DNA of 63,288 nucleotides from Candidatus Omnitrophota bacterium (GTDB lineage Bacteria > Omnitrophota > Gorgyraeia > JABMRN01 > RBG-13-46-9): the NCBI GenBank assembly GCA_013203315.1, contig JABMQJ010000013.1, positions 1 through 63,288 of the forward strand, read 5' to 3'. Position 1 is the first letter of the stretch, and every line of letters begins with the position of its first letter. The position numbers and the translations under genes are program-made. A model generated the notes under the pieces. That model was not told the origin of the DNA, did no database searches, and saw only the letters and a program-made list of their open reading frames with translations. This document shows positions 1 through 63,288 of this stretch, piece after piece.

Positions 1-142
1 ATTTTTTGAAGAAGAAAGAGCTCCGTCGAAAGTGCAGTGCCGCCCTCACCAATACCCTCTCATTCCGTTAGTTGGGAGGAAAGGAATTGCAAAATTCACG
101 CAGCAATAGAACAACTGGGCGATGGAAGAGGCAGGGGTTTCT

Positions 143-1360
143 TTACTTTTTCTCTTTAATTAATCTTTTGTAGATATCTATGGTGCTACGAGTAACTATT
201 TCCTTAGTAAAACTTTTTTCTACGATTTGTCTACCCGTATATCCAAGCCTTCTCCTTAGGCGTTCATCGGATAATAGCTGGATAATACGCGAGGCGAGAA
301 CTTCAAAATTCTTAATAGTTATAACGTATCCTGTAATGCCATCCTGGATAATTTCAGGCATCCCACCCGAATCCGTTACAATCATAGGCTTGCCGGACGC
401 AAGGGATTCCAGCATTGTAAGGCCGAAAGGTTCACCGCTACTTGATGGATAAATGCAAACTTTTGCAACACCATACATCTCCGATACTTCTTCCAATGTG
501 AAAGTATCAATCAAAACGTTTTTTTGAAGACCGAATATCTTAACAAGGTTCACCATGTATGCTATATCCTTCTGGTGAGAGCCTGCCCAATCAATAATAT
601 TTTTAGTTCCCGCCAGAACAAGCAAGATGTCCGGAAAACTCTTTTTTATAATGTTAAGCGCTTTAATGCTTACATCGCATCCTTTGGCCAAACCCATGCG
701 CGCTGGATGGAAAATAACACGTTTATTATTGAGTTGCGGATACTTTTTTAAAATCTTATTTGTTTTTACATTAGGCTTATAAATTTGAGTATCAATACCA
801 TGATGAACAGTTGTAATTTCTCTATCGTCAATACCGGCTCCTATCAGTTCACGCTTGATAAAGTGGCTTACAGCGATAAAATGACTCCATTTTATATCGC
901 GTGTAAGCTCAAGGAATAAAACGTCGTCCCATACGTTATGCGCTGTAAGCACAAGAGGAACGCCGAGTTTATGCGCACATTTTTCCAGTGTCTCAGCGTG
1001 GATCTTGCTAAAATAGTGCATATTGTGGGCATGAATAACATCCGGTTTTACTTTACTAAAGAAATTATTAAAAACTTTTTTTAATTCATTTTCTAGGCCG
1101 AAAAGGCCACGCTTGAAAAGCCAGTTAAGATCCATCATCGGCGTTCGATGAATACCAACGCCTTTATAGTTATCGTTGACTTTGGCGCCATCTACGGTAC
1201 CTGTCAAAAGATTTACTCTATGGCCAAGCCGCGCCATCTCAGGCATGATAATAGTAAGATGTGTCTCAACTCCTCCTATGATTGGCGGAAAACCCCAGTG
1301 AAGCTGGGCTATGTTCATATGTTTTCGAGATATTTTTTTAGAATTTTTATTTTTTTTCAT
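143..1360 (-). CDS. Glycosyltransferase family 4 (GT-B, retaining)
   Basis: GGVE N-terminal motif, HAHN, and C-terminal EPFGLTMLESLASGKPMIVTDSGGMPE donor-binding signature; AAAGGA RBS before the ATG at 1360. Confidence 0.9.
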   Translation of the reverse strand: MKKNKNSKKISRKHMNIAQLHWGFPPIIGGVETHLTIIMPEMARLGHRVNLLTGTVDGAKVNDNYKGVGIHRTPMMDLNWLFKRGLFGLENELKKVFNNFFSKVKPDVIHAHNMHYFSKIHAETLEKCAHKLGVPLVLTAHNVWDDVLFLELTRDIKWSHFIAVSHFIKRELIGAGIDDREITTVHHGIDTQIYKPNVKTNKILKKYPQLNNKRVIFHPARMGLAKGCDVSIKALNIIKKSFPDILLVLAGTKNIIDWAGSHQKDIAYMVNLVKIFGLQKNVLIDTFTLEEVSEMYGVAKVCIYPSSSGEPFGLTMLESLASGKPMIVTDSGGMPEIIQDGITGYVITIKNFEVLASRIIQLLSDERLRRRLGYTGRQIVEKSFTKEIVTRSTIDIYKRLIKEKK

Positions 1361-1447
1361 ATTTTCCTTTCGAAGTGGAATATCTTTATTAAAATCTACT
1401 TAACCCGCCTATGGTATCTCCCCTCTTAAGTGTTTGCAGTTTTCTTG

Positions 1448-2413
1448 TCATTTTTTTGTCTTGCAAAGTTCCCTTGCTAAACATGAAACTTTTTCATCCA
1501 AAAATCTTAACATTTTATATTGCTCTTTTAATTCCGGCTGGACAATTTCATCTGCCGTAAGAAAACTACGTAAACTATCTTTATATCCGCAATAACCGGA
1601 CAGAGCGCCTAACCAGAACATAAACTCTGATTTTAACCCTTCTTTTTGCAATAGCGAAAGTAGAACTTTTTCCGCCTCATGCCCTAATGAAAAATGGCTT
1701 TTCTTAAACCATCTTAATGTGGCATAAAAATATCCCATTTCCCAAAAATAATTTACATTCTCTGTAAAGTAATCAAAATCTGTAGTTAGAGCCTGACTTC
1801 TATCTTTGTTTTGTAGAATTCTAAAATTCCAGATGTGGGGATCTTCGATGCCACATCCATAGTTAAATTCGATATTTGATTTAGCAAGGTGCGGCAGAGC
1901 AGTTTTGGTTTTAGGTAAAAATACAAAATCGCAAGCAACCGCATCTTCTAAGTAAAAAGCCTCTTTTACAATAGTGGGAATAACAAACTTTTTATACCCT
2001 AAATTAATTAAGTTTAAATCTTTTAGATAGTCGCAAACCGAAGCAATGCTTGGAGAAAGATTGGCAGAGTTGTTTAAAATATAATGAGATAAAAATTCTC
2101 CGACATAGCAGCAGACAGCAGTAATATCATTTGGGTATATTCTTGCTATTCTAGGGGACAATTTGTTATTGCATGTTAAATAAGTAGTGGTCTCAAGTAG
2201 CCTTAAGTAATCGCTTCTTTTTGCATAGGTTGTGGATACATATTGCGTGGAGTCTTTGCCCAAGATATTGCATACTATTTTGGAATGCCATCTATTTTCG
2301 TTATTTAATATTTCCAGCAGTTTATAGCCATACCTTTCCAAAGGAAAGCAGAGTTTAGCGCACAAATTAGACGATATATTTACTTTCTGCATGAGTAGTT
2401 TCTTTGCCATCAT
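1448..2413 (-). CDS. Hypothetical protein, probable APH/choline-kinase-like phosphotransferase fold
   Basis: DPHIWN (D..N at +5 catalytic loop), DFD Mg-binding motif, then WEMGYF; visibly more AT-rich than neighbours. Confidence 0.55.
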   Translation of the reverse strand: MMAKKLLMQKVNISSNLCAKLCFPLERYGYKLLEILNNENRWHSKIVCNILGKDSTQYVSTTYAKRSDYLRLLETTTYLTCNNKLSPRIARIYPNDITAVCCYVGEFLSHYILNNSANLSPSIASVCDYLKDLNLINLGYKKFVIPTIVKEAFYLEDAVACDFVFLPKTKTALPHLAKSNIEFNYGCGIEDPHIWNFRILQNKDRSQALTTDFDYFTENVNYFWEMGYFYATLRWFKKSHFSLGHEAEKVLLSLLQKEGLKSEFMFWLGALSGYCGYKDSLRSFLTADEIVQPELKEQYKMLRFLDEKVSCLARELCKTKK

Positions 2414-2416
2414 TAG

Positions 2417-3223
2417 CTAAATACTTTCATCTTCAAGCCTGGCTTTTGCAAGCCAGATAGAAGTGATTTTATTCATTTTTTTAACTACTAAAGAAGAGAT
2501 GCGAGATAGCAAGTAGAGGCCCTTTAAGGAAAGATTTGGGTCGATTCTTTTCATTGAGCGCGTGTAACGACTTATAAGCGTGGCATCGCCGCCGGTTGCG
2601 ACGACTTTTATGTTTTTACCGACCTTTTTCTTGAATAAACCTATCATCCCTTCGCAGAGTGAAGCGTAGCCGTATATCATGCCGCCCCTTATGCTTGAGT
2701 GCGTGTCCTTACCTATAAAAGAGCGCGTCTTTTTGAGGTATGTTTTAGGAAGCATTGCCGTTCTCTCAGACAAGGATTCCAGGGACATCTTTATGCCGGG
2801 CACTATAAGCCCTCCTAAATATACGCTGCCCTTGGAAACAAAATCAAATGTAACGGCAGTCCCGAAGTCTATTACTAATATAGGTAAGCCGTAAGTTTGC
2901 TCGGCTGCAAAAGCTGTGATAAGCCTATCCTGGCCTATTTCTCTTTTATTATATCTGCACTTAAGCGGTACCTTTATATTGCGGCCTACTACAAGCACCT
3001 TCGTATTTTTGAAACTTTTCTTTAGGCCGCGCTCAAGTTTCTTTAGCGCTTTAGGCACTACGGAAACAATGATTATTTTATCTATTTTCTTTATTTTCCC
3101 GGCTTTATTAAGTGCTAAATTCAGATTTTGCGTAGGTACGGAAAATCTCTCTTTTATCCTGCCCCGCTTTTCTATTAATGCGAAATTTACGTTCGTATTT
3201 CCTATGTCTATTGCCAATAACAT
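2417..3223 (-). CDS. coaX: Type III pantothenate kinase
   Basis: LAIDIGNTN, GQDR, VIDFGTAVTFD, GGLIVPG, VVATGGDA motifs. Confidence 0.95.
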   Translation of the reverse strand: MLLAIDIGNTNVNFALIEKRGRIKERFSVPTQNLNLALNKAGKIKKIDKIIIVSVVPKALKKLERGLKKSFKNTKVLVVGRNIKVPLKCRYNKREIGQDRLITAFAAEQTYGLPILVIDFGTAVTFDFVSKGSVYLGGLIVPGIKMSLESLSERTAMLPKTYLKKTRSFIGKDTHSSIRGGMIYGYASLCEGMIGLFKKKVGKNIKVVATGGDATLISRYTRSMKRIDPNLSLKGLYLLSRISSLVVKKMNKITSIWLAKARLEDESI

Positions 3224-3227
3224 AATT

Positions 3228-4202
3228 TTACCTCATGAACCTTACATCGCCGCTTAAAAACACCTTCTCTTCACCGTCATCAAGCTTTACCCGGAGCCCG
3301 CCGTTTTCAGTAATATCTACGGCTTTTCCGTGAAATTTCTTTTTAGCACCGGTAGTCACGCTGACATCTCGGCCAAGGGTACAGGAATAGCTTTTCAATT
3401 CGCTTTCCAGCGCCCGGAATCCTTTTTCTTTGAACTTAATGTATTCTTCTTCGAGTATCTCAAAGAATATTTTAGCAAGCTCCACCCTTTTAAAATCACT
3501 GGATGACTTACTTTCTTCCTTTAAAGAAGTCCCGCCCTCGGGAAGCGCGCCCTTCGGCGTGTTAACATTTATGCCTATGCCGGGTATGACAAAATTGACC
3601 CTGTCCGGTTCTCCTTTTAGCTCGGTAAGGATGCCGCCTGTCTTTTTATCCGAAATCATGATATCGTTGGGCCATCTTATAAGCGCCTCAACCTGCGCAA
3701 ATTTACGAATCGCCCTAACCGCGCTTACCGCCACGACAAGGGTAATCATCGGCACTTCATTTGGTGAAATGTCCGGCCGCAAGATAAATGAAAGATAGAT
3801 ACCGCCCTTGCCGGGTGAAACCCACGTCCTGCCAAGGCGGCCCTTGCCCTTTGTCTGCTCGTCCGCTATGACAACACTTCCTTCGGAGGCACCTTTTTCC
3901 GCCAACTCGTAGGCTATGTTATTGGTCGACCCGACACTTTCGTAAAAATGAATTTCTTTCCCGATAATTTTAGTTTTCAGGTTCCACTTTATTTCCGAGG
4001 CGAGCATTTTATCCGGCGCCCGCATTAATTTGTATCCCAAATGCGGCACCGCCTCTATTATGTACCCTGTATCCCGCAACTTTTCGATATGCTTCCACAA
4101 CGCCTGCCGGGTAATGCCCAGCGACTGGCTTACCTCTTCGCCTGATAAATACGAATCTTTCTGTTCCTTGAATAGTTCTAATATTTTGTCATTCTTTTCC
4201 AT
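3228..4202 (-). CDS. birA: Bifunctional biotin-protein ligase / repressor
   Basis: N-terminal HTH (LSGEEVSQSLGITRQALWKHI), STN, QTKGKGRLGRTW, WPNDI, GGIL. Confidence 0.95.
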   Translation of the reverse strand: MEKNDKILELFKEQKDSYLSGEEVSQSLGITRQALWKHIEKLRDTGYIIEAVPHLGYKLMRAPDKMLASEIKWNLKTKIIGKEIHFYESVGSTNNIAYELAEKGASEGSVVIADEQTKGKGRLGRTWVSPGKGGIYLSFILRPDISPNEVPMITLVVAVSAVRAIRKFAQVEALIRWPNDIMISDKKTGGILTELKGEPDRVNFVIPGIGINVNTPKGALPEGGTSLKEESKSSSDFKRVELAKIFFEILEEEYIKFKEKGFRALESELKSYSCTLGRDVSVTTGAKKKFHGKAVDITENGGLRVKLDDGEEKVFLSGDVRFMR

Positions 4203-4209
4203 ATTACGC

Positions 4210-6180
4210 CTATTTTTTTAGTTTCTTTTCAAGCCCCTTTATCTGCTCGCGAAACACTATTGCCTTTTCAAACTGCAGGTTACGCGCTGCCACCTTCATG
4301 TCTTCTTCCAGGTCGTTTATGACGCTCCTTAATTCATATTCGTCGTCGTATTCACCGGTAACGTCTTTTATAAGTTCCTTGGCCTTTTTATATGATTCAA
4401 TGCCGTCCCTTACCGCTTTTTTAATCGTCGACGGCGTGATATTGTTTTTCTCATTAAATTCGATCTGAATTTTTCTCCGCCTGTTAGTTTCGTCAATCGT
4501 AAGGCGCATTGATCGGGTTATGGTATCCGCGTACATTATAACGGTCCCGTTTATGTTTCGCGCGGCCCTGCCCGCAACCTGTATGAGAGAGGTGTGGCTT
4601 CGCAGGAACCCTTCCTTGTCGGCGTCGAGAACCGCCACGAGTGATACCTCCGGTAAATCAAGTCCTTCGCGCAATAAATTTATTCCGACAAGACAGTCAA
4701 ATTTTTTAAGCCTAAGATCCCGTAAAATCTCTACTCTTTCGAGAACGGCAATTTCGGAATGAAGATACTTTACCTTTATTCCCATTTCCCGTAAATATTC
4801 CGCAAGCTCTTCGGCTAAACGCTTTGTCAGCGTAGTAACCAGCGTTCTTTCACTTTTACCAACGCGCTTTTTCACTTCGGCAATAAGGTCGTCGATCTGA
4901 TTTTCGGTAGGTTTTACAACAATCGGAGGATCGATTAGGCCGGTCGGCCGTATGATCTGCTCGATGGGCGCTTCGCTTTTTGAAAGCTCATATTCGCTGG
5001 GTGTCGCCGAAACAAAAATCATATCGTTTGTTATCTTCATGAATTCTTCAAACCTAAGCGGCCTGTTATCGAGCGCACTCGGCAGTCTGAAGCCGTATTC
5101 GACCAGGGTTTCCTTGCGGGCCCTGTCGCCGTTATACATGCCTCTTACCTGCGGAACCGTAACGTGCGATTCATCAATGAGGGTTAGAAAATTATCCGGG
5201 AAATAATCGATAAGACACGACGGCCTTGATCCCGCAGCCCTTCCGGATAAATGTCGCGAATAATTTTCTATGCCGTTACAATACCCGAGTTCACGCAACA
5301 TCTCTATATCATATTTCGTTCTCGAGGCCAATCTCTCGACCTCCAGAAGCTTGCCTTCGGATTTTAACTTAGCCAGATGCTCATCCAGCTCTTTTTTTAT
5401 CGACACGATCGCTTTTTCAATCTTATCGGTTGTGGTAACAAAATGTTTCGCGGGATAAATTGCTACTTTTTCCCGCTCCTTTATGGGTTTTCCGGTCAGC
5501 GGATTTATTTCTTTGACGGTCTTAATCTTATCGAAATCCAGCTCCACCCTGTAAGCTATTTCAAGATATGCCGGAAAGATTTCTATCGTGTCGCCCCTTA
5601 CCCGAAATTTTCCGCGCTGGAACTCTACGTCATTTCGCTCGTACCTGATATCGATTAACTTCTTGAGAAGCTCATCCCTGGTAAAACTTTTTCCCTTCTC
5701 GAGCATCAGAAGCATTTTTTCGTAATCTTCGGGTGAGCCAAGCCCATATATACAGGAAACACTGGCTACGATTATAACGTCCTCGCGCGACATGAGTGAG
5801 CTCGTCGCCGAAAGCCGGAGCCTGTCAATGTCGTCGTTTATGGAGGCGTCTTTTTCGATGTACATGTCCGCCTGCGGTATGTAGGCCTCGGGCTGATAGT
5901 AGTCGTAATAACTTACAAAATATTCTACCGCGTTTTCCGGAAAGAATTCCTTAAATTCCGCGTAGAGCTGCGCAGCGAGGGTTTTGTTGTGAGATATGAC
6001 AAGGGTTGGCCGGGAAACTTTTTTGATCACGTTTGCTAGAGTATAGGTCTTACCGCTACCCGTAACCCCGAGAAGCGTCTGAAAACGCTTCCCGCGACCT
6101 AAACCTTTAACGAGCTTTTCAATTGCCTGCGGTTGGTCTCCCTTCGGCTTATAATCGCTAACCAGTTTAAATTTTTTCAT
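4210..6180 (-). CDS. uvrB: Excinuclease ABC subunit B
   Basis: [10 protein letters not shown] Walker [33 protein letters not shown]-terminal UVR coil. Confidence 0.98.
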
Positions 6181-7037
6181 TAAACGATTTCGAGGCTCAT
6201 GTCGACCGATTCCACGGAGTCTGTAAGGGATCCTATCGAGATGCGATCGATGCCGGTCTTGGCGTATTCTTCTACGTTTTCAATATTGATTCCGCCTGAG
6301 GCCTCAAGTAGCGGCCTTTTAGCGGATGCTATCTTATTTCTTAGTTTGATGGCTTCTTTTATGTCTCCGGGTGTCATGTTGTCGAGCATGATGATTTCGG
6401 GACGTCCTGCTAATGCTGCTCCGAATTCTTCTAAGGTTTCGACTTCGATTTCTATTTTAATATTTTTTGTAACTTTTTTTCTGATGTCGCTTATTAAATT
6501 TTTTCGTGCGGATAAATTTCCCGCTTTTATATGATTGTCTTTTATGAGTGCCTGATCCCACAACCCAAACCTGTGATTATATCCACCGCCTACCGTTACG
6601 GCATATTTCTCCAGGTACCTAAGTAGGGGAAATGTTTTACGGGTGTCGTAAATTTTAACGCCGTATTTTTTTGCAACTTCGGCAAATCTTTTTACATTTG
6701 TTGCGATACCGCTTAAAAAGCATAAGAAATTAAGTATCGTTCTTTCGGCCGATAAAATAGCCCTGGCATGGCCTTCCAGAAAAACGATTTCCTTTCCTTC
6801 ATACACGCGCTGGCCGTCTTCGACCTGAGGCTTAAATCTCACGCTATAATCTATCGTATTTATGGCCCATTCGGCTACATCCATGCCGCACAGTATAAAA
6901 TCCTCATTCGCCACTATAGCGGCTTTTACACTCTCAAGTTTGTGGACGGTATTCATGGTGGTAACGTCACCCAGCCCGATATCCTCTTTAAGGGCTGCTT
7001 TTATTATTCTCTTTGTTCTTATTTTATCGAGTTTCAT
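6180..7037 (-). CDS. nadC: Nicotinate-nucleotide pyrophosphorylase (quinolinate phosphoribosyltransferase)
   Basis: [43 protein letters not shown]. Confidence 0.96.
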
Positions 7038-7761
7038 GAAGGCCTACACATCTCTTTAGCCTTATTACTTCAAACTTCGCAAGCGGACGAAACATTCCTT
7101 CTTTTAGGCCACCCAGTACAAGCGGCCCGTAGGCTACGCGTTTTAGCTTAAGCACCGGATAACCGATAGCATTAAAAATCTCGCGCACTTCTCTTTTTCG
7201 GCCTTCGCTAAGCGTTATGAGAAGGCGCGTATTTGCGCCGCGCTTTTTCTTGAAAACAATCTTTTCAACCTGCGTGGTCTTTCCTTCTACGACAATTCCG
7301 CTCTTTAAACGCTGCATGTCCTTGTCCCTCATGGCGCCTTTCACTTTAACCTCGTAGACCCTTTCGATTCCGAATTTCGGATGCGTCAACCTGTAGGTAA
7401 GATCCCCGTCGTTTGTCAGAATAATAAGGCCTGTTGTATTCTGGTCAAGCCTACCCACCGGATAAAGCCTGACACCGAGATTGCGCACGTAATCCACGAC
7501 TGAGGGCCTCTGGCGTTCATCGCTAGAAGTCGAGACAATGCCGGTGGGCTTATTTAAAACATAATAGTGTTTTCCCCTTTCTTTGAAAAGTACTTTTCCG
7601 TCAAGGGTTATCTTGTCTTTCGAAATATCTACGTGAAAGCCTTTTTGATTAACGGGTTTTCCGTTTACCCTTATGCGATTGGATTGTATGATTAGAGCGC
7701 TTTTCCTTCGGCTTGCTATGCCTATTTTTGCCAGCGCTACCTGAAGTCTGATTTTATTCAT
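7024..7761 (-). CDS. rluB: rRNA pseudouridine synthase, RluB/RsuA family
   Basis: S4 domain (RLQVALAKIGIASRRK), LNKPTG, catalytic PVGRLD, EGRKREVR; exact target site not determinable. Confidence 0.85.
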   Translation of the reverse strand: MNKIRLQVALAKIGIASRRKSALIIQSNRIRVNGKPVNQKGFHVDISKDKITLDGKVLFKERGKHYYVLNKPTGIVSTSSDERQRPSVVDYVRNLGVRLYPVGRLDQNTTGLIILTNDGDLTYRLTHPKFGIERVYEVKVKGAMRDKDMQRLKSGIVVEGKTTQVEKIVFKKKRGANTRLLITLSEGRKREVREIFNAIGYPVLKLKRVAYGPLVLGGLKEGMFRPLAKFEVIRLKRCVGLHETR

Positions 7762-10403
7762 AGAAGCCCTATGTTCTTTTTTAAAGAGCCTATTTCTACT
7801 TTTACGCGTTCTTTTCTTTCTTTGGTTTGCTGGATAACGTTTTTAGGCGCTTTTGAAATAAAGCCTTTGTTTTTCAATCTTCCGTTTATTCTTTTAAGTT
7901 CCGCGGTAAGGCCAAGAAGCTTCTCGCCAAGGCGCTTCTTCTCCTTGTCAATGTCGATAATGCCCTCAAGCGGCAGGAAAACTTCAGTATCCCCTATAAC
8001 CGAAACGGCCGAATGTTTCGGTTTTGTTATCTTGGTTGAAATTTCTAATTTTCCCACGCGTGCTAATCTTTTTACGTAGGTAGCATTCGCGCTAAGAGAT
8101 GAAACGACACTTTTATTTTTTACCTTTATGAAAATGTCGACTTCTTTTTTGTGTTCTATTCTCCAGGTAGCGCGTAAATTCCTGATCGCCTGAACAATGT
8201 TTATGATAAGCTGCATCTGGGCGTCTACTTTTTTGGAGATAAATTCTTTTTGCATGTGTGGCCAGCTTGTAACCATGATCGATTCGGTACCGTGTTCCCT
8301 GGGGAGGCGCTGCCATATATCTTCTGTTATAAAAGGCATGATCGGATGAAGCGTTCTTAAGGATTTCTCCAACACCTTGTAAAGCGTAACCTGCGTATGC
8401 TCTTCATCCATGGTTAATTTTGCCATTTCAAGATACCAGTCGCATAACTCGTGCCAGATAAATTCATAAATTCTGTTTGCCGCGTCGTTTATTCTGTAGG
8501 CCTCCAGTGACTTTGCAAAATCACCGAGCGCCTGGTAGAACCTGCTCAATATCCACCTGTCAGCCAGGGTAAGGCTCGAGTCACCTGCCATTTGACACAA
8601 GTCTTTTTTAACCTTGTCTTCTTTTAAATTCATCAGAACAAGCCTTGAGGCGTTCCAGAGTTTGTTGGCAAAATTTCTTCCGAGTTCGAATTTTTGCGGC
8701 GCCAAAAATACGTCCTGGCCCTGCGCAGTAATGGAGATTATGCTAAAACGTAACGCATCACTTCCAAACTGATTTATAATGTTGATCGGATCGATTACGT
8801 TTCCGAGCGACTTTGACATCTTGGTCCCGGTGTCATCCCTCACTGTTCCGTGGATATATACGTCCTTAAACGGTATATCCTTCATGAATTCCATTCCGGC
8901 CATTATCATGCGCGCCACCCAGAAAAATATAATTTCCTGCGCCGTAACCAAAACATTTGTCGGATAAAAATATTCGAGTTCTTTTGTTTTCTTGGGCCAG
9001 CCCAGCGTTGAAAACGGCCAGAGCCATGAACTGAACCATGTATCAAGCACATCGGGGTCCTGTTCGATTTCGCTTCCGCCGCATTTCGGGCATTTTTCAG
9101 GCCTTACCTTAGAGACGATCACATCTTCCGAAGAAGCGCTGCATTTCTTACAGTAATAAACGGGAATCCTGTGCCCCCACCAGATCTGGCGCGATATACA
9201 CCAGTCTCTTATGTTTTCCATCCAATTTATATAAACCTTTGTCCAGCGCTCCGGATGAAATTTAAGCTTTCCTTTTTTTACAACCTCGAGAGCGGGTTTT
9301 GCGAGCGGCGCCATTTTTACAAACCACTGTTTTGAAAGCCGGGGCTCAACCATCGTGTGACACCTATAGCAGTGGCCCACCGCATGCCTGTGCGGTTCTG
9401 ATTTTAAAAATAATTTCATTTCTTTCAATTCATCTATAATTGCCTCACGCGCCTCCAGCCTATCCATGCCGCTAAAATCACCGCCGACTTCGTTTATGGT
9501 AGCGTCATCATTCATCACGTTTATCGGTTCTAATTTGTGCGCGCGGCCTAACTCAAAGTCAACAGGATCGTGGGCAGGCGTAATCTTAAGGGCCCCTGTT
9601 CCGAATTTCGGATCGACTTTAGCGTCGAAGATTATCTTAAGCGGCCTTTTTAAAATAGGAAGGATTACTGTTTTACCTTTTAAATCTTTATATCTTTTAT
9701 CTTTAGGGTTAACGCAGACCGCGACGTCGCCAAGCATTGTCTCGGGCCGCGTCGTGGCAACAATGACGTGATTCTTGCTATCTTCAATCGGGTATTTGAT
9801 ATAATAGAGCATGCCTTCCACGTCGCGATGTTGCGCCTCTTCATCACTTAACGCCGTTTTACACCGCGGGCACCAGTTTATTATATAATTTCCTCTGTAG
9901 ATTAGGCCCTTTTCGTGAAGCTTTACAAAAACTTCTAAAACCGCGTCGGATAAACCTTCGTCCATCGTGAAACGCGTTTTCTCCCAATCGCATGAGCTCC
10001 CCAGGCTCTTTAGCTGGTTAATTATCGTGGAACCGTATTCTTCGCGCCATTTCCAGACTTCTTCCAGGAATTTTTCGCGGCCAAGGTCATCTTTTGTCTT
10101 TCCTTCTACCGCCAGTTTTTTCTCCACGACATTTTGCGTCGCGATGCCGGCATGGTCCGTCCCGGGCATCCACAAAGCCTGAAACCCCTGCATTCTCTTG
10201 AACCTTACATATATATCCTGAATGGTGTTATTAAGGGCGTGGCCCATATGGAGAATACCGGTTACGTTAGGCGGAGGAATTACGATGGTATAAGGTTTTT
10301 TCTTGGAATCCGGCTCTGCGCGAAAAAAGCCCTTCTCTTCCCAGAATTTATACCACTTCTTTTCGACTTCTTTGGGATTATATTGTTTTGGAATGTCCTG
10401 CAT
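7758..10403 (-). CDS. valS: Valine--tRNA ligase
   Basis: PPPNVTGILHMGH, DWCISRQIWWGH, KMSKS, C-terminal coiled-coil arm. Confidence 0.98.
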   Translation of the reverse strand: MQDIPKQYNPKEVEKKWYKFWEEKGFFRAEPDSKKKPYTIVIPPPNVTGILHMGHALNNTIQDIYVRFKRMQGFQALWMPGTDHAGIATQNVVEKKLAVEGKTKDDLGREKFLEEVWKWREEYGSTIINQLKSLGSSCDWEKTRFTMDEGLSDAVLEVFVKLHEKGLIYRGNYIINWCPRCKTALSDEEAQHRDVEGMLYYIKYPIEDSKNHVIVATTRPETMLGDVAVCVNPKDKRYKDLKGKTVILPILKRPLKIIFDAKVDPKFGTGALKITPAHDPVDFELGRAHKLEPINVMNDDATINEVGGDFSGMDRLEAREAIIDELKEMKLFLKSEPHRHAVGHCYRCHTMVEPRLSKQWFVKMAPLAKPALEVVKKGKLKFHPERWTKVYINWMENIRDWCISRQIWWGHRIPVYYCKKCSASSEDVIVSKVRPEKCPKCGGSEIEQDPDVLDTWFSSWLWPFSTLGWPKKTKELEYFYPTNVLVTAQEIIFFWVARMIMAGMEFMKDIPFKDVYIHGTVRDDTGTKMSKSLGNVIDPINIINQFGSDALRFSIISITAQGQDVFLAPQKFELGRNFANKLWNASRLVLMNLKEDKVKKDLCQMAGDSSLTLADRWILSRFYQALGDFAKSLEAYRINDAANRIYEFIWHELCDWYLEMAKLTMDEEHTQVTLYKVLEKSLRTLHPIMPFITEDIWQRLPREHGTESIMVTSWPHMQKEFISKKVDAQMQLIINIVQAIRNLRATWRIEHKKEVDIFIKVKNKSVVSSLSANATYVKRLARVGKLEISTKITKPKHSAVSVIGDTEVFLPLEGIIDIDKEKKRLGEKLLGLTAELKRINGRLKNKGFISKAPKNVIQQTKERKERVKVEIGSLKKNIGLL

Positions 10404-11970
10404 TCTCGCTATCTTTCAAGAGTTTATACTCGACGGAATCTACGAGCGCCTGCCAACTTGCTTCAATGATGTTCTCTGAAACACCAATCGTCCACCAGGA
10501 ATCAGTTTTATCCTGCGATTGGATTAAGACCCTTACCTGGGCGGCCGTACCTACTTTTTCATCTAAAACGCGCACTTTAAAATCAGTGAGATGCATTTCG
10601 TTTAACGACGGATAAAAATCTTTTAGCGCCTTCCTGAGTGCGTTATCCAGGGCGTTAATGGGGCCGTCGCCGAGTGACGCGGTATGTTCGAGTTTATCGT
10701 TTACCTTTAGCTTGATCGTCGCCTCAGATGTAAGCTTACCTTTATTCTTTGCGTTTTTTTCTACAATAACCCGAAAATCCTTGAGCTCGAAAAATCTCTT
10801 AAACTTCTTCGTTGCCCTTTTCATGAAAAGTTCCAAAGACGCTTCAGCCGCCTCGAAGTGATAGCCCTTATGCTCCAGGTCCTGAAGTAGTTTTAAAATC
10901 TTTTTTGTTTCGGGCGCTTCTTTATCAATTCCTAAATTAATTTCTTCGGCCTTTTTCAGAAGGCTGGATTTTCCCGAAAGTTCGGAAATTAAAAGCATCC
11001 TTCTATTACCTATCCTTTCCGGCTCCACATGTTCGTAAGACTTTGGATTCTTAATAATGGCGTTTACGTGCACACCGGCTTTGTGCGCAAAAGCGCTATT
11101 TCCGACAAACGGTTGGTTGTCGTTTAATTTCGTGTTGGACATCTCTGCAACATAGTACGCTGTTTCCGTGAGTTCTTTTAGAGATAAATCGGAAATGCAG
11201 TCAACGCCCAGCTTCAGCTTAAGATTTCCGATAATAGAAACAAGATTAGCGTTCCCGCATCTTTCGCCGTAGCCGTTCATGGTCCCCTGCACCTGAATGC
11301 AGCCTGCCTGTACCGCGGCTACCGTATTGGCAACAGCCATATCAGCGTCATTGTGCGCATGCATGCCTAAAGGTGTTTTCACTTTTTTCTTAACCTCTTC
11401 TACGACTTCAAAAACAGTTGATGTTAATGTCCCGCCGTTTGTGTCGCAAAGAACGATCCTATCCGCGCCACCTGACTCAGCAGCTGCCAAAGCCCCAAGA
11501 GCGTATTCAGGATCTTCTCTGTATCCGTCGAAGAAGTGTTCGGCGTCAAAGATTGTAAATTTACCTTTAGATTTCAGGAATTTCACGGAATCTTCGATCA
11601 TCTTAAGATTTTCTTCGGGAGTTGTTTTTAATACCTCTTCTACGTGGAGATTCCAGCATTTACCGAAGATAGTAATAACGTCCACATTCGACTGTAAAAG
11701 CCCCTTCATGGTGGCATCTTCGGAAACATCGGTATGCGCTCTCCTCGTACTCCCGAAAGCAACGAGCTTTGCGTTTTTAAGTTTCAGTCCCTTTGCTTTT
11801 TTAAAAAACTCGACATCTTTAGGGTTCGCTCCCGGCCATCCGCCTTCAATATAGTGGATACCTAGGGTGTCGAGTTTTTCGGCAATTCTTAGTTTATCCG
11901 ACACTGAAAAGGAGATCCCTTGAGTCTGCGCCCCGTCCCTTAATGTCGTATCGTATAGTTCGATTTTCAT
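10378..11970 (-). CDS. cimA: Citramalate synthase (LeuA/CimA family)
   Basis: YDTTLRDGAQ, FDAEHFFDGY, HAHND, GYGERCGNA, C-terminal regulatory domain typical of bacterial CimA. Confidence 0.9.
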   Translation of the reverse strand: MKIELYDTTLRDGAQTQGISFSVSDKLRIAEKLDTLGIHYIEGGWPGANPKDVEFFKKAKGLKLKNAKLVAFGSTRRAHTDVSEDATMKGLLQSNVDVITIFGKCWNLHVEEVLKTTPEENLKMIEDSVKFLKSKGKFTIFDAEHFFDGYREDPEYALGALAAAESGGADRIVLCDTNGGTLTSTVFEVVEEVKKKVKTPLGMHAHNDADMAVANTVAAVQAGCIQVQGTMNGYGERCGNANLVSIIGNLKLKLGVDCISDLSLKELTETAYYVAEMSNTKLNDNQPFVGNSAFAHKAGVHVNAIIKNPKSYEHVEPERIGNRRMLLISELSGKSSLLKKAEEINLGIDKEAPETKKILKLLQDLEHKGYHFEAAEASLELFMKRATKKFKRFFELKDFRVIVEKNAKNKGKLTSEATIKLKVNDKLEHTASLGDGPINALDNALRKALKDFYPSLNEMHLTDFKVRVLDEKVGTAAQVRVLIQSQDKTDSWWTIGVSENIIEASWQALVDSVEYKLLKDSENAGHSKTI

Positions 11971-11974
11971 TTCA

Positions 11975-13195
11975 TCATCTCCCGAGATTAAATGCTTTGT
12001 GTAACGTTTTTACTGCTTCTTCGCCTTTTTTCTTTCTTACAACGCATGAAATTTTTATCTCACTTGTGGAAATCATTTCTATGTTTATTTTTCCGGCTGC
12101 AAGCGTCTTGAACATCGTCGCAGCAACGCCGGAATGGCTGCGCATGCCTATCCCCACGACTGAAACCTTTGCTATGTCTTTATCAAAAATTACGTCCGCG
12201 GCCCCTATCTCCTTTACTACTCTTTTCATGAGTTTAAGGGTTTTATTAAAATCACCTGCCACGACAGTAAAGGAAACGTCGGTATATCCGGTTCTTGATA
12301 CGTTCTGGATAATCATGTCTATATTGACGTTGGCCTTCGCAAGTTCCGTGAAAATGCGCGCGGCTATGCCGGGCTTATCCGGAACATCGCAGACCGTAAC
12401 CTTGGATTCAGTCTTATTTAAAGTAACTCCGCTAACGAGTACATCTTCCATTTTCTTAACCTCCTTAGTTATGAGCGTGCCTTCTTTATCGCTGAAACTG
12501 CTTCTTATATGTAAAGGAATGTTAAATTTACTCGCAACTTCAACGCTTCTGGCCTGAAGCACCTGCGAGCCCAGTGACGCAAGTTCAAGCATTTCCTCGT
12601 AACTTACCTTATCAAGTTTTTTCGCGTTTTTTACAAGGCGCGGGTCTGCTGTATACACGCCATCTACGTCGGTATAGATTTCACAGACGCCGGCACCCAG
12701 TACCTTCGCAAGCGCCACAGCCGTAAGATCTGAACCACCGCGGCCGAGAGTGGTAATTTCCTGATCCATGTTGACACCCTGGAATCCTGCAACAACAACA
12801 ATTTTACCCTTGGCAAGTTCCTGGCGAATTTTCTTTGCGTTTACGTCAATGATTCTGGCCTTGGTATGCGAGCTATCGGTTATTATGCCTACCTGCGCGC
12901 CGGTAAAGGAAATGGCTTCCTTCCCGAACTTGTGAAGCGCCATGGCAAGAAGCGCTACTGAAATCTGCTCGCCGGTCGAGATAAGCATATCGAGCTCCCT
13001 TTCGGGAGGGGATTTGGTTATCTTGGAGGCCAGTTCCAAAAGCTCGTCAGTAGTATCTCCTAGCGCGGAGACAACGACTACAACGTCGTAGCCCTTGCTC
13101 TTATAGGATGCGACCCTCTTGGCGACATTTATAATTCTTTCTGTATTCGCTACGCTTGACCCGCCGTATTTTTGAACAATTATTTTTTTTGCCAT
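11975..13195 (-). CDS. lysC: Aspartate kinase
   Basis: VQKYGGSSV, TTLGRGGSDLTA, IYTDVDGVYTADPR, two ACT domains. Confidence 0.97.
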   Translation of the reverse strand: MAKKIIVQKYGGSSVANTERIINVAKRVASYKSKGYDVVVVVSALGDTTDELLELASKITKSPPERELDMLISTGEQISVALLAMALHKFGKEAISFTGAQVGIITDSSHTKARIIDVNAKKIRQELAKGKIVVVAGFQGVNMDQEITTLGRGGSDLTAVALAKVLGAGVCEIYTDVDGVYTADPRLVKNAKKLDKVSYEEMLELASLGSQVLQARSVEVASKFNIPLHIRSSFSDKEGTLITKEVKKMEDVLVSGVTLNKTESKVTVCDVPDKPGIAARIFTELAKANVNIDMIIQNVSRTGYTDVSFTVVAGDFNKTLKLMKRVVKEIGAADVIFDKDIAKVSVVGIGMRSHSGVAATMFKTLAAGKINIEMISTSEIKISCVVRKKKGEEAVKTLHKAFNLGR

Positions 13196-13204
13196 ATTGT
13201 TTCC

Positions 13205-14833
13205 TTATAGCTTATTTCGTCCCAACAATTTTTTTCTTGTAATAAATATTTTTCTAACCGTCAAAACAGCTTCGAAAAGAACAAATCCCGCAAGGCCCAG
13301 TAAAACCGACGCAACAACAAGAAGAAGCATATTTTGCGTCTTTGCATATTCTATAATTTTCAAAATAAGCGCCGCTGATGCGGTGGCCAGCATAAATAAC
13401 ATAGGAATTAATGCGTATAAAACCACTTTTCGCCGCGACAAAAACCAGCTCATGACCACAATAAGTGTGAGAGCCGCGATCAGCTGATTCGCGGAGCCGA
13501 AGATCGGCCAAATTTCGTTCCACTCCCCGCTTAGGCCCAGCCATCCGGCCAGTGAAACGACGATTATGGTTGCGGCAAATCGATTCTTTATCTTAAAGAG
13601 TTCCTGCGTAAGATACCTGCCGATTCTAGTGGCGGTATCTAGCGTCGTCAGGATGAATCCGTTTAATATCATCATGGCAAAGATTCCGCCGAAAGATCCG
13701 AGAAATTTTTTCGTAACCTCATTATAGCCGATCCCGAAAGCCCCCACGGGGCCTGCGCCTTTTTGCACGACTTCCTGCAAAACACTTTTATTCTTAAAAG
13801 CGGCCGTGATAACAAGCACCGCCATGACCGCCAGGAGCCCTTCTGCAATCATCGCGCCGTAACCGATTTTCCTGGCGTCTTTTTCGTTCGTAAGCTGTTT
13901 GGAAGTGGTTCCGCTTGCGACCACGGAGTGAAACCCGCTTATTGCGCCGCATGCGACCGTCACAAAAAGAATGGGCCAGAGTTGCATGTTGTCCGTACCT
14001 GACCAGCCCAAAAACGCAGGGAAATCCATCGCGGGCCGCGTGATGATTATGCCCGCATACCCGAAAATTATTCCGAAAAGTAAAAGAAAACTCGCAAGAT
14101 AATCCCTCGGCTGCAGGAGTATATTGACAGGCGCGACGCTCGCCACAAAGGCGTAGGCAAGAAGAAGTACGCTCCAGATCTGCAAAGCGTTGCCGCCTAA
14201 AACAATCGGGTAATATTTTCCTAAAAACATCGAACCCGCCATAAGCAAAAGCCCCAGGATCGTAACCGTCGGCTGATGAAATTTAAAATTGTACATGAGT
14301 ACCCCCACCAGAACCGCGATCGGTATAAGCCCCAGAGACGGTACGACAATTTCCGGTTTTACGATAAATGTTTTAGCGCATATATGCACGAAAACAGATA
14401 TTATTAGAATGAGCGTGAGCCATAAAAATATTAAGAAAACAATTTTTGCGTTTTTCGAAATCGTGTCTTTGGCGATATCGGCAATGCTAGTACCGTTGTG
14501 TTTCGTAGATATAATAAGCGCCGAATAATCGTGCATCCCGCCGATAAAAACAGTGCCGAGCACTATCCACAATACAGTCGGCATCCATCCCCATATGGAA
14601 ACAGCCAGTATCGGGCCTATAATGGGCGCTGCCCCTGCAATCGAGGCGAAGTGATGCCCGAAAAGTACCGACCAGTGCTTGGCTGGCACGTAATCGACAC
14701 CGTCATAGCGTTTGTACGCCGGCGTTTTTCTCTTCGGATCAATTTTAAACAGTTTCTCTATTTTTTTGCTGTAAACAACGTATCCAAAAATAAATACTGC
14801 GGTGCTTACGATTATTACAATTAACGAGGTCAT
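13205..14833 (-). CDS. cstA: Carbon starvation protein A family peptide/pyruvate transporter
   Basis: DGVDYVP, LFGHHFASIAGAAPIIGP, LLQPRDY, ACGAISGFH, TTLDTATR, IWPIFGSANQL. Confidence 0.93.
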   Translation of the reverse strand: MTSLIVIIVSTAVFIFGYVVYSKKIEKLFKIDPKRKTPAYKRYDGVDYVPAKHWSVLFGHHFASIAGAAPIIGPILAVSIWGWMPTVLWIVLGTVFIGGMHDYSALIISTKHNGTSIADIAKDTISKNAKIVFLIFLWLTLILIISVFVHICAKTFIVKPEIVVPSLGLIPIAVLVGVLMYNFKFHQPTVTILGLLLMAGSMFLGKYYPIVLGGNALQIWSVLLLAYAFVASVAPVNILLQPRDYLASFLLLFGIIFGYAGIIITRPAMDFPAFLGWSGTDNMQLWPILFVTVACGAISGFHSVVASGTTSKQLTNEKDARKIGYGAMIAEGLLAVMAVLVITAAFKNKSVLQEVVQKGAGPVGAFGIGYNEVTKKFLGSFGGIFAMMILNGFILTTLDTATRIGRYLTQELFKIKNRFAATIIVVSLAGWLGLSGEWNEIWPIFGSANQLIAALTLIVVMSWFLSRRKVVLYALIPMLFMLATASAALILKIIEYAKTQNMLLLVVASVLLGLAGFVLFEAVLTVRKIFITRKKLLGRNKL

Positions 14834-14837
14834 TTCT

Positions 14838-16052
14838 TTATAAGGCCTGTCCCTTGATTAAAACTTTCATTAACTCCCAACCCTCTCCTAATACAAAGCT
14901 GCTTGACTTTGCCGCAGTTTCGGTAAAGACAGTCGCGCTATCCGGATTGATTCCGGCACCGCAAATAGCAAAAGGTATGGGGTCCGTTGTATGCGTTCTA
15001 CACGATATGGGTGTGGCGTGGTCCGGTAAAACCATTATCCTGAAATCATTCCTATTTTTAAATGCCTCCCATAGCGTTCCTACAACAAATTTATCAAAAT
15101 TTTCAATCGCGGTTATTTTCGCTCTTATGTCGCCGTTGTGGCCGGCCTCGTCCGGCGCTTCCACGTGCACGAAAACAAAATCCTTGTCCTCAAGTGACTT
15201 TACCGCATATTCGCCCTTTCCCTTAAAATTCGTATCGTAATAACCGGTCACGCCGGGTACGTTTATTACGTCAAACCCGATTATTTTACCTATTCCTTTA
15301 ATAAGATCCACTGCTGAAATTATTGCCCCTGTTACACCGTATAACTCCTTGAAAGTGGGCATCTCCGGCTTGAGGCCGGCACCCCAGAGCCACGCCATGT
15401 TGCCGGGGTTTTCCTTAAGATCAATCCGCACCTTGTTTACGTCTTGGTGACGTAGAATATCCTTTGATTTATTCATTAAATCAATTAAAATTTCGCTTCC
15501 TTCGCCCCGCGGTAAATTTTTTGATATCTTTTTATTCAATATATCGTGCGGCGGCATGCACACTAACTTTGCAATTTTTGATGCTTCTTCTTTTGATGCC
15601 ATCTTCAGCACCAGGAGATGCCTATAACTAATGCCTGGGTAAAATTTTATTTTTTCAGTGCTTAATTTTTTGTTCAACGCTTCGATAAGGAGCCTCGCCT
15701 CTTCAGTCTTTATGTGTCCGGCGCTATAGTCGATCATCTTATCTTCTGCTTCGGTGACAACGTTACATCTTAAGGCAACGTCTTCTTCGGCAAGGTTCAC
15801 TCCGATATTTTCAGCCTCCAGCGGCCCCCTTCCCGTGTAATATTTCTTGGGATCGTATCCGAGTATTGACAGGTTCGCGACGTCACTTGCGGGTACCATA
15901 CCCTTGGGTATAGTCGTAGCGGTGCCGAGTTTTCCCCGCTTTACGATTTCATCCATGTAAGGCTTTGATGCAACTTCAAGCGTCGTCCGGCCGTTTAGTT
16001 CCTCAAGCGGCCTCCCGCTCATCCCATCTCCAACTAAAACAATGTACTTCAT
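14838..16052 (-). CDS. apgM: ApgM-type cofactor-independent phosphoglycerate mutase family protein (proposed homoserine kinase subfamily)
   Basis: MKYIVLVGDGM start (re-called at 16052, GGAGG upstream), SDVANLSILGYDP, YTGRGPLEA, HVEAPDEAGH, PDHATP. Confidence 0.88.
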   Translation of the reverse strand: MKYIVLVGDGMSGRPLEELNGRTTLEVASKPYMDEIVKRGKLGTATTIPKGMVPASDVANLSILGYDPKKYYTGRGPLEAENIGVNLAEEDVALRCNVVTEAEDKMIDYSAGHIKTEEARLLIEALNKKLSTEKIKFYPGISYRHLLVLKMASKEEASKIAKLVCMPPHDILNKKISKNLPRGEGSEILIDLMNKSKDILRHQDVNKVRIDLKENPGNMAWLWGAGLKPEMPTFKELYGVTGAIISAVDLIKGIGKIIGFDVINVPGVTGYYDTNFKGKGEYAVKSLEDKDFVFVHVEAPDEAGHNGDIRAKITAIENFDKFVVGTLWEAFKNRNDFRIMVLPDHATPISCRTHTTDPIPFAICGAGINPDSATVFTETAAKSSSFVLGEGWELMKVLIKGQAL

Positions 16053-16057
16053 GCTAT

Positions 16058-16224
16058 TTTCTAACCTCCAACTTTCATTTAATGGAAAAAAGATCTTAGG
16101 AAAAAACCTTAATTCCACATAAGGGAAAAGAGTTTTAGAGAAAAACCGTTTTAGGTTTTATTTCTAACCTTCCTATAATGGGAAAAGGATATTAAGGAAA
16201 AACCGTAGGTTTTTCCTTAAATCC
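16058..16224. repeat. Three degenerate direct repeats (~29 bp core taa(t/g)ggaaaa...tta(g)gaaaaacc), the last forming a long inverted repeat
   Basis: Cores at 16080-16108, 16120-16147 and 16176-16204; tttctaacct at 16058-16067 and 16161-16170; perfect IR ttaaggaaaaacc-gta-ggtttttccttaa at 16192-16220. Confidence 0.7.
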
Positions 16225-16242
16225 AGAATACTTTGTCTTACT

Positions 16243-16392
16243 CCCTTCCAATTAGGAGGGGATACAGGCCGCCGCAGGCGGCCGTCATAAGGGGAACATT
16301 AGGTTCCCCTTTGAAATGATTTGGGCGCAAGACACTTCCGCCAAAGGCGGAAGTGTCGAGGCGAAAAAAGCACATTCCCCACTTTTTTCGCC
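16243..16392. repeat. Tandem array of REP-like palindromic hairpins
   Basis: Perfect stems: ggccgcc/ggcggcc 16267-16283, aaggggaac/gttcccctt 16289-16311, gacacttccgcc/ggcggaagtgtc 16331-16357, ggcgaaaaaag/cttttttcgcc 16360-16392; imperfect stem 16243-16260. Confidence 0.85.
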
Positions 16393-16414
16393 GAGACCAA
16401 ATCAGTAAAAGAAG

Positions 16415-16493
16415 TGGTCGGGCTGCGCGGATTCGAACCGCGGACCTCTTGCACCCCAAGCAAGCGCGCTAATCCAAGCTGCGCCACAGCCCG
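16415..16493 (-). tRNA. tRNA-Pro (anticodon GGG), encoded CCA
   Basis: Minus strand cgggctg acceptor stem, gcgc D-stem, cttgc-TTGGGGT-gcaag anticodon arm, cgcgg-TTCGAAT-ccgcg T arm, ACCA end; 79 nt. Confidence 0.97.
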
Positions 16494-16500
16494 ACGTTAA

Positions 16501-17550
16501 CTAAAACCCTATCTCCCTCACAACTTGATCAAGTTCTGCGGGGAGGGACTTTGGCTTTTTAATGCTCGCGATTGCCCTATCCGGGTCCTTTAAGCCGTGT
16601 CCGGTTAAAACACAAACTATTCTTAGGTTCTCGCCTTTAAAATAACCTTGTTTCGATTTTTTCAAAACGCCAGCGACACTTGCAGCTGACGCCGGTTCTA
16701 CAAAAACACCTTCCTTCGACGCGAGTATCTTATACGCGTTTAAAATTTCTTCATCAGTAACCGCTTCTATCAGGCCGCCTGATTCATCGCGCGCGGCCTC
16801 TGCCATTTTCCAATTTGCCGGATTTCCGATTTTTATAGCGGTCGCTATGGTTTTCGGGTTCTTTACAATTTTTCCCTTTACTATCGGCGATGCTCCCTCT
16901 GCCTGAAAACCGATCATCTTCGGCAGCTTATCAATCTTACCCTTTTCCTTATATTCCTTATAACCCTTCCAGTAAGCGGTTATGTTTCCCGCGTTTCCTA
17001 CAGGAATCGCGTGATAGTCAGGTGCTCCGCCTAACGCGTCACAAATTTCAAAGGCACCGCTTTTCTGTCCCTCAATCCTATATGGATTCAGTGAATTAAC
17101 TAAAGTCATCGGATGCTTTTTAGTAATTGCTTTCACCAGTTCCAGGCACTCGTCAAAATTACCCTTTATGGCTATTACCTGCGCACCGTGTATTAACGCT
17201 TGCGCGAGTTTGCCTAAAGCAATCGAACCTTCCGGTATCAAAACAACGCATTTTATTCCGGCGCGCGCCGCATACGCCGCAGCAGATGCTGAGGTATTTC
17301 CGGTAGAAGCGCATATCACAGCTTCCGAACCTTCCTCAACAGCCTTTGAAACAGCAAGGGTCATGCCCCTGTCCTTAAAAGAACTCGTCGGATTCAGGCC
17401 CTCGTATTTTAAATAAACTTCCGCGCCCCCGCCGACTAAGCCCCCTATATGCCCGGCCCTTATGAGCGGGGTATCACCTTCGTTTAAACTGATAACAGGG
17501 GTCTTCTCCGTCACCGGCAAATACTCTCTGTAACGTTTTATTATGCCCAT
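16501..17550 (-). CDS. thrC: Threonine synthase
   Basis: EGLNPTSSFKDRGM (PLP lysine), CASTGNTSAS, PVGNAGN, EPASAA, LTGHGLKD. Confidence 0.96.
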   Translation of the reverse strand: MGIIKRYREYLPVTEKTPVISLNEGDTPLIRAGHIGGLVGGGAEVYLKYEGLNPTSSFKDRGMTLAVSKAVEEGSEAVICASTGNTSASAAAYAARAGIKCVVLIPEGSIALGKLAQALIHGAQVIAIKGNFDECLELVKAITKKHPMTLVNSLNPYRIEGQKSGAFEICDALGGAPDYHAIPVGNAGNITAYWKGYKEYKEKGKIDKLPKMIGFQAEGASPIVKGKIVKNPKTIATAIKIGNPANWKMAEAARDESGGLIEAVTDEEILNAYKILASKEGVFVEPASAASVAGVLKKSKQGYFKGENLRIVCVLTGHGLKDPDRAIASIKKPKSLPAELDQVVREIGF

Positions 17551-17552
17551 TA

Positions 17553-18848
17553 CTACCTCTCGATTCTTATCTTAACGATTTTTTTGGTTATAAACGGAAG
17601 CCTGTTTATCTTTGCAAGCGCCTTATTCATTCTTCCTTCGTTTGCGTCATGAGTAAGCATTACTATCGGCACGGGCTGGCCCTTTTTCCTTTCCTTCTGC
17701 GCTACGGTTGCAATGCTTATTTTATTTTTAGCAAGTACGTTCGATACTCCTGACAGGACACCCGGCCTATCAATCGCTGCAAATCTTATGTAATATCCCG
17801 TGGTTAAATCATTTATTTTTCGCACTTTTTTTACACCACTGTTAAATCCAAGCCGGAAAGCGGATCTTTCTTTTTTAAAGTCCCCGACGTTTTTTGCGAT
17901 CTCGGTGATATCGCTTACGACAGAACTCGCTGTCGGCAGGCTACCTGCGCCTTTTCCGTATAAAAGCGACTCACCTATCATGTCGCCTTTTATAAATATC
18001 GCGTTATTTTCGTCTTTTACACTTGCCAAAATCCTACTTGAGGAAATTAAAGTCGGGTGAACACGTAAGTCGAGTTCATTGCCAATTTTTTTGGCGATAG
18101 CCAAAAGCTTAACTTCATATCCCCAGTCCCTGGCGTATTGTATGTCCATTGGATCCAGATCCTCAATTCCCTCTACATAAATATCATTTAATTTAATGTT
18201 AAGGCCGAATCCCAATAATGCTAAAATCGCAAGTTTGTGGCTTGAATCCGTTCCGTCTATGTCTAATTTTGGGTTCTTCTCTGCTATGCCTTTGGCCTGG
18301 GCTTCTTTTAACGCCCGTTTAAACGTACAACCTTCCTCTGACATCCTGCTAAGAATAAAATTCGACGTTCCGTTAAGTATACCGTAAATCAATTCTATAT
18401 CGTTTGAAACAAATCCCCTTCTTAACGCATTTATAATCGGAATACCACCGCCTACACTTGCTTCAAAACCTATTCTTGCTCTAAAACGCGACGCAACAGT
18501 AAATATTTCTTTTCCGTGTTTTGCAAGAAGCGCCTTGTTTGCGGTAACAACGTGTTTGCCGAGAGTAAGGGACTTCAGAATAATCTCCTTCGCCGGATGG
18601 AATCCTCCGATAAGTTCTACAACGATATCTATGCTTCTATCCTTTATTACGGAATCGACTTTCCTGGTAAGAAGCCTCTTCGGCACGCGCACGCCCTTTC
18701 TGGGGCGCAGGTCTTTATCCGCGATCTTTACAAGATTGATGGATACACCCGAGCGCTCACGCAAATCCTTCTTCTTGGAAAGCAGCGCTTTTGCCACTCC
18801 TTTTCCGACAGTGCCAAATCCTATAAGTCCGACATTAACTTGTTTCAT
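17553..18848 (-). CDS. hom: Homoserine dehydrogenase with C-terminal ACT domain
   Basis: GLIGFGTVG, VVTANKALLA, FEASVGGGIP, GILNGTSN, GKGAG, DRPGVL ACT. Confidence 0.96.
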   Translation of the reverse strand: MKQVNVGLIGFGTVGKGVAKALLSKKKDLRERSGVSINLVKIADKDLRPRKGVRVPKRLLTRKVDSVIKDRSIDIVVELIGGFHPAKEIILKSLTLGKHVVTANKALLAKHGKEIFTVASRFRARIGFEASVGGGIPIINALRRGFVSNDIELIYGILNGTSNFILSRMSEEGCTFKRALKEAQAKGIAEKNPKLDIDGTDSSHKLAILALLGFGLNIKLNDIYVEGIEDLDPMDIQYARDWGYEVKLLAIAKKIGNELDLRVHPTLISSSRILASVKDENNAIFIKGDMIGESLLYGKGAGSLPTASSVVSDITEIAKNVGDFKKERSAFRLGFNSGVKKVRKINDLTTGYYIRFAAIDRPGVLSGVSNVLAKNKISIATVAQKERKKGQPVPIVMLTHDANEGRMNKALAKINRLPFITKKIVKIRIER

Positions 18849-19846
18849 ATTCCCTCCGGTTTGGGAGTTCGTGTCATTAATTCTTTAACTGCAAGTTTAG
18901 GTTCCTTATCGTTGTATAGTGCTTCGTAAATCTTTTCGGTTATCGGCATCTCCACGCCTTCGCTTTTAGATAAATCATAAGCGGATTTTGTCGTGGTTAC
19001 GCCTTCTATAACCATCTCCGTTCCTTTTAAAATTTCTTTAAGCTTTTTCCCTTTTCCTATTTCTTCGCCGAGCCAGCGGTTCCTGGAGTGCTCGCTCATG
19101 CAGGTTGTCGCAAGGTCCCCTAGTCCGCTTAATCCGAAAAATGTTTCTTTCTGCGCGCCCATTTTTACACCAAGTCGCGACATCTCCACAATTCCACGCG
19201 TTAGAATCGCTGCCTTTGTGTTTATTCCGAAACCCATACCGTCTGACATCCCGGCAGCAATAGCTATAATATTTTTTAAAGCACCCCCGAACTCAACGCC
19301 CACTAGATCACTCGATGTGTACACTCTAAAAGTAGGAGTAGCGAAGATCTCTTGAACTTCTTTTGCGAATGCTTCGTCCTTGCAAGCTGCTACAACCGTA
19401 GCCGGCATGTTTCTCGCTACCTCGAAAGATATGCTTGGGCCGGAAAGAGCGGCTATTTTCTTTTTCCCTAAAACTTCTGATATAACAGAACTTGGCCTCT
19501 TAAGCGTCTCTATTTCAATACCTTTTGTTAAAGAAACTATTTTGTCACTTTTTATTTTTCCTTTGAATTTGCCTAAAGTTTCACGTAAATATTTAGATGG
19601 TGTAGCAATTACAAAAATCGCCTCTTCCGGTATTTTTTCAATATCAGCTATACTTGAAATTAGACTGATTTCTTTCGGTATTTTTACACCCGGAAGAAAT
19701 TTACTGTTAACGCGCTCTTTTTTTAAAAGAGCGATATACTCAGGGAACGCCCCCCAAATTGTAACGTCATAACCCTTGTTACACAAAAGGATAGCGACAG
19801 TTGTCCCCCATCCGCCGTCACCAATAACCGCGATTTTCTTCTTCAT
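18845..19846 (-). CDS. gpsA: NAD(P)H-dependent glycerol-3-phosphate dehydrogenase
   Basis: IAVIGDGGWGT, LTKGIE, LSGPS, GGALKNIIAIAAG, GLSGLGDLATTCMSEHSRNR; start re-called at MKKK (19846). Confidence 0.96.
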   Translation of the reverse strand: MKKKIAVIGDGGWGTTVAILLCNKGYDVTIWGAFPEYIALLKKERVNSKFLPGVKIPKEISLISSIADIEKIPEEAIFVIATPSKYLRETLGKFKGKIKSDKIVSLTKGIEIETLKRPSSVISEVLGKKKIAALSGPSISFEVARNMPATVVAACKDEAFAKEVQEIFATPTFRVYTSSDLVGVEFGGALKNIIAIAAGMSDGMGFGINTKAAILTRGIVEMSRLGVKMGAQKETFFGLSGLGDLATTCMSEHSRNRWLGEEIGKGKKLKEILKGTEMVIEGVTTTKSAYDLSKSEGVEMPITEKIYEALYNDKEPKLAVKELMTRTPKPEGI

Positions 19847-19849
19847 ATA

Positions 19850-19883
19850 TAGACAAAATAATATCATATATATATGCTATAGT
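19850..19883 (+). promoter_or_regulatory. Candidate antisense promoter(s) firing toward the G4 motif and the 3' end of the giant gene
   Basis: TAGACA(19850-55)-17 nt-TATGCT(19873-78); also TGcTATAGT at 19875-83. The region is AT-rich, so chance matches are possible. Confidence 0.3.
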
Positions 19884-19886
19884 CAA
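19858..19886 (-). promoter_or_regulatory. Sigma70-type promoter for gpsA-hom-thrC
   Basis: TTGACT-17 nt-TATTAT with TG extended -10 on the minus strand. Confidence 0.65.
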
Positions 19887-19910
19887 TACTAAGTGAAATA
19901 AAGAGAAGTT

Positions 19911-19927
19911 GGGTGGGTGGGATAGGG
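19911..19927 (+). other. Canonical G-quadruplex-forming motif GGGTGGGTGGGATAGGG
   Basis: Four G3 tracts with 1/1/3-nt loops in an otherwise AT-rich 62-nt intergenic gap. Confidence 0.8.
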
Positions 19928-19929
19928 CT

Positions 19930-22900
19930 TTATATCGACTTCATGACATCCTTATGGCATCTCTGCCAGTCGGCAATGGTCTCGAAGAGGGTCTTCATTC
20001 GCAGTGCGTGTTTAAAGAGGTATTTGAATAGATCTTCTAAGCTATTAACGCCTTCAACGCTATTCTCAGCTATTTTGCTTAAGTGGTCTTTTATGTCTCT
20101 GATTCCGGATTGATCACCTGTATTGCGGCAATCTGCGATAAGGCGCGCTAATGCCCCGCGGTTAGCCAGGTCCGGATATTCGTAATCAGTGCATGCATCG
20201 GGGATGACAGTAACATTTGCCTCGTCTTGATATTTGCCATGTGACTTTCCTGCAAGTTGCGGGCCATCTTCCATTTCTGCAGCAAACGAGACGATATGCA
20301 TTTTAGTAAGTTTTTCTATTAAGCCTTCCATTTCTTCTTTGTGAGCTTTTCCTTGCTTTGCCAATTCGCTTATCTTATGTTGTAACTTATGCAATGTTTC
20401 CATTGCCCTATCCACGGCTTTCCAGTAATTTTCCTCTGTCTTCGCGGGATCGTCCGGATCTACTTCATATGGTATTACCTGATCTGTGTCCATTTCCCTA
20501 TGATAAGAAGAATCTTCCAGGATTCCGAAACCGGCCTTGGCTAAATCTTTGTTTAGATCCTTAATTGTCTGCATGACTCTATTATGTTCACCCATTCCCT
20601 TTGCCCCCTTAGGCACCGGAATCGGTACTATAGCCTTAACTATATCTCCTGCCCGGACAACCTTACTGTATCCGTCGATCGCAGCGCCTTTACGTGCTTC
20701 GACAGTGTCTGGTTTTGGCACACTTGGAGAAACGTCTGTCGGTTCCAAAGCTGTAACTTGTGGCGGCTCTGCAGCAGCAGGTTCATCCCTATAATCATTC
20801 CTACGGAATACTGTCAACATTCCGTTGTTACTTTTGAAGTAATCGAAATATTTTCCTATCTCGTCTCCATTTTCAAAAACTGCTCCGGGAAGCCCAGCCA
20901 CGGCAAAACAAGCCCCTGGCTTCATGCTTCTAAGATGTCCTAACAATTCCATGGCAAAGGGAACCCCGTCTTCTAATTTGTTTTTCGGTGTATCGGGAAA
21001 TGTAAAGTAGAAATAAATAACGTCATACGACGATACATCAGTATTTAAAACATCGGCTATCTCAAAGGTCAATTGCTCACCTGGAATTTCCGCTCTTTCA
21101 GCTATCATTTCGAGGTTTCCTCTTATATAAAGTTCTGTTTTTTCTTTTATTTCAATAGTGTGAACTCTAGCACCGGCTGTTGTGAAGAACGCAGCGGATT
21201 CCCCCCTTCCTGTCCCGATTTCAAGTACAGTTTTGCTTTCATCGATTCCCAGCATAGCAATAAAAGCTCTGATCCATTCCGGGTTTGAAGCTGCATATAT
21301 TCCACCTTTGACGTCAAATAGCGGACTCGGTGGCCTCTCTATCGCCTCAAGCTGTGGTATCATTTCAAGAATAGCGTTCCATTTATTCAGATCCGGAGTA
21401 ACATTAGTACTACCTATACCAGGCATGAGAAAGAGTTTGGGGATAGCCTTACCCTGGCCCCTCGCCGGTTCCGGACTTGCGGCGCGGGACACGTCTTCAA
21501 GCCGTCTGAACCATTCAAGAAATCTACGCGGGTTCTGTTCTTTTGAGAACGTCTTAAAATAGAGCTTCTGTTCTTCTCTGTCTCGCGGAAGTTCCACAGG
21601 TTCCAACCCTGCCCTTCGCCTCAGAATATTCATAATGTCCCAGCCTGTCCGCGTATTGCCGTCATAGAAAGGATGGATAACTTGGTGAAAAAGCCAGAAA
21701 GCGATCGCCGCGTGGGTTGAGGGATTTCCTAAGTCAATATCTTCCCACGAACTCTTATCGCTGATCCATTCGCCCAGTGAAGCGAAGGAACGCGGGTCTA
21801 CGCAAGTATCGTGCGGCAGGTTAATCCACTTTAGAAAATCGACGACCTGCTGAGAAATTACTTTATGATTATCAAACTGCGCTACTATGTTTCCGTCAAA
21901 ATCTTCAACTCCAATTGACGTTGAACGATATGGCGCAATCGGTAGCGCCAGTTCAAACGATAATATCTCCCTGACGGTACCATGTTCTGCAGTCCAGTAT
22001 AAATAACTTAGCTGTCGAATATCGATTTCGGTAATCGCTCTACTTGACTCAGCGAGTTCCGAGACAAAATCTCTGATAAGTTGGTAAAGTCGTTGCCACG
22101 TCTCTTCTACTCCTCCGGGCTTATAACCCGTGTTAATAGCTTCGGCGGCAGAGGTTTTTGTTACCCGGGATCTAAGTAAATCAACTAATCTACTTTTCGC
22201 AGATGCTCTTCTTACAAAGAAGTATCCGTATCGTCCCTCATTTCCGGGCTCTGTTGCTTCTGTGAACATGGCACCTGCATATCCGTTATTCGCAAGCAAA
22301 TATTGTACTACAAAAAATGCAAGACGGTAATGACCGGACGCAGTATGCGGAATCGGTATACCTGTTTGTGTTGCGCTAGGCGGTTTATGTTGCTCTGTTA
22401 TTTTATCAAATCCTGGCAATCCGGGAGCAAGGTCTCTTTTTCCTACCTGGCTTACTTTTTCGTCGTGTTCTAGAAGTATCTGGCGCTTAGCAATGTATAT
22501 ATAAAGATCTGCTGCAGCTTCGAAAAGCTCTTCTTCGTTCTCATACTGCCTGTTTGCGACGTCTAATATATTCATATCGGCTGGGAGTCGTTCGTTCAAG
22601 GAACGCAATCTTTCAGCGCGTATCGCAGCTGTATATTCAGGATTTCCATTGTCTCCTCTATATAGTTCATATAAATTTAAAAGTTTTTCCCACGTAAGTG
22701 GTTCAAACGGCAGCCTCGCTGCTTCTCTCGGTACTAATACATCATCATTGAAATGTTTGACTGCTTCCATAAAATATTCATTCTCTATCCCTACACTTAC
22801 CAATAGCTTTAAGCTGTCTAAGGGGCCTCTTGTATCTTGTGCAGCTTCTGCTCCTTCCCGGCTCTTCGCCGGTTCCTTGCTCGCGGTTATGCCGATGCCG

Positions 22901-25900
22901 GATATAGGAGAAATGTATTCTACTTCGATTTCTTCGGCTTTCTGCCAATATTCCTTGGCCTTTTCTAGTTGCTTTTCCTTTTTTATACGCTTCATGCGGT
23001 GCGCTCTTGCCTTATCTGATCTAGGAGGAGCAAATGGTACAGTTTTATTAAGCACATTAGATTCTTCCTGACATATATCTACAACATTTCTCCAGGCCAT
23101 TTTATGGGCTTTTGTAAAAAATCTCATTGCCTGTAAGTAACTAAAGCCACTTGAATCGTCTCCATCGCGCCAGTCGGACATTTTTTGTATATCCCACCCA
23201 TGGCGACGTTGCGCCTCATCTAAAGCAATCCTATACTCCTGTTCTTCATGCATGATTTCTAGTTCGACTTCGATTCTATCTCGTGGCAATTCCTTCGTCC
23301 CGGCAGCAACCCATATAATACCTTCGTTCTTGTTTCTTGCGGTAAAGCCGACGTGACCGGTGAAGGGTTGACCATTCACTTCGCCCAGTTTATCTACGGG
23401 AAGTTCTACTACCCATAATCTCTTAGCTTTTTTGCCTTCGCCAATTGTTATGTAATTACCTTGCGCAAGCTTCTCAATCGGTAACCACTTATCTTTTGGC
23501 ACATCATCACCGGATTTTCCTTGATTCTGGTACCACTCCTGAAATGCTTTATACTCCCGCGGTGTAATTCCTTTCGCTTCGGCAATAGCCTCTAAATTAT
23601 CGCCCAGCGTTTCAACTATGCAATCGTTAAGATTTCCCGCTCTTCTATGCGGTAGTATCCCTGCCTCTGAAACGCCAATGCCTCCTTCGTCGCTTTCCGG
23701 TATGTGCGCAGTGGGGTCCGGGACACCATATCTGCGCTGTAAGTCTAACACAAAAAGACGGCCTCGTTTTGTCTCCCTTTTTGCTTCTTCAACCATCATA
23801 TCAGCGCAATCGCTATAAAGAATGTTGACAAGCCTCTTTTCTCCCCGTGAATGAAGTGTAAAATATCTATATTGTCCGGTTTCTGCAACAGCACCGATAG
23901 ATGCGCTTAGAAGACCTCTGGCAATGCCCTTACCTTCATATCCTTTTCTAGTTGCTATACCAACTAGATAATATGCTTCTTCGGCATTTATAGACGTTAT
24001 ATATTTTTTCTTATCAGCCTTTCCTGGTTCTGCGCATGTTACGCATCCGACAATTTTTCCGTTAGCTCGGGCGATAAAAGTTACGGCTCGAGGATTCTTC
24101 ATAGTATTTATCATTCGATCTATCCATGGTCTCCCAAATGCAAAAGAGCTCCACAAAAGCTCCCTTAATTCCTCTTCATTAGTTGCATCTTTGATAGTTT
24201 CCATGGAAATTTCTACACCGCTTACCAAGGGTATTGTAGAAATTGGGGACGGTTCTGGTTTTTCGTCCTTCGCCGGTTCCTCGGCCGCAGCTTGCTCATT
24301 CATCTTACGCGCCTCTGTAGGCAGCATGTCTTCATCTAAGGGTGGTGCTCTCTCGCCGATGGCTTTCATTTCGGCATCGTCCTCTGCCTCGGCTCGAGTC
24401 ATTCCCTCAATTGCATTGATTTCAGCGAGGAGAAGATCGCGCTGTTCTGGTGACATATTTAGTTCACGGGTTCGCCTGCGCATGTAATCCCAATTTATCC
24501 CATCTGTCTTTTGTCTTTCTGACAGGTTAAGTTCTACTACAAAACCGTGGCGGTTTGTAGAATCTAACGATTCCTGAATACCTGCAACAGGTAATTCACT
24601 ATCGCCAAGGTCATATGCCAGGTAACATTTTCTGCCGCTTATATTTCTTTCATATAAATTTTGCTGCAATACAACACTTCGGTCTATATCATTGAAAAAA
24701 ACTGTTAAGAGCAGCAAATCTTCAAAGCTGGTGTGCCTTTCTAGGATTTCCCCATTACTATATGTGTCGGTAATTTTGGTAAGCGTTGTCCCGTCTTGTA
24801 ATACCCTTATTTCTGCCAAATTATCGAAACCGACCTCTTGCGCTCTCTTAAATACATCTATTTCATTATTAAGGCCTCTTTTACTCAAAATTCCGCTATC
24901 TTCGGCATTATATGCAAAAAATAGTTGTCCATCCGGAGCTTCGTAAATTTTAGCCAATATCGAAAGTGTATAAACATCTCTTGAGAGAACCCACCCATCA
25001 GGATATTCTGACAAACAATCCAAATCAACAGGATCAAACACATGAAGTTTCCCATCCGGCCCTAACTTAACAGCAGAACTGATATCGTGTGTGATATAAT
25101 TTCCTGGATCCGTAATATCATATGCATCGTCGCCCTCTTTTGACGACGGGCCGAGGATTGTTTCTCCCTTTTCGTCGCGGTGGAATTTCTTTAAAAGTGC
25201 TATGAAACGCTTTATGGGGGAAACGATGGGCCCTCCGTTTGCAATATATGTGCCAAAAGTAACAAGGCCACCCATGGCAATAAGTAAAGGAAGATTGACC
25301 GGCCAGTCACCTAAAATAGACCCTTCAAGAAGAACCAGCAGAATCGTTCCGGAGGCTGCAATAGGCGCAAGATGCGTAACACCGAAACCCTTTATCCCTT
25401 GAGCTTTATACATAAAGTAATAACTCAGTGGGAAAAGGATTGCCGTACCGAAAATAAGCAAAGGATGTAAAATGAGAGAAAAGGCGCTCGCGCCTGAGAG
25501 GTATAATACAAAAGTAACCGCAGCAAAAACTGTCGCTGCCAGTTTGTATCCATATTTTACCGTAAGCAATTGCGCTTGCGGGTTAGATTCTTCGGATTCA
25601 CGCTGCCGGCTAAAGAATGTTTTGTGGATTACCTGCCTTATTGCAAGTGAAAGAGCCGAAATTACTACGGCTACGATACCGATAATCGCTAGTCCCGGCA
25701 TTCCTGTGTTTGCCCCATTACTTAAGAAACTTACAACCGTCAGCACCCCGATTAGGGTAAGAGCATTTCCGATAAGTTTCCTGGGCGTTATGGATTCCTT
25801 AAGAATAAATCTGCCTAAAAGTAGTCCAAATATCACAGCCGCTTGAGAAGCGAAAGCGGCTGTTCTCACATTGACTAATGATAGCCCGAAATGAAAAGAT

Positions 25901-28900
25901 GCGCCGCATATAATATGCGCAAAAACCGAACCCCAGAAGACGAGCCTCTTATCTTTTACATCAAGTTTTTCATAGAATTCACGTTCAGGGGAAATGACAT
26001 CGCGAATACTTTTTCTTTCGCCTTTTTTGTCTTTCACCAAATAAGAAATAAGATAGGCAACGGACATCCAGACGCTTGCAAAAAACGCCAGGCTAAACAT
26101 GTATTGAACCGCCACTATCTCCTGCATGCTTCCACTGGCAACTTCAGGCATATAGGAACTCAAGACAATTTTGCTCAATACTATGCCTAATGAGGCTACT
26201 ATTACACCTATGGCGGCTAAGAAGGAACCCTTTAATCGCCCGTCTTGACCTTGAGACGGTTCTTGTTTTTCATCCCTCGCCGGTTCCGCGACCGCTGCCA
26301 TCCTGGCGCATGCCCCGACAAGAGGATCGTTTAAAATCGAAACCGCTAGATCAGGTTTACCTGAAACAGGTCGGAGATCTTTATAACTCGGACTTGTCGG
26401 CGATAACGGTTTAAACTTGTTTTTATCTTCGATCAACCGGCCAAATTCGACTTCCAGATTGCCGTTCTGATTACGAAAGACACGAGCAGCAATAGGTGTA
26501 GTCATATAACGTGGAACTATACCCGTTTCTACTATAGCAATTGTATTACTTGCGCTGACTCTTTGCGAATCAAACTCGCGCACAAACATATGATCGGGAT
26601 ATTTAATAATAGGGACACCGGTCACATCCAGATCGTTTACAATAGAATTTTTATCAAAAGATAAGCCTTCAGGGCCTTTTGTTGATCCCTCCACAAGCAT
26701 AGGCCATCCTCTCTTTATGCCTAACTTTAAGTTATATTGTCTATGGGTAAGCCAGTTTAGGAGAAGTGCTATTGGGCCTGTTATGGGCGCTAATGTATAT
26801 ACGGCTTCCAGATATGGCATGTTTGCAAGAAGCGCAGGTATAATAGGTACGCCCAGTACGGGAATAAGCATCGCTACCCATATGCCTAGTATGCCGAGGG
26901 ATCTATATAGGTAGTCCTTCCATGTCTTATTTTCATGCAAGAATAGGAACCATGGCAGGAAGGTTTGGGGGATTTCTCTCCAGGCTGCGTACTTGGCTAT
27001 AAAGAGTTTCTCTTCTCTTGTCAGATCTTCCCATGTTGTATCTTCTGTCTTACCCAGCTTCTTTAGAGCTTTTTTGAAGGTAGCTTTGGTGGTGAGGGGG
27101 GCTGGTGGCTGGGTGTCGTCGGTTTCTCCTCCGGTATCCGCTAACATAGAATCTATCGGGCTTGTTGTAAGCTTACCATCTACCTCGTCATAATATCGTA
27201 TCAGAAGTGATTGGAGTAGTTCCCTTATCTCTCCGCTTATTTTATCCGATTTGAGGGCATTAAACATTGTATCTACTGCGTATTCCCGAACGTCTTGAGA
27301 GATTTGGTCCCTTGAAGCGAAATTAAACAACTCCCTCGCGCATAATGCTCTTGCATCTTCAAGCGTGTCCGGATAATAAGCCATGATATACGCCAAGCTG
27401 TCCACAGCCTCTTTTGTAGCCTCGCTACGCAACAAATGCAACAAGCTCCTAATGGTAGCACCATCTACATCTTGTGTTTTTACGCCTAATGCAGCACCTT
27501 TAGTAACACGCTTTGATAGCCTCACCTTATAATAGTTAAGTAGTCTCACCGCCAATATAGTGACGAGAGCAATTGAGCCCGTAAATGCAACCGGCCAACC
27601 AATGGAACGCAACTCCGGTGGCATAATGATGAGCACCATTGCTAACGCTGAAATTACTGTCCACAGGGTTTTTCTTTTTGGGTCAAGACTACCTTCTTCA
27701 TCTTCATTAAAATCTCTTATAATACTTAGGACGATTCCTGCCAGGCCGAGAGTAAGGAAATTGGTTGGGGAGAGTCCGCCAGATGTATCGTCTTTAGCAG
27801 TAAGACCTGTTTTTTCAGAATACAAATCTTCGCCGTAAACAATGGGAAGTTCTGAAATTTCCACTCCAGCATTTCTTTCAGCAGCGAGAAGCCCTATAAT
27901 TTCGTTTGTATAGACATCTGCCTTACGGCAATATAAACATTCTTGCGGATCAATAGGTAGTAAATCACTTTGTTTTCTCTGCAATAAAACGGGTACCGTG
28001 TCGGTTTCCACATCTGTACCAGTAAATAATTCAAACTGTGGCTCTCTATTTGCAGGTTGTGATTTTGTTATACATGCATATACAGTGTCTGACCCAAAAG
28101 AATAAGCAACGCTTAGATTACCGGCAGCCACGGGGCAATTATGCATCTGTGGTAAAGATTCACGCGGTATTACATCACTCGCATTCAGCATTTCTTTTTG
28201 CATTATATATTGTGAAAATTTATCATCGAAAAATATAGAGACGCCGTTGATCTTTCCATTTTTTCTCTGATAATATGTTTTTTCCAGCACTTCCAAGATC
28301 GCGGTGTTATACTCGCCCTTGCCTTGGATAGCTGTAAAATTGACAAAGTCTATTCCTAAATCTTTTGCCAATAGAATAAAATCATCAACCTCTTGATAAT
28401 TCTGCTCACCTACAACAAAGCCCATTCCTATTCGTAACCGTGTTTCTCCTGCTAATGCACGCTCATTTCGTAGCTCTACGGATCTACGAATGGTTTCTAC
28501 AATTCTCCCATATCTATGTTCCATCTCTCTTCTTCCGGCACCTTCCAATTTTAACGCCCCAAATGTTTCCGGAGTTGCCGCATCAATTGAGAAGAAAAGT
28601 CTGTTTACTTTCAATACACACATTTCAATATCAGATTCACTCAAGAGTTCGCCGTTTGTATAAATCGAAAGATAAATGTCGGATCCTCTATTGCGTATTT
28701 CATCTACATAAAGTTGCAGGCTTTCATAGAATGGTTCGCCGCTTCCGCTAAGATTTATCTTTTTCACTCCCATTCCTATGAATTGGTCTATTACTTCAAT
28801 CCTTCTCTCCTCTCCGGCAATACTGATTGGAGGTCCTCCTTCAATAATTATCAACTCACCATCAGCAGTTAGTCTCGTAGCGTTGAAACAATGTGCACAT

Positions 28901-31900
28901 CTCAGAAGGCAAAATGAGCTAGGATGGATTTCCAAAACCTGAGGAACAATTTTTCCATCTAATATAGCCTGTATAGTTGACTGATCCTGACCCATGAATT
29001 CCCGAAACATGCTTAGTGCCCTGGGCCTTGCAGATTCGTATGATAAGAGATCTTGGAATTTTGGGGTATTTCTTAAAATAGCGTATATTTCTTTGATATC
29101 GCCAATCGTTAAATCTACACCATATACTTTACTAATATTTGATATTAATAATTGCGTGGGTTGTAGTGGATTTATAAGTAATTCTCTCAGAACATAAATA
29201 CAACTATGTGCAGTAGCTTCAGGTACATTTGTCTGCAATTCGTCTGTGATTAACCTAAGCGTCCGCACGTCGTGAGGGTTGTTAATTAAACTTGATCTAA
29301 GTTTTGATGCAGGATCTTTACGGGCGCTTCGTGTGATAATATAGTAAACTGCACCTACAGCCACTGCAACCAGCGCTATTGCCGCAGCTATCGTAGCGCC
29401 ATAGCTAAATAAGCCAACGATAGGTTCTCCTGCTGCTTGTGCGACTTGCCCAAGAGGTGCCTTTTCTAAACCAGCCGCAAATCCCGGCGTTGCGAGGGCA
29501 CCAAGAAGTATGATCGACAGAAGAATCATTGTGGATTTGTTGAAAAGTGTTTTTAAGGTTTTACCGAATTTGCTAATAGCTGCGGAGAGGATGGTTATGA
29601 GACGAGACCTTTGTTTACGTGAATCTGGGGCGATGAGTTCCGGAAATTCTTGCTCAGGGGCAAAGTCCGCGCTAAGTTCCGTAATCTTTTCTATAGTTCT
29701 TGCCACCCGTTCATATGGTATTCCTTCAGGGGTGGGGTACCCATCAATCTCTTCCGGAAGCCTTTCAATGCCCATCGCTTCTATGCTTGTCTTTAACCCT
29801 TCTAAATCAAAAGCAACAACATAGACTTTCCTGGTTCCGTCGGTTTCTTGCCGAACTACAACACCGATATTCTCGTAGATTGGCGCGTATATAAGCGGAA
29901 TATCTATTACCGGGTTTTGACGTTTTGCGTTCTCAAGCAGTCCTACCAAATTCTCGTCTCCCTTGTTACGTGCAATGCCTACAGCCTCATCTAGAGGAAT
30001 AGCTCTTTCTACGACATCCATAGGTTGATTCAAAACATTTCTCATTCTTGCAACCAACTTGTCATTATTAGCTAATGCGGCCATCTCTGCTTCGCTTTCT
30101 CCTATTATCATACAATTAAGCATGTGGCGTAACGGATGCATATAATAGACTCTGATAACGTAGTTTTTTACTAAAAATGTGACCTTCCCTCCAGCAGATT
30201 CCAAATCTTGAATAGCCGCACCAAATATATCTCGAACCATCTTCTTGGTGTCACTGGGCAGAATATGTGTACCAAAAGTTTTTTGGATATCGAGATATCT
30301 TTCAAGATCGTGAATAAAAACACTGAGATTTTTACGTGTTTTTATAGCGTCGCGCAAATAGTTATTTAAAAGTTCTCTTTCTGGTAATGATGCATTATCT
30401 ATGAGACTTTTTGCTTTTATCTCATTTTGTTTGCTAGATCTACGATGCCACCATCTCGCCATTACCCATATACCGCCGGCGGCGGCAAGAATTATACCTA
30501 TTATCTTGGCTATGTCTAACCCGGACCAAGCCCCTAGACCTGCCCCAGCATGCGGAAGTGCTTCACCTGCTGCAGCCGCAAATCCTGGTGCTGCGAGGAA
30601 GGTTAGGGTTATACCGATTGCTGCCAGGAAGAGGAGGGGAGTTGAAATATTCATAGACAAGGTACGACCGTCTTTAGCCTCTGCTGGTTTAGCTTTTTTG
30701 TCTGATTCAGTTTTGTCAGACTCTATAACTTCTTTCATAGCATCCATGTAGGCCTTTAAATGCAGATCGATAGGAAAATCCTTATGAACCCACCAGGGTA
30801 GGGCGCCGCTGTAGCCACGCCTTCTAGTATTCCTTAAGACATGTGAAAAAAGCGGTCTATTATACATATCAACCGGCTGATATTCTCCAACGATCACATC
30901 AACTTCAGGAGAGATATTAAGCCATTCCCTGCCTGCTTTATCAGAATCAAACCCCCGGAGTTCCTTGACGTCATCCCCTGTGTAATGAGGTTTTGTGTAA
31001 TAATGGAAGTTGGCCAAGTCTCCCGGCTCCATCAAATGTATCCAATATTTTAATGTCTCCCTGCTAACTGCACTGAAACTAACAGGTAAATTCGTCTGTT
31101 CCCGGATACTCGTGGCAACATCAGCTACAAAATCCTGCCTGAGCCACAAAGGCATGTGCCGGTATTCTCCTGTAACCGGATCAGTGAAGCCTACAAGATA
31201 TCTTTCGGCTCCTCCAGCCGCATTCTCATCAACGTCTGGTTCGTTCATAGGTTCGATAGCCCTTATTACATCCGAATATTGCTTCAAGATATTAAGTTCC
31301 GGTTCAATACTCATTAGAAAATTAGCCCGCTTTTTGCGATCCAGAAAAAGCTCGGGATGAGTTCTAGCCAGCAAATAATCAAATAATACGGGAACTCCTC
31401 GGATCTTGTATTTTCTTAAAAGTTCGCAATAAGCCCTGATATTTTTCTCGGCTACCTTATGATCTATAACGACTGTACCATCTTCTAAAACCTTAACTGA
31501 CTCAAGATTTGCAAATGTAAATCGCCTGTCCATAAATTTAAGGTCTTTCAGTCCTTTCATATCAGGAAACTTCCTTGCCAGTGCATTCCTCATAGCGGCA
31601 AGGGCCCTAAACTCCTTTTCGACAAGTACGCCTGCAGTCCCTGCAAATCCGTCCCTTTCATCCGTAAATACCTTTGAATATGTCTCGGGACTGGTATATC
31701 CTCCAGTGCCTAAATACCTTAAGAAATCGATAGTACTCGGTTTTTTTACTTGGACAGGCTTCTTACGTAGAAGTTCGGTTTTAATCGGCTCAGGTTCGGA
31801 TTCTACCGGTGGATTTTTTATCACCGGTTCTTTTCCTGTAACTTCTAATTTGTGTATTTTAAGCTTGCCTCTAAAGCGGGTTCCTTTTTCTACATCAGAG

Positions 31901-34900
31901 CAAAAGCCTACCTCAATACGCACCCAACTTGCATGTTCACCCGTAAACCCCTTACCGGTCCAGGCCTTGCCGTCAGGAGACGCTGACGGATGAAATTCCA
32001 TGGTTATTTTTTGTCCTTTTTTAACGTTTATATTTTTAGGTAAATCCATCTGCCCGCCATTAACAGCGCTCCAGACCCCAATCTTAAATTCCATTAATGG
32101 TACATCTTCGAACCCTTTATCCGGTATTACTTCAAAAGTAACCTTGAAACCACCATCTCTCATGTCAAAGCGATGTTTTACTAAATGACTGCCATGTTCC
32201 GTAAGTCCATCTATCGATGTATCTTTAGAAGGAAAGGCGGCATATTCCACGTCAATACCAAAACCTCCGTGCCCATCTCCGTCGTCCTCTGTTTTTGCCA
32301 AATCAAGCTCGGCCGCTACTTTACCGTCTTCCCTATCCCAGCCTATTTCTCTTATACCTTTACCATATGAATTGTAACCCGCCATCCAGCTAACAGACTT
32401 ATGCAGATCATATACTGTTATATTAAGCTTTGGATCTACTGATTTCCTATCGGGTTCCGCTATCATCCTAAAACGATCATCTTTACCTGCTAAAATCCGA
32501 GGATGTTCTTCTGCGCTTATTTTAGTTCCTCTTTCTACACTTTCCCACACTGCGCCTGTCTTACGATCCTTAATACGCGTATAAGAAGCATCGTCCGTAG
32601 TTTTAGTCTTATCTGCCGCGATGGATCTTTCTTTGGGTAAAAATATTGAGGCAATACCCGCACCAGCGATACGAAGAAATCCTCTTCTGCCTATTGATCT
32701 CCACCAAGGTTCCTTGCTGGAGGCCGGGGACGGTTCACCTTTTGTCGACGCCCACACATCATCATCTTTTCGCAGGCTTTCTGCGCTAATGTCGGATGCT
32801 GAAGTTAATTTAGCAATAGCATTAGAAATCGCCTTTTTTTGTGCTTTTCTGTCGCGGGCATAACTCGCTAAGGTAAGCTCCTTATTTAATTCACGTATCG
32901 CTGACTGCAATTGGGCAGGATTTGCTGTATTAAAGAGTTCATTTATTCGGCTGCTTCCTGCATCGTTACAGCCGACATCTTCAAACAACCTGCAAAGCAA
33001 TATAATCGGGATATCTAGTCCTGGACGCAATAGTAATTTTGCCTTTAGCTCTCGCGCATACTCCCATTTCTTATAGTTCGCAAGTGCGATTATGCGGGAC
33101 AAATCGCAAGTTTCCTTCCCCAGTATCCATCCCAATATAGTGCATTCGAGAGTGCTAAACGCAAATTCAAGTGACAAAAGACCTGTAGAAATTAAAATTA
33201 CGTACATATAAATTGCATGATTTCCTGACAATATCTCTTTCGCGGCGGGTATTCCTAAATACAATAACAAACCTGAAACAACTAGTGTTGCCAACGGTCC
33301 GCCGGATCCTATTAGAATACCTTTTAAACCTCTATCTTTTATAGGCGGGTCAAACTCCTTATTTCTATATGTATCGAGTATTCGCTTTATTGTAAGTCTA
33401 TTTCCACCAAAGAAACTGGATATAGGGTGTAGCAGGATGTACACAAATATATGACCTGATTCGTGAACAAAAATATCAAGTGCTAAAATAGCTGTAAGAA
33501 TACCTGCCAAACTTTTTCTTATAAAACGGGTAGAATTCCATGCAATCATAGGCGAAACAGGTGTCATTTGTATAGAATCCGGGGACGCCTCCTTCGCCAT
33601 AGCGGCTATGGGGTAAGGTTCTTTGACTTCGGCTGGTGTTGCAACAAGATCCGCGAGTATAATGTCAGCGCCTTCAGCATCTCTTTGACCGGTAGGTTGT
33701 TTATATATGCCTGCTGTTAGTGTGAGGCCTTCGGTTTCTTCGGTATATGTGTAATATGGGTTTTCAGGTATATCACTTGGAGATATGACTATATCCCAGC
33801 CTATCAGGGTTCCTATGGTAAATGGCTTATTGCTAAATACTGCCGCCAATATTTGGGCCTTTAGTGAAACTTGATTCCTATCTTTTATATCAACAACACC
33901 CATTTGAGAGAATAAGCTACTAATGGCAAGAGCAGAGTGCTGGGTGGTATACGATATGGCTTTATTTAGAAACTTGTCTAATTTAGTTTCTTTTCCCGCT
34001 AAGAGACTAAAATACGGAGATTCGTAGCCTTTTTTAGTCTTGAAGTTTGGTAGTATGCCAATGTAGGAGATGTTGTTTCGCTTGAAGAGTTTTGCAAGAT
34101 TGCCTGAGTGAAAACCACCGGTTATGAGAATGGCCGTATCTTTTAGTTTTATATTCTTTAAAAAGGCTTCGTCACGCTTAAATGTGCACTCGTAACATTC
34201 AGCCATGTTTTTGACATGGCGGTCGAGCTCTTGCATGTTCTCATCGGGCCTTGCGGTTATCCTGTAAAGAGGCGCCTCTTTTTCTATGAACGCGGTGAAA
34301 TTCTTTATGCGGAATGAGTCTTTGTTTTCTTTGTAGTACCGGTAGTCATCGTTTGTTATGGCCAGATTAAACATGCCCCGTATTAAAGTGAAGTTTTTAT
34401 GTAAAGCGCTAAGCTCTCTTTGCTTATCGTTTGTTAGGAGGGCTGCTTTGACCACGTCTTTTAAGCTATCTATTTCTTTCATTATTTTGGATTTATCGAT
34501 AGCCTTGTATTTTGAGGAGCAGGAAATGTATTTTTGGAACTGGGGGAACCGGTTTAGGTTTATGCCTACTGATTTTGCCTTCTCGAAAAGATAGGCATGG
34601 AAGTCGTATTGTGATATCTTCTTAGTTTTGAACTGGACTGTCTTTAAAATAATCTCTTCAAGCGCCCGTTTGGAAAGTATCTTCTGGAATTCGTCTATCA
34701 GTTTCTTTCGTTCCCTCGTTACCTCTTTGAAATCCATACCATCTTCCTGTCCGAAAGACTCTTCCAGGAGGTATATGTTGGGGAAGGCTTCGGTATCTAT
34801 ATTCTCTTCTTTCGCAGTCTTTATGAGGTAGGAAAGATAGTCTTTGAAGCCAAAAGTGTTTTCCCGGTAGTTTACGTAGTTTTCGTCAAATTCGAGAAGT

Positions 34901-35589
34901 TCTTTTGAGTATATGTTGCGGCGCAGGTTATTCAGAACATGCTCAAGAGACTTCAGGTATTTATCGATTGCGTCTTTGTGCTTTAGGGAGTTTTTCGTTA
35001 GCTTAAGGTTTTCGAGATAAAGCTTCGTATTCTCTATGCCCCAGAGGCTTGCTTTATCGGGGTTATTTATGGCGAAGTACTCACCGCCGTTTACGATACC
35101 CTCTTTTACGAAGTAATCGGCTACTTTCTCTCTTATGCGCCCATCAGCGATTCCGGTAAATACCGAAAGGTCATACGCGCCTTTCCCACCCTCAAGATTG
35201 ATCGAGCTTATGCCGTACTCTTCACTGAGATGCTCGATTATGTCGTTTATCTTGTGCTGGGCAAAATAGTTACAGTGCGCATCCTGGATGTGGATTACTG
35301 TTTTCCCCGAATTGGCGTTATCGATGCTTCGTATGTGGGCAAGCTCTTCTGGCAGGTCAAATGACTCGACATCTAATGCGTTAATAGAACCCGGGCCGGC
35401 AGGCCTATTAGAACTGGTACTCGACAGTTCTAACGGTGTTCTGCTGGCCCAGGCTTTTTCCAAAAGGAATTCTCCGCTAATATTAGTAAACAAAAAGGAC
35501 CAAAGAGTAATAAAAGCTATTACCCTAATTGGTCCTTTAAACCTGCAAATATAATTATGATCTTGATTATTAAATCGAGTACGTAACAT
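19930..35589 (-). CDS. Giant 5219-aa multi-module membrane protein (ChaN-like, M50-like, CBM-like plus GH-A hydrolase, radical SAM, EamA, kinase-like, GNAT, Fic x2, SAM-methyltransferase)
   Basis: Uninterrupted 15.66 kb ORF with GGGAG RBS; recognisable motifs HESGH, RRGFLR, NEP/GEY, CLLRCAHC, GYEGKGIA, HPFYDGNTR, VLEIGTGRG. Confidence 0.93.
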   Translation of the reverse strand: MLRTRFNNQDHNYICRFKGPIRVIAFITLWSFLFTNISGEFLLEKAWASRTPLELSSTSSNRPAGPGSINALDVESFDLPEELAHIRSIDNANSGKTVIHIQDAHCNYFAQHKINDIIEHLSEEYGISSINLEGGKGAYDLSVFTGIADGRIREKVADYFVKEGIVNGGEYFAINNPDKASLWGIENTKLYLENLKLTKNSLKHKDAIDKYLKSLEHVLNNLRRNIYSKELLEFDENYVNYRENTFGFKDYLSYLIKTAKEENIDTEAFPNIYLLEESFGQEDGMDFKEVTRERKKLIDEFQKILSKRALEEIILKTVQFKTKKISQYDFHAYLFEKAKSVGINLNRFPQFQKYISCSSKYKAIDKSKIMKEIDSLKDVVKAALLTNDKQRELSALHKNFTLIRGMFNLAITNDDYRYYKENKDSFRIKNFTAFIEKEAPLYRITARPDENMQELDRHVKNMAECYECTFKRDEAFLKNIKLKDTAILITGGFHSGNLAKLFKRNNISYIGILPNFKTKKGYESPYFSLLAGKETKLDKFLNKAISYTTQHSALAISSLFSQMGVVDIKDRNQVSLKAQILAAVFSNKPFTIGTLIGWDIVISPSDIPENPYYTYTEETEGLTLTAGIYKQPTGQRDAEGADIILADLVATPAEVKEPYPIAAMAKEASPDSIQMTPVSPMIAWNSTRFIRKSLAGILTAILALDIFVHESGHIFVYILLHPISSFFGGNRLTIKRILDTYRNKEFDPPIKDRGLKGILIGSGGPLATLVVSGLLLYLGIPAAKEILSGNHAIYMYVILISTGLLSLEFAFSTLECTILGWILGKETCDLSRIIALANYKKWEYARELKAKLLLRPGLDIPIILLCRLFEDVGCNDAGSSRINELFNTANPAQLQSAIRELNKELTLASYARDRKAQKKAISNAIAKLTSASDISAESLRKDDDVWASTKGEPSPASSKEPWWRSIGRRGFLRIAGAGIASIFLPKERSIAADKTKTTDDASYTRIKDRKTGAVWESVERGTKISAEEHPRILAGKDDRFRMIAEPDRKSVDPKLNITVYDLHKSVSWMAGYNSYGKGIREIGWDREDGKVAAELDLAKTEDDGDGHGGFGIDVEYAAFPSKDTSIDGLTEHGSHLVKHRFDMRDGGFKVTFEVIPDKGFEDVPLMEFKIGVWSAVNGGQMDLPKNINVKKGQKITMEFHPSASPDGKAWTGKGFTGEHASWVRIEVGFCSDVEKGTRFRGKLKIHKLEVTGKEPVIKNPPVESEPEPIKTELLRKKPVQVKKPSTIDFLRYLGTGGYTSPETYSKVFTDERDGFAGTAGVLVEKEFRALAAMRNALARKFPDMKGLKDLKFMDRRFTFANLESVKVLEDGTVVIDHKVAEKNIRAYCELLRKYKIRGVPVLFDYLLARTHPELFLDRKKRANFLMSIEPELNILKQYSDVIRAIEPMNEPDVDENAAGGAERYLVGFTDPVTGEYRHMPLWLRQDFVADVATSIREQTNLPVSFSAVSRETLKYWIHLMEPGDLANFHYYTKPHYTGDDVKELRGFDSDKAGREWLNISPEVDVIVGEYQPVDMYNRPLFSHVLRNTRRRGYSGALPWWVHKDFPIDLHLKAYMDAMKEVIESDKTESDKKAKPAEAKDGRTLSMNISTPLLFLAAIGITLTFLAAPGFAAAAGEALPHAGAGLGAWSGLDIAKIIGIILAAAGGIWVMARWWHRRSSKQNEIKAKSLIDNASLPERELLNNYLRDAIKTRKNLSVFIHDLERYLDIQKTFGTHILPSDTKKMVRDIFGAAIQDLESAGGKVTFLVKNYVIRVYYMHPLRHMLNCMIIGESEAEMAALANNDKLVARMRNVLNQPMDVVERAIPLDEAVGIARNKGDENLVGLLENAKRQNPVIDIPLIYAPIYENIGVVVRQETDGTRKVYVVAFDLEGLKTSIEAMGIERLPEEIDGYPTPEGIPYERVARTIEKITELSADFAPEQEFPELIAPDSRKQRSRLITILSAAISKFGKTLKTLFNKSTMILLSIILLGALATPGFAAGLEKAPLGQVAQAAGEPIVGLFSYGATIAAAIALVAVAVGAVYYIITRSARKDPASKLRSSLINNPHDVRTLRLITDELQTNVPEATAHSCIYVLRELLINPLQPTQLLISNISKVYGVDLTIGDIKEIYAILRNTPKFQDLLSYESARPRALSMFREFMGQDQSTIQAILDGKIVPQVLEIHPSSFCLLRCAHCFNATRLTADGELIIIEGGPPISIAGEERRIEVIDQFIGMGVKKINLSGSGEPFYESLQLYVDEIRNRGSDIYLSIYTNGELLSESDIEMCVLKVNRLFFSIDAATPETFGALKLEGAGRREMEHRYGRIVETIRRSVELRNERALAGETRLRIGMGFVVGEQNYQEVDDFILLAKDLGIDFVNFTAIQGKGEYNTAILEVLEKTYYQRKNGKINGVSIFFDDKFSQYIMQKEMLNASDVIPRESLPQMHNCPVAAGNLSVAYSFGSDTVYACITKSQPANREPQFELFTGTDVETDTVPVLLQRKQSDLLPIDPQECLYCRKADVYTNEIIGLLAAERNAGVEISELPIVYGEDLYSEKTGLTAKDDTSGGLSPTNFLTLGLAGIVLSIIRDFNEDEEGSLDPKRKTLWTVISALAMVLIIMPPELRSIGWPVAFTGSIALVTILAVRLLNYYKVRLSKRVTKGAALGVKTQDVDGATIRSLLHLLRSEATKEAVDSLAYIMAYYPDTLEDARALCARELFNFASRDQISQDVREYAVDTMFNALKSDKISGEIRELLQSLLIRYYDEVDGKLTTSPIDSMLADTGGETDDTQPPAPLTTKATFKKALKKLGKTEDTTWEDLTREEKLFIAKYAAWREIPQTFLPWFLFLHENKTWKDYLYRSLGILGIWVAMLIPVLGVPIIPALLANMPYLEAVYTLAPITGPIALLLNWLTHRQYNLKLGIKRGWPMLVEGSTKGPEGLSFDKNSIVNDLDVTGVPIIKYPDHMFVREFDSQRVSASNTIAIVETGIVPRYMTTPIAARVFRNQNGNLEVEFGRLIEDKNKFKPLSPTSPSYKDLRPVSGKPDLAVSILNDPLVGACARMAAVAEPARDEKQEPSQGQDGRLKGSFLAAIGVIVASLGIVLSKIVLSSYMPEVASGSMQEIVAVQYMFSLAFFASVWMSVAYLISYLVKDKKGERKSIRDVISPEREFYEKLDVKDKRLVFWGSVFAHIICGASFHFGLSLVNVRTAAFASQAAVIFGLLLGRFILKESITPRKLIGNALTLIGVLTVVSFLSNGANTGMPGLAIIGIVAVVISALSLAIRQVIHKTFFSRQRESEESNPQAQLLTVKYGYKLAATVFAAVTFVLYLSGASAFSLILHPLLIFGTAILFPLSYYFMYKAQGIKGFGVTHLAPIAASGTILLVLLEGSILGDWPVNLPLLIAMGGLVTFGTYIANGGPIVSPIKRFIALLKKFHRDEKGETILGPSSKEGDDAYDITDPGNYITHDISSAVKLGPDGKLHVFDPVDLDCLSEYPDGWVLSRDVYTLSILAKIYEAPDGQLFFAYNAEDSGILSKRGLNNEIDVFKRAQEVGFDNLAEIRVLQDGTTLTKITDTYSNGEILERHTSFEDLLLLTVFFNDIDRSVVLQQNLYERNISGRKCYLAYDLGDSELPVAGIQESLDSTNRHGFVVELNLSERQKTDGINWDYMRRRTRELNMSPEQRDLLLAEINAIEGMTRAEAEDDAEMKAIGERAPPLDEDMLPTEARKMNEQAAAEEPAKDEKPEPSPISTIPLVSGVEISMETIKDATNEEELRELLWSSFAFGRPWIDRMINTMKNPRAVTFIARANGKIVGCVTCAEPGKADKKKYITSINAEEAYYLVGIATRKGYEGKGIARGLLSASIGAVAETGQYRYFTLHSRGEKRLVNILYSDCADMMVEEAKRETKRGRLFVLDLQRRYGVPDPTAHIPESDEGGIGVSEAGILPHRRAGNLNDCIVETLGDNLEAIAEAKGITPREYKAFQEWYQNQGKSGDDVPKDKWLPIEKLAQGNYITIGEGKKAKRLWVVELPVDKLGEVNGQPFTGHVGFTARNKNEGIIWVAAGTKELPRDRIEVELEIMHEEQEYRIALDEAQRRHGWDIQKMSDWRDGDDSSGFSYLQAMRFFTKAHKMAWRNVVDICQEESNVLNKTVPFAPPRSDKARAHRMKRIKKEKQLEKAKEYWQKAEEIEVEYISPISGIGITASKEPAKSREGAEAAQDTRGPLDSLKLLVSVGIENEYFMEAVKHFNDDVLVPREAARLPFEPLTWEKLLNLYELYRGDNGNPEYTAAIRAERLRSLNERLPADMNILDVANRQYENEEELFEAAADLYIYIAKRQILLEHDEKVSQVGKRDLAPGLPGFDKITEQHKPPSATQTGIPIPHTASGHYRLAFFVVQYLLANNGYAGAMFTEATEPGNEGRYGYFFVRRASAKSRLVDLLRSRVTKTSAAEAINTGYKPGGVEETWQRLYQLIRDFVSELAESSRAITEIDIRQLSYLYWTAEHGTVREILSFELALPIAPYRSTSIGVEDFDGNIVAQFDNHKVISQQVVDFLKWINLPHDTCVDPRSFASLGEWISDKSSWEDIDLGNPSTHAAIAFWLFHQVIHPFYDGNTRTGWDIMNILRRRAGLEPVELPRDREEQKLYFKTFSKEQNPRRFLEWFRRLEDVSRAASPEPARGQGKAIPKLFLMPGIGSTNVTPDLNKWNAILEMIPQLEAIERPPSPLFDVKGGIYAASNPEWIRAFIAMLGIDESKTVLEIGTGRGESAAFFTTAGARVHTIEIKEKTELYIRGNLEMIAERAEIPGEQLTFEIADVLNTDVSSYDVIYFYFTFPDTPKNKLEDGVPFAMELLGHLRSMKPGACFAVAGLPGAVFENGDEIGKYFDYFKSNNGMLTVFRRNDYRDEPAAAEPPQVTALEPTDVSPSVPKPDTVEARKGAAIDGYSKVVRAGDIVKAIVPIPVPKGAKGMGEHNRVMQTIKDLNKDLAKAGFGILEDSSYHREMDTDQVIPYEVDPDDPAKTEENYWKAVDRAMETLHKLQHKISELAKQGKAHKEEMEGLIEKLTKMHIVSFAAEMEDGPQLAGKSHGKYQDEANVTVIPDACTDYEYPDLANRGALARLIADCRNTGDQSGIRDIKDHLSKIAENSVEGVNSLEDLFKYLFKHALRMKTLFETIADWQRCHKDVMKSI

Positions 35590-35766
35590 TATTTAATAAT
35601 CTCCCAACTTTTTGAAAACTTTAAATAAGCGGGTAAAAAAATACACCCTGCCGAGTACATATATTCAGAGTATTATTTATTTTGCCCTATATAATATAAT
35701 AATACTATTATATGCAAAATAATTCACAAAATAGGCTAAATTTTGTATATTCCTAACATTGGGGAC

Positions 35767-35797
35767 AAAAAAAGAGGAATATAAAACTTTATATTCC
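35767..35797 (-). terminator. Rho-independent terminator upstream of the giant gene
   Basis: ggaatataaa/tttatattcc stem (35776-35797) followed on the minus strand by TC and a T7 tract. Confidence 0.7.
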
Positions 35798-35834
35798 CCC
35801 CAAAAGCCGCTTTTCTTGTGCTGGCTTTATATAT

Positions 35835-35954
35835 TTATTTGACTATGAATCTCTTTTCCAGAAGGCTAAGTTTCTTATCGACGAAGTGAATCTTCACCAG
35901 GGCAATAAGGAACAGGGCCATGTGCATTATGCTCTTGTAATGTTCTATATGCAT
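35835..35954 (-). CDS. Unannotated 39-aa small protein MHIEHYKSIMHMALFLIALVKIHFVDKKLSLLEKRFIVK
   Basis: GAGGAG 8 nt before ATG, overlaps the stop of the upstream gene, one hydrophobic stretch, terminator downstream. Confidence 0.55.
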   Translation of the reverse strand: MHIEHYKSIMHMALFLIALVKIHFVDKKLSLLEKRFIVK

Positions 35955-36322
35955 TTTGCTGACTCCTCATTTTTTATGTTTATTTTTATCGTGTGCACGA
36001 ACACGATGTTATATATAGATACATCTGCTACTATGTAGAAAGTTCCCCTCATCTTGCATATCAGTTTATCCTCTTTCTTTGCAGATGAGCATTTCCTCAA
36101 AATATGGAAGAACTTCTTGTCTTTTGCGCCATTCTTCTTCCTTATATGTATCCACTCCGCAAGTTCCTTTTTGGATTTTACTTTATGGATCTCGCGGACA
36201 AAATACATGGACCTTTTTTTCGTTGTGGAAATTATACCGTTTCGGTGGACAATTTCCTCAAGAGAGATGTCCCTTTTCTTAGAGGGAATAGCAGTTAAGT
36301 TCTTAAATATTAACTCTCTCAT
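35945..36322 (-). CDS. Basic hypothetical protein (125 aa)
   Basis: ORF with AAAGGA RBS and its own consensus promoter; no family recognised. Confidence 0.7.
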   Translation of the reverse strand: MRELIFKNLTAIPSKKRDISLEEIVHRNGIISTTKKRSMYFVREIHKVKSKKELAEWIHIRKKNGAKDKKFFHILRKCSSAKKEDKLICKMRGTFYIVADVSIYNIVFVHTIKINIKNEESAKCI

Positions 36323-36431
36323 CTTGTCCGTCCTTTCAGGACTTATTAAAGCTTTTTAATTAGTGCAATTAAAAAATGCCCCTTAATTCTACGCAGACTA
36401 CAGGGCTCGTTTAACGTCTCATTCAACCATT

Positions 36432-36460
36432 AGTATACCTGACTACTTTAATGGTGTCAA
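36432..36460 (-). promoter_or_regulatory. Near-consensus sigma70 promoter
   Basis: TTGACA-17 nt-TATACT; overlapped by inverted repeat CCATTA-N16-TAATGG (36427-36454). Confidence 0.8.
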
Positions 36461-36503
36461 GAGCAGGCATCTAGCTTTTTTATAACCTAACATTAGGCCC
36501 TTT

Positions 36504-37115
36504 TTAAATCAACCTTTTTTCTTCCCCTCTTAAAAGGCGCTTGATATTCGCTTTATGTTTATAGACGCTCGCCAGGCAAAGGATAACACAAAATATAACA
36601 AAATAAAAGGACCTGTAAAAAATAACTGCAAATATCGGTAATGAGAGAGACGCGATTATGGATGCGATCGAGACTATCCGGAATACGGCAAAAACTATGA
36701 TCCAAATCGCAAGGCACGCGAGAAGTGTACCGGGCGCTAAGGCTATCAAAACACCTCCCGTAGTAGCTATGCCCTTCCCACCCTTGAACCTTAAAAACAC
36801 GCTGAAAACGTGTCCGGCAATCGCGCACATGCCTAATAAAATTTTGTAGAACTCGAGACCGAGAATTACCCCTGTCCAGTTGCTTAAAAAAACCTCAGAG
36901 AGTAGCGATACTGCCACAACCCCTTTGGCTACATCAATAAGAAGCACGATGATGCCGGGAATTTTTCCTACCGTACGAAAGACATTCGTGGCTCCGACAT
37001 TGCCGCTTCCGTGTTCGCGTATGTCGATTTTTTTTAAGGCCTTAGCGAATATATAGCTCGTAGGTATTGAGCCGATAAGATAAGCAAGCGTTAAAGATAT
37101 TATTAGGCTTATCAT
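36504..37115 (-). CDS. plsY: Glycerol-3-phosphate acyltransferase PlsY
   Basis: YLIGSIP, DIREHGSGNVGATN, DVAKG, GHVFSVFLRFKGGKGIAT, HKANIKRL. Confidence 0.96.
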   Translation of the reverse strand: MISLIISLTLAYLIGSIPTSYIFAKALKKIDIREHGSGNVGATNVFRTVGKIPGIIVLLIDVAKGVVAVSLLSEVFLSNWTGVILGLEFYKILLGMCAIAGHVFSVFLRFKGGKGIATTGGVLIALAPGTLLACLAIWIIVFAVFRIVSIASIIASLSLPIFAVIFYRSFYFVIFCVILCLASVYKHKANIKRLLRGEEKRLI

Positions 37116-38461
37116 CTTGTCTTTCCTTTCTTGGGCCTCTTCCTATAAAATAATTTTATCGGCACTCCTTTAAGCGGAAAATTTTCTCTTAGTCTATTTT
37201 CGATAAATGAACTATGGGCGCCGGTTACCGCATGCGGGTCACTGACAAAGATTGCAAATTCTTTTGGGAACATTCCGGCCTGCGCCATGTGAAAAAATCT
37301 GGGTGGCCTCCTCCGGCGGGGTATTCTGACCTCCTCAGGGCTTATCTCTTTTAAGAAATCGTTAAGCGCGTCTTTATCTATGGAAAGATCGAGATTCGTT
37401 TTTATTGCATTTACGAGATTGAAGGCGATTGATACGTTTCTGCCGGTTTTTGCCGAGATAAACGCAACCGGAAAATTTCTCGCTTGCGGCATCTTTTTCA
37501 AAATGGCGCCGGCGTATCTGGAGGTTTCTATGCCCTTTACAAGGTCCCACTTGTTTACGACTATGGCGCAACCCTTGCCTGTTTCTACGATGTAGTCAAA
37601 AATCTTTGTATCATCGCTTGTAACCCCTTCCATCCCGTCAATCAAAAGAAGCGCCACGTCAGAATGGTCTATCGAGGATCTCGCCCGCATCATGCTATAA
37701 ATGTCTACGGCAGTTTTTACTTTTTTTTTGTGCCTCAAGCCTGCCGTATCAATAAGTAAAAAATTGATCCCGTCTTTTTTTAAATAAGTATCTATCGAGT
37801 CCCTTGTAGTACCGGGTTTTTCGTGTACGATAACCCTTTCTTCATCCAGGACCCTATTTAAGAATGAAGATTTACCGACGTTGGGCCTTCCGACGATGGC
37901 AACTTTTATCGGTTGATCTTCAGGAGTCTCGGATTCCGAATGCTCCGGAATAAGACGGGCAATTTCTTCCGTGAGATCATTTATGCCCCGATTATGCAGA
38001 CAGGAAATACCGAAAGGCTCACCCAAACCAAGCTCGTAAAACTCCGGGAGGCTTTCTTTCTTTTTTTCATTATCTATTTTATTTACGACAAGTACTATTT
38101 TTTTGCCGGATTTGCGAATAAAGCGTACCATGTCGAGATCAAGCGGCGAGGGCCCGGATTCTGAGTCACAGACAAATAAGAGAAGGTCCGAGCGCATGAT
38201 AGCCTTCTTTATCTGCATTTTCATAAGGGCCTCGATTCTATCTTTTTCGCTGCGCAAGAAATCATTCGAGAAGAACCCGCCGGTATCTACAAGGATCAGA
38301 TTTTTGCCTTTAAACTTCACGTGTTTTTCGATTCTATCCCGCGTCGTGCCCTCTCTTTCCTCAACTACGGCGTGCCTTTTTTTCACAATCCTGTTAAAGA
38401 GGCTTGATTTGCCGACATTGGGCCTTCCGACTATGGATACGATAGGTATGGATGCTGCCAT
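37112..38461 (-). CDS. der: Ribosome biogenesis GTPase Der (EngA)
   Basis: Two G domains, each with GRPNVGKS, GTTRD, DTxG and NKxD; C-terminal KH-like domain. Confidence 0.96.
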   Translation of the reverse strand: MAASIPIVSIVGRPNVGKSSLFNRIVKKRHAVVEEREGTTRDRIEKHVKFKGKNLILVDTGGFFSNDFLRSEKDRIEALMKMQIKKAIMRSDLLLFVCDSESGPSPLDLDMVRFIRKSGKKIVLVVNKIDNEKKKESLPEFYELGLGEPFGISCLHNRGINDLTEEIARLIPEHSESETPEDQPIKVAIVGRPNVGKSSFLNRVLDEERVIVHEKPGTTRDSIDTYLKKDGINFLLIDTAGLRHKKKVKTAVDIYSMMRARSSIDHSDVALLLIDGMEGVTSDDTKIFDYIVETGKGCAIVVNKWDLVKGIETSRYAGAILKKMPQARNFPVAFISAKTGRNVSIAFNLVNAIKTNLDLSIDKDALNDFLKEISPEEVRIPRRRRPPRFFHMAQAGMFPKEFAIFVSDPHAVTGAHSSFIENRLRENFPLKGVPIKLFYRKRPKKGKTR

Positions 38462-38462
38462 A

Positions 38463-38996
38463 TTATTTCTCGTTAAGTAGTTTGCTTCCCTTTACAATAT
38501 AATCTATCCCGGAAACAATAGTAAAACACACGGTAATGTTCCATAATAAAGGTGATACAGCAGCTGACCCCAGAAGAATACTTATCACGGTCGCCATCTG
38601 CAAAAATGTCGTAATTTTGCTGATTATCGTGGGCACTATATTAAGCTTGCCTTTTGTGTGATGAATAAGAATCGCTCCGAGAACAATAATGGCGTCGCGT
38701 GAGATTATTATAATAGGTACATAGATCGGCGGTTTTAGGGTGAGCGGGAGCGCCTTTGATACGCTTAAACATATGAACGCGCTTAAAATAAGAAGTTTAT
38801 CAGCTATCGGGTCTAAAATCTTACCCAGTTCCGTTCTTTGTTTTAATGCCCTGGCGATATAACCGTCTATGGCATCGGTCAGCGCCGCGATCATGAAAAT
38901 AAGAAGTGCCAACTCCCATTTTGAATAAAGAACAAACGCTATGAAAAGCGGAATTAGGAGAATCCTTAAAATAGTAATTTTGTTGGCAAAATTCAT
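38463..38996 (-). CDS. pgsA: CDP-diacylglycerol--glycerol-3-phosphate phosphatidyltransferase family
   Basis: ANKITILR, TDAIDGYIARALKQRTELGKILDPIADK CDP-alcohol phosphotransferase motif. Confidence 0.88.
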   Translation of the reverse strand: MNFANKITILRILLIPLFIAFVLYSKWELALLIFMIAALTDAIDGYIARALKQRTELGKILDPIADKLLILSAFICLSVSKALPLTLKPPIYVPIIIISRDAIIVLGAILIHHTKGKLNIVPTIISKITTFLQMATVISILLGSAAVSPLLWNITVCFTIVSGIDYIVKGSKLLNEK

Positions 38997-39012
38997 CCGG
39001 TTTACCTACTTT

Positions 39013-39600
39013 TTATTTAACAAGCCTTATCCGCGGAATCGGCCAGTGTATAAGGAAGACCTTACCCGCTATGTTTTTTGACGGGACAAACCCCCAATAA
39101 CGCGAATCTACCGAATTTAAGCTATTATCCCCCAGCGCAAAGTAGTGGCCCTCGGGCACTTTTATAGGCTTTTCCGCGCGGCCGTATTCGCCCCTATTAT
39201 AATAGGTTATGCTTTTTATGCTGAGCGGCTCTTCGAGCGGCTTTCCGTTTATCCATATGTGCTGCCCCTTGATCTCGACGGTATCGCCGGGTTCTCCGAC
39301 CAACCTCTTTACCAGGAATTTATTCGGCTCTACGGGTGAACGGAATACTATAATATCCCCGCGCTCGGGTTTCCTTACTTTCGGAAGCCTTATGTTAGTA
39401 AGCGGAATTTTCGCCCCGTAGATAAATTTCGTCACGAATATCCTGTCACCCGGTTTAAAAGTCGGAACCATGGATGAAGTTGGTATCTTAAAAGGTTGCG
39501 CGATAAAAGTCCTGATTATAAGTGCGATTATGAGGGCGTATAAAACCGGCTTCACCCACTCGTCACGCCAGTATTGCCATTTTTTGTATTTTGACGTCAT
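39013..39600 (-). CDS. lepB: Signal peptidase I
   Basis: IPTSSMVPT (Ser), LVKRLVG (Lys), GDNSLNSVDSRYWG. Confidence 0.95.
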   Translation of the reverse strand: MTSKYKKWQYWRDEWVKPVLYALIIALIIRTFIAQPFKIPTSSMVPTFKPGDRIFVTKFIYGAKIPLTNIRLPKVRKPERGDIIVFRSPVEPNKFLVKRLVGEPGDTVEIKGQHIWINGKPLEEPLSIKSITYYNRGEYGRAEKPIKVPEGHYFALGDNSLNSVDSRYWGFVPSKNIAGKVFLIHWPIPRIRLVK

Positions 39601-39613
39601 GATGCTCCTTTTT

Positions 39614-41407
39614 TTATGTTTTTAGCGCAGCGAAAAACGCTTCCTGCGGAATCTGCACCCTTCCGAACTGCTTCATACGTTTTTTACCGGCCTTTTGTTT
39701 TTCCCAGAGTTTTCTTTTGCGCGTTATGTCACCACCGTAACACTTGCTCGTAACATTTTTGCCGAGAGAACCCACGTCTTCCCTGGCTATTACGTTATTC
39801 CCGATGGCGGCCTGGATAGCAATTTTAAAAAGATGCTTGGGTATTGTCTCTTTAAGTTTTTTGACAAGGGCCCTTCCTTTCATATATGCCTTCTCCTTGT
39901 TTACAAGAGATGAAAGCGCGTCCATAGGGTCGCCGTTTATAAGAATATCAAGTTTTACTATTTCAGCGGGCCTGTAATCTATCATTTCATAATCAAGGGA
40001 ACCGTACCCTTTCGTAAGTGATTTTATTTTGTCGTAAAAATCTGTGATAACCTCGGCTATTGGCATCTCATAAACAAGCCGCACCCTATCTTCATCGAGG
40101 AATTCGGTACTTTTGTAAACGGCGCGCTTGGATTCGGCCAGCTTCATCACGTCGCCTATGGAGTCTTTCGGGAGCAGGATAAAGACTTGAGCGTAGGGCT
40201 CTTCCACAGCGGCAATTGATTCAGGTGGCGGGAATTTAGTCGGGTTATCCACATTCATCAATTCATTTTCTTTGGTCAAAATCTTGTAGACAATGCTCGG
40301 GGTCGTAATTACAAGGTTTAGGTTATACTCTCTTTCGAGACGCTCCTGTATGATTTCTATGTGCAATAGCCCCAGGAAACCGCATCGAAATCCCATTCCG
40401 AGAGCCGTCGAAAACTCAGGCTCGAACACAAAAGAAGCGTCGGACAGTTTCATTTTCGCTATCGCGTCTTTAAGCACGGGGAAATCTTTCGGGGTGATCG
40501 GGTATATCCCGCAATACACCATCGGGTTTACCTTCCTGTATCCGGGGAGGGCGGTAGCGGCCGGGTTTTCCTTATCCGTCACCGTGTCCCCGATCACAAC
40601 CTCGCCCGCGTCTCTTATATTGCACGCCAGGTATCCTACCTCGCCGCAGACAAGCTCGTCGATTTCGGTAGGCTTAGGTTTGAATATGCCCGCTTCCTTT
40701 ATCTCGTAAATCTTGCCGGTATTCATTGTTTTTATATGCGTACCTTTTCTTACGATACCGTTTACTACCCTCACAAAAAGAACAGCGCCCTTATAGGTAT
40801 CGAACCTGGAATCAAATATAAGCGCCTGCAATGGATTTGAAGGGTCGCCTTCCGGAGGCGGAATTTTTTTCACGATTGCTTCGAGAACCTCCTCAGTGCC
40901 GATACCTTCTTTCGCGCTGGCAAGTATGATCTCTTCTTTTTTTAAACCGAGGATATGCGTTATCTGCTTTTTAACCCTTTCGGTATCGGCGTTCTGTAAA
41001 TCTATTTTATTTATAACAGGAATAATATGCAAATTGTGTTCCAGCGCCAGATATAGATTGGCAACAGTCTGCGCTTCCACGCCCTGGGATGCATCCACCA
41101 AGAGTAGCGCCCCTTCACAGGCGCCGATAGATTTTGAAACCTCATACGTAAAATCCACATGGCCCGGTGTATCTATTAAATTAAGGCAGTAGGTCTTTCC
41201 GTCTTTGGCCTTGTAATCGATTTTGATGGCGCTTGCTTTAATAGTTATTCCCCGTTCCCGTTCGAGGTCCATGTCGTCTAAAAGCTGGTCGCGGAATTCC
41301 CTATGGGAAATGGATTTGGTAAACTCAATTATCCTGTCGGCGAGCGTGGATTTCCCGTGGTCTATGTGAGCGATTATCGAAAAATTTCTGATTAAGCTTT
41401 TACTCAT
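39614..41407 (-). CDS. lepA: Elongation factor 4
   Basis: [37 protein letters not shown]. Confidence 0.98.
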
Positions 41408-41409
41408 AT

Positions 41410-41964
41410 TTAAAAATCAAGCGCCTCCCACCAGGCTTTTTCGGGGGTAAATTTCCATATCTTCTCAAGGTCCATGTTCTTGCAGTAACATTTAATTATA
41501 GAAAGAATTATGTCGTGGGATACGATACAAATATTTTCACCCTTCCGCTTATCGGTTATTTTATGCACGGCACTTATCGCCCTGTCGCAGGCGTCTTTTA
41601 AGGATTCGCCCTGCGGCGGCGAGAGCGAGGTAGGCGATGTTTTCCAGTTGTTATATTGCTTTTTATAACGCTTCTTTACGTCCTTTAAAAGAAGGCCCTG
41701 CCAGACACCGTGGTTTAGCTCCGAGAATTCAAGCGCTTTTTTAACTTTCAGCTTATGGGGCGCCGCTATCTCGCCGGCCGTGGATAAACTGCAGGCAACC
41801 GGGCTTGAATAAAGGGCGCCGATTTTGAATTTCGCAAGCTCGCCCGATAATTCTTGAGCCTCAATCTTCCCCTCTTCGTTTAAGGGAATATCAAGCGCGC
41901 CCTGGACGCGTTTTTCCTTACTCCAATTCGTCTGGCCGTGCCTGACAAGTATAAGTTTTGCCAT
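41410..41964 (-). CDS. Histidine phosphatase family protein (partly degenerate active site)
   Basis: LVRHGQT, PLNEEG, SSP, GES, VSH; the conserved Arg after SSP is absent. Confidence 0.8.
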
Positions 41965-41972
41965 AGTTATTC

Positions 41973-43418
41973 TTATATGCTTAGCGCGAAACGTTTACCG
42001 AATTCCAAAAGCGCTATCGCCTCTTTTTCGCTGTGCCCTTCCGAATATACGCGTAGTTTCGGCTCGGTGCCGGACGGCCGGAGCATAACCCAGCTGCCGT
42101 CGGAACGTATAAACTTAACGCCGTCGAAACTTTTCACGCTCACTACATCTTTGCCAAGCACTTTTTTAAACGGTTTTTTGTGTAATATCGATAAAAGTTT
42201 CTTCTTCTTATCAACTGAGTAACGCACGTCAAAACGCTTGTATACGTATACGCCGTACGTTTTATTTATATCATCTATTATTTTCTTCAGGCTCTTCTTG
42301 CGCTGGGCGACCATCTCTAGAATAAGCAGTCCCGAAAGCATGCTATCTCTCTCAGGCATCCAGCCTTTAAACGCGACACCACCTGTTTCTTCGCCGCCTA
42401 CCAATACATCCTCTTTATTGTAGATTTCGGCTATGTATTTGAAGCCGACGGCTGTTTCATAGGTTTTTAGGCCGTAATTTCTGGCTATCTTATCTATCAA
42501 GCCCGTCCCGCAGATAGTCTGAACAACGCCTCCGGTTTCATTCCTGCCCTCCAGGAGGTGAAGTAGAAGTAGTGTCATGACCTTGTGCCCGCTTAAAATC
42601 TTACCGTTCGATAGAACTACACCCAACCTGTCAGCATCGCCATCTGTAACTAACGCGAGATCAAAGTGACCTTTCTTCAGGATCTTGGCCGTACTTGCCA
42701 TGTGCTTTTCGTTTGGCTCAGGCGGCCTGCCGCCAAACAACGCGTCTCTTTCGCCGTTAATGGTAGTGACCTTATTATTTGTGTTTCTTAAGAGCCATTC
42801 GATGTATCTTGCCCCCGTTCCGTTCATGCTGTCCACAAGGATCTTAAGGCCCGCCTTTCTTAGAAGCTTCATATCTGCGTATTTTTCCACGGCCTTAAGG
42901 TGCGGCGAAACAATGTCTTCTAATTTTATAAGGCCTTTTTTTATCGCAGCCGCTCTATCGAGAAATTGCACTTTTGATTTATATAGCCGCGATTCGATCG
43001 CGTCGGTTACTTTTTTACCCGCAGAACCACCGAAATACCCTTTGTATTTTATACCGTTATAGCGGGACGGATTGTGGCTTGCGGTGATCATTATGCCGCC
43101 GATAAAATTCTTGCGTCTTATGGCATAGCTCACCGAAGGCGTGGGCGAGTCCTTGTCGCCAAGAATCGTTTTTATCCCGTTTGCCGCAAACACGCACGAG
43201 ACGAGTTCGGCGTACTTCTCGGACAAAAAGCGCGTATCGTACCCTACTACCAGCGCATATTTTTTGCCGTAAAGTTCTGATTTTTTATTTTTTGTTTTTA
43301 CTTTTTGCTTTTTTATATAATCTGCCACTGCCTGCGCTACGATTTCGACATTTTCAAAAGTAAAGTCTTCGCTTATAACCGCGCGCCATCCATCTGTTCC
43401 GAATTTAATTCTACCCAT
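41973..43418 (-). CDS. Phosphoglucomutase/phosphomannomutase
   Basis: FGTDGWRA, ITASHNP, DGDADR, GGEETGG, RPSGTEPKLRVY. Confidence 0.93.
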   Translation of the reverse strand: MGRIKFGTDGWRAVISEDFTFENVEIVAQAVADYIKKQKVKTKNKKSELYGKKYALVVGYDTRFLSEKYAELVSCVFAANGIKTILGDKDSPTPSVSYAIRRKNFIGGIMITASHNPSRYNGIKYKGYFGGSAGKKVTDAIESRLYKSKVQFLDRAAAIKKGLIKLEDIVSPHLKAVEKYADMKLLRKAGLKILVDSMNGTGARYIEWLLRNTNNKVTTINGERDALFGGRPPEPNEKHMASTAKILKKGHFDLALVTDGDADRLGVVLSNGKILSGHKVMTLLLLHLLEGRNETGGVVQTICGTGLIDKIARNYGLKTYETAVGFKYIAEIYNKEDVLVGGEETGGVAFKGWMPERDSMLSGLLILEMVAQRKKSLKKIIDDINKTYGVYVYKRFDVRYSVDKKKKLLSILHKKPFKKVLGKDVVSVKSFDGVKFIRSDGSWVMLRPSGTEPKLRVYSEGHSEKEAIALLEFGKRFALSI

Positions 43419-43440
43419 TTTATCCTACTGCCTCCTCTGC

Positions 43441-44493
43441 TTATTTCCTCTGTGCCATCATTGAATATACCCTTGTAACATCTTCAATCGTAACTATTCC
43501 TATTATTTTACCGCCTCGTATAACCGGCAGTGCTTTTATGCTGTTTTCCTGCATTATGTTCTGCGCTTTATCGAGAGAATCTGATTCCCGCAAAACGGGA
43601 ATGTCCTTTCTCATGATGCTGGAAATCTCGGCCGAGGTACCGTGCTGGTGTATTCCGTTTATAATATCGTGACGCGTGACAAAACCTAACATTTTACCGT
43701 CTTCGGTAATCGCGAAATCCTCCTGGTGCGAGTGAAATACGAGCTCCAGGACCTTTGCCAGCGTAGCATCCTTGCCTAACGTAAGAAACTGATGTGATAT
43801 TATATCTTTTATGCTGAATCTTTTTAATGTTTCTCTTATATCGACCTGCAATTCCTCGGACGAGGCAGCCATGTAAATGAAAACAGCTATGACAATAAGT
43901 ATAATGTGCCCGTGAACGAGCCCTATATACCCGAAAATAAGCGCGAATATATGGCCGAAATTAACGGCGATCCTGGTGGCTTTTTGATAACCCATTTTTT
44001 GCGCCAAAAGCGCGCGCAAAAGTCTTCCGCCGTCCATGGGAAATGCCGGGATCAAATTAAATACCGCAAGTATCAGATTAATCCAGTAAATATGCGCGAT
44101 TACGTGCGGAAAGCTCTTCACTGAAAGCGGGTGGAACAAAACTTGTTTCCCCAATAGCGCATATAAGGGTAGGAAAAATATTACTACGATAGCTATGTTC
44201 AGCGCTGGCCCCGCAAGCGATATTAAAAATTCCTGATAGGGTTTGTCCGGCATTTTTGTCATGGAGGCAACGCCGCCTATCGGAAGGAGGGTGATCTCTT
44301 TAACTTGTATCCCGAATTTTTTCGCGACCAGGCTGTGCGCAAGCTCATGTAGCGTAACAAAAAAGAAAATAGCGATGATGAGAAAAAGCCATCTGAAGCC
44401 CATCGTAGCAAAAAGAAGAAGCAGAAGCAGAAATGTCACGTGGATGTTGATCGATATGCCCGCAACTTTAAATAATTTTATCGCGCCCTTCAT
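43441..44493 (-). CDS. Site-2 protease (M50) with tandem CBS domains
   Basis: HELAH, LAGP, NLIPAFPMDGGR, C-terminal CBS pair. Confidence 0.93.
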   Translation of the reverse strand: MKGAIKLFKVAGISINIHVTFLLLLLLFATMGFRWLFLIIAIFFFVTLHELAHSLVAKKFGIQVKEITLLPIGGVASMTKMPDKPYQEFLISLAGPALNIAIVVIFFLPLYALLGKQVLFHPLSVKSFPHVIAHIYWINLILAVFNLIPAFPMDGGRLLRALLAQKMGYQKATRIAVNFGHIFALIFGYIGLVHGHIILIVIAVFIYMAASSEELQVDIRETLKRFSIKDIISHQFLTLGKDATLAKVLELVFHSHQEDFAITEDGKMLGFVTRHDIINGIHQHGTSAEISSIMRKDIPVLRESDSLDKAQNIMQENSIKALPVIRGGKIIGIVTIEDVTRVYSMMAQRK

Positions 44494-45758
44494 ATTTTAA
44501 GCACCTTTTGTAGCTTTGCTTTGATGCTAGCGGACGCAGGGCCGATTGTAGAGAAATTTAAGTTTTTATTATCGAAAATGATGTTTGCGGTCTTTTTTAT
44601 ATCCTGGACACTTACTTTTTCTATGTTTCTGGCTATTTCGCTGACGGTCAGCGCCTTGCCTTCCGACATTATGGCCTCACCCAGCCATAGCATTCGCGAA
44701 CCCGTATCCTCAAGGCCCAAAAGAAGCTGGCCCCTTGCGTATTCTTTTGCGCGGAATAACTCATCGGCTGTAACGAAATTTCTTTTCATGTCCTGAAGCT
44801 CGCGAACGATTTCCTTGGTCGCTTCCAGGAGCTTGTTGTTATCGACACCTGAGTGTATGACAACGGCCCCGGTTTCTTTATACCGCCTTACGCCGGAGGA
44901 AACGTCGTAACACAGGGCCTTTTTCTCTCTTAGTCTCTCGAAAAGCCGCGAGGACATGTTGCCACCCAGGATTATGTTTAAAAGCGTTAGGGCATATTTT
45001 AGTTTATGCGTTCGGTTGAAACTGTGAAATCCTAAAGCAAGCTGCGTTTGCTTGGTACTTTTATGAAAAACCTTAATCTGCGAGGCTTTATGGCTTTTCT
45101 TGGCAAGTTCAAGCGGGAAACTTCTTTTTTTAGACGGTGTGGAAAATATATTTCTTACGAGCGACCGGCATTTTTCTCTGTTTAGCTTGCCCGCGACTAC
45201 GATAGACATGTTTGCCGGCTGGTAATATTGATTCATGTAATCAACAAGATCGCTTCTTTTAAAACTTTTTACGGTATTGATATATCCGGCTATGGGGCGG
45301 CCAAGGGCGTGATTCGGCCACATCGCTTCGGACAAAATATCGAAAACATGGTGAGCAGGCTGGTCCTGGTACATTTTTATCTCTTCACAAATGACGTATT
45401 TTTCTTTTTCAAGCTCTGTGGAATCAAGTTTTGGGTAGAGCACCATGTCGCTTAGTATCTCAAGCCCGAGCTTCATGTAGTGAGACGGTAATTTTACAAG
45501 ATAGCAGGTTAACTCTTCTGATGTAAAGCCGTTAAAGCTGCCTCCGACGCCTTCTATGGCCTCTTTCAGCATGCTGGCTGTCCTCGAAGTCGTGCCCTTG
45601 AAAAGCATATGCTCTATCAAGTGGCTCATGCCTGATGTGCGCTTTCCTTCATATCGGCCGCCGGTGCCGATCCATACGCCGATCGAAACCGACTCCATGT
45701 GAGGCATGTGTGAGGTGATTACTTTTAACCCGTTCTTTAGTGTTACCCTTTTATACAT
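44490..45758 (-). CDS. M16 family zinc peptidase (PqqL/MPP-like)
   Basis: GMSHLIEHMLFKGT (HxxEH), EEIKMY, GGNMSSRLF. Confidence 0.92.
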   Translation of the reverse strand: MYKRVTLKNGLKVITSHMPHMESVSIGVWIGTGGRYEGKRTSGMSHLIEHMLFKGTTSRTASMLKEAIEGVGGSFNGFTSEELTCYLVKLPSHYMKLGLEILSDMVLYPKLDSTELEKEKYVICEEIKMYQDQPAHHVFDILSEAMWPNHALGRPIAGYINTVKSFKRSDLVDYMNQYYQPANMSIVVAGKLNREKCRSLVRNIFSTPSKKRSFPLELAKKSHKASQIKVFHKSTKQTQLALGFHSFNRTHKLKYALTLLNIILGGNMSSRLFERLREKKALCYDVSSGVRRYKETGAVVIHSGVDNNKLLEATKEIVRELQDMKRNFVTADELFRAKEYARGQLLLGLEDTGSRMLWLGEAIMSEGKALTVSEIARNIEKVSVQDIKKTANIIFDNKNLNFSTIGPASASIKAKLQKVLKI

Positions 45759-45764
45759 AGTGTG

Positions 45765-46175
45765 TTAGCCCTTCTGTGCGTTTAAATAACTTTGCAGTAT
45801 GACTTGAGCTGCAAGTTTGTCTATTTTCTTTTTTCTTTTACTTCTTGAGGCGCCACCGAAGATCATGACGCGCTCCACTTCCATTGTGCTTAAGCGCTCA
45901 TCCCACATTTTTATCGGCACGTTCAGCTTTTCTTTTAACGTATCCGCGAAAGTTGCTGCCGCCTCAGCCTGCGGGCCGGAGGAACCGTTCATGTTTAGGG
46001 GAAGCCCCACGACGATTTCTGTTACTTCCTTTTCCTTTACTATATCCTCGAGGCGCTGATAGAGGTCGACCTTGGCTATTTCAATCGTAAAAAGCCCCTG
46101 CGCGGTAATGCCGAGCGGGTCGCTTAGCGCCACACCTATCCTTTTGGATCCAATATCGAGGCCTAATATTCTCAT
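45765..46175 (-). CDS. ruvX: YqgF/RuvX pre-16S rRNA nuclease / putative resolvase
   Basis: LGLDIGSKRIGVALSD, VVGLP, DERLST, DKLAAQVILQSYL. Confidence 0.95.
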   Translation of the reverse strand: MRILGLDIGSKRIGVALSDPLGITAQGLFTIEIAKVDLYQRLEDIVKEKEVTEIVVGLPLNMNGSSGPQAEAAATFADTLKEKLNVPIKMWDERLSTMEVERVMIFGGASRSKRKKKIDKLAAQVILQSYLNAQKG

Positions 46176-46178
46176 TTA

Positions 46179-47201
46179 TTATACTATCCCTGCTAATTTC
46201 TTAACTTTTTCGGCGTCCTTCTTATCGCAAATGAGCGTGCCGTTTTCGGTGCGCACTACTACCATGCCACGAAGCCCTGCCACGTCGAGATTTTCTTTTC
46301 CCGAATTATACACGATCGAATCGCGGGTATCCACCAAAGTTGTTTTGCCGAAATAAATATTTCCGTTTTTGTCCGGCTTTAAGCCCAGTGCCTCCAGACT
46401 ATTCCAGCTCCCTAAATCACTCCATGAAAAATTTCCTTTTATGCAATAAAGATTTTTTGCTTTTTCGATAACCTGATAATCTATTGAAACATTTTTCATT
46501 TTCGCGTACGCGGCTTGTTTACTGCAATTTCTCATTTTTATACGCTGCAACTGGCTGTATAAGAGCGGCGCATGTTTTTGCATTGCTTCCAAAATATCTT
46601 TTGCCTTAAAAACAAACATCCCCGCGTTCCACAGGTAGTTTTTGTTTTTTATAAGCGCGGCGGCTTTTTTTACAGTCGGCTTTTCTATAAACTTATCTAC
46701 GGAATAAATGCCCGCTTTCAAGCGCGATTTTACCTTGATATAACCGTACGCTGATGAAGCGCTTTTTGGTTTTATTCCCACGCAAAGTAGCGCCGTGTTC
46801 TTGCGCGCGAAATTAACAGCGTTTTTTATCGTTTTTGTAAAGGCGCGCGTGTCTTTTATCAAAGCGTCCGTAGGCAAAACCGTTATTATGCTTTCGGGGT
46901 CAAGGTTAATGGCCGCCAAACCGACAGCGCTTGCCGTGCTCCTACCGAAAGGCTCGACTATAACATTCCTTTTCGGTACGCCTCCTGCGAATTTTCTTAC
47001 AAGTCTTGCCTGTCTTTTGTCGACTACTATAACTATATTCTTCTTGCCTATTACGCTTTTTAGCCTTTCGATAGCCTCAACAATAAGAGGCTTTTTACCG
47101 GCTATGCGCACAAAGGATTTCGAATAGTTTCCCGTGGAGAGGGGCCAGAGCCTGGTCCCTTTTCCACCGGCAAGCAATATAGCGTATACGTCTTTTTTCA
47201 T
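46179..47201 (-). CDS. manC: Mannose-1-phosphate guanylyltransferase
   Basis: LAGGKGTRLWPLS, EPFGRSTA, FIEKP, WNAGMF, SIDYQVIEK, WSDLGSW; no cupin domain. Confidence 0.9.
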   Translation of the reverse strand: MKKDVYAILLAGGKGTRLWPLSTGNYSKSFVRIAGKKPLIVEAIERLKSVIGKKNIVIVVDKRQARLVRKFAGGVPKRNVIVEPFGRSTASAVGLAAINLDPESIITVLPTDALIKDTRAFTKTIKNAVNFARKNTALLCVGIKPKSASSAYGYIKVKSRLKAGIYSVDKFIEKPTVKKAAALIKNKNYLWNAGMFVFKAKDILEAMQKHAPLLYSQLQRIKMRNCSKQAAYAKMKNVSIDYQVIEKAKNLYCIKGNFSWSDLGSWNSLEALGLKPDKNGNIYFGKTTLVDTRDSIVYNSGKENLDVAGLRGMVVVRTENGTLICDKKDAEKVKKLAGIV

Positions 47202-47202
47202 T

Positions 47203-47997
47203 TTAATGAATTGCCCGGGCTAAGCCCTTAACAAAAGCACTTACCTTTTTATTTAAATCTTTTTTACCTATATTTTTTTCTATGATCTTGATAACCGCGC
47301 TTCCTACAATAATACCGTCTGCTAAGCGGGCCAGTTTCTTTGCCTGTTTCGGATTCGAAATACCGAATCCGACGCAAACAGGTTTTGCAGTAATTCGCTT
47401 AAGGCTTTTCACATTTTTAACAATGTCCTGCGGCAATTTTTTCCGGGCGCCCGTAACACCGGTTAAGGAAACGTAGTAAATAAAGCCCTTGCTCTTAGAC
47501 GCTATATTTTTAAGCCTGTCTTTAGTGCTTGTGGGCGCGGCTAAGAAAATTGTCGCGAAATTACGCTTTCCTGCGATACCTATAAGCGCCTTTGCCTCTT
47601 CGGGCGGCAAATCCGGCACGATAAGGCCGTCAACACCGGCTTTCCCGGAGTCTCTTACAAAGTTTGAAAGGCCGTAATGCGCCACGAGGTTATAGTATGT
47701 CATGAATACGAGCGGTAGTTTAACTTTTTTTCTAACCGAACGCACCATTTTTAGAATGCTTTTTACATTTGCGCCTTTTTTTAGTGCGCGCTGTGAGGCC
47801 CTCTGTATGGTCGGGCCGTCGGCTAAGGGATCCGAAAAAGGTATGCCGATTTCGACTAAATCGACTCCGCTTTTTTCAAGCTCCGTGATAAGCTTTTCCG
47901 TAACGCTAAGATTCGGGTCGCCTGCTGTTATATAAACTATAAAAGCTTTTTTCCGCTTTTTCTTTAATCCTTTAAATAATGCGTCGATTCTATTCAT
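47203..47997 (-). CDS. trpA: Tryptophan synthase alpha chain
   Basis: YITAGDP, EIGIPFSDPLADGPTIQ, GVTG, VGFGIS. Confidence 0.97.
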   Translation of the reverse strand: MNRIDALFKGLKKKRKKAFIVYITAGDPNLSVTEKLITELEKSGVDLVEIGIPFSDPLADGPTIQRASQRALKKGANVKSILKMVRSVRKKVKLPLVFMTYYNLVAHYGLSNFVRDSGKAGVDGLIVPDLPPEEAKALIGIAGKRNFATIFLAAPTSTKDRLKNIASKSKGFIYYVSLTGVTGARKKLPQDIVKNVKSLKRITAKPVCVGFGISNPKQAKKLARLADGIIVGSAVIKIIEKNIGKKDLNKKVSAFVKGLARAIH

Positions 47998-48011
47998 TGT
48001 TAGCCCCTCAC

Positions 48012-49208
48012 TTAAAACTTTATATGTTCTTTAACAATATCTATGTCTTTATCCCCTCGCCCGGAAATACAAATGACGATCGTGTTATTCTTTTTAAGTT
48101 TCGGCGCAAGTTTTGAGGCATAATGTATCGCGTGCGCTGATTCAAGCGCCGGGATAATGCCTTCACATTCCGATAAAAGCCTAAATCCCCTGAGGGCATC
48201 ACTATCGGTAACGGCGACGTATTTAGCTCTTTTTATTTTTTTATAATAAGAGTGTTCCGGCCCGACACCAGGATAATCCAGCCCCGCTGAAATCGAGTGA
48301 GCTATATTAATCTGTCCGTCTTTATCCTGTAATAGATAGCTTCTTGAGCCATGAAGTATGCCGGGCGCTCCTTTAACCAGTGTAGCAGCATGCTCTTTTG
48401 TTGCTACACCCCTACCCGCCGCTTCCACGCCTACGAATTTTACTTTTTTATCGTTGAAAAAAGGATGAAACAACCCGATAGAATTACTTCCGCCGCCAAC
48501 GCAGGCAACAAGATAATCCGGGAGACGCTTCTTTATTTTTAAAATCTGTGACTTAGCTTCTTTTCCTATTACCGACTGGAATTTCCTTACCATGAAAGGA
48601 TAAGGGTGAGGCCCTACGACAGAACCCAGTATATAATGCGTATTTCTTACGTTTGTAACCCAGTCTCTTATAGCTTCGTTAGTAGCGTCTTTCAAGGTGC
48701 ACGACCCGCTTGTAACCGGTACGACCTTAGCGCCGAGAAGTTTCATTCTATACACGTTCAGGGCCTGGCGTCTAATGTCTTCGGTGCCCATGTAAACATC
48801 GCACTCAAATCCAAATACGGCCGCGACTGTAGCCGTTGCTACACCATGCTGGCCCGCGCCTGTTTCGGCAATAATACGCTGCTTTCCCATTTTTTTCGCA
48901 AGAAGCGCCTGTCCCAGTGTATTATTTATCTTGTGCGCGCCTGTATGCGCAAGATCTTCGCGCTTTAGATAAATCGCGGCGCCACCTAGCTTTTTCGTAA
49001 GGCGCTTCGCGAAGTAAAGAGGTGTCGGGCGGCCGGCGTAGTCTTTTAAATAATAATCGAATTCCTTTAAAAAACTCCTATCCCGTAAGGCCTTGTTCAG
49101 CTCGCCTTCCAGCTCCTTTAGGGCATGCATGAGCGTCTCCGGCACGAACTTACCGCCGAATTCGCCGAAATAACCTCTTTTATCCGGTGTTTTATGCTTT
49201 TTTCGCAT
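48012..49208 (-). CDS. trpB: Tryptophan synthase beta chain
   Basis: [42 protein letters not shown]. Confidence 0.98.
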
Positions 49209-49812
49209 TTTCTATAAACTCCTTTAAAAGTTTGTGATTCTTTACGCCGGGCGATTTTTCAACGCCGCTTGCCACGTCTACCGCATACGGCGATACTTTC
49301 TTTATTGCCTCGCTTACATTTTCGGGCGTTAAGCCCCCTGCTAAAAAAATAGGTTTCTTGAACTTTTTTCCTTTTAAAATGTCCCAGTTAAAACTTATGC
49401 CCGTGCCCCCGGGCATTCCTTTTACATAAGTGTCAAAGAGGTAGTGATCGACGTCTTCGTATTTATCTATACCTGCGATGCTTGATTCATCTTTTACCTT
49501 GAAAGATTTTATTATTTTAAAATCTTTTCTTAATTCCTTGCAATCCCCGGGGCTTTCGTCCCCGTGTAATTGAAGATAATCAATCCAGCACATCTTCGCT
49601 GTCGAAACTATACTGTGGTGATCCTGGTTTAAAAATAGGCCTACCTTTTGGACATTCTTAGGCAGGCTGTCTATAATCGCCTGGGCGTCCGAGGGGTCTA
49701 TCTTTCTCGGGCTATCATCGAAAAAGATAAATCCCAAAAAATCTGCCCCGAACTCAAGCGCCTTTTTGGCGTCTTCCTTATTTGTAATTCCGCAAATCTT
49801 AACCTTTGTCAT
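49192..49812 (-). CDS. trpF: Phosphoribosylanthranilate isomerase
   Basis: [31 protein letters not shown]. Confidence 0.96.
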
Positions 49813-49825
49813 AATCTAACTCCGG

Positions 49826-50602
49826 TTAGTACCGCATGACATCGCGCACTTTAGCGCCAATGTCGTCAGCCTCCATAAACGTTTCGCCGATTAAAACCGC
49901 GTTTATGCCCAGGCTCTTAAGAAACATCACGTCTTCGTAAGTCTTTATGCCGCTTTCTGAAACCCTTACCTTGCTCTCGGGAATCAGTCTTATAAGCCTC
50001 TGCGTAGTAGCCAGGTCAACCCTGAATGTTGTAAGATCCCTATTATTTATACCTATGATGGAAGCTCCGGATTTAAGGGCTTTATCAACGTCCTCTTCGT
50101 TTTGAACTTCGACTAAAACGTCCATACCAAGTTCCTTGGATAATCTATAAAAGTGTGCAAGTTCTTCTGCGGTTAAAATATGGGCAATGAGTAAAATCGC
50201 ATCCGCGCCGTAGTAAAGCGACTCGTAAATCTGATATTCATCTATAATAAAATCTTTACGAAGAAGCGGGAGCGTGACTTTCCCTTTGAGGCTTTTAAGA
50301 ATCTTGAGATTGCCTTCAAAAAATCTCTCATCCGTCAACACTGAAAGGGCGCTGGCGCCGTTTGCCTGATACGTAAGGGCTATTTTAAGCGGATTAAAGT
50401 CGCCCCTTATGATGCCCTTAGACGGTGAGGCTTTTTTAAGCTCCCCGATTAAGTTTATGTGATGTGGGCGGGCAACATTTCTTTTAAAAGAGCTTTTTAA
50501 ATAAATTTTTTGCGCGAGCTCTTTTAGCTTTTGCTCAGGTAGCGCTACGCGCGACCTTTCAATTTGTTTTCGCTTTTCGTTTAATATTTTTGAAAGTATC
50601 AT
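49826..50602 (-). CDS. trpC: Indole-3-glycerol-phosphate synthase
   Basis: ELKKASPSKG, LSVLTD, LRKDFI, GINNRDL, SESGI; start re-called at MILSK (ATGA overlap with the trpD stop). Confidence 0.95.
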   Translation of the reverse strand: MILSKILNEKRKQIERSRVALPEQKLKELAQKIYLKSSFKRNVARPHHINLIGELKKASPSKGIIRGDFNPLKIALTYQANGASALSVLTDERFFEGNLKILKSLKGKVTLPLLRKDFIIDEYQIYESLYYGADAILLIAHILTAEELAHFYRLSKELGMDVLVEVQNEEDVDKALKSGASIIGINNRDLTTFRVDLATTQRLIRLIPESKVRVSESGIKTYEDVMFLKSLGINAVLIGETFMEADDIGAKVRDVMRY

Positions 50603-51606
50603 TTGGTTATCTTTTTTAACTTCTCCAGTTTTTCCAGCGCCCGGCCTGAGTCGATGGACTCTTCGGCTTTCTTTATGCCTTCCTGAAAACTCTCGGTTAC
50701 TCCGGTAACGCATATAGCCGCACCGGCATTCAATAAAACAATGTCTCGCTTCGGGCCTTTGGCGCCTTTTAAGATACTTAACGCTATTTTTGCATTAAAA
50801 GCGGCATCGCCGCCTTTTAAATCTTCCTTTTTAGCCGGCGTAAAACCTAAGCTCTTCGGCTTTATTATGTGCGGCTTGACCTTGTCATTTTTCAGCTCCG
50901 CTAAGCAGGTTATGTCAGTAGTTGTTATTTCGTCTAATCCGTCTTTTCCGCGTACGACAAGCGCCCTTTTAGAACCAAGATTTTTTAGCACGTTTGCCAC
51001 AGGCACGATTAAGCTTTCATCGTAAACCCCTAAAATCTGGTATTTAGCTCCCGCCGGATTGGTAAGCGGTCCAAGAATGTTAAAAATCGATCGCGTTTTA
51101 ATCATTTTCCTTGCCGGCATCGCGTATTTCATCGCAAGATGAAGCTTCGGGGCAAATAAAAACCCTATGCCAATCTCATTTATGCACTCCTCGACTAAAG
51201 TTTTATCAATGTCGATATTGACGCCCAGCGCCGTGAGAAGGTCAGCGCTACCGCACTTACTCGATACGGCCCTGTTGCCGTGCTTGGCAACGCTGCATCC
51301 TGCGCCTGAGGCGACAAAAGCGCTAATCGTAGAGATATTAAACGTATCTCGGCCGTCACCGCCGGTGCCGCATGTATCAAGGAGACGTTTGCTTTTTACG
51401 TTTATTTTTGTAGCGAATTTTCGCATGACGGTAGCAGCGCCGGTTATTTCCTCGACGCTCTCTTTTTTCTCTTTAAGCGCAAGCAGGAATGAGGCAATAA
51501 CTTCTGTGTCAACCTTTCCTGTCATGATCTCGGTAAAAACAGTTTCGGTCTCTTTTGCTGAAAGATTTTCTTTTTTATTTATTTTTTCTACTGCTTCTTT
51601 TATCAT
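50599..51606 (-). CDS. trpD: Anthranilate phosphoribosyltransferase
   Basis: DTCGTGGDG, NIST, KHGNRAVSSKCGSAD, GLDEI. Confidence 0.97.
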   Translation of the reverse strand: MIKEAVEKINKKENLSAKETETVFTEIMTGKVDTEVIASFLLALKEKKESVEEITGAATVMRKFATKINVKSKRLLDTCGTGGDGRDTFNISTISAFVASGAGCSVAKHGNRAVSSKCGSADLLTALGVNIDIDKTLVEECINEIGIGFLFAPKLHLAMKYAMPARKMIKTRSIFNILGPLTNPAGAKYQILGVYDESLIVPVANVLKNLGSKRALVVRGKDGLDEITTTDITCLAELKNDKVKPHIIKPKSLGFTPAKKEDLKGGDAAFNAKIALSILKGAKGPKRDIVLLNAGAAICVTGVTESFQEGIKKAEESIDSGRALEKLEKLKKITK

Positions 51607-52181
51607 TATCTTGCTTTCAGGAAATTCTTCAAAATCTTTTTACCCTCGCCGGTTAGAATTGATTCCGGATGAAACTGCACACCCCAGGTCGGGTGCTTTT
51701 TATGCTTTAGACCCATGATCTCTTTTCTTTTAGTTTCGGCTGTAATTTCTAAAATTTCCGGCAAAGATTTGCGCTCCACTATGAGCGAGTGATAACGCGT
51801 TGCTTCAAACGGATTTTTTACACTTTTAAAAATATCCTTCCGGTCGTGATATATGGAAGATGTTTTTCCGTGCATTATTAAATTTGCCCTTACAACCTTG
51901 CCGCCAAACACTTCCCCCATGCACTGATGCCCGAGACAAACCCCCAAGATAGGAATCTTGCCTGAAAACTCTTTTATAACAGCGTTCGATATTCCTGCCG
52001 CGCGCGGTGTACCGGGGCCGGGTGAAATTATTATCTTCGAGGGTTTCAGCTTTTTTATGCCTTTGGGTGTAATTTCGTCATTCCTGAAAACCGTAAGCTT
52101 CGCCCCGAGTTCGCCCAGATACTGCACGAGGTTATACGTAAACGAATCGTAGTTATCAATTACTAATACCGATTTTTTCAT
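51606..52181 (-). CDS. trpG: Anthranilate synthase component II (glutamine amidotransferase)
   Basis: [28 protein letters not shown]. Confidence 0.95.
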
Positions 52182-53668
52182 TAGCTCCCTTCGGTGTCGC
52201 GGATAGCCTTTAACATTGCCTTTGCCTTGTTAAGCGTTTCCTGGTATTCGCTAGCCGGTTTTGAGTCCGCAACTATACCCGCGCCCGCCTGTATATAGGC
52301 GGTTTTATCCTTAATTAGAATCGTGCGAATTGTTATGCATGTATCCAGGTTCCCCGAAAAGCTGAAATACCCCACGCTTCCTGCGTAAGTGCCCCTTTTA
52401 ACGTTTTCGAGTTCATCGATTATTTCCATCGCGCGAATTTTGGGCGCGCCCGCAACCGTGCCGGCCGGAAACGAAGCCCTTACAAGCTTGTAAATATCGC
52501 TATTCTTTTTTAAACGGCCCGAGACATCGCTTACGATATGCATGACGTGCGAATATTTCTCAATAGTCATGAAGTCAGTTACTTTTATGGTGTCGAACTT
52601 GCAAACTCTTCCTATGTCATTGCGGCCCAGGTCAACGAGCATTATGTGCTCGGCCCTTTCTTTGGGATCGCTTAAAAGCTCTCTCATAAGGCGCCTATCT
52701 TCTTCGGCGTTTCGCCCCCTTCGCCTTGTTCCCGCAATAGGCCGCACCTCGGCCTGGCCATCTTCACAGCGAACCATGACCTCCGGCGAAGCGCCTACAA
52801 GCTTCGTTCCGCCGAACTTGAGGTAATACATGTAAGGCGAGGGATTTATCTTCCGTAGCGTCTTGTATACGTCAAAAGGATCGCAATTTATCTTCGTTTT
52901 AAGCCTCTGAGAAAGCACGGTTTGAATAATGTCGCCTGCTTTTATATATTCTTTTGCCTTTTTTACAGCATTCATGAACTGTTTTTTTGTAAAATTTGAT
53001 TTTATAATATTTTTCCGCGCCGGTTTCTTTTTCGGCCGGCATTCTGTTATTTTAGTTGCTTCCGAAAGCCGTTTAGCGATCCTCTCGATTTTCACTATGG
53101 CTTCATCGTACGAAGAAGATGCGTCTTTACCAACGTGGGCATTCGAAACAATCTTTATCTTACGGTCCACGTGGTCAAAAAGAAGAATGGTGTCGGTCAA
53201 CATGAAAATAGAGTCCGGCAGTTTCAGGTCGTCTTTATTCCTGTCCGGTATTTTTTCAAAAAACCTGACAACGTCGTACCCCATGTAGCCGACAAGCCCG
53301 CCGCAAAATCTCGGAAGCCCTTTTACGGGCACGAAAGAGAACTTTTTCATTATATTTTTAATTTCTTCAAGCGGATCTTTGCGCGTCCTGAAAACTTTTT
53401 TCTTCTTTCCCTGTAATATAGTAATTTTTCTACCCTTGCTCATGAAAACAAGCGATGGTTTGCTCCCCAGGAAAGAATAGCGCGCTATCCTCTCGCCGCC
53501 TTCTATGGATTCCAGGAGATAAGAAAAGTTTCCTTCGTCTATTTTCGCAAAAGCCGAAAGCGGCGAATGAAAATTAGCCGGTATCGCCCTGTAAACAGGG
53601 ATAAGGTTTCCCTTCCTCGCCAGCTTTATGAACTCTTTCTTACTCGGATACATATGGGGACGTTTCAC
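52181..53668 (-). CDS. trpE: Anthranilate synthase component I
   Basis: [42 protein letters not shown]; start is GTG 53668 or ATG 53653. Confidence 0.95.
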
Positions 53669-53728
53669 CTTGCTCTATCTCTTTACACTATAACGACTTA
53701 TGAGCGCTACCTGTACACTTTTTCGAAC

Positions 53729-54112
53729 TTACTTTTTATAAACATCCTTCGGGTCAAAAATGCGTTTTTCTACGATAGTTTCTTTGCCTGTTTTATCGAT
53801 CTGCCTGAAGTAACATGTAAAATACCCCTCGTGGCAGGCAGCACTTCTTTGCTCAGCCTTAATTAGAATCGAGTTATTGGCGCAATCCACAAAAACCTCT
53901 TTTACGGACTGGATATTGCCGGATGTCTCGCCTTTTAACATGATTCTATTTTTCGATCTCCTAAAAACATACACCTTGCCTTCGTTCAAAGTTTTTTCGA
54001 GCGCGTCTTTATTCATATAGCAAAGGGTTAGCACTTTACCGGTTTTATAATCCTGTATAACCGCCGGGATCAGGCCTTTTTCGTCGAAGTTTAATTTGTC
54101 TATTTTACTCAT
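53729..54112 (-). CDS. hisI: Phosphoribosyl-AMP cyclohydrolase
   Basis: GLIPAVIQD, KGETSG, C-x15-CH-x5-C zinc motif. Confidence 0.9.
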   Translation of the reverse strand: MSKIDKLNFDEKGLIPAVIQDYKTGKVLTLCYMNKDALEKTLNEGKVYVFRRSKNRIMLKGETSGNIQSVKEVFVDCANNSILIKAEQRSAACHEGYFTCYFRQIDKTGKETIVEKRIFDPKDVYKK

Positions 54113-54122
54113 CTCGCCCCCT

Positions 54123-54881
54123 CTAAATCCTCATTTCCACATTCTTTGACTTAAGATACTCCTTAACCTGCTTTATCGAAAATTCCTTAAAGTGAAATAC
54201 GCTTGCAGCCAATGCCGCGTCTGCTTTGCCTTCGGTTAAGGCTTCGCGAAAATGTTCCAGCGTTCCGCAGCCGCCGCTTGCTATCACAGGAATAGTTATA
54301 GCTTCTGAAATTTTTTTCGTAAGCTCTATATCGTATCCGTCTTTTGTGCCGTCTCTATCCATGCTTGTAAGTAAAATCTCCCCCGCGCCTAATGATACGA
54401 CCTTTTTTGCCCATTCGATTGCATCTTTTCCTGTTGGGGTACGGCCGCCGTTTATAAAGACTTCCCAATTGCCGCTTTTTTGCTTTTTTGCGTCTATCGC
54501 TACAACGATACACTGTGTTCCGAATTTATCACTAGCTTCCTTTATAAACTCAGGCCTTTTAACCGCCGCTGTATTAATCGAAACCTTATCGCAGCCCGCG
54601 TTCAGTAGGCTACTTATATCCTCGAGTGAACTTATACCGCCCCCTACGGTAAACGGCATGAAAACTTTTTCCGCGACGCGCCCTACGACCTCGACCATGG
54701 TCTTTCGTTTTTCGACGCTTGCCGTTATGTCCAAAAATACAAGCTCGTCGGCGCCTTCGTCGTTATAGATCTTGGCGTTTTCCACGGGGTCGCCTGCGTC
54801 TCTTAAATTTACAAAATTTACGCCTTTTACGACTCTTCCTTCTTTAACGTCGAGGCACGGAATTATTCTTTTAGCCAGCAC
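54123..54881 (-). CDS. hisF: Imidazole glycerol phosphate synthase cyclase subunit
   Basis: [36 protein letters not shown]. Confidence 0.97.
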
Positions 54882-55590
54882 GCAAGGCCTCCTCCAGCTT
54901 TAGCTTCCCTTCATAAAGAGCTTTGCCTATGATAGCGGCTTTGAGGCCGTCTTTTTCCAGCTCTTTCAGGACCTTTATGTCATCTAATGTCGAAACCCCG
55001 CCCGATGCGATGACTTCAAGTGACGTTGCCTGTAAGACTGCTTTCAGGCTTTCCAGATTAGGGCCTACCATCATCCCGTCTCTTGAAATGTCGGTATATA
55101 TAATTCTTTTCGCGCCACAATTTTCAAGTTTTTTGATATATTCTGTAGCTTCTTCTTCCGAAACCTCTTTCCAGCCCTTTATGGCGACTTTTCCGTTTTT
55201 TACATCAACGGCGAAAATAATTTTGTCAGTAAATTTCGCGATCAGGCGCTTACAAAAATCCTGATCTAAAACAGCGCTCGTTCCTATGACGCAGAATTTT
55301 GCGCCGGCTTTAAAAGCGCTCTCAATATCCTCTACACTTCGCAGGCCGCCGCCGAGCTCTATGTCAATTTTCACGTTATCTACGATTTCACGCACAACGT
55401 CCAGGTTTACGGGCTTCCCGAGCCGCGCGCCGTCTAAGTCAACAACGTGAAGCAGTTTTGCGCCTAGCTCCTTCCATTTTTTGGCAATCATAATCGGGTT
55501 TTCCGAATAAACCGTCTCCTTCTCGAACTTTCCCTGTTCGAGCCTGACTACTTTCCGATCCGATATATCGATGGCCGGTATTATATTCAT
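54871..55590 (-). CDS. hisA: ProFAR isomerase
   Basis: [34 protein letters not shown]. Confidence 0.96.
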
Positions 55591-56201
55591 AATTTTATAA
55601 AATTCTCCAAAAATTTAAGCCCGATTTCCTGGCTTCGTTCCGGGTGAAACTGTACAGCGTATATATTATCCCGCTGGATCATCGATGTAAAATTTACACC
55701 ATAATCCGTGGTAGCTGCTATCAAACTTTCATCAGCGGGTGCCGCATAATAAGAGTGGACAAAATAAAAATATGCTCCATTCTTTATGCCATCTGTAATT
55801 TGTGATTTGGAATTCGGATTTTTGAACTTCACCTCATTCCACCCAATATGTGGAACCTTGATTCCATCTTCTTCGCGAAAGCGTTTAACTTTACCCTTGA
55901 ATACGCCTAGGCCTTTAGAGTTTCCTTCCTCACTTTCTTCAAAAAGAATTTGAAGCCCGAGGCACATTCCAAGATAGACCTTCCCTGTAGAAAGGAACTT
56001 CTTTATGGCTTCTGTAAGCCCCCTCTTTTTGAGTCCCAACATGGCATCGCCAAAAGCGCCCACGCCCGGTAAAATAACCTTGTCTGCCTTTGCGATGTCC
56101 GCCGGCGACTCACTCACTTTCGCTTCAGCACCTAAAGAAATGAGCGCGTTATACACGCTTCTTAGATTTCCCAGGCCGTAGTCTATTATAACGATCTTCA
56201 A
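55587..56201 (-). CDS. hisH: Imidazole glycerol phosphate synthase glutaminase subunit
   Basis: IDYGLGNL, LPGVGAF, GMCLGLQ, PHIGWN, QFHPE. Confidence 0.96.
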   Translation of the reverse strand: MKIVIIDYGLGNLRSVYNALISLGAEAKVSESPADIAKADKVILPGVGAFGDAMLGLKKRGLTEAIKKFLSTGKVYLGMCLGLQILFEESEEGNSKGLGVFKGKVKRFREEDGIKVPHIGWNEVKFKNPNSKSQITDGIKNGAYFYFVHSYYAAPADESLIAATTDYGVNFTSMIQRDNIYAVQFHPERSQEIGLKFLENFIKL

Positions 56202-56846
56202 CTATAATATGCCTTTCGTAGATGGGACCGCCTTTTTTCTTCTCGGGTCAATCTCTGTTGCATGATCCATGGCAATGCCAAGCGCTTTGAATATCGCCTC
56301 AAGCATGTGGTGCATGTCACTTCGTGAAATAATATCCACGTGTAAATTCATGCCCAGGTTTTGCGCAAGCGTTTTCAGGAAATCATTACCGTCTTCCATT
56401 GAATAGTTTTCACCGGTCTTGTTGCTCCGTATGGAAGAAAGATCCGGCTGTTCAGTAACATTCCTGAATTTAATTCCATCGTAAGAGAATCTGTTGCCTA
56501 TATCAATTGCGACATGCGCGCGCGCCTCATCCATGGGCACTTCCGAAGACCCGAAACGCCTGATTCCTTTGCAGGCGCCGAGCGCTTTTTTGAAAGCCTG
56601 GCCCAGGCATATCGCGACATCTTCGTTTGTGTGGTGCATATCCACTTCTAAGTCGCCTTTAACCTTTAATCTAAGATCGAAAAGGCCGTGAAAGGCAAAA
56701 AGGCTAAGCATGTGATCCAAGAATCCTATGCCTGTCGCTACATTGCCCGTGCCACCGCCGTCAATAACAAGCTCCCCTGTCACTTTTGTCTCGGTGGTTT
56801 TCCTGTCAATTTTTGCTTTTCTTTTCTTCGAACTTTTCTTTGTCAT
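56202..56846 (-). CDS. hisB: Imidazoleglycerol-phosphate dehydratase
   Basis: RKTTET, TGIGFLDHML, HHTNED, HHMLEAIFKA, PSTKG. Confidence 0.93.
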   Translation of the reverse strand: MTKKSSKKRKAKIDRKTTETKVTGELVIDGGGTGNVATGIGFLDHMLSLFAFHGLFDLRLKVKGDLEVDMHHTNEDVAICLGQAFKKALGACKGIRRFGSSEVPMDEARAHVAIDIGNRFSYDGIKFRNVTEQPDLSSIRSNKTGENYSMEDGNDFLKTLAQNLGMNLHVDIISRSDMHHMLEAIFKALGIAMDHATEIDPRRKKAVPSTKGIL

Positions 56847-56856
56847 CCTTCTCCTC

Positions 56857-58077
56857 CTATTTAAACCTCGCGTTCACCGAATCCATGTGTTTCGGAAGCC
56901 CTTCTATTTCAGTAAGTTTTCCGATTGAATCACGGACTTCCTCCAACGCCTTTTTAGTGTAAGAAATAATGTGCGAGCTTTTCATGAAATCATCTATGCC
57001 AAGCCCCGAGAAAAACCTCGCCGTGCCGCCTGTCGGAAGGACATGGCTTGGCCCCGCAATATAATCACCGACAGCCACGGGCGTATAGGGCCCTATGAAA
57101 ATCGCGCCGGCGTTTCTTATCTTCCTTAACACATTTCTTGGATTTTTAACCATGACCTGTAAGTGCTCAGGCGCCAGAAGGTTTGTAACCTCGACTGCCT
57201 CATCCATGTTCTTGGTTAAAATAACGTATCCTTTATCGATTTCCCGTTTTACCGCCTTTACGATGCGCTTTGAAGGCGTTACCAAAATCGATACGCCCCT
57301 TGCGTGCTCAGCTTGAGCCAAAAGATCAGCCTTGATGCACTGGGTATCGGCGTACTTATTTGCTATAATTGCAATCTCGCTCGGGCCGGCCAGCATGTCA
57401 ATATCGCAATAGCCGAATACCTGCCTCTTTGCTTCAGTAACGTACATATTACCCGGGCCCACAATCTTATCGACTTTGGGTATTGTTTTTGTCCCGAATG
57501 CCAATGCCCCGATAGCCTGGGCACCTCCCATTTTGTATATTTCGTCTACCTTTAAGAGATTGGCTACAACCAAAATGTAAGGGCTTATAGTGCCGTATTT
57601 ATTCGGCGGCGAAGCAAGAGCGATCCGCTTCACGCCTGCTATCACTGCAGGAAGAACACTCATATACACGCTTGAGACAAGCGGAACCGTGCCGCTTGGC
57701 ACATACACCCCGACTGAATCCAGGGGGGTGATTTTCTCTCCGAGCACGACGCCGTCTCTGGCCTTTGTCTTCCAGGACTTTTTCATCTGCTTCCTGTAGA
57801 ATTTATCTATATTCTCCATAACGCTTTTGATCGTCGTCACAATCTCCGGCTCAATATTCTGATAAGCGGCCGAGGTCTCGCATTCGGTTACCCTCAGGTC
57901 CTTTGGCTTCATCTTAACCTTGTCAAATTTTCTTGTGTATTTTACGACTGCTTCGTCACCGTTTAATCTTACGTTATCAAGAATTTTTTTAACACTTTCC
58001 GTTACCCGCTTTTTGAAATGCGAATTACGGTCGATAAGTTTTTTAAAATTCTTGCTTCCTATTTTTACTAGCTTCAT
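56857..58077 (-). CDS. hisD: Histidinol dehydrogenase
   Basis: GVYVPSG, IVGPGN, DMLAGPSE, QAEH, APEHL, GPSHVLPT. Confidence 0.95.
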   Translation of the reverse strand: MKLVKIGSKNFKKLIDRNSHFKKRVTESVKKILDNVRLNGDEAVVKYTRKFDKVKMKPKDLRVTECETSAAYQNIEPEIVTTIKSVMENIDKFYRKQMKKSWKTKARDGVVLGEKITPLDSVGVYVPSGTVPLVSSVYMSVLPAVIAGVKRIALASPPNKYGTISPYILVVANLLKVDEIYKMGGAQAIGALAFGTKTIPKVDKIVGPGNMYVTEAKRQVFGYCDIDMLAGPSEIAIIANKYADTQCIKADLLAQAEHARGVSILVTPSKRIVKAVKREIDKGYVILTKNMDEAVEVTNLLAPEHLQVMVKNPRNVLRKIRNAGAIFIGPYTPVAVGDYIAGPSHVLPTGGTARFFSGLGIDDFMKSSHIISYTKKALEEVRDSIGKLTEIEGLPKHMDSVNARFK

Positions 58078-58088
58078 TTCGGTGCTCC

Positions 58089-60278
58089 TTAAATAATATC
58101 TGTGGCCGTCTTTTCTATAAATTCGAATAGTTCACTGATTTTTGAGGGATCCTTGCCACCGGCCTGGGCGAAATCAGGCCTCCCTCCGCCTGAACCGTTA
58201 ACTATAGGTGCCGCTTTTTTTATTACTTTCTCGGCGTCAAGTCCTCCTGAAATCAGATCTTTTGTACCGGTCAGGACCATATTTACTTTATCGCCATCTT
58301 TACTTTCCAGGAAAATAAAAGCGCTTTTTGTCTTTGACTTTATCTTAGCGGATAAACTCCGCAAAATCCCCATGTTGGCGTTTTCGATCTCTTTGATTAT
58401 GACCTTCACATCCTTTATGACCTTTGCTTCGCTTATGATAACATCTATATCGCCTTCAGCACTTTTTAGTTTCTTTTTTTCGAGGGCTTTTTTTTCTTCT
58501 TTTTTCTTTTCGGCCCTTTCGCTTTCGGTTTTCTTTTTCTCGCTTTCTTCTACCCATTTCCGGGCTTCGTCTGAAGTAAACGCTTCTACCCTGCGCACTC
58601 CCGAAGCGACAGAGCTTTCGTGCGTAATCTTGAAAAAACTTATGTCCTTCGTATTTTCCACGTGCGGCCCGCCGCAGACTTCTTTAGAAAAATCCCCGCA
58701 TGAATAAACCGTTACCTTACCGCTGTATTTCTCCGTGAAAAGCGCGATCGCGCCTTCGGCTTTCGCCTCATTCAGGGTTTTTTCTTCTTTCCGTACTTCT
58801 AAGCCCTTTTCTATGCAATCGTTTACAAGGCTCTCGATTCTTTCAAGCTCCCTCTCTGTAACCTTCTTCGTATGCGTAAAATCAAACCTGAGCCGGCCCG
58901 CTTCCACAAATGACCCTGCCTGATGCGCGTGCTCTCCCAGCACCTTCCGGAGCGCAGCCTGCAAAAGATGCGTTGCCGTGTGATTCCTTTTGATCTTCCT
59001 CTTGCCTTCGGTGTCCGCTCCTACATCGAAAATACCGCCTTTAAACTTGCCGCCTTTTCGTGAAAGCTCACGCCTCTGGTCCATTAGTTTTTGAAACGCC
59101 TTAGTATCTATGCCAATATGTTTTTTACGTGCTTCTTCTTCAATTACTTCTAAGGGAAGTCCGTAAGTATCAAAGAGCTTAAACGCTTCTTTCCCTTTTA
59201 AGGTTTTATCTTTTACGGCGTCAAGCGCTTCATGCAAAAGCGGCATGGTCACCGAAATAGTATGACAGAACTTTTCTTCTTCTTCTTTTACAACAAGTGT
59301 TATTTCTTCTCTTTTTTGAAGGAGTTCCGGATAAGCTTCCTTCATGACTTCGACTACCTTTGGCACTAAGTTATATAAAAACGGTTCCTCCGCGCCTGAA
59401 TGAAGATAGGCGCGCCGTATGAGTTTTCTTATAACATATCCACGCTCTTCGTTTGAAGGCGCTATGCCGTCTGCTATTGCAAATGTCGCTGCGCGCACGT
59501 GATCGGCTATCGCATTTAGGTTCCTTGTTTTAAGCTTCGGGTTGTGTTTTTTAATCTCCTCGATAATTGGTATAAAAAGATCCGTTTCAAAATTTGTCTT
59601 AACCCCCTGCATGACCGATGTAATTCTCTCAAGGCCCATGCCCGTATCAATATTTTTATTCGGGAGCGGATCAAGCTTGCCGCCTTCTTTCCTTTCAAAC
59701 TGCGTGAAAACCAGGTTCCACACTTCTACGGATTTACCGTTCCCCCAATCATAAAAGATCTCAGAACACGGCCCGCATGGTCCGTTCGGCCCGTCTTTAG
59801 GCGCATTGCTCGGCCAGAAATTATCCTTTGCGCCCATTTTCACTATTTTTTTCTTCGGGACCTTTATGTCTTTAAGCCATATGTCGTAGGATTCCTTATC
59901 ATCCTTGTAAACAGAGACCCAGAGCTTTTCTTTCTTTATGCCGAGAACCTCTGTCATGAACTCCCACGCCCATTCAATCGCTTCTTTTTTAAAATAATCA
60001 CCGAACGAAAAATTTCCCAGCATCTCAAAGAACGTGTGATGAGAGGGGGTCTTTCCCACCTTATCCAGGTCAGCGGTCCTCAGGCACTTCTGGGAGGTCG
60101 CCGCTCTTTTATATGTCACGTTATGCCCAAGGAATTGTTCCTTGAACTGGTTCATCCCCGCACTCGTAAATAAAAGCGTGGGATCGGCCTTCGGAACCAA
60201 AGAGTCACTCGGCACAACCGTGTGCTTCTTTGATTTGAAAAATTCCAAAAATTTGTTTCTGATGTCTTTGCTAAGCAC
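58089..60278 (-). CDS. alaS: Alanine--tRNA ligase (short form, 729 aa)
   Basis: DPTLLFTSAGM, FFEMLGNFSFGDYFK, DTGMGLER, HTATH and CGGPH editing motifs, C-Ala GGGRPDFAQAGG. Confidence 0.96.
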   Translation of the reverse strand: MLSKDIRNKFLEFFKSKKHTVVPSDSLVPKADPTLLFTSAGMNQFKEQFLGHNVTYKRAATSQKCLRTADLDKVGKTPSHHTFFEMLGNFSFGDYFKKEAIEWAWEFMTEVLGIKKEKLWVSVYKDDKESYDIWLKDIKVPKKKIVKMGAKDNFWPSNAPKDGPNGPCGPCSEIFYDWGNGKSVEVWNLVFTQFERKEGGKLDPLPNKNIDTGMGLERITSVMQGVKTNFETDLFIPIIEEIKKHNPKLKTRNLNAIADHVRAATFAIADGIAPSNEERGYVIRKLIRRAYLHSGAEEPFLYNLVPKVVEVMKEAYPELLQKREEITLVVKEEEEKFCHTISVTMPLLHEALDAVKDKTLKGKEAFKLFDTYGLPLEVIEEEARKKHIGIDTKAFQKLMDQRRELSRKGGKFKGGIFDVGADTEGKRKIKRNHTATHLLQAALRKVLGEHAHQAGSFVEAGRLRFDFTHTKKVTERELERIESLVNDCIEKGLEVRKEEKTLNEAKAEGAIALFTEKYSGKVTVYSCGDFSKEVCGGPHVENTKDISFFKITHESSVASGVRRVEAFTSDEARKWVEESEKKKTESERAEKKKEEKKALEKKKLKSAEGDIDVIISEAKVIKDVKVIIKEIENANMGILRSLSAKIKSKTKSAFIFLESKDGDKVNMVLTGTKDLISGGLDAEKVIKKAAPIVNGSGGGRPDFAQAGGKDPSKISELFEFIEKTATDII

Positions 60279-60735
60279 CTAAGTTCTCTCTTATTACTTC
60301 TTCGATAACACCGAAACTGAAGCCCCTTCGTGCAAGGAAGCTAAAAAGTTTGCGCTTGGCTTCCGGTTTCGGCAATTTTTCCAAACTCTTTATCTTTTTT
60401 TGAGCGAGCGTTGCGACTACCACGCCCTCGTTTCCACTTTTCTCCGACAGCGCCTTGTCGATAGTAAGAGGCGCTACCCCTTTTCCGGCGAGTTCTTTCC
60501 GAAGTAGCATATCGCCCTTCGGGCTGGTGCGCATTCTCGATTCAATCCAGAGCCTCGAAAATTTCAGATCGTCTATTATTTTTTTATCCTTCAAAGATGA
60601 AATAACCTCACAAACGACCGCTTGGCCAAAGCCCTTTTTGAATAATCTTCCTCTTAATTCCTTCTCGCTTCTCGGCCTTATGCTAAGAAGCCGGTAAGCG
60701 TAGCCGGCGGCTTTATCGTCTTTATTTTTCTTCAC
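60271..60735 (-). CDS. recX: Regulatory protein RecX
   Basis: RPRSEKELRGRL, DDLKFS, ELAGKGV, RRGFS; located near recA. Confidence 0.88.
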   Translation of the reverse strand: MKKNKDDKAAGYAYRLLSIRPRSEKELRGRLFKKGFGQAVVCEVISSLKDKKIIDDLKFSRLWIESRMRTSPKGDMLLRKELAGKGVAPLTIDKALSEKSGNEGVVVATLAQKKIKSLEKLPKPEAKRKLFSFLARRGFSFGVIEEVIRENLGA

Positions 60736-60740
60736 TTCGC

Positions 60741-62312
60741 TTATTCTTCCTTAATGGTGGCGTATCCCTTGTCGGTCCTCACAAGCGCAATGCCGCTTGC
60801 TTCGGATGTAATCTTTTCATAGTCTATTAAATTTTTTATTTTCGTTTTATTGATTTCCCGAATTACATCGCCCTTCCGAAGCCCTGCTTTATGGCCAGTG
60901 CTCGAGCGGGCAACTTCAACGATCACAACGCCTACCTTATCCTCCAACCCTAATTCTCCGGCGATGTTATCCGTGATGTTGAGTACTTTTATGCCGCGCC
61001 ATTTTTCGCTTTGCGCCGGGACTTCAAATATATTTTTTTCGGTGGCCCCTACTGTCTGTGGCTTTTTCTCGATTTTTACTTTTATTCTCTTTTTTACTTT
61101 GTCACGGATGATGTCTACGCGCGCGACCGCACCGATCTCTATTTTATTCACATGTTTTAAGATGTCGTGTAGCGTGTTTATCTCCTTACCGTCAACAGAG
61201 GTTATGATGTCGCCTTCTTTTAAGCCGGCCTTCTGGGCGGGGCTATCCGGAAATATTGCCGCAATTAAGCCGCCTTTTCTGTCCGGCAGATTAAAGTATT
61301 CCACCATCTCAGGCGTTATTTCCTGAACGCTCACGCCAAGCCATCCGTATGCGATTTCTTTGCCCTCTATCAAGTCATTAATTATTTTTTTCGCCTCATT
61401 AACCGGGATGGCAAATCCCACGCCCTGGTATCCGCCGCTGGTGGAAAATATAACGACGTTTATGCCGATTACATTCCCATTCAAATCGCAAAGCGGCCCA
61501 CCGGAGTTGCCGGGGTTTATAGCAGCGTCTGTCTGTATCATGTCAAGATAGCCCCTGTCACCGCTGGGTGACGGAGTCGGTATGCGCCTATGAAGCGCGC
61601 TCACCACGCCGACTGTAATCGTGGGCTTGGGGCTTTTCAGGACATGGCCGTAGGGATTCCCGAGAGCGACAACCCATTCACCTACCTGAACCAGATCCGA
61701 ATTGCCGAGTTTGGCAACCGGTAAATTTTTCGCGTTTATTTTTACCACCGCAAGATCACTTCTCGGGTCCACGCCTTTTATAACACCTTCAAAGCTTCTT
61801 CCGTCAGGAAGTGTTACGTTAATCTCGTCGGCCCCGTCTACGACATGGAAATTAGTGAGTATGTGGCCTTTTTTATCAATAATGAAACCGCTGCCAAGGC
61901 CGCGTTGCTTGAATTCCCTCTCTCCAAACGGCCCGAAGAAATCCTCGAAAAACTTCTCGAATGGATCTTCCCCGTCGCCAAACGGGGTTCTGGATCCAAA
62001 ACGCTTGGAATTAAATTGCGGCGGTCTCTTAAACCCTACCTTTTGCGTTTTTTCGGTAGATATGGTAACGATTGCCTTTCCTACTTTGTCGGCTACGTTT
62101 ATGAACGCGTTCCGAATGTCGATTTCACCTTTTACTATTTTGATTTTTGTGTTATTTACCTTCGGAGCTGGTGTTTTGGCTATCGCAACTGTGCATGTGG
62201 ACTTTGTTGCCTCTTCCACAGGAGCAGCACTTCGTTTACTGCGCACGTATATCCCAAGCACCAATCCAATCGCTATCAATAAAATGACTAAATAGAAAAC
62301 GGCTCTTCGCAT
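60741..62312 (-). CDS. degP: DegP/HtrA (Do-family) serine endoprotease with two PDZ domains
   Basis: N-terminal TM, GSGFII, TNFHV, DLAV, QTDAAINPGNSGGP, two PDZ domains. Confidence 0.93.
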   Translation of the reverse strand: MRRAVFYLVILLIAIGLVLGIYVRSKRSAAPVEEATKSTCTVAIAKTPAPKVNNTKIKIVKGEIDIRNAFINVADKVGKAIVTISTEKTQKVGFKRPPQFNSKRFGSRTPFGDGEDPFEKFFEDFFGPFGEREFKQRGLGSGFIIDKKGHILTNFHVVDGADEINVTLPDGRSFEGVIKGVDPRSDLAVVKINAKNLPVAKLGNSDLVQVGEWVVALGNPYGHVLKSPKPTITVGVVSALHRRIPTPSPSGDRGYLDMIQTDAAINPGNSGGPLCDLNGNVIGINVVIFSTSGGYQGVGFAIPVNEAKKIINDLIEGKEIAYGWLGVSVQEITPEMVEYFNLPDRKGGLIAAIFPDSPAQKAGLKEGDIITSVDGKEINTLHDILKHVNKIEIGAVARVDIIRDKVKKRIKVKIEKKPQTVGATEKNIFEVPAQSEKWRGIKVLNITDNIAGELGLEDKVGVVIVEVARSSTGHKAGLRKGDVIREINKTKIKNLIDYEKITSEASGIALVRTDKGYATIKEE

Positions 62313-62316
62313 GTTT

Positions 62317-63288
62317 CTATTCCTTTCCTTTTAGACTCGCTGTTACTTCTTTTTCGAGTTTTTCCATTATTTTGGGATTCGCCTTCAGGAAAAGCCTTGC
62401 GTTTTCCTTGCCCTGGCCTATTTTCTCTTCGCCGTATGCGTACCAGGTGCCTACTTTTTTTATGACTCCCTGGGTTTCCGCCATGTCCAGCATGTCGGAG
62501 GCCTTTGAAATGCCTTCATCGTACATGATGTCGAATTCCGCCTTCCGGAAAGGCGCCGCTACTTTATTTTTAACAATCTTGGCGCGGACCCTGTTTCCTA
62601 CGACCTCCTCGCCTTTTTTAAGCGACGCTATTCTCCTCAAGTCTATCCTGACAGAGGAGTAAAATTTTAAAGCCCTGCCGCCCGGCGTTGTCTCGGGGTT
62701 TCCCCACATGACCCCGATTTTTTCGCGGATCTGGTTAATGAAAATTACGCATGTCTTCGATTTTGAAATGGCGCCCGAGAGCTTCCTGAGCGCCTGGCTC
62801 ATGAGACGCGCCTGCAGGCCCATGAATGACTGGCCCATTTCACCTTCTATTTCGGCGCGTGGCGTAAGAGCGGCGACAGAGTCTATCACAACTACGTCAA
62901 CGGCGTTGCTGCGAACAAGCGTCTCGGTAATCTCAAGCGCCTGTTCACCTGTATCCGGCTGGGAAATCAAAAGGTCATCCAGGTTCACGCCGATTTTCTT
63001 CGCGTAACCGGCGTCGAAAGCGTGTTCAGCGTCTATGAACGCGGCCTGGCCGCCTAGTTTTTGCACGCTTGCGATTATGCTGAGTGAAAGCGTGGTCTTA
63101 CCGCTTGATTCGGGCCCGAATATTTCTATTACGCGGCCACGCGGCACTCCACCGACGCCAAGCGCCATATCCAGTGAAATCGAGCCTGTCGGGATGGCGG
63201 GCACGTCCAGCTTAAAATCCTGGCCCATCTTCATGATCGCGCCCTTTCCGAACTGCGTTTCGATCTGGCTAAGCGCAAGCTCCAGCGC
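62317..63288 (-). CDS. recA: Recombinase RecA (5' end beyond the window)
   Basis: [31 protein letters not shown]; the frame stays open to the window edge ([19 protein letters not shown]). Confidence 0.98.

Follow-up and report, generated by a model that had tools for sequence, protein, structure and literature searches.

The window analyzed here, a stretch of 63,288 nucleotides of Candidatus Omnitrophota DNA taken as a whole, carries a giant open reading frame on its minus strand (19930-35589, from the ORF listing and its translation) that encodes a multi-module membrane protein of 5,219 aa. The region of this ORF is present in identical form in at least three independent assemblies. Logan contigs were 100% identical to it, and the Logan and JGI copies taken together were either 100% identical or one late frameshift apart, so they hold no population variation to be read at the motifs described below. 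The DNA flanking the ORF was 90.5% identical to a Black Sea Omnitrophota MAG contig, JADHYL010000018; this contig, found with Der in a genome-collection scan, stops inside der, short of the giant gene. Rfam returned no RNA family on either strand of 19000-37000, and two plus-strand ORFs (29510-29824 and 30401-30751) lie antisense to the giant ORF and were taken as spurious.

Pfam matches in the giant ORF were Radical_SAM, EamA, GNAT, Fic and a PCMT-type methyltransferase, and about 25 hydrophobic segments were counted along the protein. Its first 48 residues (35446-35589, minus strand, as are all features below) form an N-terminal signal peptide or anchor with the protein's canonical LepB-type site, ...EKAWA↓SRTP. 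The N-terminal domain of another giant protein, P0013, is homologous and follows a classical signal peptide that ends ...TQCALA↓H. With its great length and numerous transmembrane (TM) helices, the ORF falls in with the giant membrane proteins described from Omnitrophota, which likewise have numerous TM helices (10.1101/2023.11.21.568195). Among 916 catalogued long proteins, 46% are TM-only, and this class has cytoplasmic modules, among them methyltransferase, GNAT and radical SAM, on the inner face (10.64898/2026.06.07.730766). The 5,219-aa protein resembles these giants in its host, its length of more than 5,000 aa, the TM helices between its enzyme modules and the radical SAM, GNAT and methyltransferase modules on the cytoplasmic side. 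It differs in being small for the class and in having no SecA_DEAD, C39 or S8 peptidase domain among its Pfam matches, and thus does not belong to the Archaeovorin subtype. Paired hydrophobic segments also punctuate the related giants P0007, P0003 and P0013.

Two hairpin units within the protein share one layout: a K/R-rich flank, a hydrophobic helix, the motif LA(A/T)PGFAA, a loop of 22-26 residues, a second helix and a second K/R-rich flank. Unit 1 (30403-30708; aa 1628-1729) has hydropathy peaks at 1652-1670 and 1693-1711 and consists of N-flank ESDKKAKPAEAKDGRTLS, helix 1 MNISTPLLFLAAIGITLTFLAA, loop PGFAAAAGEALPHAGAGLGAWSGL, helix 2 DIAKIIGIILAAAGGIWVMA and C-flank RWWHRRSSKQNEIKAKSL. Its motif, LAAPGFAA (30574-30597; aa 1665-1672), contains the candidate -3/-1 site G-F-A1671↓A1672. 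Unit 2 (29278-29583; aa 2003-2104) has peaks at 2021-2039 and 2067-2085 and consists of N-flank AAISKFGKTLKTLFNKST, helix 1 MILLSIILLGALAT, loop PGFAAGLEKAPLGQVAQAAGEPIVGL, helix 2 FSYGATIAAAIALVAVAVGAVYYIIT and C-flank RSARKDPASKLRSSLINN, with LATPGFAA (29473-29496; aa 2032-2039) providing the candidate site G-F-A2038↓A2039. K+R counts in N-flank, loop and C-flank were 5, 0 and 6 for unit 1 and 4, 1 and 5 for unit 2. Together with the hydropathy profile, these counts agree with the two-unit layout given in the initial annotation.

The units differ in detail. The 18 residues ahead of the unit 1 core hold 5 K/R but also 4 D/E, and the N-flank of unit 2 has 4 K/R and 0 D/E. The loops, of 24 and 26 residues in units 1 and 2, contain 0 and 1 K/R against 1 and 2 D/E, respectively, and so have no net positive charge. 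Signal-peptide h-regions span about 7-15 residues; the unit 2 hydrophobic core, MILLSIILLGALA(T), falls within this range at 13-14 residues, and the unit 1 core, LLFLAAIGITLTFLAA, is borderline at 16 residues, or 19 with STP. Position-independent sums on the Hessa insertion scale placed the unit helices at about 0 to +1, an indicative figure. In an AlphaFold model of the hairpins with the domain between them, helix 1 of each unit had a pLDDT below 50, so hairpin packing is not readable from it.

How far the units are copies of each other depends on where one looks. On recount, the 26-mers at 30573-30598 and 29472-29497 were equal at 23 of 26 nucleotides, as had been claimed, and these were the only two places in the window to match the motif with three or fewer mismatches (0 expected from 100 shuffles). 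A repeat search independently recovered the same pair, 1101 nt apart and in frame. In the same register, the DNA beyond these 26 nt was 28% identical, and once the motif was masked the similarity of the unit proteins was equalled in 55 of 1000 block shuffles (z = 2.0), that is, at composition level. The word "duplicated" in the initial annotation thus holds for the 8-residue, 26-nt motif and not for the whole units, between which this motif is the sole strongly conserved element. A match at 7 of 8 residues is not rare by itself, as the giant protein contains three such pairs and 31% of shuffles contained at least one. The unusual part is codon identity at an equal structural position: six of the seven residues common to the two motifs use the same codon (P about 0.0026), with CTC GCA GCA CCA GGA TTT GCG GCT in unit 1 and CTC GCA ACG CCG GGA TTT GCG GCT in unit 2.

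The modules around the hairpins bear on membrane topology. Between the units lies a soluble region, domain X (29620-30417; aa ~1725-1990), characterized through homologues, AlphaFold and Foldseek. Homologues occur in other giant proteins and as standalone proteins of ~290 aa that have no signal peptide or TM segment. The AlphaFold model of domain X reached a pLDDT of 75-98, and its top Foldseek matches in the PDB were all kinase-fold, yet weak (E 0.02-0.4), so the modeled domain probably has a protein-kinase-like fold and would be cytoplasmic. Directly downstream of unit 2 is the radical SAM core (28465-28923; aa 2223-2375), with CLLRCAHC and a match to PF04055 at 7.5e-10 to 2.5e-11. Since unit 2 sits between two domains of cytoplasmic type, its number of spans should be even and its loop should face outward, an orientation that we consider well supported.

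The surroundings of unit 1 are less uniform. The region upstream (30670-32592; aa ~1000-1640) had been called a GH unit, and is putative, resting on ordered motifs. NEP (1449), FHYY (1528) and VGEY (1567) occur in the order found in clan GH-A, which hints at a GH-A barrel. The region had no match in Pfam or among PDB sequences and no homologue in a word-index search (one that also missed the query's own protein), and a single-sequence AlphaFold model was unusable at pLDDT 35. Further upstream, an internal twin-arginine-like segment, IGRRGFLRIAGAGIASIFL (32638-32694; aa 966-984), was read directly from the sequence. It sums to +7.7 on the Hessa scale, a rough value that would indicate too little hydrophobicity for a Sec-type span. 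If used, this segment would affect on which side of the membrane the upstream region lies, and would give an odd span count and a conflicting topology for unit 1. The arrangement recalls dual Sec-Tat proteins such as the actinobacterial Rieske protein Sco2149, in which an internal twin-arginine motif, placed after an even number of spans, precedes a helix of weak hydrophobicity and then a globular domain (PMC5449189). It differs in that the segment lies upstream of the units and the next domain has no recognised cofactor; and because two hydrophobic segments follow rather than the protein end, the span count is not closed. The proposal that the A-x-A sites lie on the outer face is well supported for unit 2, where both neighboring domains are of cytoplasmic type, and is less certain for unit 1.

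Looking for the hairpins in paralogs, as had been suggested, gave a divided answer. An exhaustive HMMER search found one homologue of unit 1, at aa 5047-5111 of P0007 (MFH1593741.1), a 6,307-aa Omnitrophota protein, with 59% identity. The P0007 hairpin keeps LAAPG, the GEALP..GAG.G.WSGLD loop and helix 2, has PGLVTT in place of PGFAAA, and has no Met at the position matching that of unit 1. Retention of the hairpin with L-V-T where F-A-A stood implies that selection acts on hairpin structure. Directly after it comes a module that in the 5,219-aa protein occupies aa 2988-3110, a rearrangement which suggests that hairpins are points at which giant proteins exchange modules. Unit 2 had no homologue outside the 5,219-aa protein by exhaustive HMMER, three-hairpin alignment or unit comparison. 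All matches of the exhaustive search were Omnitrophota-type giant proteins or domain X homologues. A genome-collection scan with aa 1640-2100 returned no match, nor did metagenome scans with the hairpin alignment or with degenerate DNA encoding the GEALP..GAG.G.WSGLD loop. Word-index searches, whether started from the three-hairpin alignment, aa 1640-2100 or aa 1000-1645, gave no match at all; the protein that supplied the query was also missed, and we ascribe this to the tool. With its one homologue in a single other giant protein, the PGFAA hairpin cassette is a point of difference from the known Omnitrophota giants and is not previously described.

We favor, with a probability of about one half, the reading that both units are tethers, in-out-in hairpins placed where modules meet in a giant membrane protein of known class. 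A basic cytoplasmic flank would lead into helix 1, which would cross outward and break at the Pro-Gly of PGFAA; a Gly/Ala/Pro-rich loop of 22-26 residues with no net positive charge would then face outward, and helix 2 would re-enter the cytoplasm, with an Arg/Lys cluster at its end. Insertion would probably use Sec/YidC, like that of other hairpins. Placed between soluble modules of cytoplasmic type (domain X and radical SAM, then GNAT, Fic and methyltransferase), the hairpins would anchor enzyme modules at the inner membrane, and would presumably remain mostly uncut. They may also mark cassette boundaries, as a related giant appears to join the same hairpin to another module. The G-F-A↓A pattern would then be an ordinary small-residue helix end at the outer interface.

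Several observations support the tether reading. By hydropathy and K/R counts, each unit would cross the membrane twice and expose its loop on the outer side. Two more basic-flanked hairpins, at aa 2640-2685 and 2897-2944, both lack A-x-A, and related giants have paired segments too. Sites that comply with the -3/-1 rule are also common in ordinary polytopic proteins of the window: a simple rule scan gave seven "sites" in one 542-aa transporter-like protein and two in PlsY, and the rule therefore has low specificity. Other observations count against it. The one element common to the units is an 8-residue motif resembling a signal-peptide c-region, codons included, and a pure helix-end role does not obviously need such identity. 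At 13-14 residues, the core of unit 2 has a length usual in cleaved signals and is on the short side for a helix that spans the membrane stably, and the loops equal in length that of M13 procoat, a cleaved protein.

A second reading, which follows the idea in the initial annotation, is plausible but less probable than tethers: helix 1 of each unit would serve as an internal, procoat-like signal peptide, and LepB, acting on the outer side of the membrane, would cut after G-F-A and so process the chain as a polyprotein. Cutting at both sites would leave the upstream part anchored by its C-terminus, domain X by both ends, and the part from radical SAM onward by an N-out anchor. Both units fit the n/h/c layout, with a basic n-region before an in-to-out first helix, a helix breaker at -4 to -6 (Pro at -4), small residues at -3 (Gly) and -1 (Ala), Ala and hence no Pro at +1, and a loop without net positive charge that, for unit 2, is well supported as outward. 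The sites are internal to the 5,219-aa ORF, at residues 1671 and 2038, whereas a signal peptide lies at the N-terminus. G-F-A↓A resembles the known cut sites of TEM-1 (...LPVFA↓H) and M13 procoat (...SFA↓AEG), and the procoat loop likewise has no net positive charge. In M13 procoat, insertion as a hairpin comes first, and leader peptidase then cleaves at the outer side of the membrane (PMC5766580). Both units share the layout of M13/f1 procoat: a basic n-region, a hydrophobic leader, a small-x-small site, a loop of ~20 residues, a second helix and a basic C-tail. The likeness is one of architecture: the exhaustive HMMER search brought up no coat protein, and the cut site of the units is a candidate; procoat is a free 73-residue protein with an N-terminal leader, and the units are internal, with hundreds to thousands of residues around them. 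Type I signal peptidases can also cut polytopic proteins past an in-to-out helix: SpsB cleaves LtaS of S. aureus (PMC12260438), and engineered sites after internal TMD3 or TMD5 free reporters (PMC5449189). The LtaS cut frees a large extracellular domain, whereas the outward part of each unit is a short loop that re-enters the membrane. Cleavage of giant Omnitrophota proteins is itself an acknowledged open question (10.1101/2023.11.21.568195).

Against cleavage, the rule that the sites obey is non-specific. The P0007 homologue reads PGLVTT, which puts Val or Thr at -1, residues that signal peptidase I accepts poorly. The h-region of unit 1 is longer, at 16-19 residues, and the codon identity points less to lasting selection for the peptide than to a short conversion tract of recent date. 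The window does encode a signal peptidase I of 195 aa, as had been noted, at 39013-39600; this lepB matches TIGR02227 at 3.7e-51 and has the S-M-x-P motif in SSMVPT. It adjoins lepA (TIGR01393, 1.8e-284), and a paired lepA-lepB operon is established for E. coli. The neighborhood is thus housekeeping synteny, and the proximity of lepB to the units is no evidence for cleavage.

A further possibility concerns origin and fits either tethers or cleavage: the units may be fusion scars, leftover N-terminal signals or anchors of once-separate genes that persist simply as membrane spans, with Met1646 and Met2021 as fossil starts. A Met stands right before each h-region, module shuffling at hairpins appears to occur among giant proteins, and standalone domain X genes exist elsewhere. 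We consider this origin unlikely, because standalone domain X proteins have neither signal peptide nor TM segment from which a hairpin could have been inherited, and the residue at the matching place in the P0007 hairpin is not a Met.

It is more improbable still that the units are cut within the membrane by a protease other than signal peptidase I, such as the HExxH-in-membrane module that the protein itself contains (aa ~693-811), with cutting governed by the Pro-Gly break. HESGH does lie within a hydrophobic segment, like site-2-protease-type enzymes, and built-in peptidases have been proposed to self-process other giant proteins (10.1101/2023.11.21.568195), but the HExxH region had no Pfam match even at E <= 1 and nothing ties it to the unit helices. 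Independent translation from Met1646 or Met2021, giving shorter secreted or anchored proteins from the giant mRNA, is highly improbable even with an in-frame ATG just ahead of each h-region, since each is one of 100 internal ATG codons in the giant ORF and the P0007 hairpin lacks the Met. The initial annotation had seen no obvious internal starts here for want of a Shine-Dalgarno; we likewise found no AGGAGG-like run of at least 4 nt upstream of either Met, but this absence is weak evidence and not decisive, as a Shine-Dalgarno precedes only 21 of the window's 43 ORF starts. Least probable of all is internal use of a PGF-CTERM or exosortase-type sorting signal (PGF, helix and basic tail), a reading we rejected: each unit has a literal PGF with a helix and basic cluster 22-26 residues on, but PGF abuts the helix in PGF-CTERM (TIGR04126), an archaeal system, and here it comes after one helix and is separated from the next by a 22-26-residue spacer, in units that are internal rather than C-terminal and that had no NCBIfam match to PGF-CTERM, PEP-CTERM or related families at E <= 0.1. 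A class III type IV prepilin was rejected as well, because the hydrophobic stretch precedes G-F and Glu is at +7 (unit 1) and +6 (unit 2) rather than +5, as was a lipoprotein, since there is no Cys.

If the cassettes are uncut, the outcome is an ordinary one, two more hairpins in a protein class already rich in them. A bolder view, which we think doubtful, is that the PGFA↓A hairpins are procoat-like cassettes that are cut by the housekeeping signal peptidase I and also serve as recombination joints for module exchange. The question of whether giant Omnitrophota proteins work as one chain or as several pieces has explicitly been left open (10.1101/2023.11.21.568195), and the only cutters proposed so far are built-in C39/S8 peptidases. 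Being short and portable, and having a predicted cut position, the cassette makes for a cheap and concrete test, with AAAGEALPHAGAGLGAWSGLDIAK as the defined neo-N-terminal peptide if cutting occurs. Were this view true, one 15.7-kb ORF would yield individually membrane-anchored enzymes, a bacterial membrane polyprotein.

Both hairpin units lie in a single open reading frame of 5,219 codons on the minus strand (19930-35589). Two Logan contigs from separate runs match this region at 100% identity across 13-15 kb, and 90% clustering groups the JGI and NCBI copies of the protein together, showing that the giant ORF is no assembly accident. The JGI copy (P0017/P0016) carries a frameshift near residue ~4790, by the methyltransferase module, that yields products of 4,813 and 392 aa; the other assemblies are intact at this point, and the frameshift reflects strain variation or an error in assembly. 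Giant membrane proteins have been described for Omnitrophota, and the gene is one of this group (10.1101/2023.11.21.568195; 10.64898/2026.06.07.730766). It is flanked by housekeeping genes, with thrC, hom and gpsA on one side and plsY, der, pgsA, lepB and lepA on the other, and a contig from a Black Sea MAG of 'Candidatus Omnitrophota' shares 90.5% identity with the DNA from der to past lepA, marking the host as a member of Omnitrophota. Between gpsA and plsY-der, the interval 19930-37115 holds the giant gene and, beside it, two small unannotated ORFs of 125 aa (35945-36322) and 39 aa (called in the Logan contigs), a block with the appearance of having been inserted among housekeeping genes of lipid synthesis. 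The protein also contains a Fic motif, HPFYDGNTR (21649-21675, residues 4639-4647), with threonine at the canonical glycine position of HxFx(D/E)GNGR.

The initial annotation described the units as duplicated, with LA(A/T)PGFAA in each and 26-mers (30573-30598 and 29472-29497) identical at 23 of 26 nucleotides. Positions and identity were borne out, LAAPGFAA lying at residues 1665-1672 and LATPGFAA at 2032-2039, and a repeat finder also recovered the pair, in frame and 1101 nt apart; a search of the window allowing up to 3 mismatches found only these two 26-mers, with 0 expected from shuffles. What is repeated is this 26-nt island within a like architecture, not a 100-residue unit: DNA beyond the island, aligned in motif register, is 28% identical, which is the random level, and with the eight motif residues masked the similarity between units (z = 2.0) was reached in 55 of 1000 block shuffles of the same layout. 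Given the length of the protein, a 7/8 peptide match alone is unremarkable, as three such pairs occur and 31% of shuffles contain at least one; the other two, ERAIPLDE/ERAPPLDE (residues 1861/3746) and ELPRDRIE/ELPRDREE (4100/4666), can arise by chance according to the shuffles. The unusual features of the motif pair are its equivalent structural position in the two units and the use of the same codon at 6 of 7 shared residues (P ~0.0026 under the gene's own codon usage). The sharply bounded island could most simply be read as a short gene-conversion tract, or alternatively could reflect nucleotide-level constraint.

In each unit the motif ends a hydrophobic segment, and the loop after it (24-26 residues, 0-1 K/R) leads into another hydrophobic segment with 5-6 K/R clustered beyond it; together with N-flanks of 4-5 K/R, this is the basic-flank layout that had been proposed. 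No AGGAGG-type Shine-Dalgarno core precedes Met1646 or Met2021, as also claimed, but this is only a weak argument against internal starts because such a core is present at just 21 of the 43 genuine starts in the window.

The sequences on either side of unit 2 indicate which way its loop faces. Downstream is a radical SAM core with CxxxCxxC. Upstream, between the units, is domain X (~270 residues, ~1725-1990; 29620-30417), which matches no Pfam family. An exhaustive HMMER search found its homologues as part of three further giant proteins and also as several free-standing soluble proteins of ~290 residues, which lack a signal peptide or membrane segment. AlphaFold with these homologues as alignment modeled domain X at pLDDT 75-98, and all leading Foldseek matches were protein-kinase-fold enzymes, although weak (E 0.02-0.4), including aminoglycoside phosphotransferases, a RIO kinase and methylthioribose kinase. 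Since both neighbours are cytoplasmic types, the number of membrane crossings in unit 2 must be even, and the loop that begins with the motif should lie on the outer face. By the same argument the C-flank of unit 1 is cytoplasmic.

The topological reasoning of the initial annotation holds for unit 2; for unit 1 it depends on the region upstream. At its N-terminus the giant protein has a signal-like segment with AWA|S at its end, and in P0013, a related giant protein, the homologous N-terminal domain follows a textbook signal peptide. Three more predicted spans (residues 693-811) precede a K/R-rich stretch read as cytoplasmic; this three-span block matches no Pfam family even at E <= 1. Buried in one of its hydrophobic segments is HESGH (HExxH; residues 709-713, 33451-33465), reminiscent of intramembrane metalloproteases. 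An internal twin-arginine-like segment, SIGRRGFLRIAGAGIASIFLPKER (residues 964-987, of which 966-984 correspond to 32638-32694), comes after four predicted spans, an even number, as in dual Sec-Tat membrane proteins (PMC5449189). It precedes the domain at residues 1000-1640, named a glycoside hydrolase (GH) unit in the initial annotation. NEP, FHYY and VGEY do occur there in the order of a clan GH-A barrel, but they are the only such signs: no Pfam match, PDB match or homologue was found, and a single-sequence AlphaFold model was useless. If SIGRRGFLRIAGAGIASIFLPKER were used as a Tat signal, this domain would lie on the outer side and the spans of unit 1 would have to be odd in number, so that the count of spans ahead of domain X fails to close. 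Either SIGRRGFLRIAGAGIASIFLPKER is unused or one unit 1 helix is non-spanning; topology predictions for Omnitrophota giant proteins carry a published warning of unreliability (10.1101/2023.11.21.568195).

In an exhaustive HMMER search the only relative of either hairpin was that of unit 1 in P0007 (MFH1593741.1, an incomplete protein of 6,307 residues encoded by a different Omnitrophota MAG), 59% identical over its residues 5047-5111; none was detected for unit 2. The P0007 hairpin retains LAAPG, the loop GEALP..GAG.G.WSGLD and the second helix, with PGLVTT where unit 1 has PGFAAA. It leads directly into a module (P0007 residues 5121-5240) homologous to residues 2988-3110 of the giant protein (26260-26628), while a second shared module, at residues 2852-2965 (26695-27036), recurs later in P0007 (5520-5635), in reversed order. 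Because the shared modules differ in both order and hairpin partner, the hairpins sit at joints of module rearrangement, a pattern that suggests cassette shuffling between giant genes. Two more basic-flanked hairpins, without a small-x-small site, occur at residues 2640-2685 and 2897-2944, and paired hydrophobic segments also punctuate P0007 and the related giant proteins P0003 and P0013.

The most economical explanation, to which we give a probability of roughly one half, is that the units serve as in-out-in hairpin tethers where modules meet in a giant membrane protein of a known class. A legitimate and testable rival, which we consider less likely, is that signal peptidase I (LepB) cleaves both units at G-F-A|A. 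The classical rules are satisfied (a basic n-region, a core that is short, most clearly so in unit 2, and Pro at -4, Gly at -3 and Ala at both -1 and +1), and the sites closely resemble the cleaved sequences of TEM-1 beta-lactamase (LPVFA|H) and M13 procoat (SFA|AEG). However, a simple rule scan of ordinary membrane proteins in the window also returned compliant 'sites', with seven falling in a single protein of 542 residues and two in PlsY. The whole-unit layout is that of M13 procoat, in which hairpin insertion precedes the leader peptidase cut (PMC5766580). Internal type I signal peptidase cleavage of polytopic proteins has precedents in LtaS, where it is established (PMC12260438), and in engineered reporters, where it is in routine use (PMC5449189). 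Against cleavage, the P0007 homologue lacks Phe-Ala-Ala, the shared codons suggest that the motif was copied recently and not that its peptide has long been under selection, and lepB, whose presence was confirmed, is close by through the usual lepA-lepB pairing. If true, LepB cleavage would bear on the field's question of whether giant Omnitrophota proteins are cleaved.

What the first reader, a model, noticed from the sequence alone, without database searches (positions are those of the whole stretch)
30740..32400. CBM-like beta domain plus clan GH-A (GH5-like) glycoside hydrolase
MNEPD acid/base (Asn-Glu-Pro at 31237-31245), NFHYY, VIVGEY nucleophile (Glu at 30883-30885) and GALPWW are all in the GH5-type order. 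They are preceded by a Pro-rich linker and a Trp/Gly-rich beta-sandwich-like region. This suggests attack on extracellular beta-glycans, for example the surface or matrix of a host or prey cell.
Basis: partly seen in the sequence, partly recalled or inferred. Interest (0 to 1): 0.6.

Follow-up and report, generated by a model that had tools for sequence, protein, structure and literature searches.

The report
Divergent GH5 mannanase-like module in giant protein

Summary
All four motifs sit at the stated coordinates on the minus strand, inside one 5,219-aa ORF (19930-35589).

- **Direct searches:** Pfam, NCBIfam and single-sequence PDB searches find nothing in this copy.
- **Homologues:** 47 homologues, almost all inside long Omnitrophota proteins, keep the catalytic set. 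E1450 and H1529 are in 47/47, N1449, R1355 and W1599 in 46/47, and E1569 in 45/47.
- **Profile search:** the family profile hits the four solved GH5_10 beta-mannanases at E 1e-36 to 1e-32. Other GH5 mannanases come next at 1e-14 or weaker.
- **Structure:** an AlphaFold model (pLDDT 87.5, pTM 0.86) shows a beta-sandwich (aa 1057-1253), a Pro-rich linker, and a (beta/alpha)8 barrel (aa 1285-1633). The acid/base lies at the end of beta4 and the nucleophile at the end of beta7. The best structural match is 5Y6T, at Z 26.7.
- **Beta domain:** it is a family without a Pfam match in 33 members, with 1-4 copies before the barrel. A CBM role is a lead only.
- **Location:** relatives carry lipoprotein or Sec signals, which favours a site outside the cytoplasm. 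However, the uncut protein's membrane layout conflicts with this, and neither TatC nor TatA was found.
- **Substrate:** the genome has a GH113/GH130/PMM mannan-use locus, so a nutritional role rivals prey attack.

Verdict: a divergent new member of GH5. Earlier notes of this scan, all on this same window, already flagged the Tat-like leader and the hairpins.

The parts
19930..35589 (-). Host ORF of 5,219 aa. It is a mosaic, multi-TM long protein that also carries radical SAM, EamA, GNAT, Fic and methyltransferase domains.
   Evidence: The same protein is seen on 3 contigs in other assemblies.
32620..32688 (-). Leader-like segment at aa 968-990: a twin-Arg motif (RRGFLRIAG), a short hydrophobic stretch, then SIAA.
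   Evidence: RR leaders also precede the module in P0005, L002 and L014. TatC and TatA were not found in the genome.
31831..32421 (-). Gly/Trp-rich beta-sandwich accessory domain, aa 1057-1253. It belongs to a family-specific domain with no Pfam match.
   Evidence: The AlphaFold model shows about 13 strands; pLDDT is mostly 85-96 in the C-terminal half and lower in the N-terminal half. The domain recurs in 1-4 copies before the barrel in homologues. No Pfam family is shared. CBM leads are weak.
31738..31830 (-). Pro/Lys/Glu-rich linker, aa 1254-1284.
   Evidence: pLDDT about 72.
30691..31737 (-). (beta/alpha)8 barrel, a GH5-like catalytic domain, aa 1285-1633.
31525..31527 (-). Arg1355 on beta2, the conserved GH5 Arg.
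   Evidence: 46/47 homologues; lies in strand model 313-321.
31237..31245 (-). Asn1449-Glu1450-Pro1451. Glu1450 is the predicted general acid/base at the C-terminal end of beta4.
   Evidence: N 46/47, E 47/47, P 45/47. Aligned to the NEP of the 4OOU, 2C0H and 3VUP mannanases (4OOU again). The strand ends at model residue 410.
30997..31005 (-). His1529-Tyr1530-Tyr1531 on beta6, the conserved GH5 His and Tyr.
   Evidence: H 47/47, Y1531 42/47.
30883..30885 (-). Glu1569, the predicted catalytic nucleophile at the end of beta7.
   Evidence: 45/47. Aligned to the GE nucleophile of GH5 mannanases. Lies in strand model 525-531.
30793..30795 (-). Trp1599 on beta8, the conserved GH5 Trp.
   Evidence: 46/47.
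30457..30648 (-). Two hydrophobic segments, aa 1648-1670 and 1690-1711, that follow the module and tether it to the membrane.
   Evidence: Hydropathy scan and the sequence shown.

Best explanation
Residues about 1057-1633 of the 5,219-aa protein form a two-domain glycosidase module. An N-terminal beta-sandwich accessory domain is joined by a Pro-rich linker to a catalytically intact (beta/alpha)8 barrel. The barrel belongs to glycoside hydrolase family 5 (clan GH-A), and its nearest characterised relatives are the GH5_10 endo-beta-1,4-mannanases. By homology it should cleave a beta-linked glycan by the retaining double-displacement mechanism. Glu1569 (end of beta7) attacks the anomeric carbon. 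Glu1450 (the NEP motif, end of beta4) acts as general acid/base. Arg1355, His1529, Tyr1531 and Trp1599 build the -1 subsite. The module is held at the membrane by a leader-like segment in front (aa 968-990) and a hydrophobic pair behind (aa 1648-1711). It most likely works on the outer face of the cytoplasmic membrane. The most likely substrate class is a beta-mannan-like polymer. Shown here: the fold, the homology and the residue conservation. Inferred: activity, retention of configuration, substrate and side of the membrane.
For: Motifs lie at the exact coordinates given.

Homologues:
- Single-sequence search of 1.84 billion representative proteins gave only 14 hits, mostly inside proteins of 1,000-7,000 aa.
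- In 47 homologues, E1450 and H1529 are invariant. N1449, R1355 and W1599 are 46/47, E1569 is 45/47 and Y1531 is 42/47.
- 22 of 47 members hit Pfam PF00150 (GH5), best 4e-9.

Profile against solved structures:
- The 11-sequence profile hits 4OOU at 2.3e-12 over the whole domain.
- The 47-sequence profile hits 4OOU, 3VUP, 2C0H and 5Y6T at 1.3e-36 to 1.2e-32. The next GH5 mannanases score 1.7e-14 or weaker.
- 2C0H is the GH5_10 reference structure (PMC3526467).

Structure:
- AlphaFold2 model: pLDDT 87.5, pTM 0.86, eight barrel strands, catalytic residues at strand ends.
- Foldseek's top hits are the same four mannanases, E about 2e-11 to 8e-10.
- VIA-align gives 5Y6T Z 26.7, rmsd 3.3 A over 300 residues, and the next GH5 mannanases at Z about 19.
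- ESM Atlas neighbours are cellulase or GH5_mannosidase clusters.

Location outside the cytoplasm:
- Stand-alone relatives P0017, P0018 and P0019 carry lipoboxes, and P0013 has a signal anchor.
- The paralogue in the same genome has a Sec signal peptide.
- RR or lipobox leaders directly precede the module in P0005, P0010, L002, L014 and L020.

Mannan as substrate: the same genome encodes a locus with GH113 (a mannanase family), GH130 (beta-1,4-mannooligosaccharide phosphorylase), PGM/PMM, a sugar MFS transporter and ABC permeases.
Against: - This copy matches no Pfam or NCBIfam model and no PDB sequence on its own. Membership rests on the family profile and the model.
- Identity to the structural matches is only about 14%, so specificity cannot be transferred safely.
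- The conserved GH5 His after beta3 is Asp1404 in this family (43/47).
- The window's copy has Asn1361 where 44/47 relatives have Asp, at the end of beta2. In the printed 4OOU alignment that column pairs with a Glu.
- Topology is unresolved. Both flanks of the hydrophobic pair at aa 1648-1711 are Lys/Arg-rich. Four hydrophobic segments lie between the module and the radical SAM domain, which is presumably cytoplasmic. If the module is outside, the uncut chain breaks the positive-inside rule.
- TatC and TatA were not found in the 97%-complete genome.
- Hydrophobic leaders within 110 aa upstream occur in 9 of 44 homologous modules, against 13% of random windows. That is no clear enrichment.
Confidence: 0.8

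Rival explanations
1. It is the same enzyme, but a weapon rather than a feeding tool. Displayed on the cell surface as part of a giant Omnitrophota protein, it cuts a surface or matrix glycan of a host or prey cell. This is the first reader's suggestion and the 'cell-wall degradation' hypothesis for Omnitrophota giant proteins.
For: The organism is an Omnitrophota bacterium with a 1.5-Mb genome and several giant ORFs, the longest 16,618 aa. Giant Omnitrophota proteins with glycosyl hydrolase domains have been proposed to act in predation (bioRxiv 10.1101/2023.11.21.568195; 10.64898/2026.06.07.730766). The same catalytic domain ends a secreted 1,776-aa RHS-repeat protein in this genome, and it sits among RHS/YD repeats in relatives. 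RHS proteins commonly deliver effector domains (general knowledge).
Against: No prey, target glycan or delivery route is known. The RHS paralogue shows no DPxGL motif before the domain. The genome has an ordinary mannan-utilisation locus, which explains a mannanase without predation. The topology of the uncut protein is unresolved.
Confidence: 0.25
2. It is a GH5 enzyme with a non-mannan specificity, for example beta-1,4-glucan, xyloglucan, beta-1,3-glucan or a glycoconjugate. The GH5_10 likeness would then reflect ancestry only.
For: GH5 holds many specificities, and about 20% of its sequences fall outside defined subfamilies (PMC3526467). Identity to the mannanases is about 14%. The subgroup containing the window's copy has an insertion of about 20 aa after beta4, modelled as a hairpin, which could reshape the cleft.
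Against: The four GH5_10 mannanases stand about 20 orders of magnitude in E-value and 7 Z units above all other GH5 structures. One stand-alone relative is precomputed as PF26410, which the Atlas table names GH5_mannosidase.
Confidence: 0.3
3. The module trims or remodels the cell's own exopolysaccharide or envelope glycan, like the periplasmic hydrolases of polysaccharide-secretion systems (BcsZ, PslG).
For: It is membrane-tethered. The same ORF carries an EamA-type transporter, GNAT, methyltransferase and radical SAM domains that could modify a glycan or small molecule. One beta-domain homologue weakly hits BcsB.
Against: No glycosyltransferase or polysaccharide-export domain was detected in this ORF. 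The flanking genes are housekeeping genes (plsY, gpsA, der). This reading rests on analogy only.
Confidence: 0.1
4. The module stays in the cytoplasm, or is a non-catalytic binding module. The leader-like segment would be a relic of a captured secreted gene.
For: If aa 973-988 does not span the membrane, the whole chain obeys the positive-inside rule. No Tat machinery was found. The hydrophobic part of the leader is short, with a best 15-residue hydropathy mean of 1.71.
Against: All catalytic residues are kept under strong conservation. Relatives carry lipoprotein or Sec signals. A beta-sandwich plus endo-glycanase-like barrel is typical of extracytoplasmic enzymes (general knowledge).
Confidence: 0.12

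Closest known systems
GH5 subfamily 10 endo-beta-1,4-mannanases (PDB 2C0H Mytilus edulis, 4OOU Cryptopygus antarcticus, 3VUP Aplysia kurodai, 5Y6T Eisenia fetida)
   Same: Both have the (beta/alpha)8 barrel, the NEP acid/base on beta4, the GE nucleophile on beta7, and Arg (beta2), His/Tyr (beta6) and Trp (beta8). They are the best matches by sequence profile (E 1e-36 to 1e-32) and by structure (Z 26.7).
   Different: Identity is about 14%. The window's copy is invisible to Pfam PF00150. It has Asp instead of His/Asn after beta3, an extra hairpin after beta4, and its own N-terminal beta-sandwich. It is embedded in a 5,219-aa membrane protein rather than being a small secreted enzyme. Activity is untested.
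Glycosyl hydrolase domains of giant Omnitrophota proteins ('Archaeovorins', West-Roberts et al. 2023 preprint, 10.1101/2023.11.21.568195)
   Same: The phylum is the same. Both are very long multi-domain proteins that mix glycosyl hydrolase, methyltransferase and other enzyme domains with membrane segments.
   Different: That work treats proteins of 30,000 aa or more and names a GH76-like fold. GH5 and mannan are not mentioned in it. This protein has 5,219 aa and a GH5_10-like module.
Modular CBM-GH enzymes of clan GH-A, e.g. CBM15-GH10 Xyn10C (1US2) and CBM22-GH10 Xyn10B (2WYS)
   Same: Both have an N-terminal beta-sandwich followed by a clan GH-A barrel. Foldseek aligns both domains over about 610 columns. 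The beta-domain profile weakly touches CBM15, 1GNY at E 0.5.
   Different: The catalytic family differs (GH10). The CBM similarity is not significant, and carbohydrate binding by this beta domain is untested.
RHS/YD-repeat proteins with variable C-terminal domains
   Same: The paralogue in this genome (G000 contig 3, 1,776 aa) has a Sec signal and RHS repeats, and carries this GH5-like domain at its C-terminus.
   Different: The window's copy is not in an RHS protein. No DPxGL motif was found before the paralogue's domain.

Membership tests
Glycoside hydrolase family 5 (clan GH-A) | (beta/alpha)8 TIM-barrel catalytic domain | tested here: met
   The AlphaFold2 model (pLDDT 87.5) has eight strand-helix units over aa 1285-1633. 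GH5 structures are the top Foldseek and VIA hits.
Glycoside hydrolase family 5 (clan GH-A) | General acid/base Glu in an Asn-Glu-Pro motif at the C-terminal end of beta4 | tested here: met
   N1449-E1450-P1451. E is 47/47, N 46/47, P 45/47. The beta4 strand ends at model residue 410 = N1449. Aligned to NEP of 4OOU, 2C0H and 3VUP (4OOU again).
Glycoside hydrolase family 5 (clan GH-A) | Nucleophile Glu at the C-terminal end of beta7 | tested here: met
   E1569 is 45/47. It lies in strand model 525-531 and aligns to the GE of GH5 mannanases.
Glycoside hydrolase family 5 (clan GH-A) | Further conserved active-site residues: Arg (beta2), His (beta3), His and Tyr (beta6), Trp (beta8). This list is from general knowledge of GH5. 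| tested here: inconclusive
   R1355 46/47, H1529 47/47, Y1531 42/47 and W1599 46/47 are present. The beta3 position is Asp1404 (43/47), not His. In the printed 4OOU alignment this column pairs with Asn.
Glycoside hydrolase family 5 (clan GH-A) | Significant sequence similarity to family members (Pfam PF00150 above its cut-off) | tested here: inconclusive
   The window's copy has no hit. At family level, 22/47 members hit at E <= 0.01, best 4e-9, and the profile hits GH5 mannanase structures at 1e-36. No CAZy or dbCAN models were available.
Glycoside hydrolase family 5 (clan GH-A) | Retaining hydrolysis of a beta-glycosidic bond | not testable with these tools
   Needs enzyme assays and product stereochemistry.
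GH5 subfamily 10 | Falls in the GH5_10 clade or subfamily model | tested here: inconclusive
   The four GH5_10 structures are by far the best matches, but identity is about 14%. No subfamily HMM or reference tree was available.
GH5 subfamily 10 | [quoted passage not shown] | not testable with these tools
   The only support is contextual: a GH113/GH130/PMM locus in the same genome.
Carbohydrate-binding module (beta domain, aa 1057-1253) | Beta-sandwich fold | tested here: met
   About 13 strands in the model. pLDDT is mostly 85-96 for aa 1140-1253 and lower (33-92) for aa 1040-1139.
Carbohydrate-binding module (beta domain, aa 1057-1253) | Membership of a defined CBM family | tested here: inconclusive
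   No Pfam family is shared by the 33 members. CBM15 (1GNY) scores E 0.5. Language-model neighbours include CBM30, CBM27, SGBP_B_XBD and Exop_C at 0.93-0.94, with recognition just below the tool's threshold. The domain was not fold-searched alone.
Carbohydrate-binding module (beta domain, aa 1057-1253) | Binds carbohydrate | not testable with these tools
   Needs binding assays.
Tat (twin-arginine) exported protein | RR motif followed by a hydrophobic stretch before the exported domain | tested here: met
   RRGFLRIAGAGIASIFLP at aa 968-985.
Tat (twin-arginine) exported protein | Tat translocase (TatC, TatA) encoded by the organism | tested here: not met
   PF00902 and PF02416 were not found in the 97.15%-complete genome. 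Each family was detected in 11 of 14 control genomes.
Archaeovorin-type giant Omnitrophota proteins | Length of 30,000 aa or more with the recurrent GT/GH/peptidase/methylase/NUDIX domain set | tested here: not met
   The ORF is 5,219 aa. GH, methyltransferase, radical SAM, GNAT, Fic and EamA domains were found. No GT, peptidase or NUDIX domain was found by Pfam.

The most novel reading that the evidence does not exclude
The GH5_10-like barrel and its private beta-sandwich form a new GH5 subfamily that Omnitrophota have spread through giant membrane-threaded proteins and RHS-repeat proteins. It would serve as a surface-displayed or delivered effector that cuts a mannan-like glycan in the envelope or sheath of host or prey cells.
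Probability: 0.15. Interest if true: 0.7.

Novelty: new member of a known kind. Interest (0 to 1): 0.35.

Why it matters
- **Annotation:** the module assigns a concrete, testable enzymatic function to about 580 residues of an otherwise opaque 5,219-aa Omnitrophota protein. Standard pipelines miss this GH5 lineage: Pfam and NCBIfam give no hit on this copy, and the sources call relatives 'hypothetical protein' or 'glycosyltransferase'.
- **Distribution:** the family occurs in 33 of 401 Omnitrophota genomes searched and in 22 of 25 genomes of one family. It is usually inside very long proteins.
- **Biology:** Omnitrophota are thought to live by attaching to or preying on other cells. The substrate of this enzyme would therefore show whether such proteins feed on environmental mannans or cut a partner's surface.
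- **Limits:** the enzyme class, fold and mechanism are textbook, and glycosyl hydrolase domains in giant Omnitrophota proteins are already reported. The finding is useful, not surprising.

Tried and rejected
- Direct Pfam scan of aa 950-1700: no family.
- NCBIfam on 11 family members: none.
- phmmer of the domain against PDB sequences: no hit up to E 10.
- Word-indexed homologue search with the single domain at near length: nothing.
- AlphaFold2 on the single sequence: pLDDT 38.5, unusable. It was replaced by the 47-sequence alignment.
VIA-wide rows covered only model residues 243-589, so no statement about its nearest solved fold can be made.
- Hydrophobic leaders upstream of homologous modules: 9/44 against a 13% background, no clear enrichment. 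Only the individual RR, lipobox and Sec examples are used.
- Sequencing runs: the DNA stretch is held complete or nearly complete (share of words 0.97-1.00) in four freshwater metagenome runs of one study, which may be its source.
- 'Chance motifs in a long ORF' was rejected on the conservation and profile evidence.
- Plus-strand shadow ORFs over the region (30401-30751, 31010-31360, 31706-31993) were not pursued, because the minus-strand frame carries the conserved protein.

Full report
**Observation.** The interval 30740-32400 lies on the minus strand inside a single ORF, 19930-35589, of 5,219 aa.

| Motif | Residues | Key nucleotides |
|---|---|---|
| MNEPD | aa 1448-1452 | NEP = nt 31237-31245 |
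| NFHYY | aa 1527-1531 | |
| VIVGEY | aa 1565-1570 | Glu1569 = nt 30883-30885 |
| GALPWW | aa 1595-1600 | |

The linker EPVIKNPPVESEPEP... (aa 1254-1284) is 22.6% Pro. The region before it (aa 1057-1253) has twice the protein's average Gly and Trp content. The module is slightly longer than the stated interval, at aa 1057-1633 = nt 30691-32421.

**Context.** The ORF sits between plsY and gpsA in a run of housekeeping genes, all on the minus strand. The genome is 1.5 Mb, 97% complete and in 32 contigs. Relatives that carry the domain are named Candidatus Omnitrophota. The genome has other very long open frames of 16,618, 5,926, 3,025, 2,813 and 2,701 aa. Elsewhere in the same ORF, Pfam finds radical SAM, EamA, GNAT, Fic and methyltransferase domains, but nothing in aa 950-1700. 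The 5,219-aa protein is seen on three contigs of other assemblies. The DNA is held in four freshwater metagenome runs of one study.

**Is it a GH5-like enzyme?** Direct searches were blank: Pfam, PDB sequences and NCBIfam.

- *Homologues.* An exhaustive phmmer search of 1.84 billion representative proteins gave only 14 hits. Four were at 39-46% identity, and nearly all lay inside proteins of 1,000-7,000 aa. An 11-sequence alignment showed N-E-P, H-x-Y, G-E and W as invariant columns.
- *Links to GH5.* Two of the distant homologues reach the Pfam GH5 model PF00150 just above its cut-off. In a 47-sequence set, 22 members hit PF00150, best 4e-9.
- *Profile against solved structures.* The 11-sequence profile hits the beta-mannanases 4OOU, 2C0H, 3VUP and 5Y6T at 2.3e-12 to 3.2e-8 over the full domain. 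The 47-sequence profile hits the same four at 1.3e-36 to 1.2e-32. The next GH5 mannanases score 1.7e-14 or weaker. 2C0H is the reference structure of subfamily GH5_10, whose characterised members are extracellular endo-beta-1,4-mannanases (PMC3526467).
- *Conservation across 47 sequences*: R1355 46, D1404 43, N1449 46, E1450 47, H1529 47, Y1531 42, E1569 45, W1599 46.

**Structure.** The single-sequence AlphaFold run failed, with pLDDT 38.5. With the 47-sequence alignment, the model of aa 1040-1635 reached pLDDT 87.5 and pTM 0.86. It shows three parts:

- an all-beta domain (model residues 18-214);
- a lower-confidence linker;
- eight strand-helix units.

R1355 lies in beta2 and D1404 at the end of beta3. 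N1449/E1450 lie at the end of beta4 and H1529 in beta6. E1569 lies at the end of beta7 and W1599 at the end of beta8. This is the clan GH-A '4/7' arrangement.

Foldseek against the PDB ranks the four GH5_10 mannanases first, at E about 2e-11 to 8e-10, followed by other clan GH-A enzymes. VIA-align against 48,161 representative chains gives 5Y6T at Z 26.7 (rmsd 3.3 A over 300 residues), 7 units above the next GH5 mannanases at about 19. ESM Atlas neighbours are 'cellulase family' and 'GH5_mannosidase' clusters, plus unannotated proteins of about 310 aa from Acidobacteriota.

**The beta domain.** Iterative search shows that aa about 1055-1260 is a recurring domain. It stands directly before the barrel in most homologues, in one to four tandem copies.

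- No Pfam family is shared by its 33 members.
- Its profile touches CBM15 of Xyn10C (1GNY, 1US2) only at E 0.5-0.9.
- Language-model neighbours are galactose-binding-like or CBM clusters (CBM30, CBM27, SGBP_B_XBD, Exop_C) at 0.93-0.94, with recognition just below the tool's threshold.
- Foldseek aligns both domains to CBM22-GH10 and CBM15-GH10 enzymes, with poor global superposition.

'Beta-sandwich' is shown. 'CBM' is a reasonable but unproven label. The domain could not be folded and searched alone.

**Distribution.** With the family profile, 33 of 401 Omnitrophota genomes have a match. These include 22 of 25 genomes of one family and 2 of 4 others in the window's own family. There are often several copies per genome, in open frames of 600 to 17,367 aa.

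The window's genome has a second copy at the C-terminus of a 1,776-aa protein with a Sec signal peptide and RHS repeats. RHS repeats flank the domain in several relatives. The genome also has four Pfam-detectable GH5 domains, one of them inside the 16,618-aa ORF.

**Where does it act?**

*For an extracytoplasmic site:*
- Stand-alone relatives P0017, P0018 and P0019 have lipoprotein signals, and P0013 has a signal anchor.
- The RHS paralogue has a Sec signal.
- RR-type or lipobox leaders stand directly before the module in P0005, P0010, L002, L014 and L020, and in the window (RRGFLRIAG, aa 968-976).
- With the N-terminal anchor and three crossings at aa 690-811, a crossing at aa 973-988 would put the module outside (inference).

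*Against:*
- The two hydrophobic segments after the module (aa 1648-1711) have Lys/Arg-rich flanks on both sides.
- Four hydrophobic segments separate the module from the radical SAM domain. An outside module therefore violates the positive-inside rule in the uncut chain (inference).
- TatC and TatA were not found in the genome, so the RR segment is probably not a working Tat signal here.
- Leaders are not clearly enriched across all homologues, at 9/44 against a 13% background.

I put the outside location at roughly 60-65%.

**Substrate and role.** The GH5_10 affinity points to beta-mannan-like substrates. Contig 18 of the same genome independently carries an apparent mannan-utilisation locus. 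It contains:

- a GH113 enzyme with an F5/8 type C domain;
- a mannanase-type galactose-binding domain protein;
- a GH130 beta-1,4-mannooligosaccharide phosphorylase;
- a PGM/PMM;
- an MFS sugar transporter;
- two ABC permeases.

This makes a nutritional role plausible: the enzyme releases manno-oligosaccharides that are imported and phosphorolysed. The prey-attack reading rests on the Omnitrophota literature and on the RHS association. Neither role was tested.

Two caveats limit transfer of specificity. Identity to characterised enzymes is about 14%. The window's copy also has Asn1361 where 44/47 relatives have Asp.

**Comparison and novelty.** The module works like, and by profile and fold belongs with, GH5 enzymes. 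Its nearest neighbours are the GH5_10 mannanases. Whether it falls inside GH5_10 or forms a new subfamily needs CAZy models and a tree. Glycosyl hydrolase domains in giant Omnitrophota proteins are already described, although GH5 and mannan are not mentioned there. I therefore class the finding as a new, divergent member of a known kind, of moderate interest.

**Earlier notes.** Earlier notes of this scan on the same window had flagged the internal Tat-like leader, the hairpins and the polyprotein idea. I checked the leader and the layout partly and independently.

Noticed in passing
G000 contig 3, L046:2159-7489 (-): A second copy of the same GH5-like domain ends a 1,776-aa protein that has an N-terminal Sec signal peptide and RHS repeats. 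No DPxGL motif precedes the domain. In relatives, RHS/YD repeats flank the domain.
   Followed up: partly
G000 contig 18, L047:588-9022 (-): An apparent beta-mannan utilisation locus. It holds a Mann_GBD protein, GH113 with F5/8 type C, an ABC permease, PGM/PMM, an MFS_2 sugar transporter, a GH130 mannooligosaccharide phosphorylase and a second ABC permease. A 2,176-aa or longer ORF (L047:9137-15667, -) adjoins it at higher coordinates.
   Followed up: partly
whole genome G000: TatC (PF00902) and TatA/B/E (PF02416) were not found in the 97%-complete genome, although a textbook RRxFL leader stands before the module at window 32620-32688.
   Followed up: partly
window 33400-33520 (-), aa about 690-730: An HExxH motif (VHESGHI) lies within a long hydrophobic stretch and is followed by two more TM segments. 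This is reminiscent of a membrane-embedded metalloprotease, such as a site-2 protease, and raises the question of self-processing. Pfam gives no hit.
   Followed up: no
window 33760-35563 (-), aa 9-610: The N-terminal 600 residues are shared at 35-39% identity with the N-termini of two other long proteins, P0003 and P0006. The rest of those proteins is arranged differently, and the GH5 module sits at very different positions (aa 1385, 3470). Modules appear to be shuffled between these long proteins.
   Followed up: partly
protein cluster of the window's ORF: On a 79,495-bp contig of another assembly, the same protein is called as two genes of 392 and 4,813 aa (P0020, P0021). This points to a break or sequencing difference near aa 392-406 in that assembly.
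   Followed up: no
P0008 about aa 6829-6855 (homologue, downstream of its GH5-like domain): A type IV pilin-like N-terminal motif (GFTLVES followed by a hydrophobic helix) lies inside a 7,255-aa protein, directly after the glycosidase module.
   Followed up: no
G000 contigs 2, 3, 18, 25: There are four further Pfam-detectable GH5 (PF00150) domains in this 1.5-Mb genome, one inside the 16,618-aa ORF on contig 25.
   Followed up: no

Follow-up and report, generated by a model that had tools for sequence, protein, structure and literature searches.

A twin-arginine-type leader inside a giant Omnitrophota membrane protein, and its possible part in the export of a GH5-like module

Background

In Escherichia coli, the small subunits of hydrogenase and formate dehydrogenase are tail-anchored Tat substrates. 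In substrates of this class, Tat can deliver a cargo which has one C-terminal membrane helix after it (PMC10924467). Dual Sec-Tat proteins are another described class; in all those known, the helix that depends on Tat comes last, ahead of a cargo domain which is C-terminal and contains a cofactor (PMC3471235, PMC5449189). Experiments by Tooke et al. 2017 showed which features make a segment leave Sec and pass to Tat (PMC5449189).

It is an open question how proteins of thousands of residues, with dozens of membrane crossings and with enzymes of both outside and inside type, are synthesised and positioned in the bacterial cell. The giant genes of Omnitrophota have been the subject of two studies (bioRxiv 10.1101/2023.11.21.568195 and a 2026 preprint, 10.64898/2026.06.07.730766), both of which describe predicted topologies as unreliable and cleavage as no more than suspected. 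On the basis of their peptidase domains, the former proposed that the giants are cleaved after translation; in the latter, the bulk of 46% of the long proteins was predicted to lie on the cytoplasmic face. Tat and internal twin-arginine leaders are mentioned in neither. A search of the literature found no earlier report of a giant protein with an internal Tat signal, and nothing usable on Tat in Omnitrophota.

Here, I describe an Omnitrophota giant in which a leader of the twin-arginine type lies directly ahead of a putative glycosidase module. The leader is a real feature of the sequence, and its interpretation as a driver of Tat export is partly supported.

Results

The giant ORF

In the window (the whole stretch of DNA analysed, 63,288 nt), the minus strand carries one ORF of 15,660 nt and 5,219 aa, which was recovered 100% identical in two Logan sample assemblies. 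This ORF is very long, spans the membrane many times and is made up of multiple domains, in which envelope-directed ones are combined with domains of cytoplasmic type, the latter being the radical SAM, GNAT, Fic and methyltransferase domains of its downstream modules. The ORF and its parts ahead of the leader are:

19930..35589, minus strand: giant ORF, a modular membrane protein; neighbours plsY and gpsA
35473..35523, minus strand: N-terminal signal-anchor, residues 23-39, with basic n-region and the end KAWA before S
33523..35457, minus strand: N-terminal domain, residues 45-689, with motifs VIHIQDAHCNY and ITGGFH
33145..33522, minus strand: membrane region, residues 690-815, with 3-4 hydrophobic segments and HESGH (711-715) within a helix
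32707..33144, minus strand: Lys/Arg-rich soluble stretch, residues 816-961, with linker-like GEPSPASSKEP at its end

The homologous giants P0002, P0005 and P0008 start in a similar way at the N-terminus and have the N-terminal domain in common with this ORF; a Pfam search with that domain gave no match. For the membrane region, an M50/site-2-protease identity was considered and is not established, the Pfam Peptidase_M50 match (E=9) being a hint at most and the single-sequence AF2 model (pLDDT 47) unusable. The Lys/Arg-rich stretch is probably cytoplasmic. The leader had been described, in an earlier sequence-only reading of this DNA, as sitting directly after a linker copy. This is broadly correct, since GEPSPASSKEP is similar to the EPA[KR]/EPSP motifs found elsewhere in the ORF, at residues 3102, 3771, 4239, 4707 and 4936.

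A twin-arginine-type leader at residues 962-992

The same reading had placed a Tat signal about 970 residues into the protein, with an RRxFL motif, a hydrophobic (h-) region and a cleavage region. The peptide is indeed there: WWRSIGRRGFLRIAGAGIASIFLPKERSIAA followed by DK makes up residues 962-992 and 993-994 of the 5,219-aa ORF. The coordinates first given, 32614-32705, had the site right and fell one base short of its true end at 32706.

32614..32706, minus strand: leader WWRSIGRRGFLRIAGAGIASIFLPKERSIAA, residues 962-992
32671..32706, minus strand: n-region WWRSIGRRGFLR, residues 962-973, with the arginine pair R968-R969 at 32683..32688
32635..32670, minus strand: h-region IAGAGIASIFLP, residues 974-985, 12 uncharged residues rich in Gly/Ala
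32614..32634, minus strand: c-region KERSIAA, residues 986-992, basic, with a possible signal-peptidase site between IAA and DK

By its sequence the leader is of the Tat type. G-R-R-G-F-L-R at residues 967-973 agrees with the consensus (S/T)-R-R-x-F-L-K, the RRxFL core is accompanied by basic residues, and a weak h-region, whose 12 residues are at the short limit, is followed by the basic KER and by a small-x-small end at which signal peptidase might cut. Positive charges follow the h-region in the c-region and the start of the mature part (K986, R988, K994, K996), and the 15 residues upstream of the segment carry a charge of +5/-1. In the AF2 model the h-region has a pLDDT of about 26 and forms no helix.

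Taken on its own, the motif is only suggestive. In proteins shuffled at constant composition, the strict pattern RR.FL[KR] with 12 or more uncharged residues has an expectation of 0.0009 per protein, and the relaxed pattern RR.[FLIVMGA][LIVMF] one of 0.30. PF10518 (TAT_signal) is the sole Pfam family matching the 52-aa leader fragment, with an alignment over IGRRGFLRIAGAGIASIF (residues 966-983), and scores below its threshold (E=0.04, 14.3 bits against a cut-off of 22.7), while TIGR01409 gave no match at E<=10. Of 132 hydrophobic stretches in 15 giants, 8 have RR no more than eight residues before them; two have RRxFL, and both of these precede this same CBM-GH5-like module. It is because of its position and its conservation, and not of the motif alone, that the leader is more than chance.

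Leaders ahead of homologous modules

An exhaustive search of 1.84 billion representatives returned 14 non-self homologues of the module, 13 of them within proteins of more than 1,000 aa. The exception, P0015, is a 340-aa protein with a Sec-type signal anchor; it is extracytoplasmic and the sole free-standing relative, so that the set contained none with a Tat leader. A word-indexed protein search with a 700-aa fragment, and with an alignment of five sequences, returned nothing and missed even the protein itself; giants seem to escape retrieval of this kind. A search of genome collections gave one locus, in an Omnitrophota MAG, with a module 38% identical and the N-terminal domain shared; a scan of JGI metagenomes with the module alignment confirmed no relative.

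All three informative homologous modules, each within another giant and 28-36% identical to the present one, have a leader at the equivalent place. Directly before its module, P0004 carries MDKGRRRFLVMTAVLFVTAAAPPFAG, with an RRRFL core and the beginning MDKGRRRFL. The leader of P0002 runs from GRRG to MKWVLPAAKQAANFVIPLNLASACA, its arginine pair being 9 residues from the hydrophobic core, and has a Met start (MKWVLPAAK). That of P0005 is KKRNTLFIFGAVGAASLMPGFAG, where KKRN brings KR instead of RR. P0003 is uninformative because its gene begins 73 nt from the contig end. G-R-R is retained in three of the four cassettes (the present one included), but RR is not universal. Since homologous modules carry leaders at the equivalent place, the comparison argues for an inherited, maintained cassette leader and not for noise. 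Recent horizontal capture of the CBM-GH module was also considered and is not indicated, the GC and GC3 of leader, CBM and GH matching those of the other modules. In P0005 an FHA domain follows the module with no intervening hydrophobic segment. FHA domains are normally cytoplasmic.

The cargo

32347..32613, minus strand: low-confidence spacer (AF2) between leader and beta-sandwich, residues 993-1081
31831..32346, minus strand: CBM-like beta-sandwich, residues 1082-1253 (AF2 model, Foldseek)
30691..31737, minus strand: GH5-like (beta/alpha)8 barrel, residues 1285-1633 (AF2, Foldseek, alignment)

A CBM-GH unit had been expected after the leader, and the structural model agrees: AF2 predicts a beta-sandwich and a barrel, whose best Foldseek matches are GH5 beta-mannanases (E about 1e-9, TM(target) about 0.6). 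The barrel has the putative acid/base glutamate E1450 (in NEP) and nucleophile E1569 (in GEYQP) of clan GH-A, and both motifs are invariant in five homologues. At the level of sequence, the cargo matched no Pfam family (Cellulase and similar) at E<=0.01 and no PDB sequence at E<=1. The predicted fold is that of an extracellular-type CBM plus GH5.

Topology and Tat genes

30457..30663, minus strand: first in-out-in hairpin, residues 1643-1711 (hydropathy, charge)
29332..29535, minus strand: second hairpin, residues 2019-2086, of the same design
28465..28923, minus strand: radical SAM domain, residues 2223-2375, a cytoplasm-type enzyme and topology landmark

Topology was assigned by hand, from hydropathy and the positive-inside rule and with no trained predictor. 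The leader is the poorest candidate for Sec integration of the whole protein, its insertion energy being +7.7 kcal/mol in a crude Hessa-scale sum, whereas the 13 remaining hydrophobic segments range from -1.3 to +6.8. The nearest helices lie more than 150 residues before it and more than 650 after it, and it is followed by more than 4,200 residues with about 20 hydrophobic segments (at least 20). By the positive-inside rule, the next two membrane elements after the cargo are strongly hydrophobic in-out-in hairpins; in the first, helix 1 is signal-peptide-like with a PGFA end, and RWWHRRSSK follows helix 2. In an uncut chain, topology parity means that the glycosidase shares its side of the membrane with radical SAM, GNAT, Fic and the methyltransferase.

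No tatA or tatC was detected in the window, L003 and L004 (tblastn, E. coli TatA/TatC queries, E<=1), a search covering about 100 kb and saying nothing on the rest of the genome. Among the ORFs of the same three sequences no ordinary N-terminal Tat substrate was seen, a scan for them giving one Sec-type anchor of high hydrophobicity and otherwise spurious ORFs in antisense.

Discussion

The best explanation, on which I would put about even weight, is a cassette of leader, CBM-like and GH5-like units with its export leader lying inside a processed giant. The cassette is built in frame, and with no start codon of its own, into a giant multi-module membrane protein, and the leader would be maintained as an N-in/C-out export signal of the glycosidase unit. 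Sec would skip it; the Tat translocase, if encoded, would recognise it once the module has folded, and signal peptidase might then remove it. The chain would, conjecturally, be cut in the manner of a polyprotein, at some point after the glycosidase and before about residue 1643. Such a downstream cut is needed for export of the glycosidase because in-out-in hairpins and cytoplasm-type enzymes follow. No trace was seen of a site for such a cut or of a protease to make it. Speaking for this explanation are the hand-over features of PMC5449189, the leaders of the homologous cassettes, the invariant catalytic residues of an extracellular-type cargo, and the earlier proposal that Omnitrophota giants are cleaved. 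Counting against it are the position of the P0005 module on the side of an FHA domain, the lack of universality of RR, the short h-region, the profile results (PF10518 below its cut-off, TIGR01409 silent), the parity with cytoplasm-type enzymes in an uncut chain, and the failure to detect Tat genes or ordinary Tat substrates in the roughly 100 kb searched.

Alternatively, the leader may be vestigial: the cassette was once exported, and its CBM-GH5 now stays on the cytoplasmic side with the other modules. This would be the simplest topology, for the later membrane elements are all in-out-in hairpins and the other recognised domains are of cytoplasmic type; the 12-residue h-region, modelled by AF2 with no helix, and the P0005 module sharing a side with FHA point the same way, as does the mainly cytoplasmic-face location predicted for 46% of long Omnitrophota proteins (2026 preprint). 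Yet the cargo has kept its catalytic residues, and both its fold type and P0015 are extracytoplasmic. The sequence-only reading had likewise offered a captured gene with a fossil N-terminus. This is supported in so far as the leader is part of the module and two homologous leaders start with Met, but "fossil" is doubtful because a useless leader of 30 residues would be expected to decay, whereas GRR, the hydrophobic core and the end of small residues have been preserved at 28-36% identity. On balance, a vestigial leader appears rather unlikely.

Very unlikely is an ordinary transmembrane helix inserted by Sec/YidC, with the arginines serving as positive-inside residues. The leaders of P0004 and P0005 are sufficiently hydrophobic for Sec, and RR lies close upstream of 6% of the hydrophobic stretches in giants. 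In the present protein, however, just 12 uncharged residues separate R973 from K986, the segment has the worst insertion score, a neighbouring helix is missing over the 150 residues before and the 650 after it, and the parity problem would be the same as for export.

The sequence-only reading had also invoked a Rieske-like hand-over from Sec to Tat, by which the glycosidase alone would be exported from the intact 5,219-residue chain. Four of the six features of such a hand-over are present: upstream Sec-type helices (signal anchor 23-39, hydrophobic segments 693-807), the RR consensus, and, as laid down in PMC5449189, low hydrophobicity (+7.7 kcal/mol) and C-terminal positive charges (K986, R988, K994). 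The other two are lacking, the leader segment being neither the final helix nor followed by C-terminal cargo, and the beta-sandwich and barrel matching no cofactor-binding family. Moreover, from residue 993 up to the 1643-1711 hairpin there is no return helix; if the glycosidase were exported from an intact chain, the radical SAM, GNAT, Fic and methyltransferase domains would therefore lie outside the cell. A tail-anchor solution does not fit either, because a two-helix in-out-in hairpin follows the cargo. In its literal form the hand-over is scarcely credible.

The leader could instead open a separate Tat precursor, translated from a start inside the giant ORF. A GTG lies 23 codons ahead of the arginine pair, the Met of the P0002 leader has GGAGG upstream at 11-nt spacing, and Met opens the P0004 leader, although the sequence upstream of the latter is weak.

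32755..32757, minus strand: GTG, residue 945, the sole in-frame alternative start near the leader, with no Shine-Dalgarno

This codon is the lone in-frame ATG, GTG or TTG in residues 900-975, so that the earlier statement that the leader lacks a start codon is sustained, and the arginine pair stays at residues 968-969 of 5,219, far from the N-terminal location of a Tat signal peptide. Sites of the AGGAG/GGAGG type precede most genes of the window. Since Shine-Dalgarno sites are absent before GTG-945 and before the other internal leader-like Mets of the giant ORF, internal initiation is rejected for this window and, as an explanation, has hardly any probability. A chance resemblance with no biological meaning, to which the sub-threshold TAT_signal score and the relaxed expectation of 0.3 per protein would lend themselves, is highly improbable given the strict expectation of 0.0009, the place of the leader exactly at a module border ahead of export-type cargo, and the equivalent leaders with GRR in homologues.

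A more far-reaching proposal is that giant Omnitrophota ORFs of this type are polyproteins, whose modules have Sec or Tat leaders of their own, and that the folded CBM-GH5, released from mid-chain by a cut on the cytoplasmic side, is exported by Tat after translation. It is speculative and distinctly unlikely; if true, it would represent a route of bacterial membrane-protein biogenesis not previously described. An internal leader conserved before one glycosidase module in several giants offers a concrete handle on the topology of giants. The leader fragment is short enough for standard reporter tests in E. coli tat+ and tat-deletion strains, and a cleavage product starting at D993 is predicted, which can be searched for in metaproteomes. 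If the leader works, Sec-Tat cooperation extends from C-terminal cargo to internal modules and the polyprotein view gains support; if it is idle, it documents a retained leader at a gene-fusion seam.

Comparison with known systems

With canonical N-terminal Tat signals (PF10518, TIGR01409; S/T-R-R-x-F-L-K) the leader shares the GRRGFLR core, an h-region rich in Gly and Ala, and a c-region which is basic and ends like AxA. It differs from them in being internal and devoid of a start codon, in scoring below the HMM thresholds, and in its h-region of 12 residues.

The predicted cargo resembles GH5 (clan GH-A) beta-mannanases and endoglucanases with an N-terminal CBM in its beta-sandwich and TIM barrel and in the motifs NEP and GE(Y/F)QP. 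Unlike those enzymes, it has no match in Pfam or PDB at the sequence level and is known almost solely as a module of giant proteins.

Like the dual Sec-Tat proteins (Rieske Sco2149/QcrA, Sco3746, polyferredoxins, YkuE-like; PMC3471235, PMC5449189), the giant ORF has an internal RR after Sec-type helices, in a weak segment of positive insertion energy with positive charges just C-terminal to it. Unlike them, it continues for more than 4,200 residues and some 20 hydrophobic segments beyond the leader, and the glycosidase is cofactor-free.

Lastly, with 5,219 aa the ORF stands at the small end of the range of Omnitrophota giants, which exceed 30,000 aa at the other (bioRxiv 10.1101/2023.11.21.568195). 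It is otherwise built as they are (10.1101/2023.11.21.568195; 10.64898/2026.06.07.730766), with multiple modules, many transmembrane segments and CAZyme-type next to cytoplasm-type domains, and has in common with them an ambiguous topology; for those giants, cleavage into pieces has been proposed.

Internal leader of the giant ORF

The peptide inside the giant ORF claimed by the sequence-only reading as a twin-arginine signal is present, with its arginines at residues 968-969; the span 32614-32705 assigned to it starts correctly and stops one base short.

Window 19930..35589, minus strand: giant ORF, 15,660 nt, 5,219 aa, between plsY and gpsA
Window 32614..32706, minus strand: leader WWRSIGRRGFLRIAGAGIASIFLPKERSIAA, residues 962-992

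Judged from its sequence, it is a conserved, Tat-type cassette leader, and the sole RRxFL-type site in the 5,219-aa protein with a hydrophobic stretch behind it. The bare twin-arginine motif is only weakly significant. On a 52-aa fragment the only Pfam match was PF10518 (TAT_signal), at 14.3 bits and below the 22.7-bit cut-off, and TIGR01409 did not match the leader fragment. From 20,000 composition shuffles, 0.0009 occurrences per shuffled protein are expected of the strict form (RR.FL[KR] with at least 12 uncharged residues) and 0.30 of a relaxed one; an arginine pair before a hydrophobic stretch is common in the giants examined (8 of 132). What raises the leader above the bare motif is its context.

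The giant gene, identically assembled in two independent public runs, lies in a window whose minus-strand housekeeping genes include der, plsY, lepA, lepB, gpsA, hom and thrC; plsY and gpsA, commonly adjacent genes, are here split by the ORF. An AT-rich 900-nt gap upstream (window 35590-36503) holds two small called genes of 125 and 39 aa, neither with a family match. After a signal anchor, the N-terminal domain (residues 45-689; window 33523-35457, minus strand) carries the motifs VIHIQDAHCNY and ITGGFH, has no matching Pfam family, and is conserved at the N-terminus of P0002, P0005 and P0008, giants of unrelated length. Residues 690-815 (window 33145-33522, minus strand), some 150 residues ahead of the leader, present HESGH within a hydrophobic helix and GSGGPLATLVV in the next, a region reminiscent of M50/site-2 intramembrane metalloproteases; its Pfam match reached only E=9 and its AF2 single-sequence model was unusable. 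A linker motif, EPA[KR] or EPSP, recurs at module borders (residues 952, 3102, 3771, 4239, 4707 and 4936), which suggests modules joined via a common linker.

Cargo and homologous modules

Residues 941-1640 have no Pfam match and no PDB sequence match; they were modelled with AF2 on five homologues.

First 141 residues of the model: disordered part including the leader (AF2, pLDDT about 26)
Residues 1082-1253: beta-sandwich (AF2)
Residues 1285-1633: (beta/alpha)8 barrel (AF2)

The Foldseek neighbours of the barrel are GH5 beta-mannanases (E about 1e-9), the two-domain arrangement is grouped with CBM-glycosidase enzymes, and the glutamates of NEP and GE(Y/F)QP are invariant among the homologues compared; because of this Foldseek placement and these catalytic-motif glutamates, together with the AF2 fold, the earlier naming of a CBM-GH unit after the leader was correct.

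When 1.84 billion representatives were searched exhaustively, the module had 14 relatives, each except one within a protein of 1,000-7,000 aa; a word-indexed protein search, by which very long proteins are seemingly missed, returned neither the window's giant nor its relatives. The sole genome-collection relative is an Omnitrophota MAG and has the N-terminal domain in common with the window's giant; the probable assignment of the window to Omnitrophota is based on it. Leaving aside P0003, whose gene is cut by a contig end, a leader-like segment stands directly before the module in all three informative close relatives.

P0004: leader before module, MDKGRRRFLVMTAVLFVTAAAPPFAG
P0005: leader before module, KKRNTLFIFGAVGAASLMPGFAG
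P0002: leader before module, GRRGPEDSRYMKWVLPAAKQAANFVIPLNLASACA

Since these segments precede the module, as do both RRxFL sites among the 132 hydrophobic stretches, the leader is an inherited part of the cassette (leader, beta-sandwich and barrel), maintained while the module diverged to 28-36% identity to the window's copy.

P0002, P0004 and P0005, giants with a homologous CBM-GH5 module, all have a GT2 glycosyltransferase domain of the processive type, flanked by helices, which hints at a role in polysaccharide synthesis and trimming; the window's giant has an EamA transporter domain and no GT2. In P0009 (7,255 aa), a prepilin-type (GFTLxE) motif, GRRGFTLVESLIL, lies directly after the GH module (residues about 6830-6860), another N-terminal-type sorting signal in a giant's interior.

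Topology downstream of the glycosidase

The following topology was worked out by hand from hydropathy and the positive-inside rule, not with a trained predictor, and topology predictions for such giants have been called unreliable (bioRxiv 10.1101/2023.11.21.568195).

Window 30457-30663, minus strand: in-out-in hairpin 1, residues 1643-1711, flanks +5 before and +5 after
Window 29332-29535, minus strand: in-out-in hairpin 2, residues 2019-2086, by the positive-inside rule
Residues 2641-2681 and 2897-2949: two more probable hairpins, by the positive-inside rule
Downstream of the glycosidase: EamA-type multi-helix transporter domain (Pfam match)

Hairpins 1 and 2 are of the same design: the first helix starts with Met, ends in PGFA|A and resembles a cleavable Sec signal peptide, and a loop of 20-25 residues leads to the second helix and an Arg/Lys cluster. 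In P0004 and P0005 the leader closes with P(P/G)FAGKL, related to this PGFA|A end. Between and after the membrane elements lie radical SAM, GNAT, Fic and methyltransferase domains, which use cytoplasmic cofactors. Because each hairpin has two strongly hydrophobic helices, the glycosidase must, on this assignment, share a side with the radical SAM domain unless the polypeptide is cut. Two relatives pose the same conflict: in P0004 the three-helix clusters that flank the module have matching orientations, and in P0005 the module leads on to an FHA domain without another helix in between.

Proposed export and its alternatives

Most likely, the leader is maintained through use as an N-in/C-out signal, by which the folded glycosidase would be exported. 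From the window's giant this would require a hypothetical cut after the glycosidase; that Omnitrophota giants are cleaved is an earlier proposal, made for other reasons (bioRxiv 10.1101/2023.11.21.568195). No tat genes were present in about 100 kb of related sequence (the window and the two other loci searched, L003 and L004), and the literature searched yielded nothing on Tat in Omnitrophota. The main rival, an idle leader with the module staying inside the cell, offers the simplest topology, which speaks against glycosidase export, yet it is hard to square with a conserved leader and a cargo of export type. Internal initiation of a separate leader-bearing protein is unsupported in the window, where, in keeping with the earlier remark that the leader has no start codon, the only in-frame one within 70 codons upstream is GTG-945, without the Shine-Dalgarno sequence that most window genes have, although P0002 has GGAGG at 11-nt spacing before the Met that starts its CBM-GH leader (nt about 9820-9862 of L003, Omnitrophota MAG JBDRBG010000075.1), which may function as an internal ribosome-binding site or be left over from a former gene start.

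Comparison with dual-targeted proteins

In proteins targeted by both Sec and Tat, the Tat consensus immediately precedes a weakly hydrophobic helix of positive insertion energy, positive charges after this Tat-dependent helix make Sec abort insertion, and the helix is the final one (Tooke et al., PMC5449189). The window's leader follows Sec-type helices at residues 23-39 and 693-807; its hydrophobic segment has, on a crude position-independent scale, an insertion score of +7.7 kcal/mol, the worst of 14 in the giant, with an upstream flank of +5/-1 and K986, R988 and K994 behind it. The Rieske-type hand-over suggested by the sequence-only reading agrees in the Tat consensus before a weak segment and in the trailing charges, but the Tat-like segment is not the final helix. 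On the hydropathy and charge analysis of the downstream hairpins, topology rules out a literal hand-over in an uncut chain. The literature searched contained no report of internal twin-arginine leaders in giant proteins; new here is a Sec-avoiding Tat-type leader with a predicted export role, ahead of cargo that is internal and not C-terminal.
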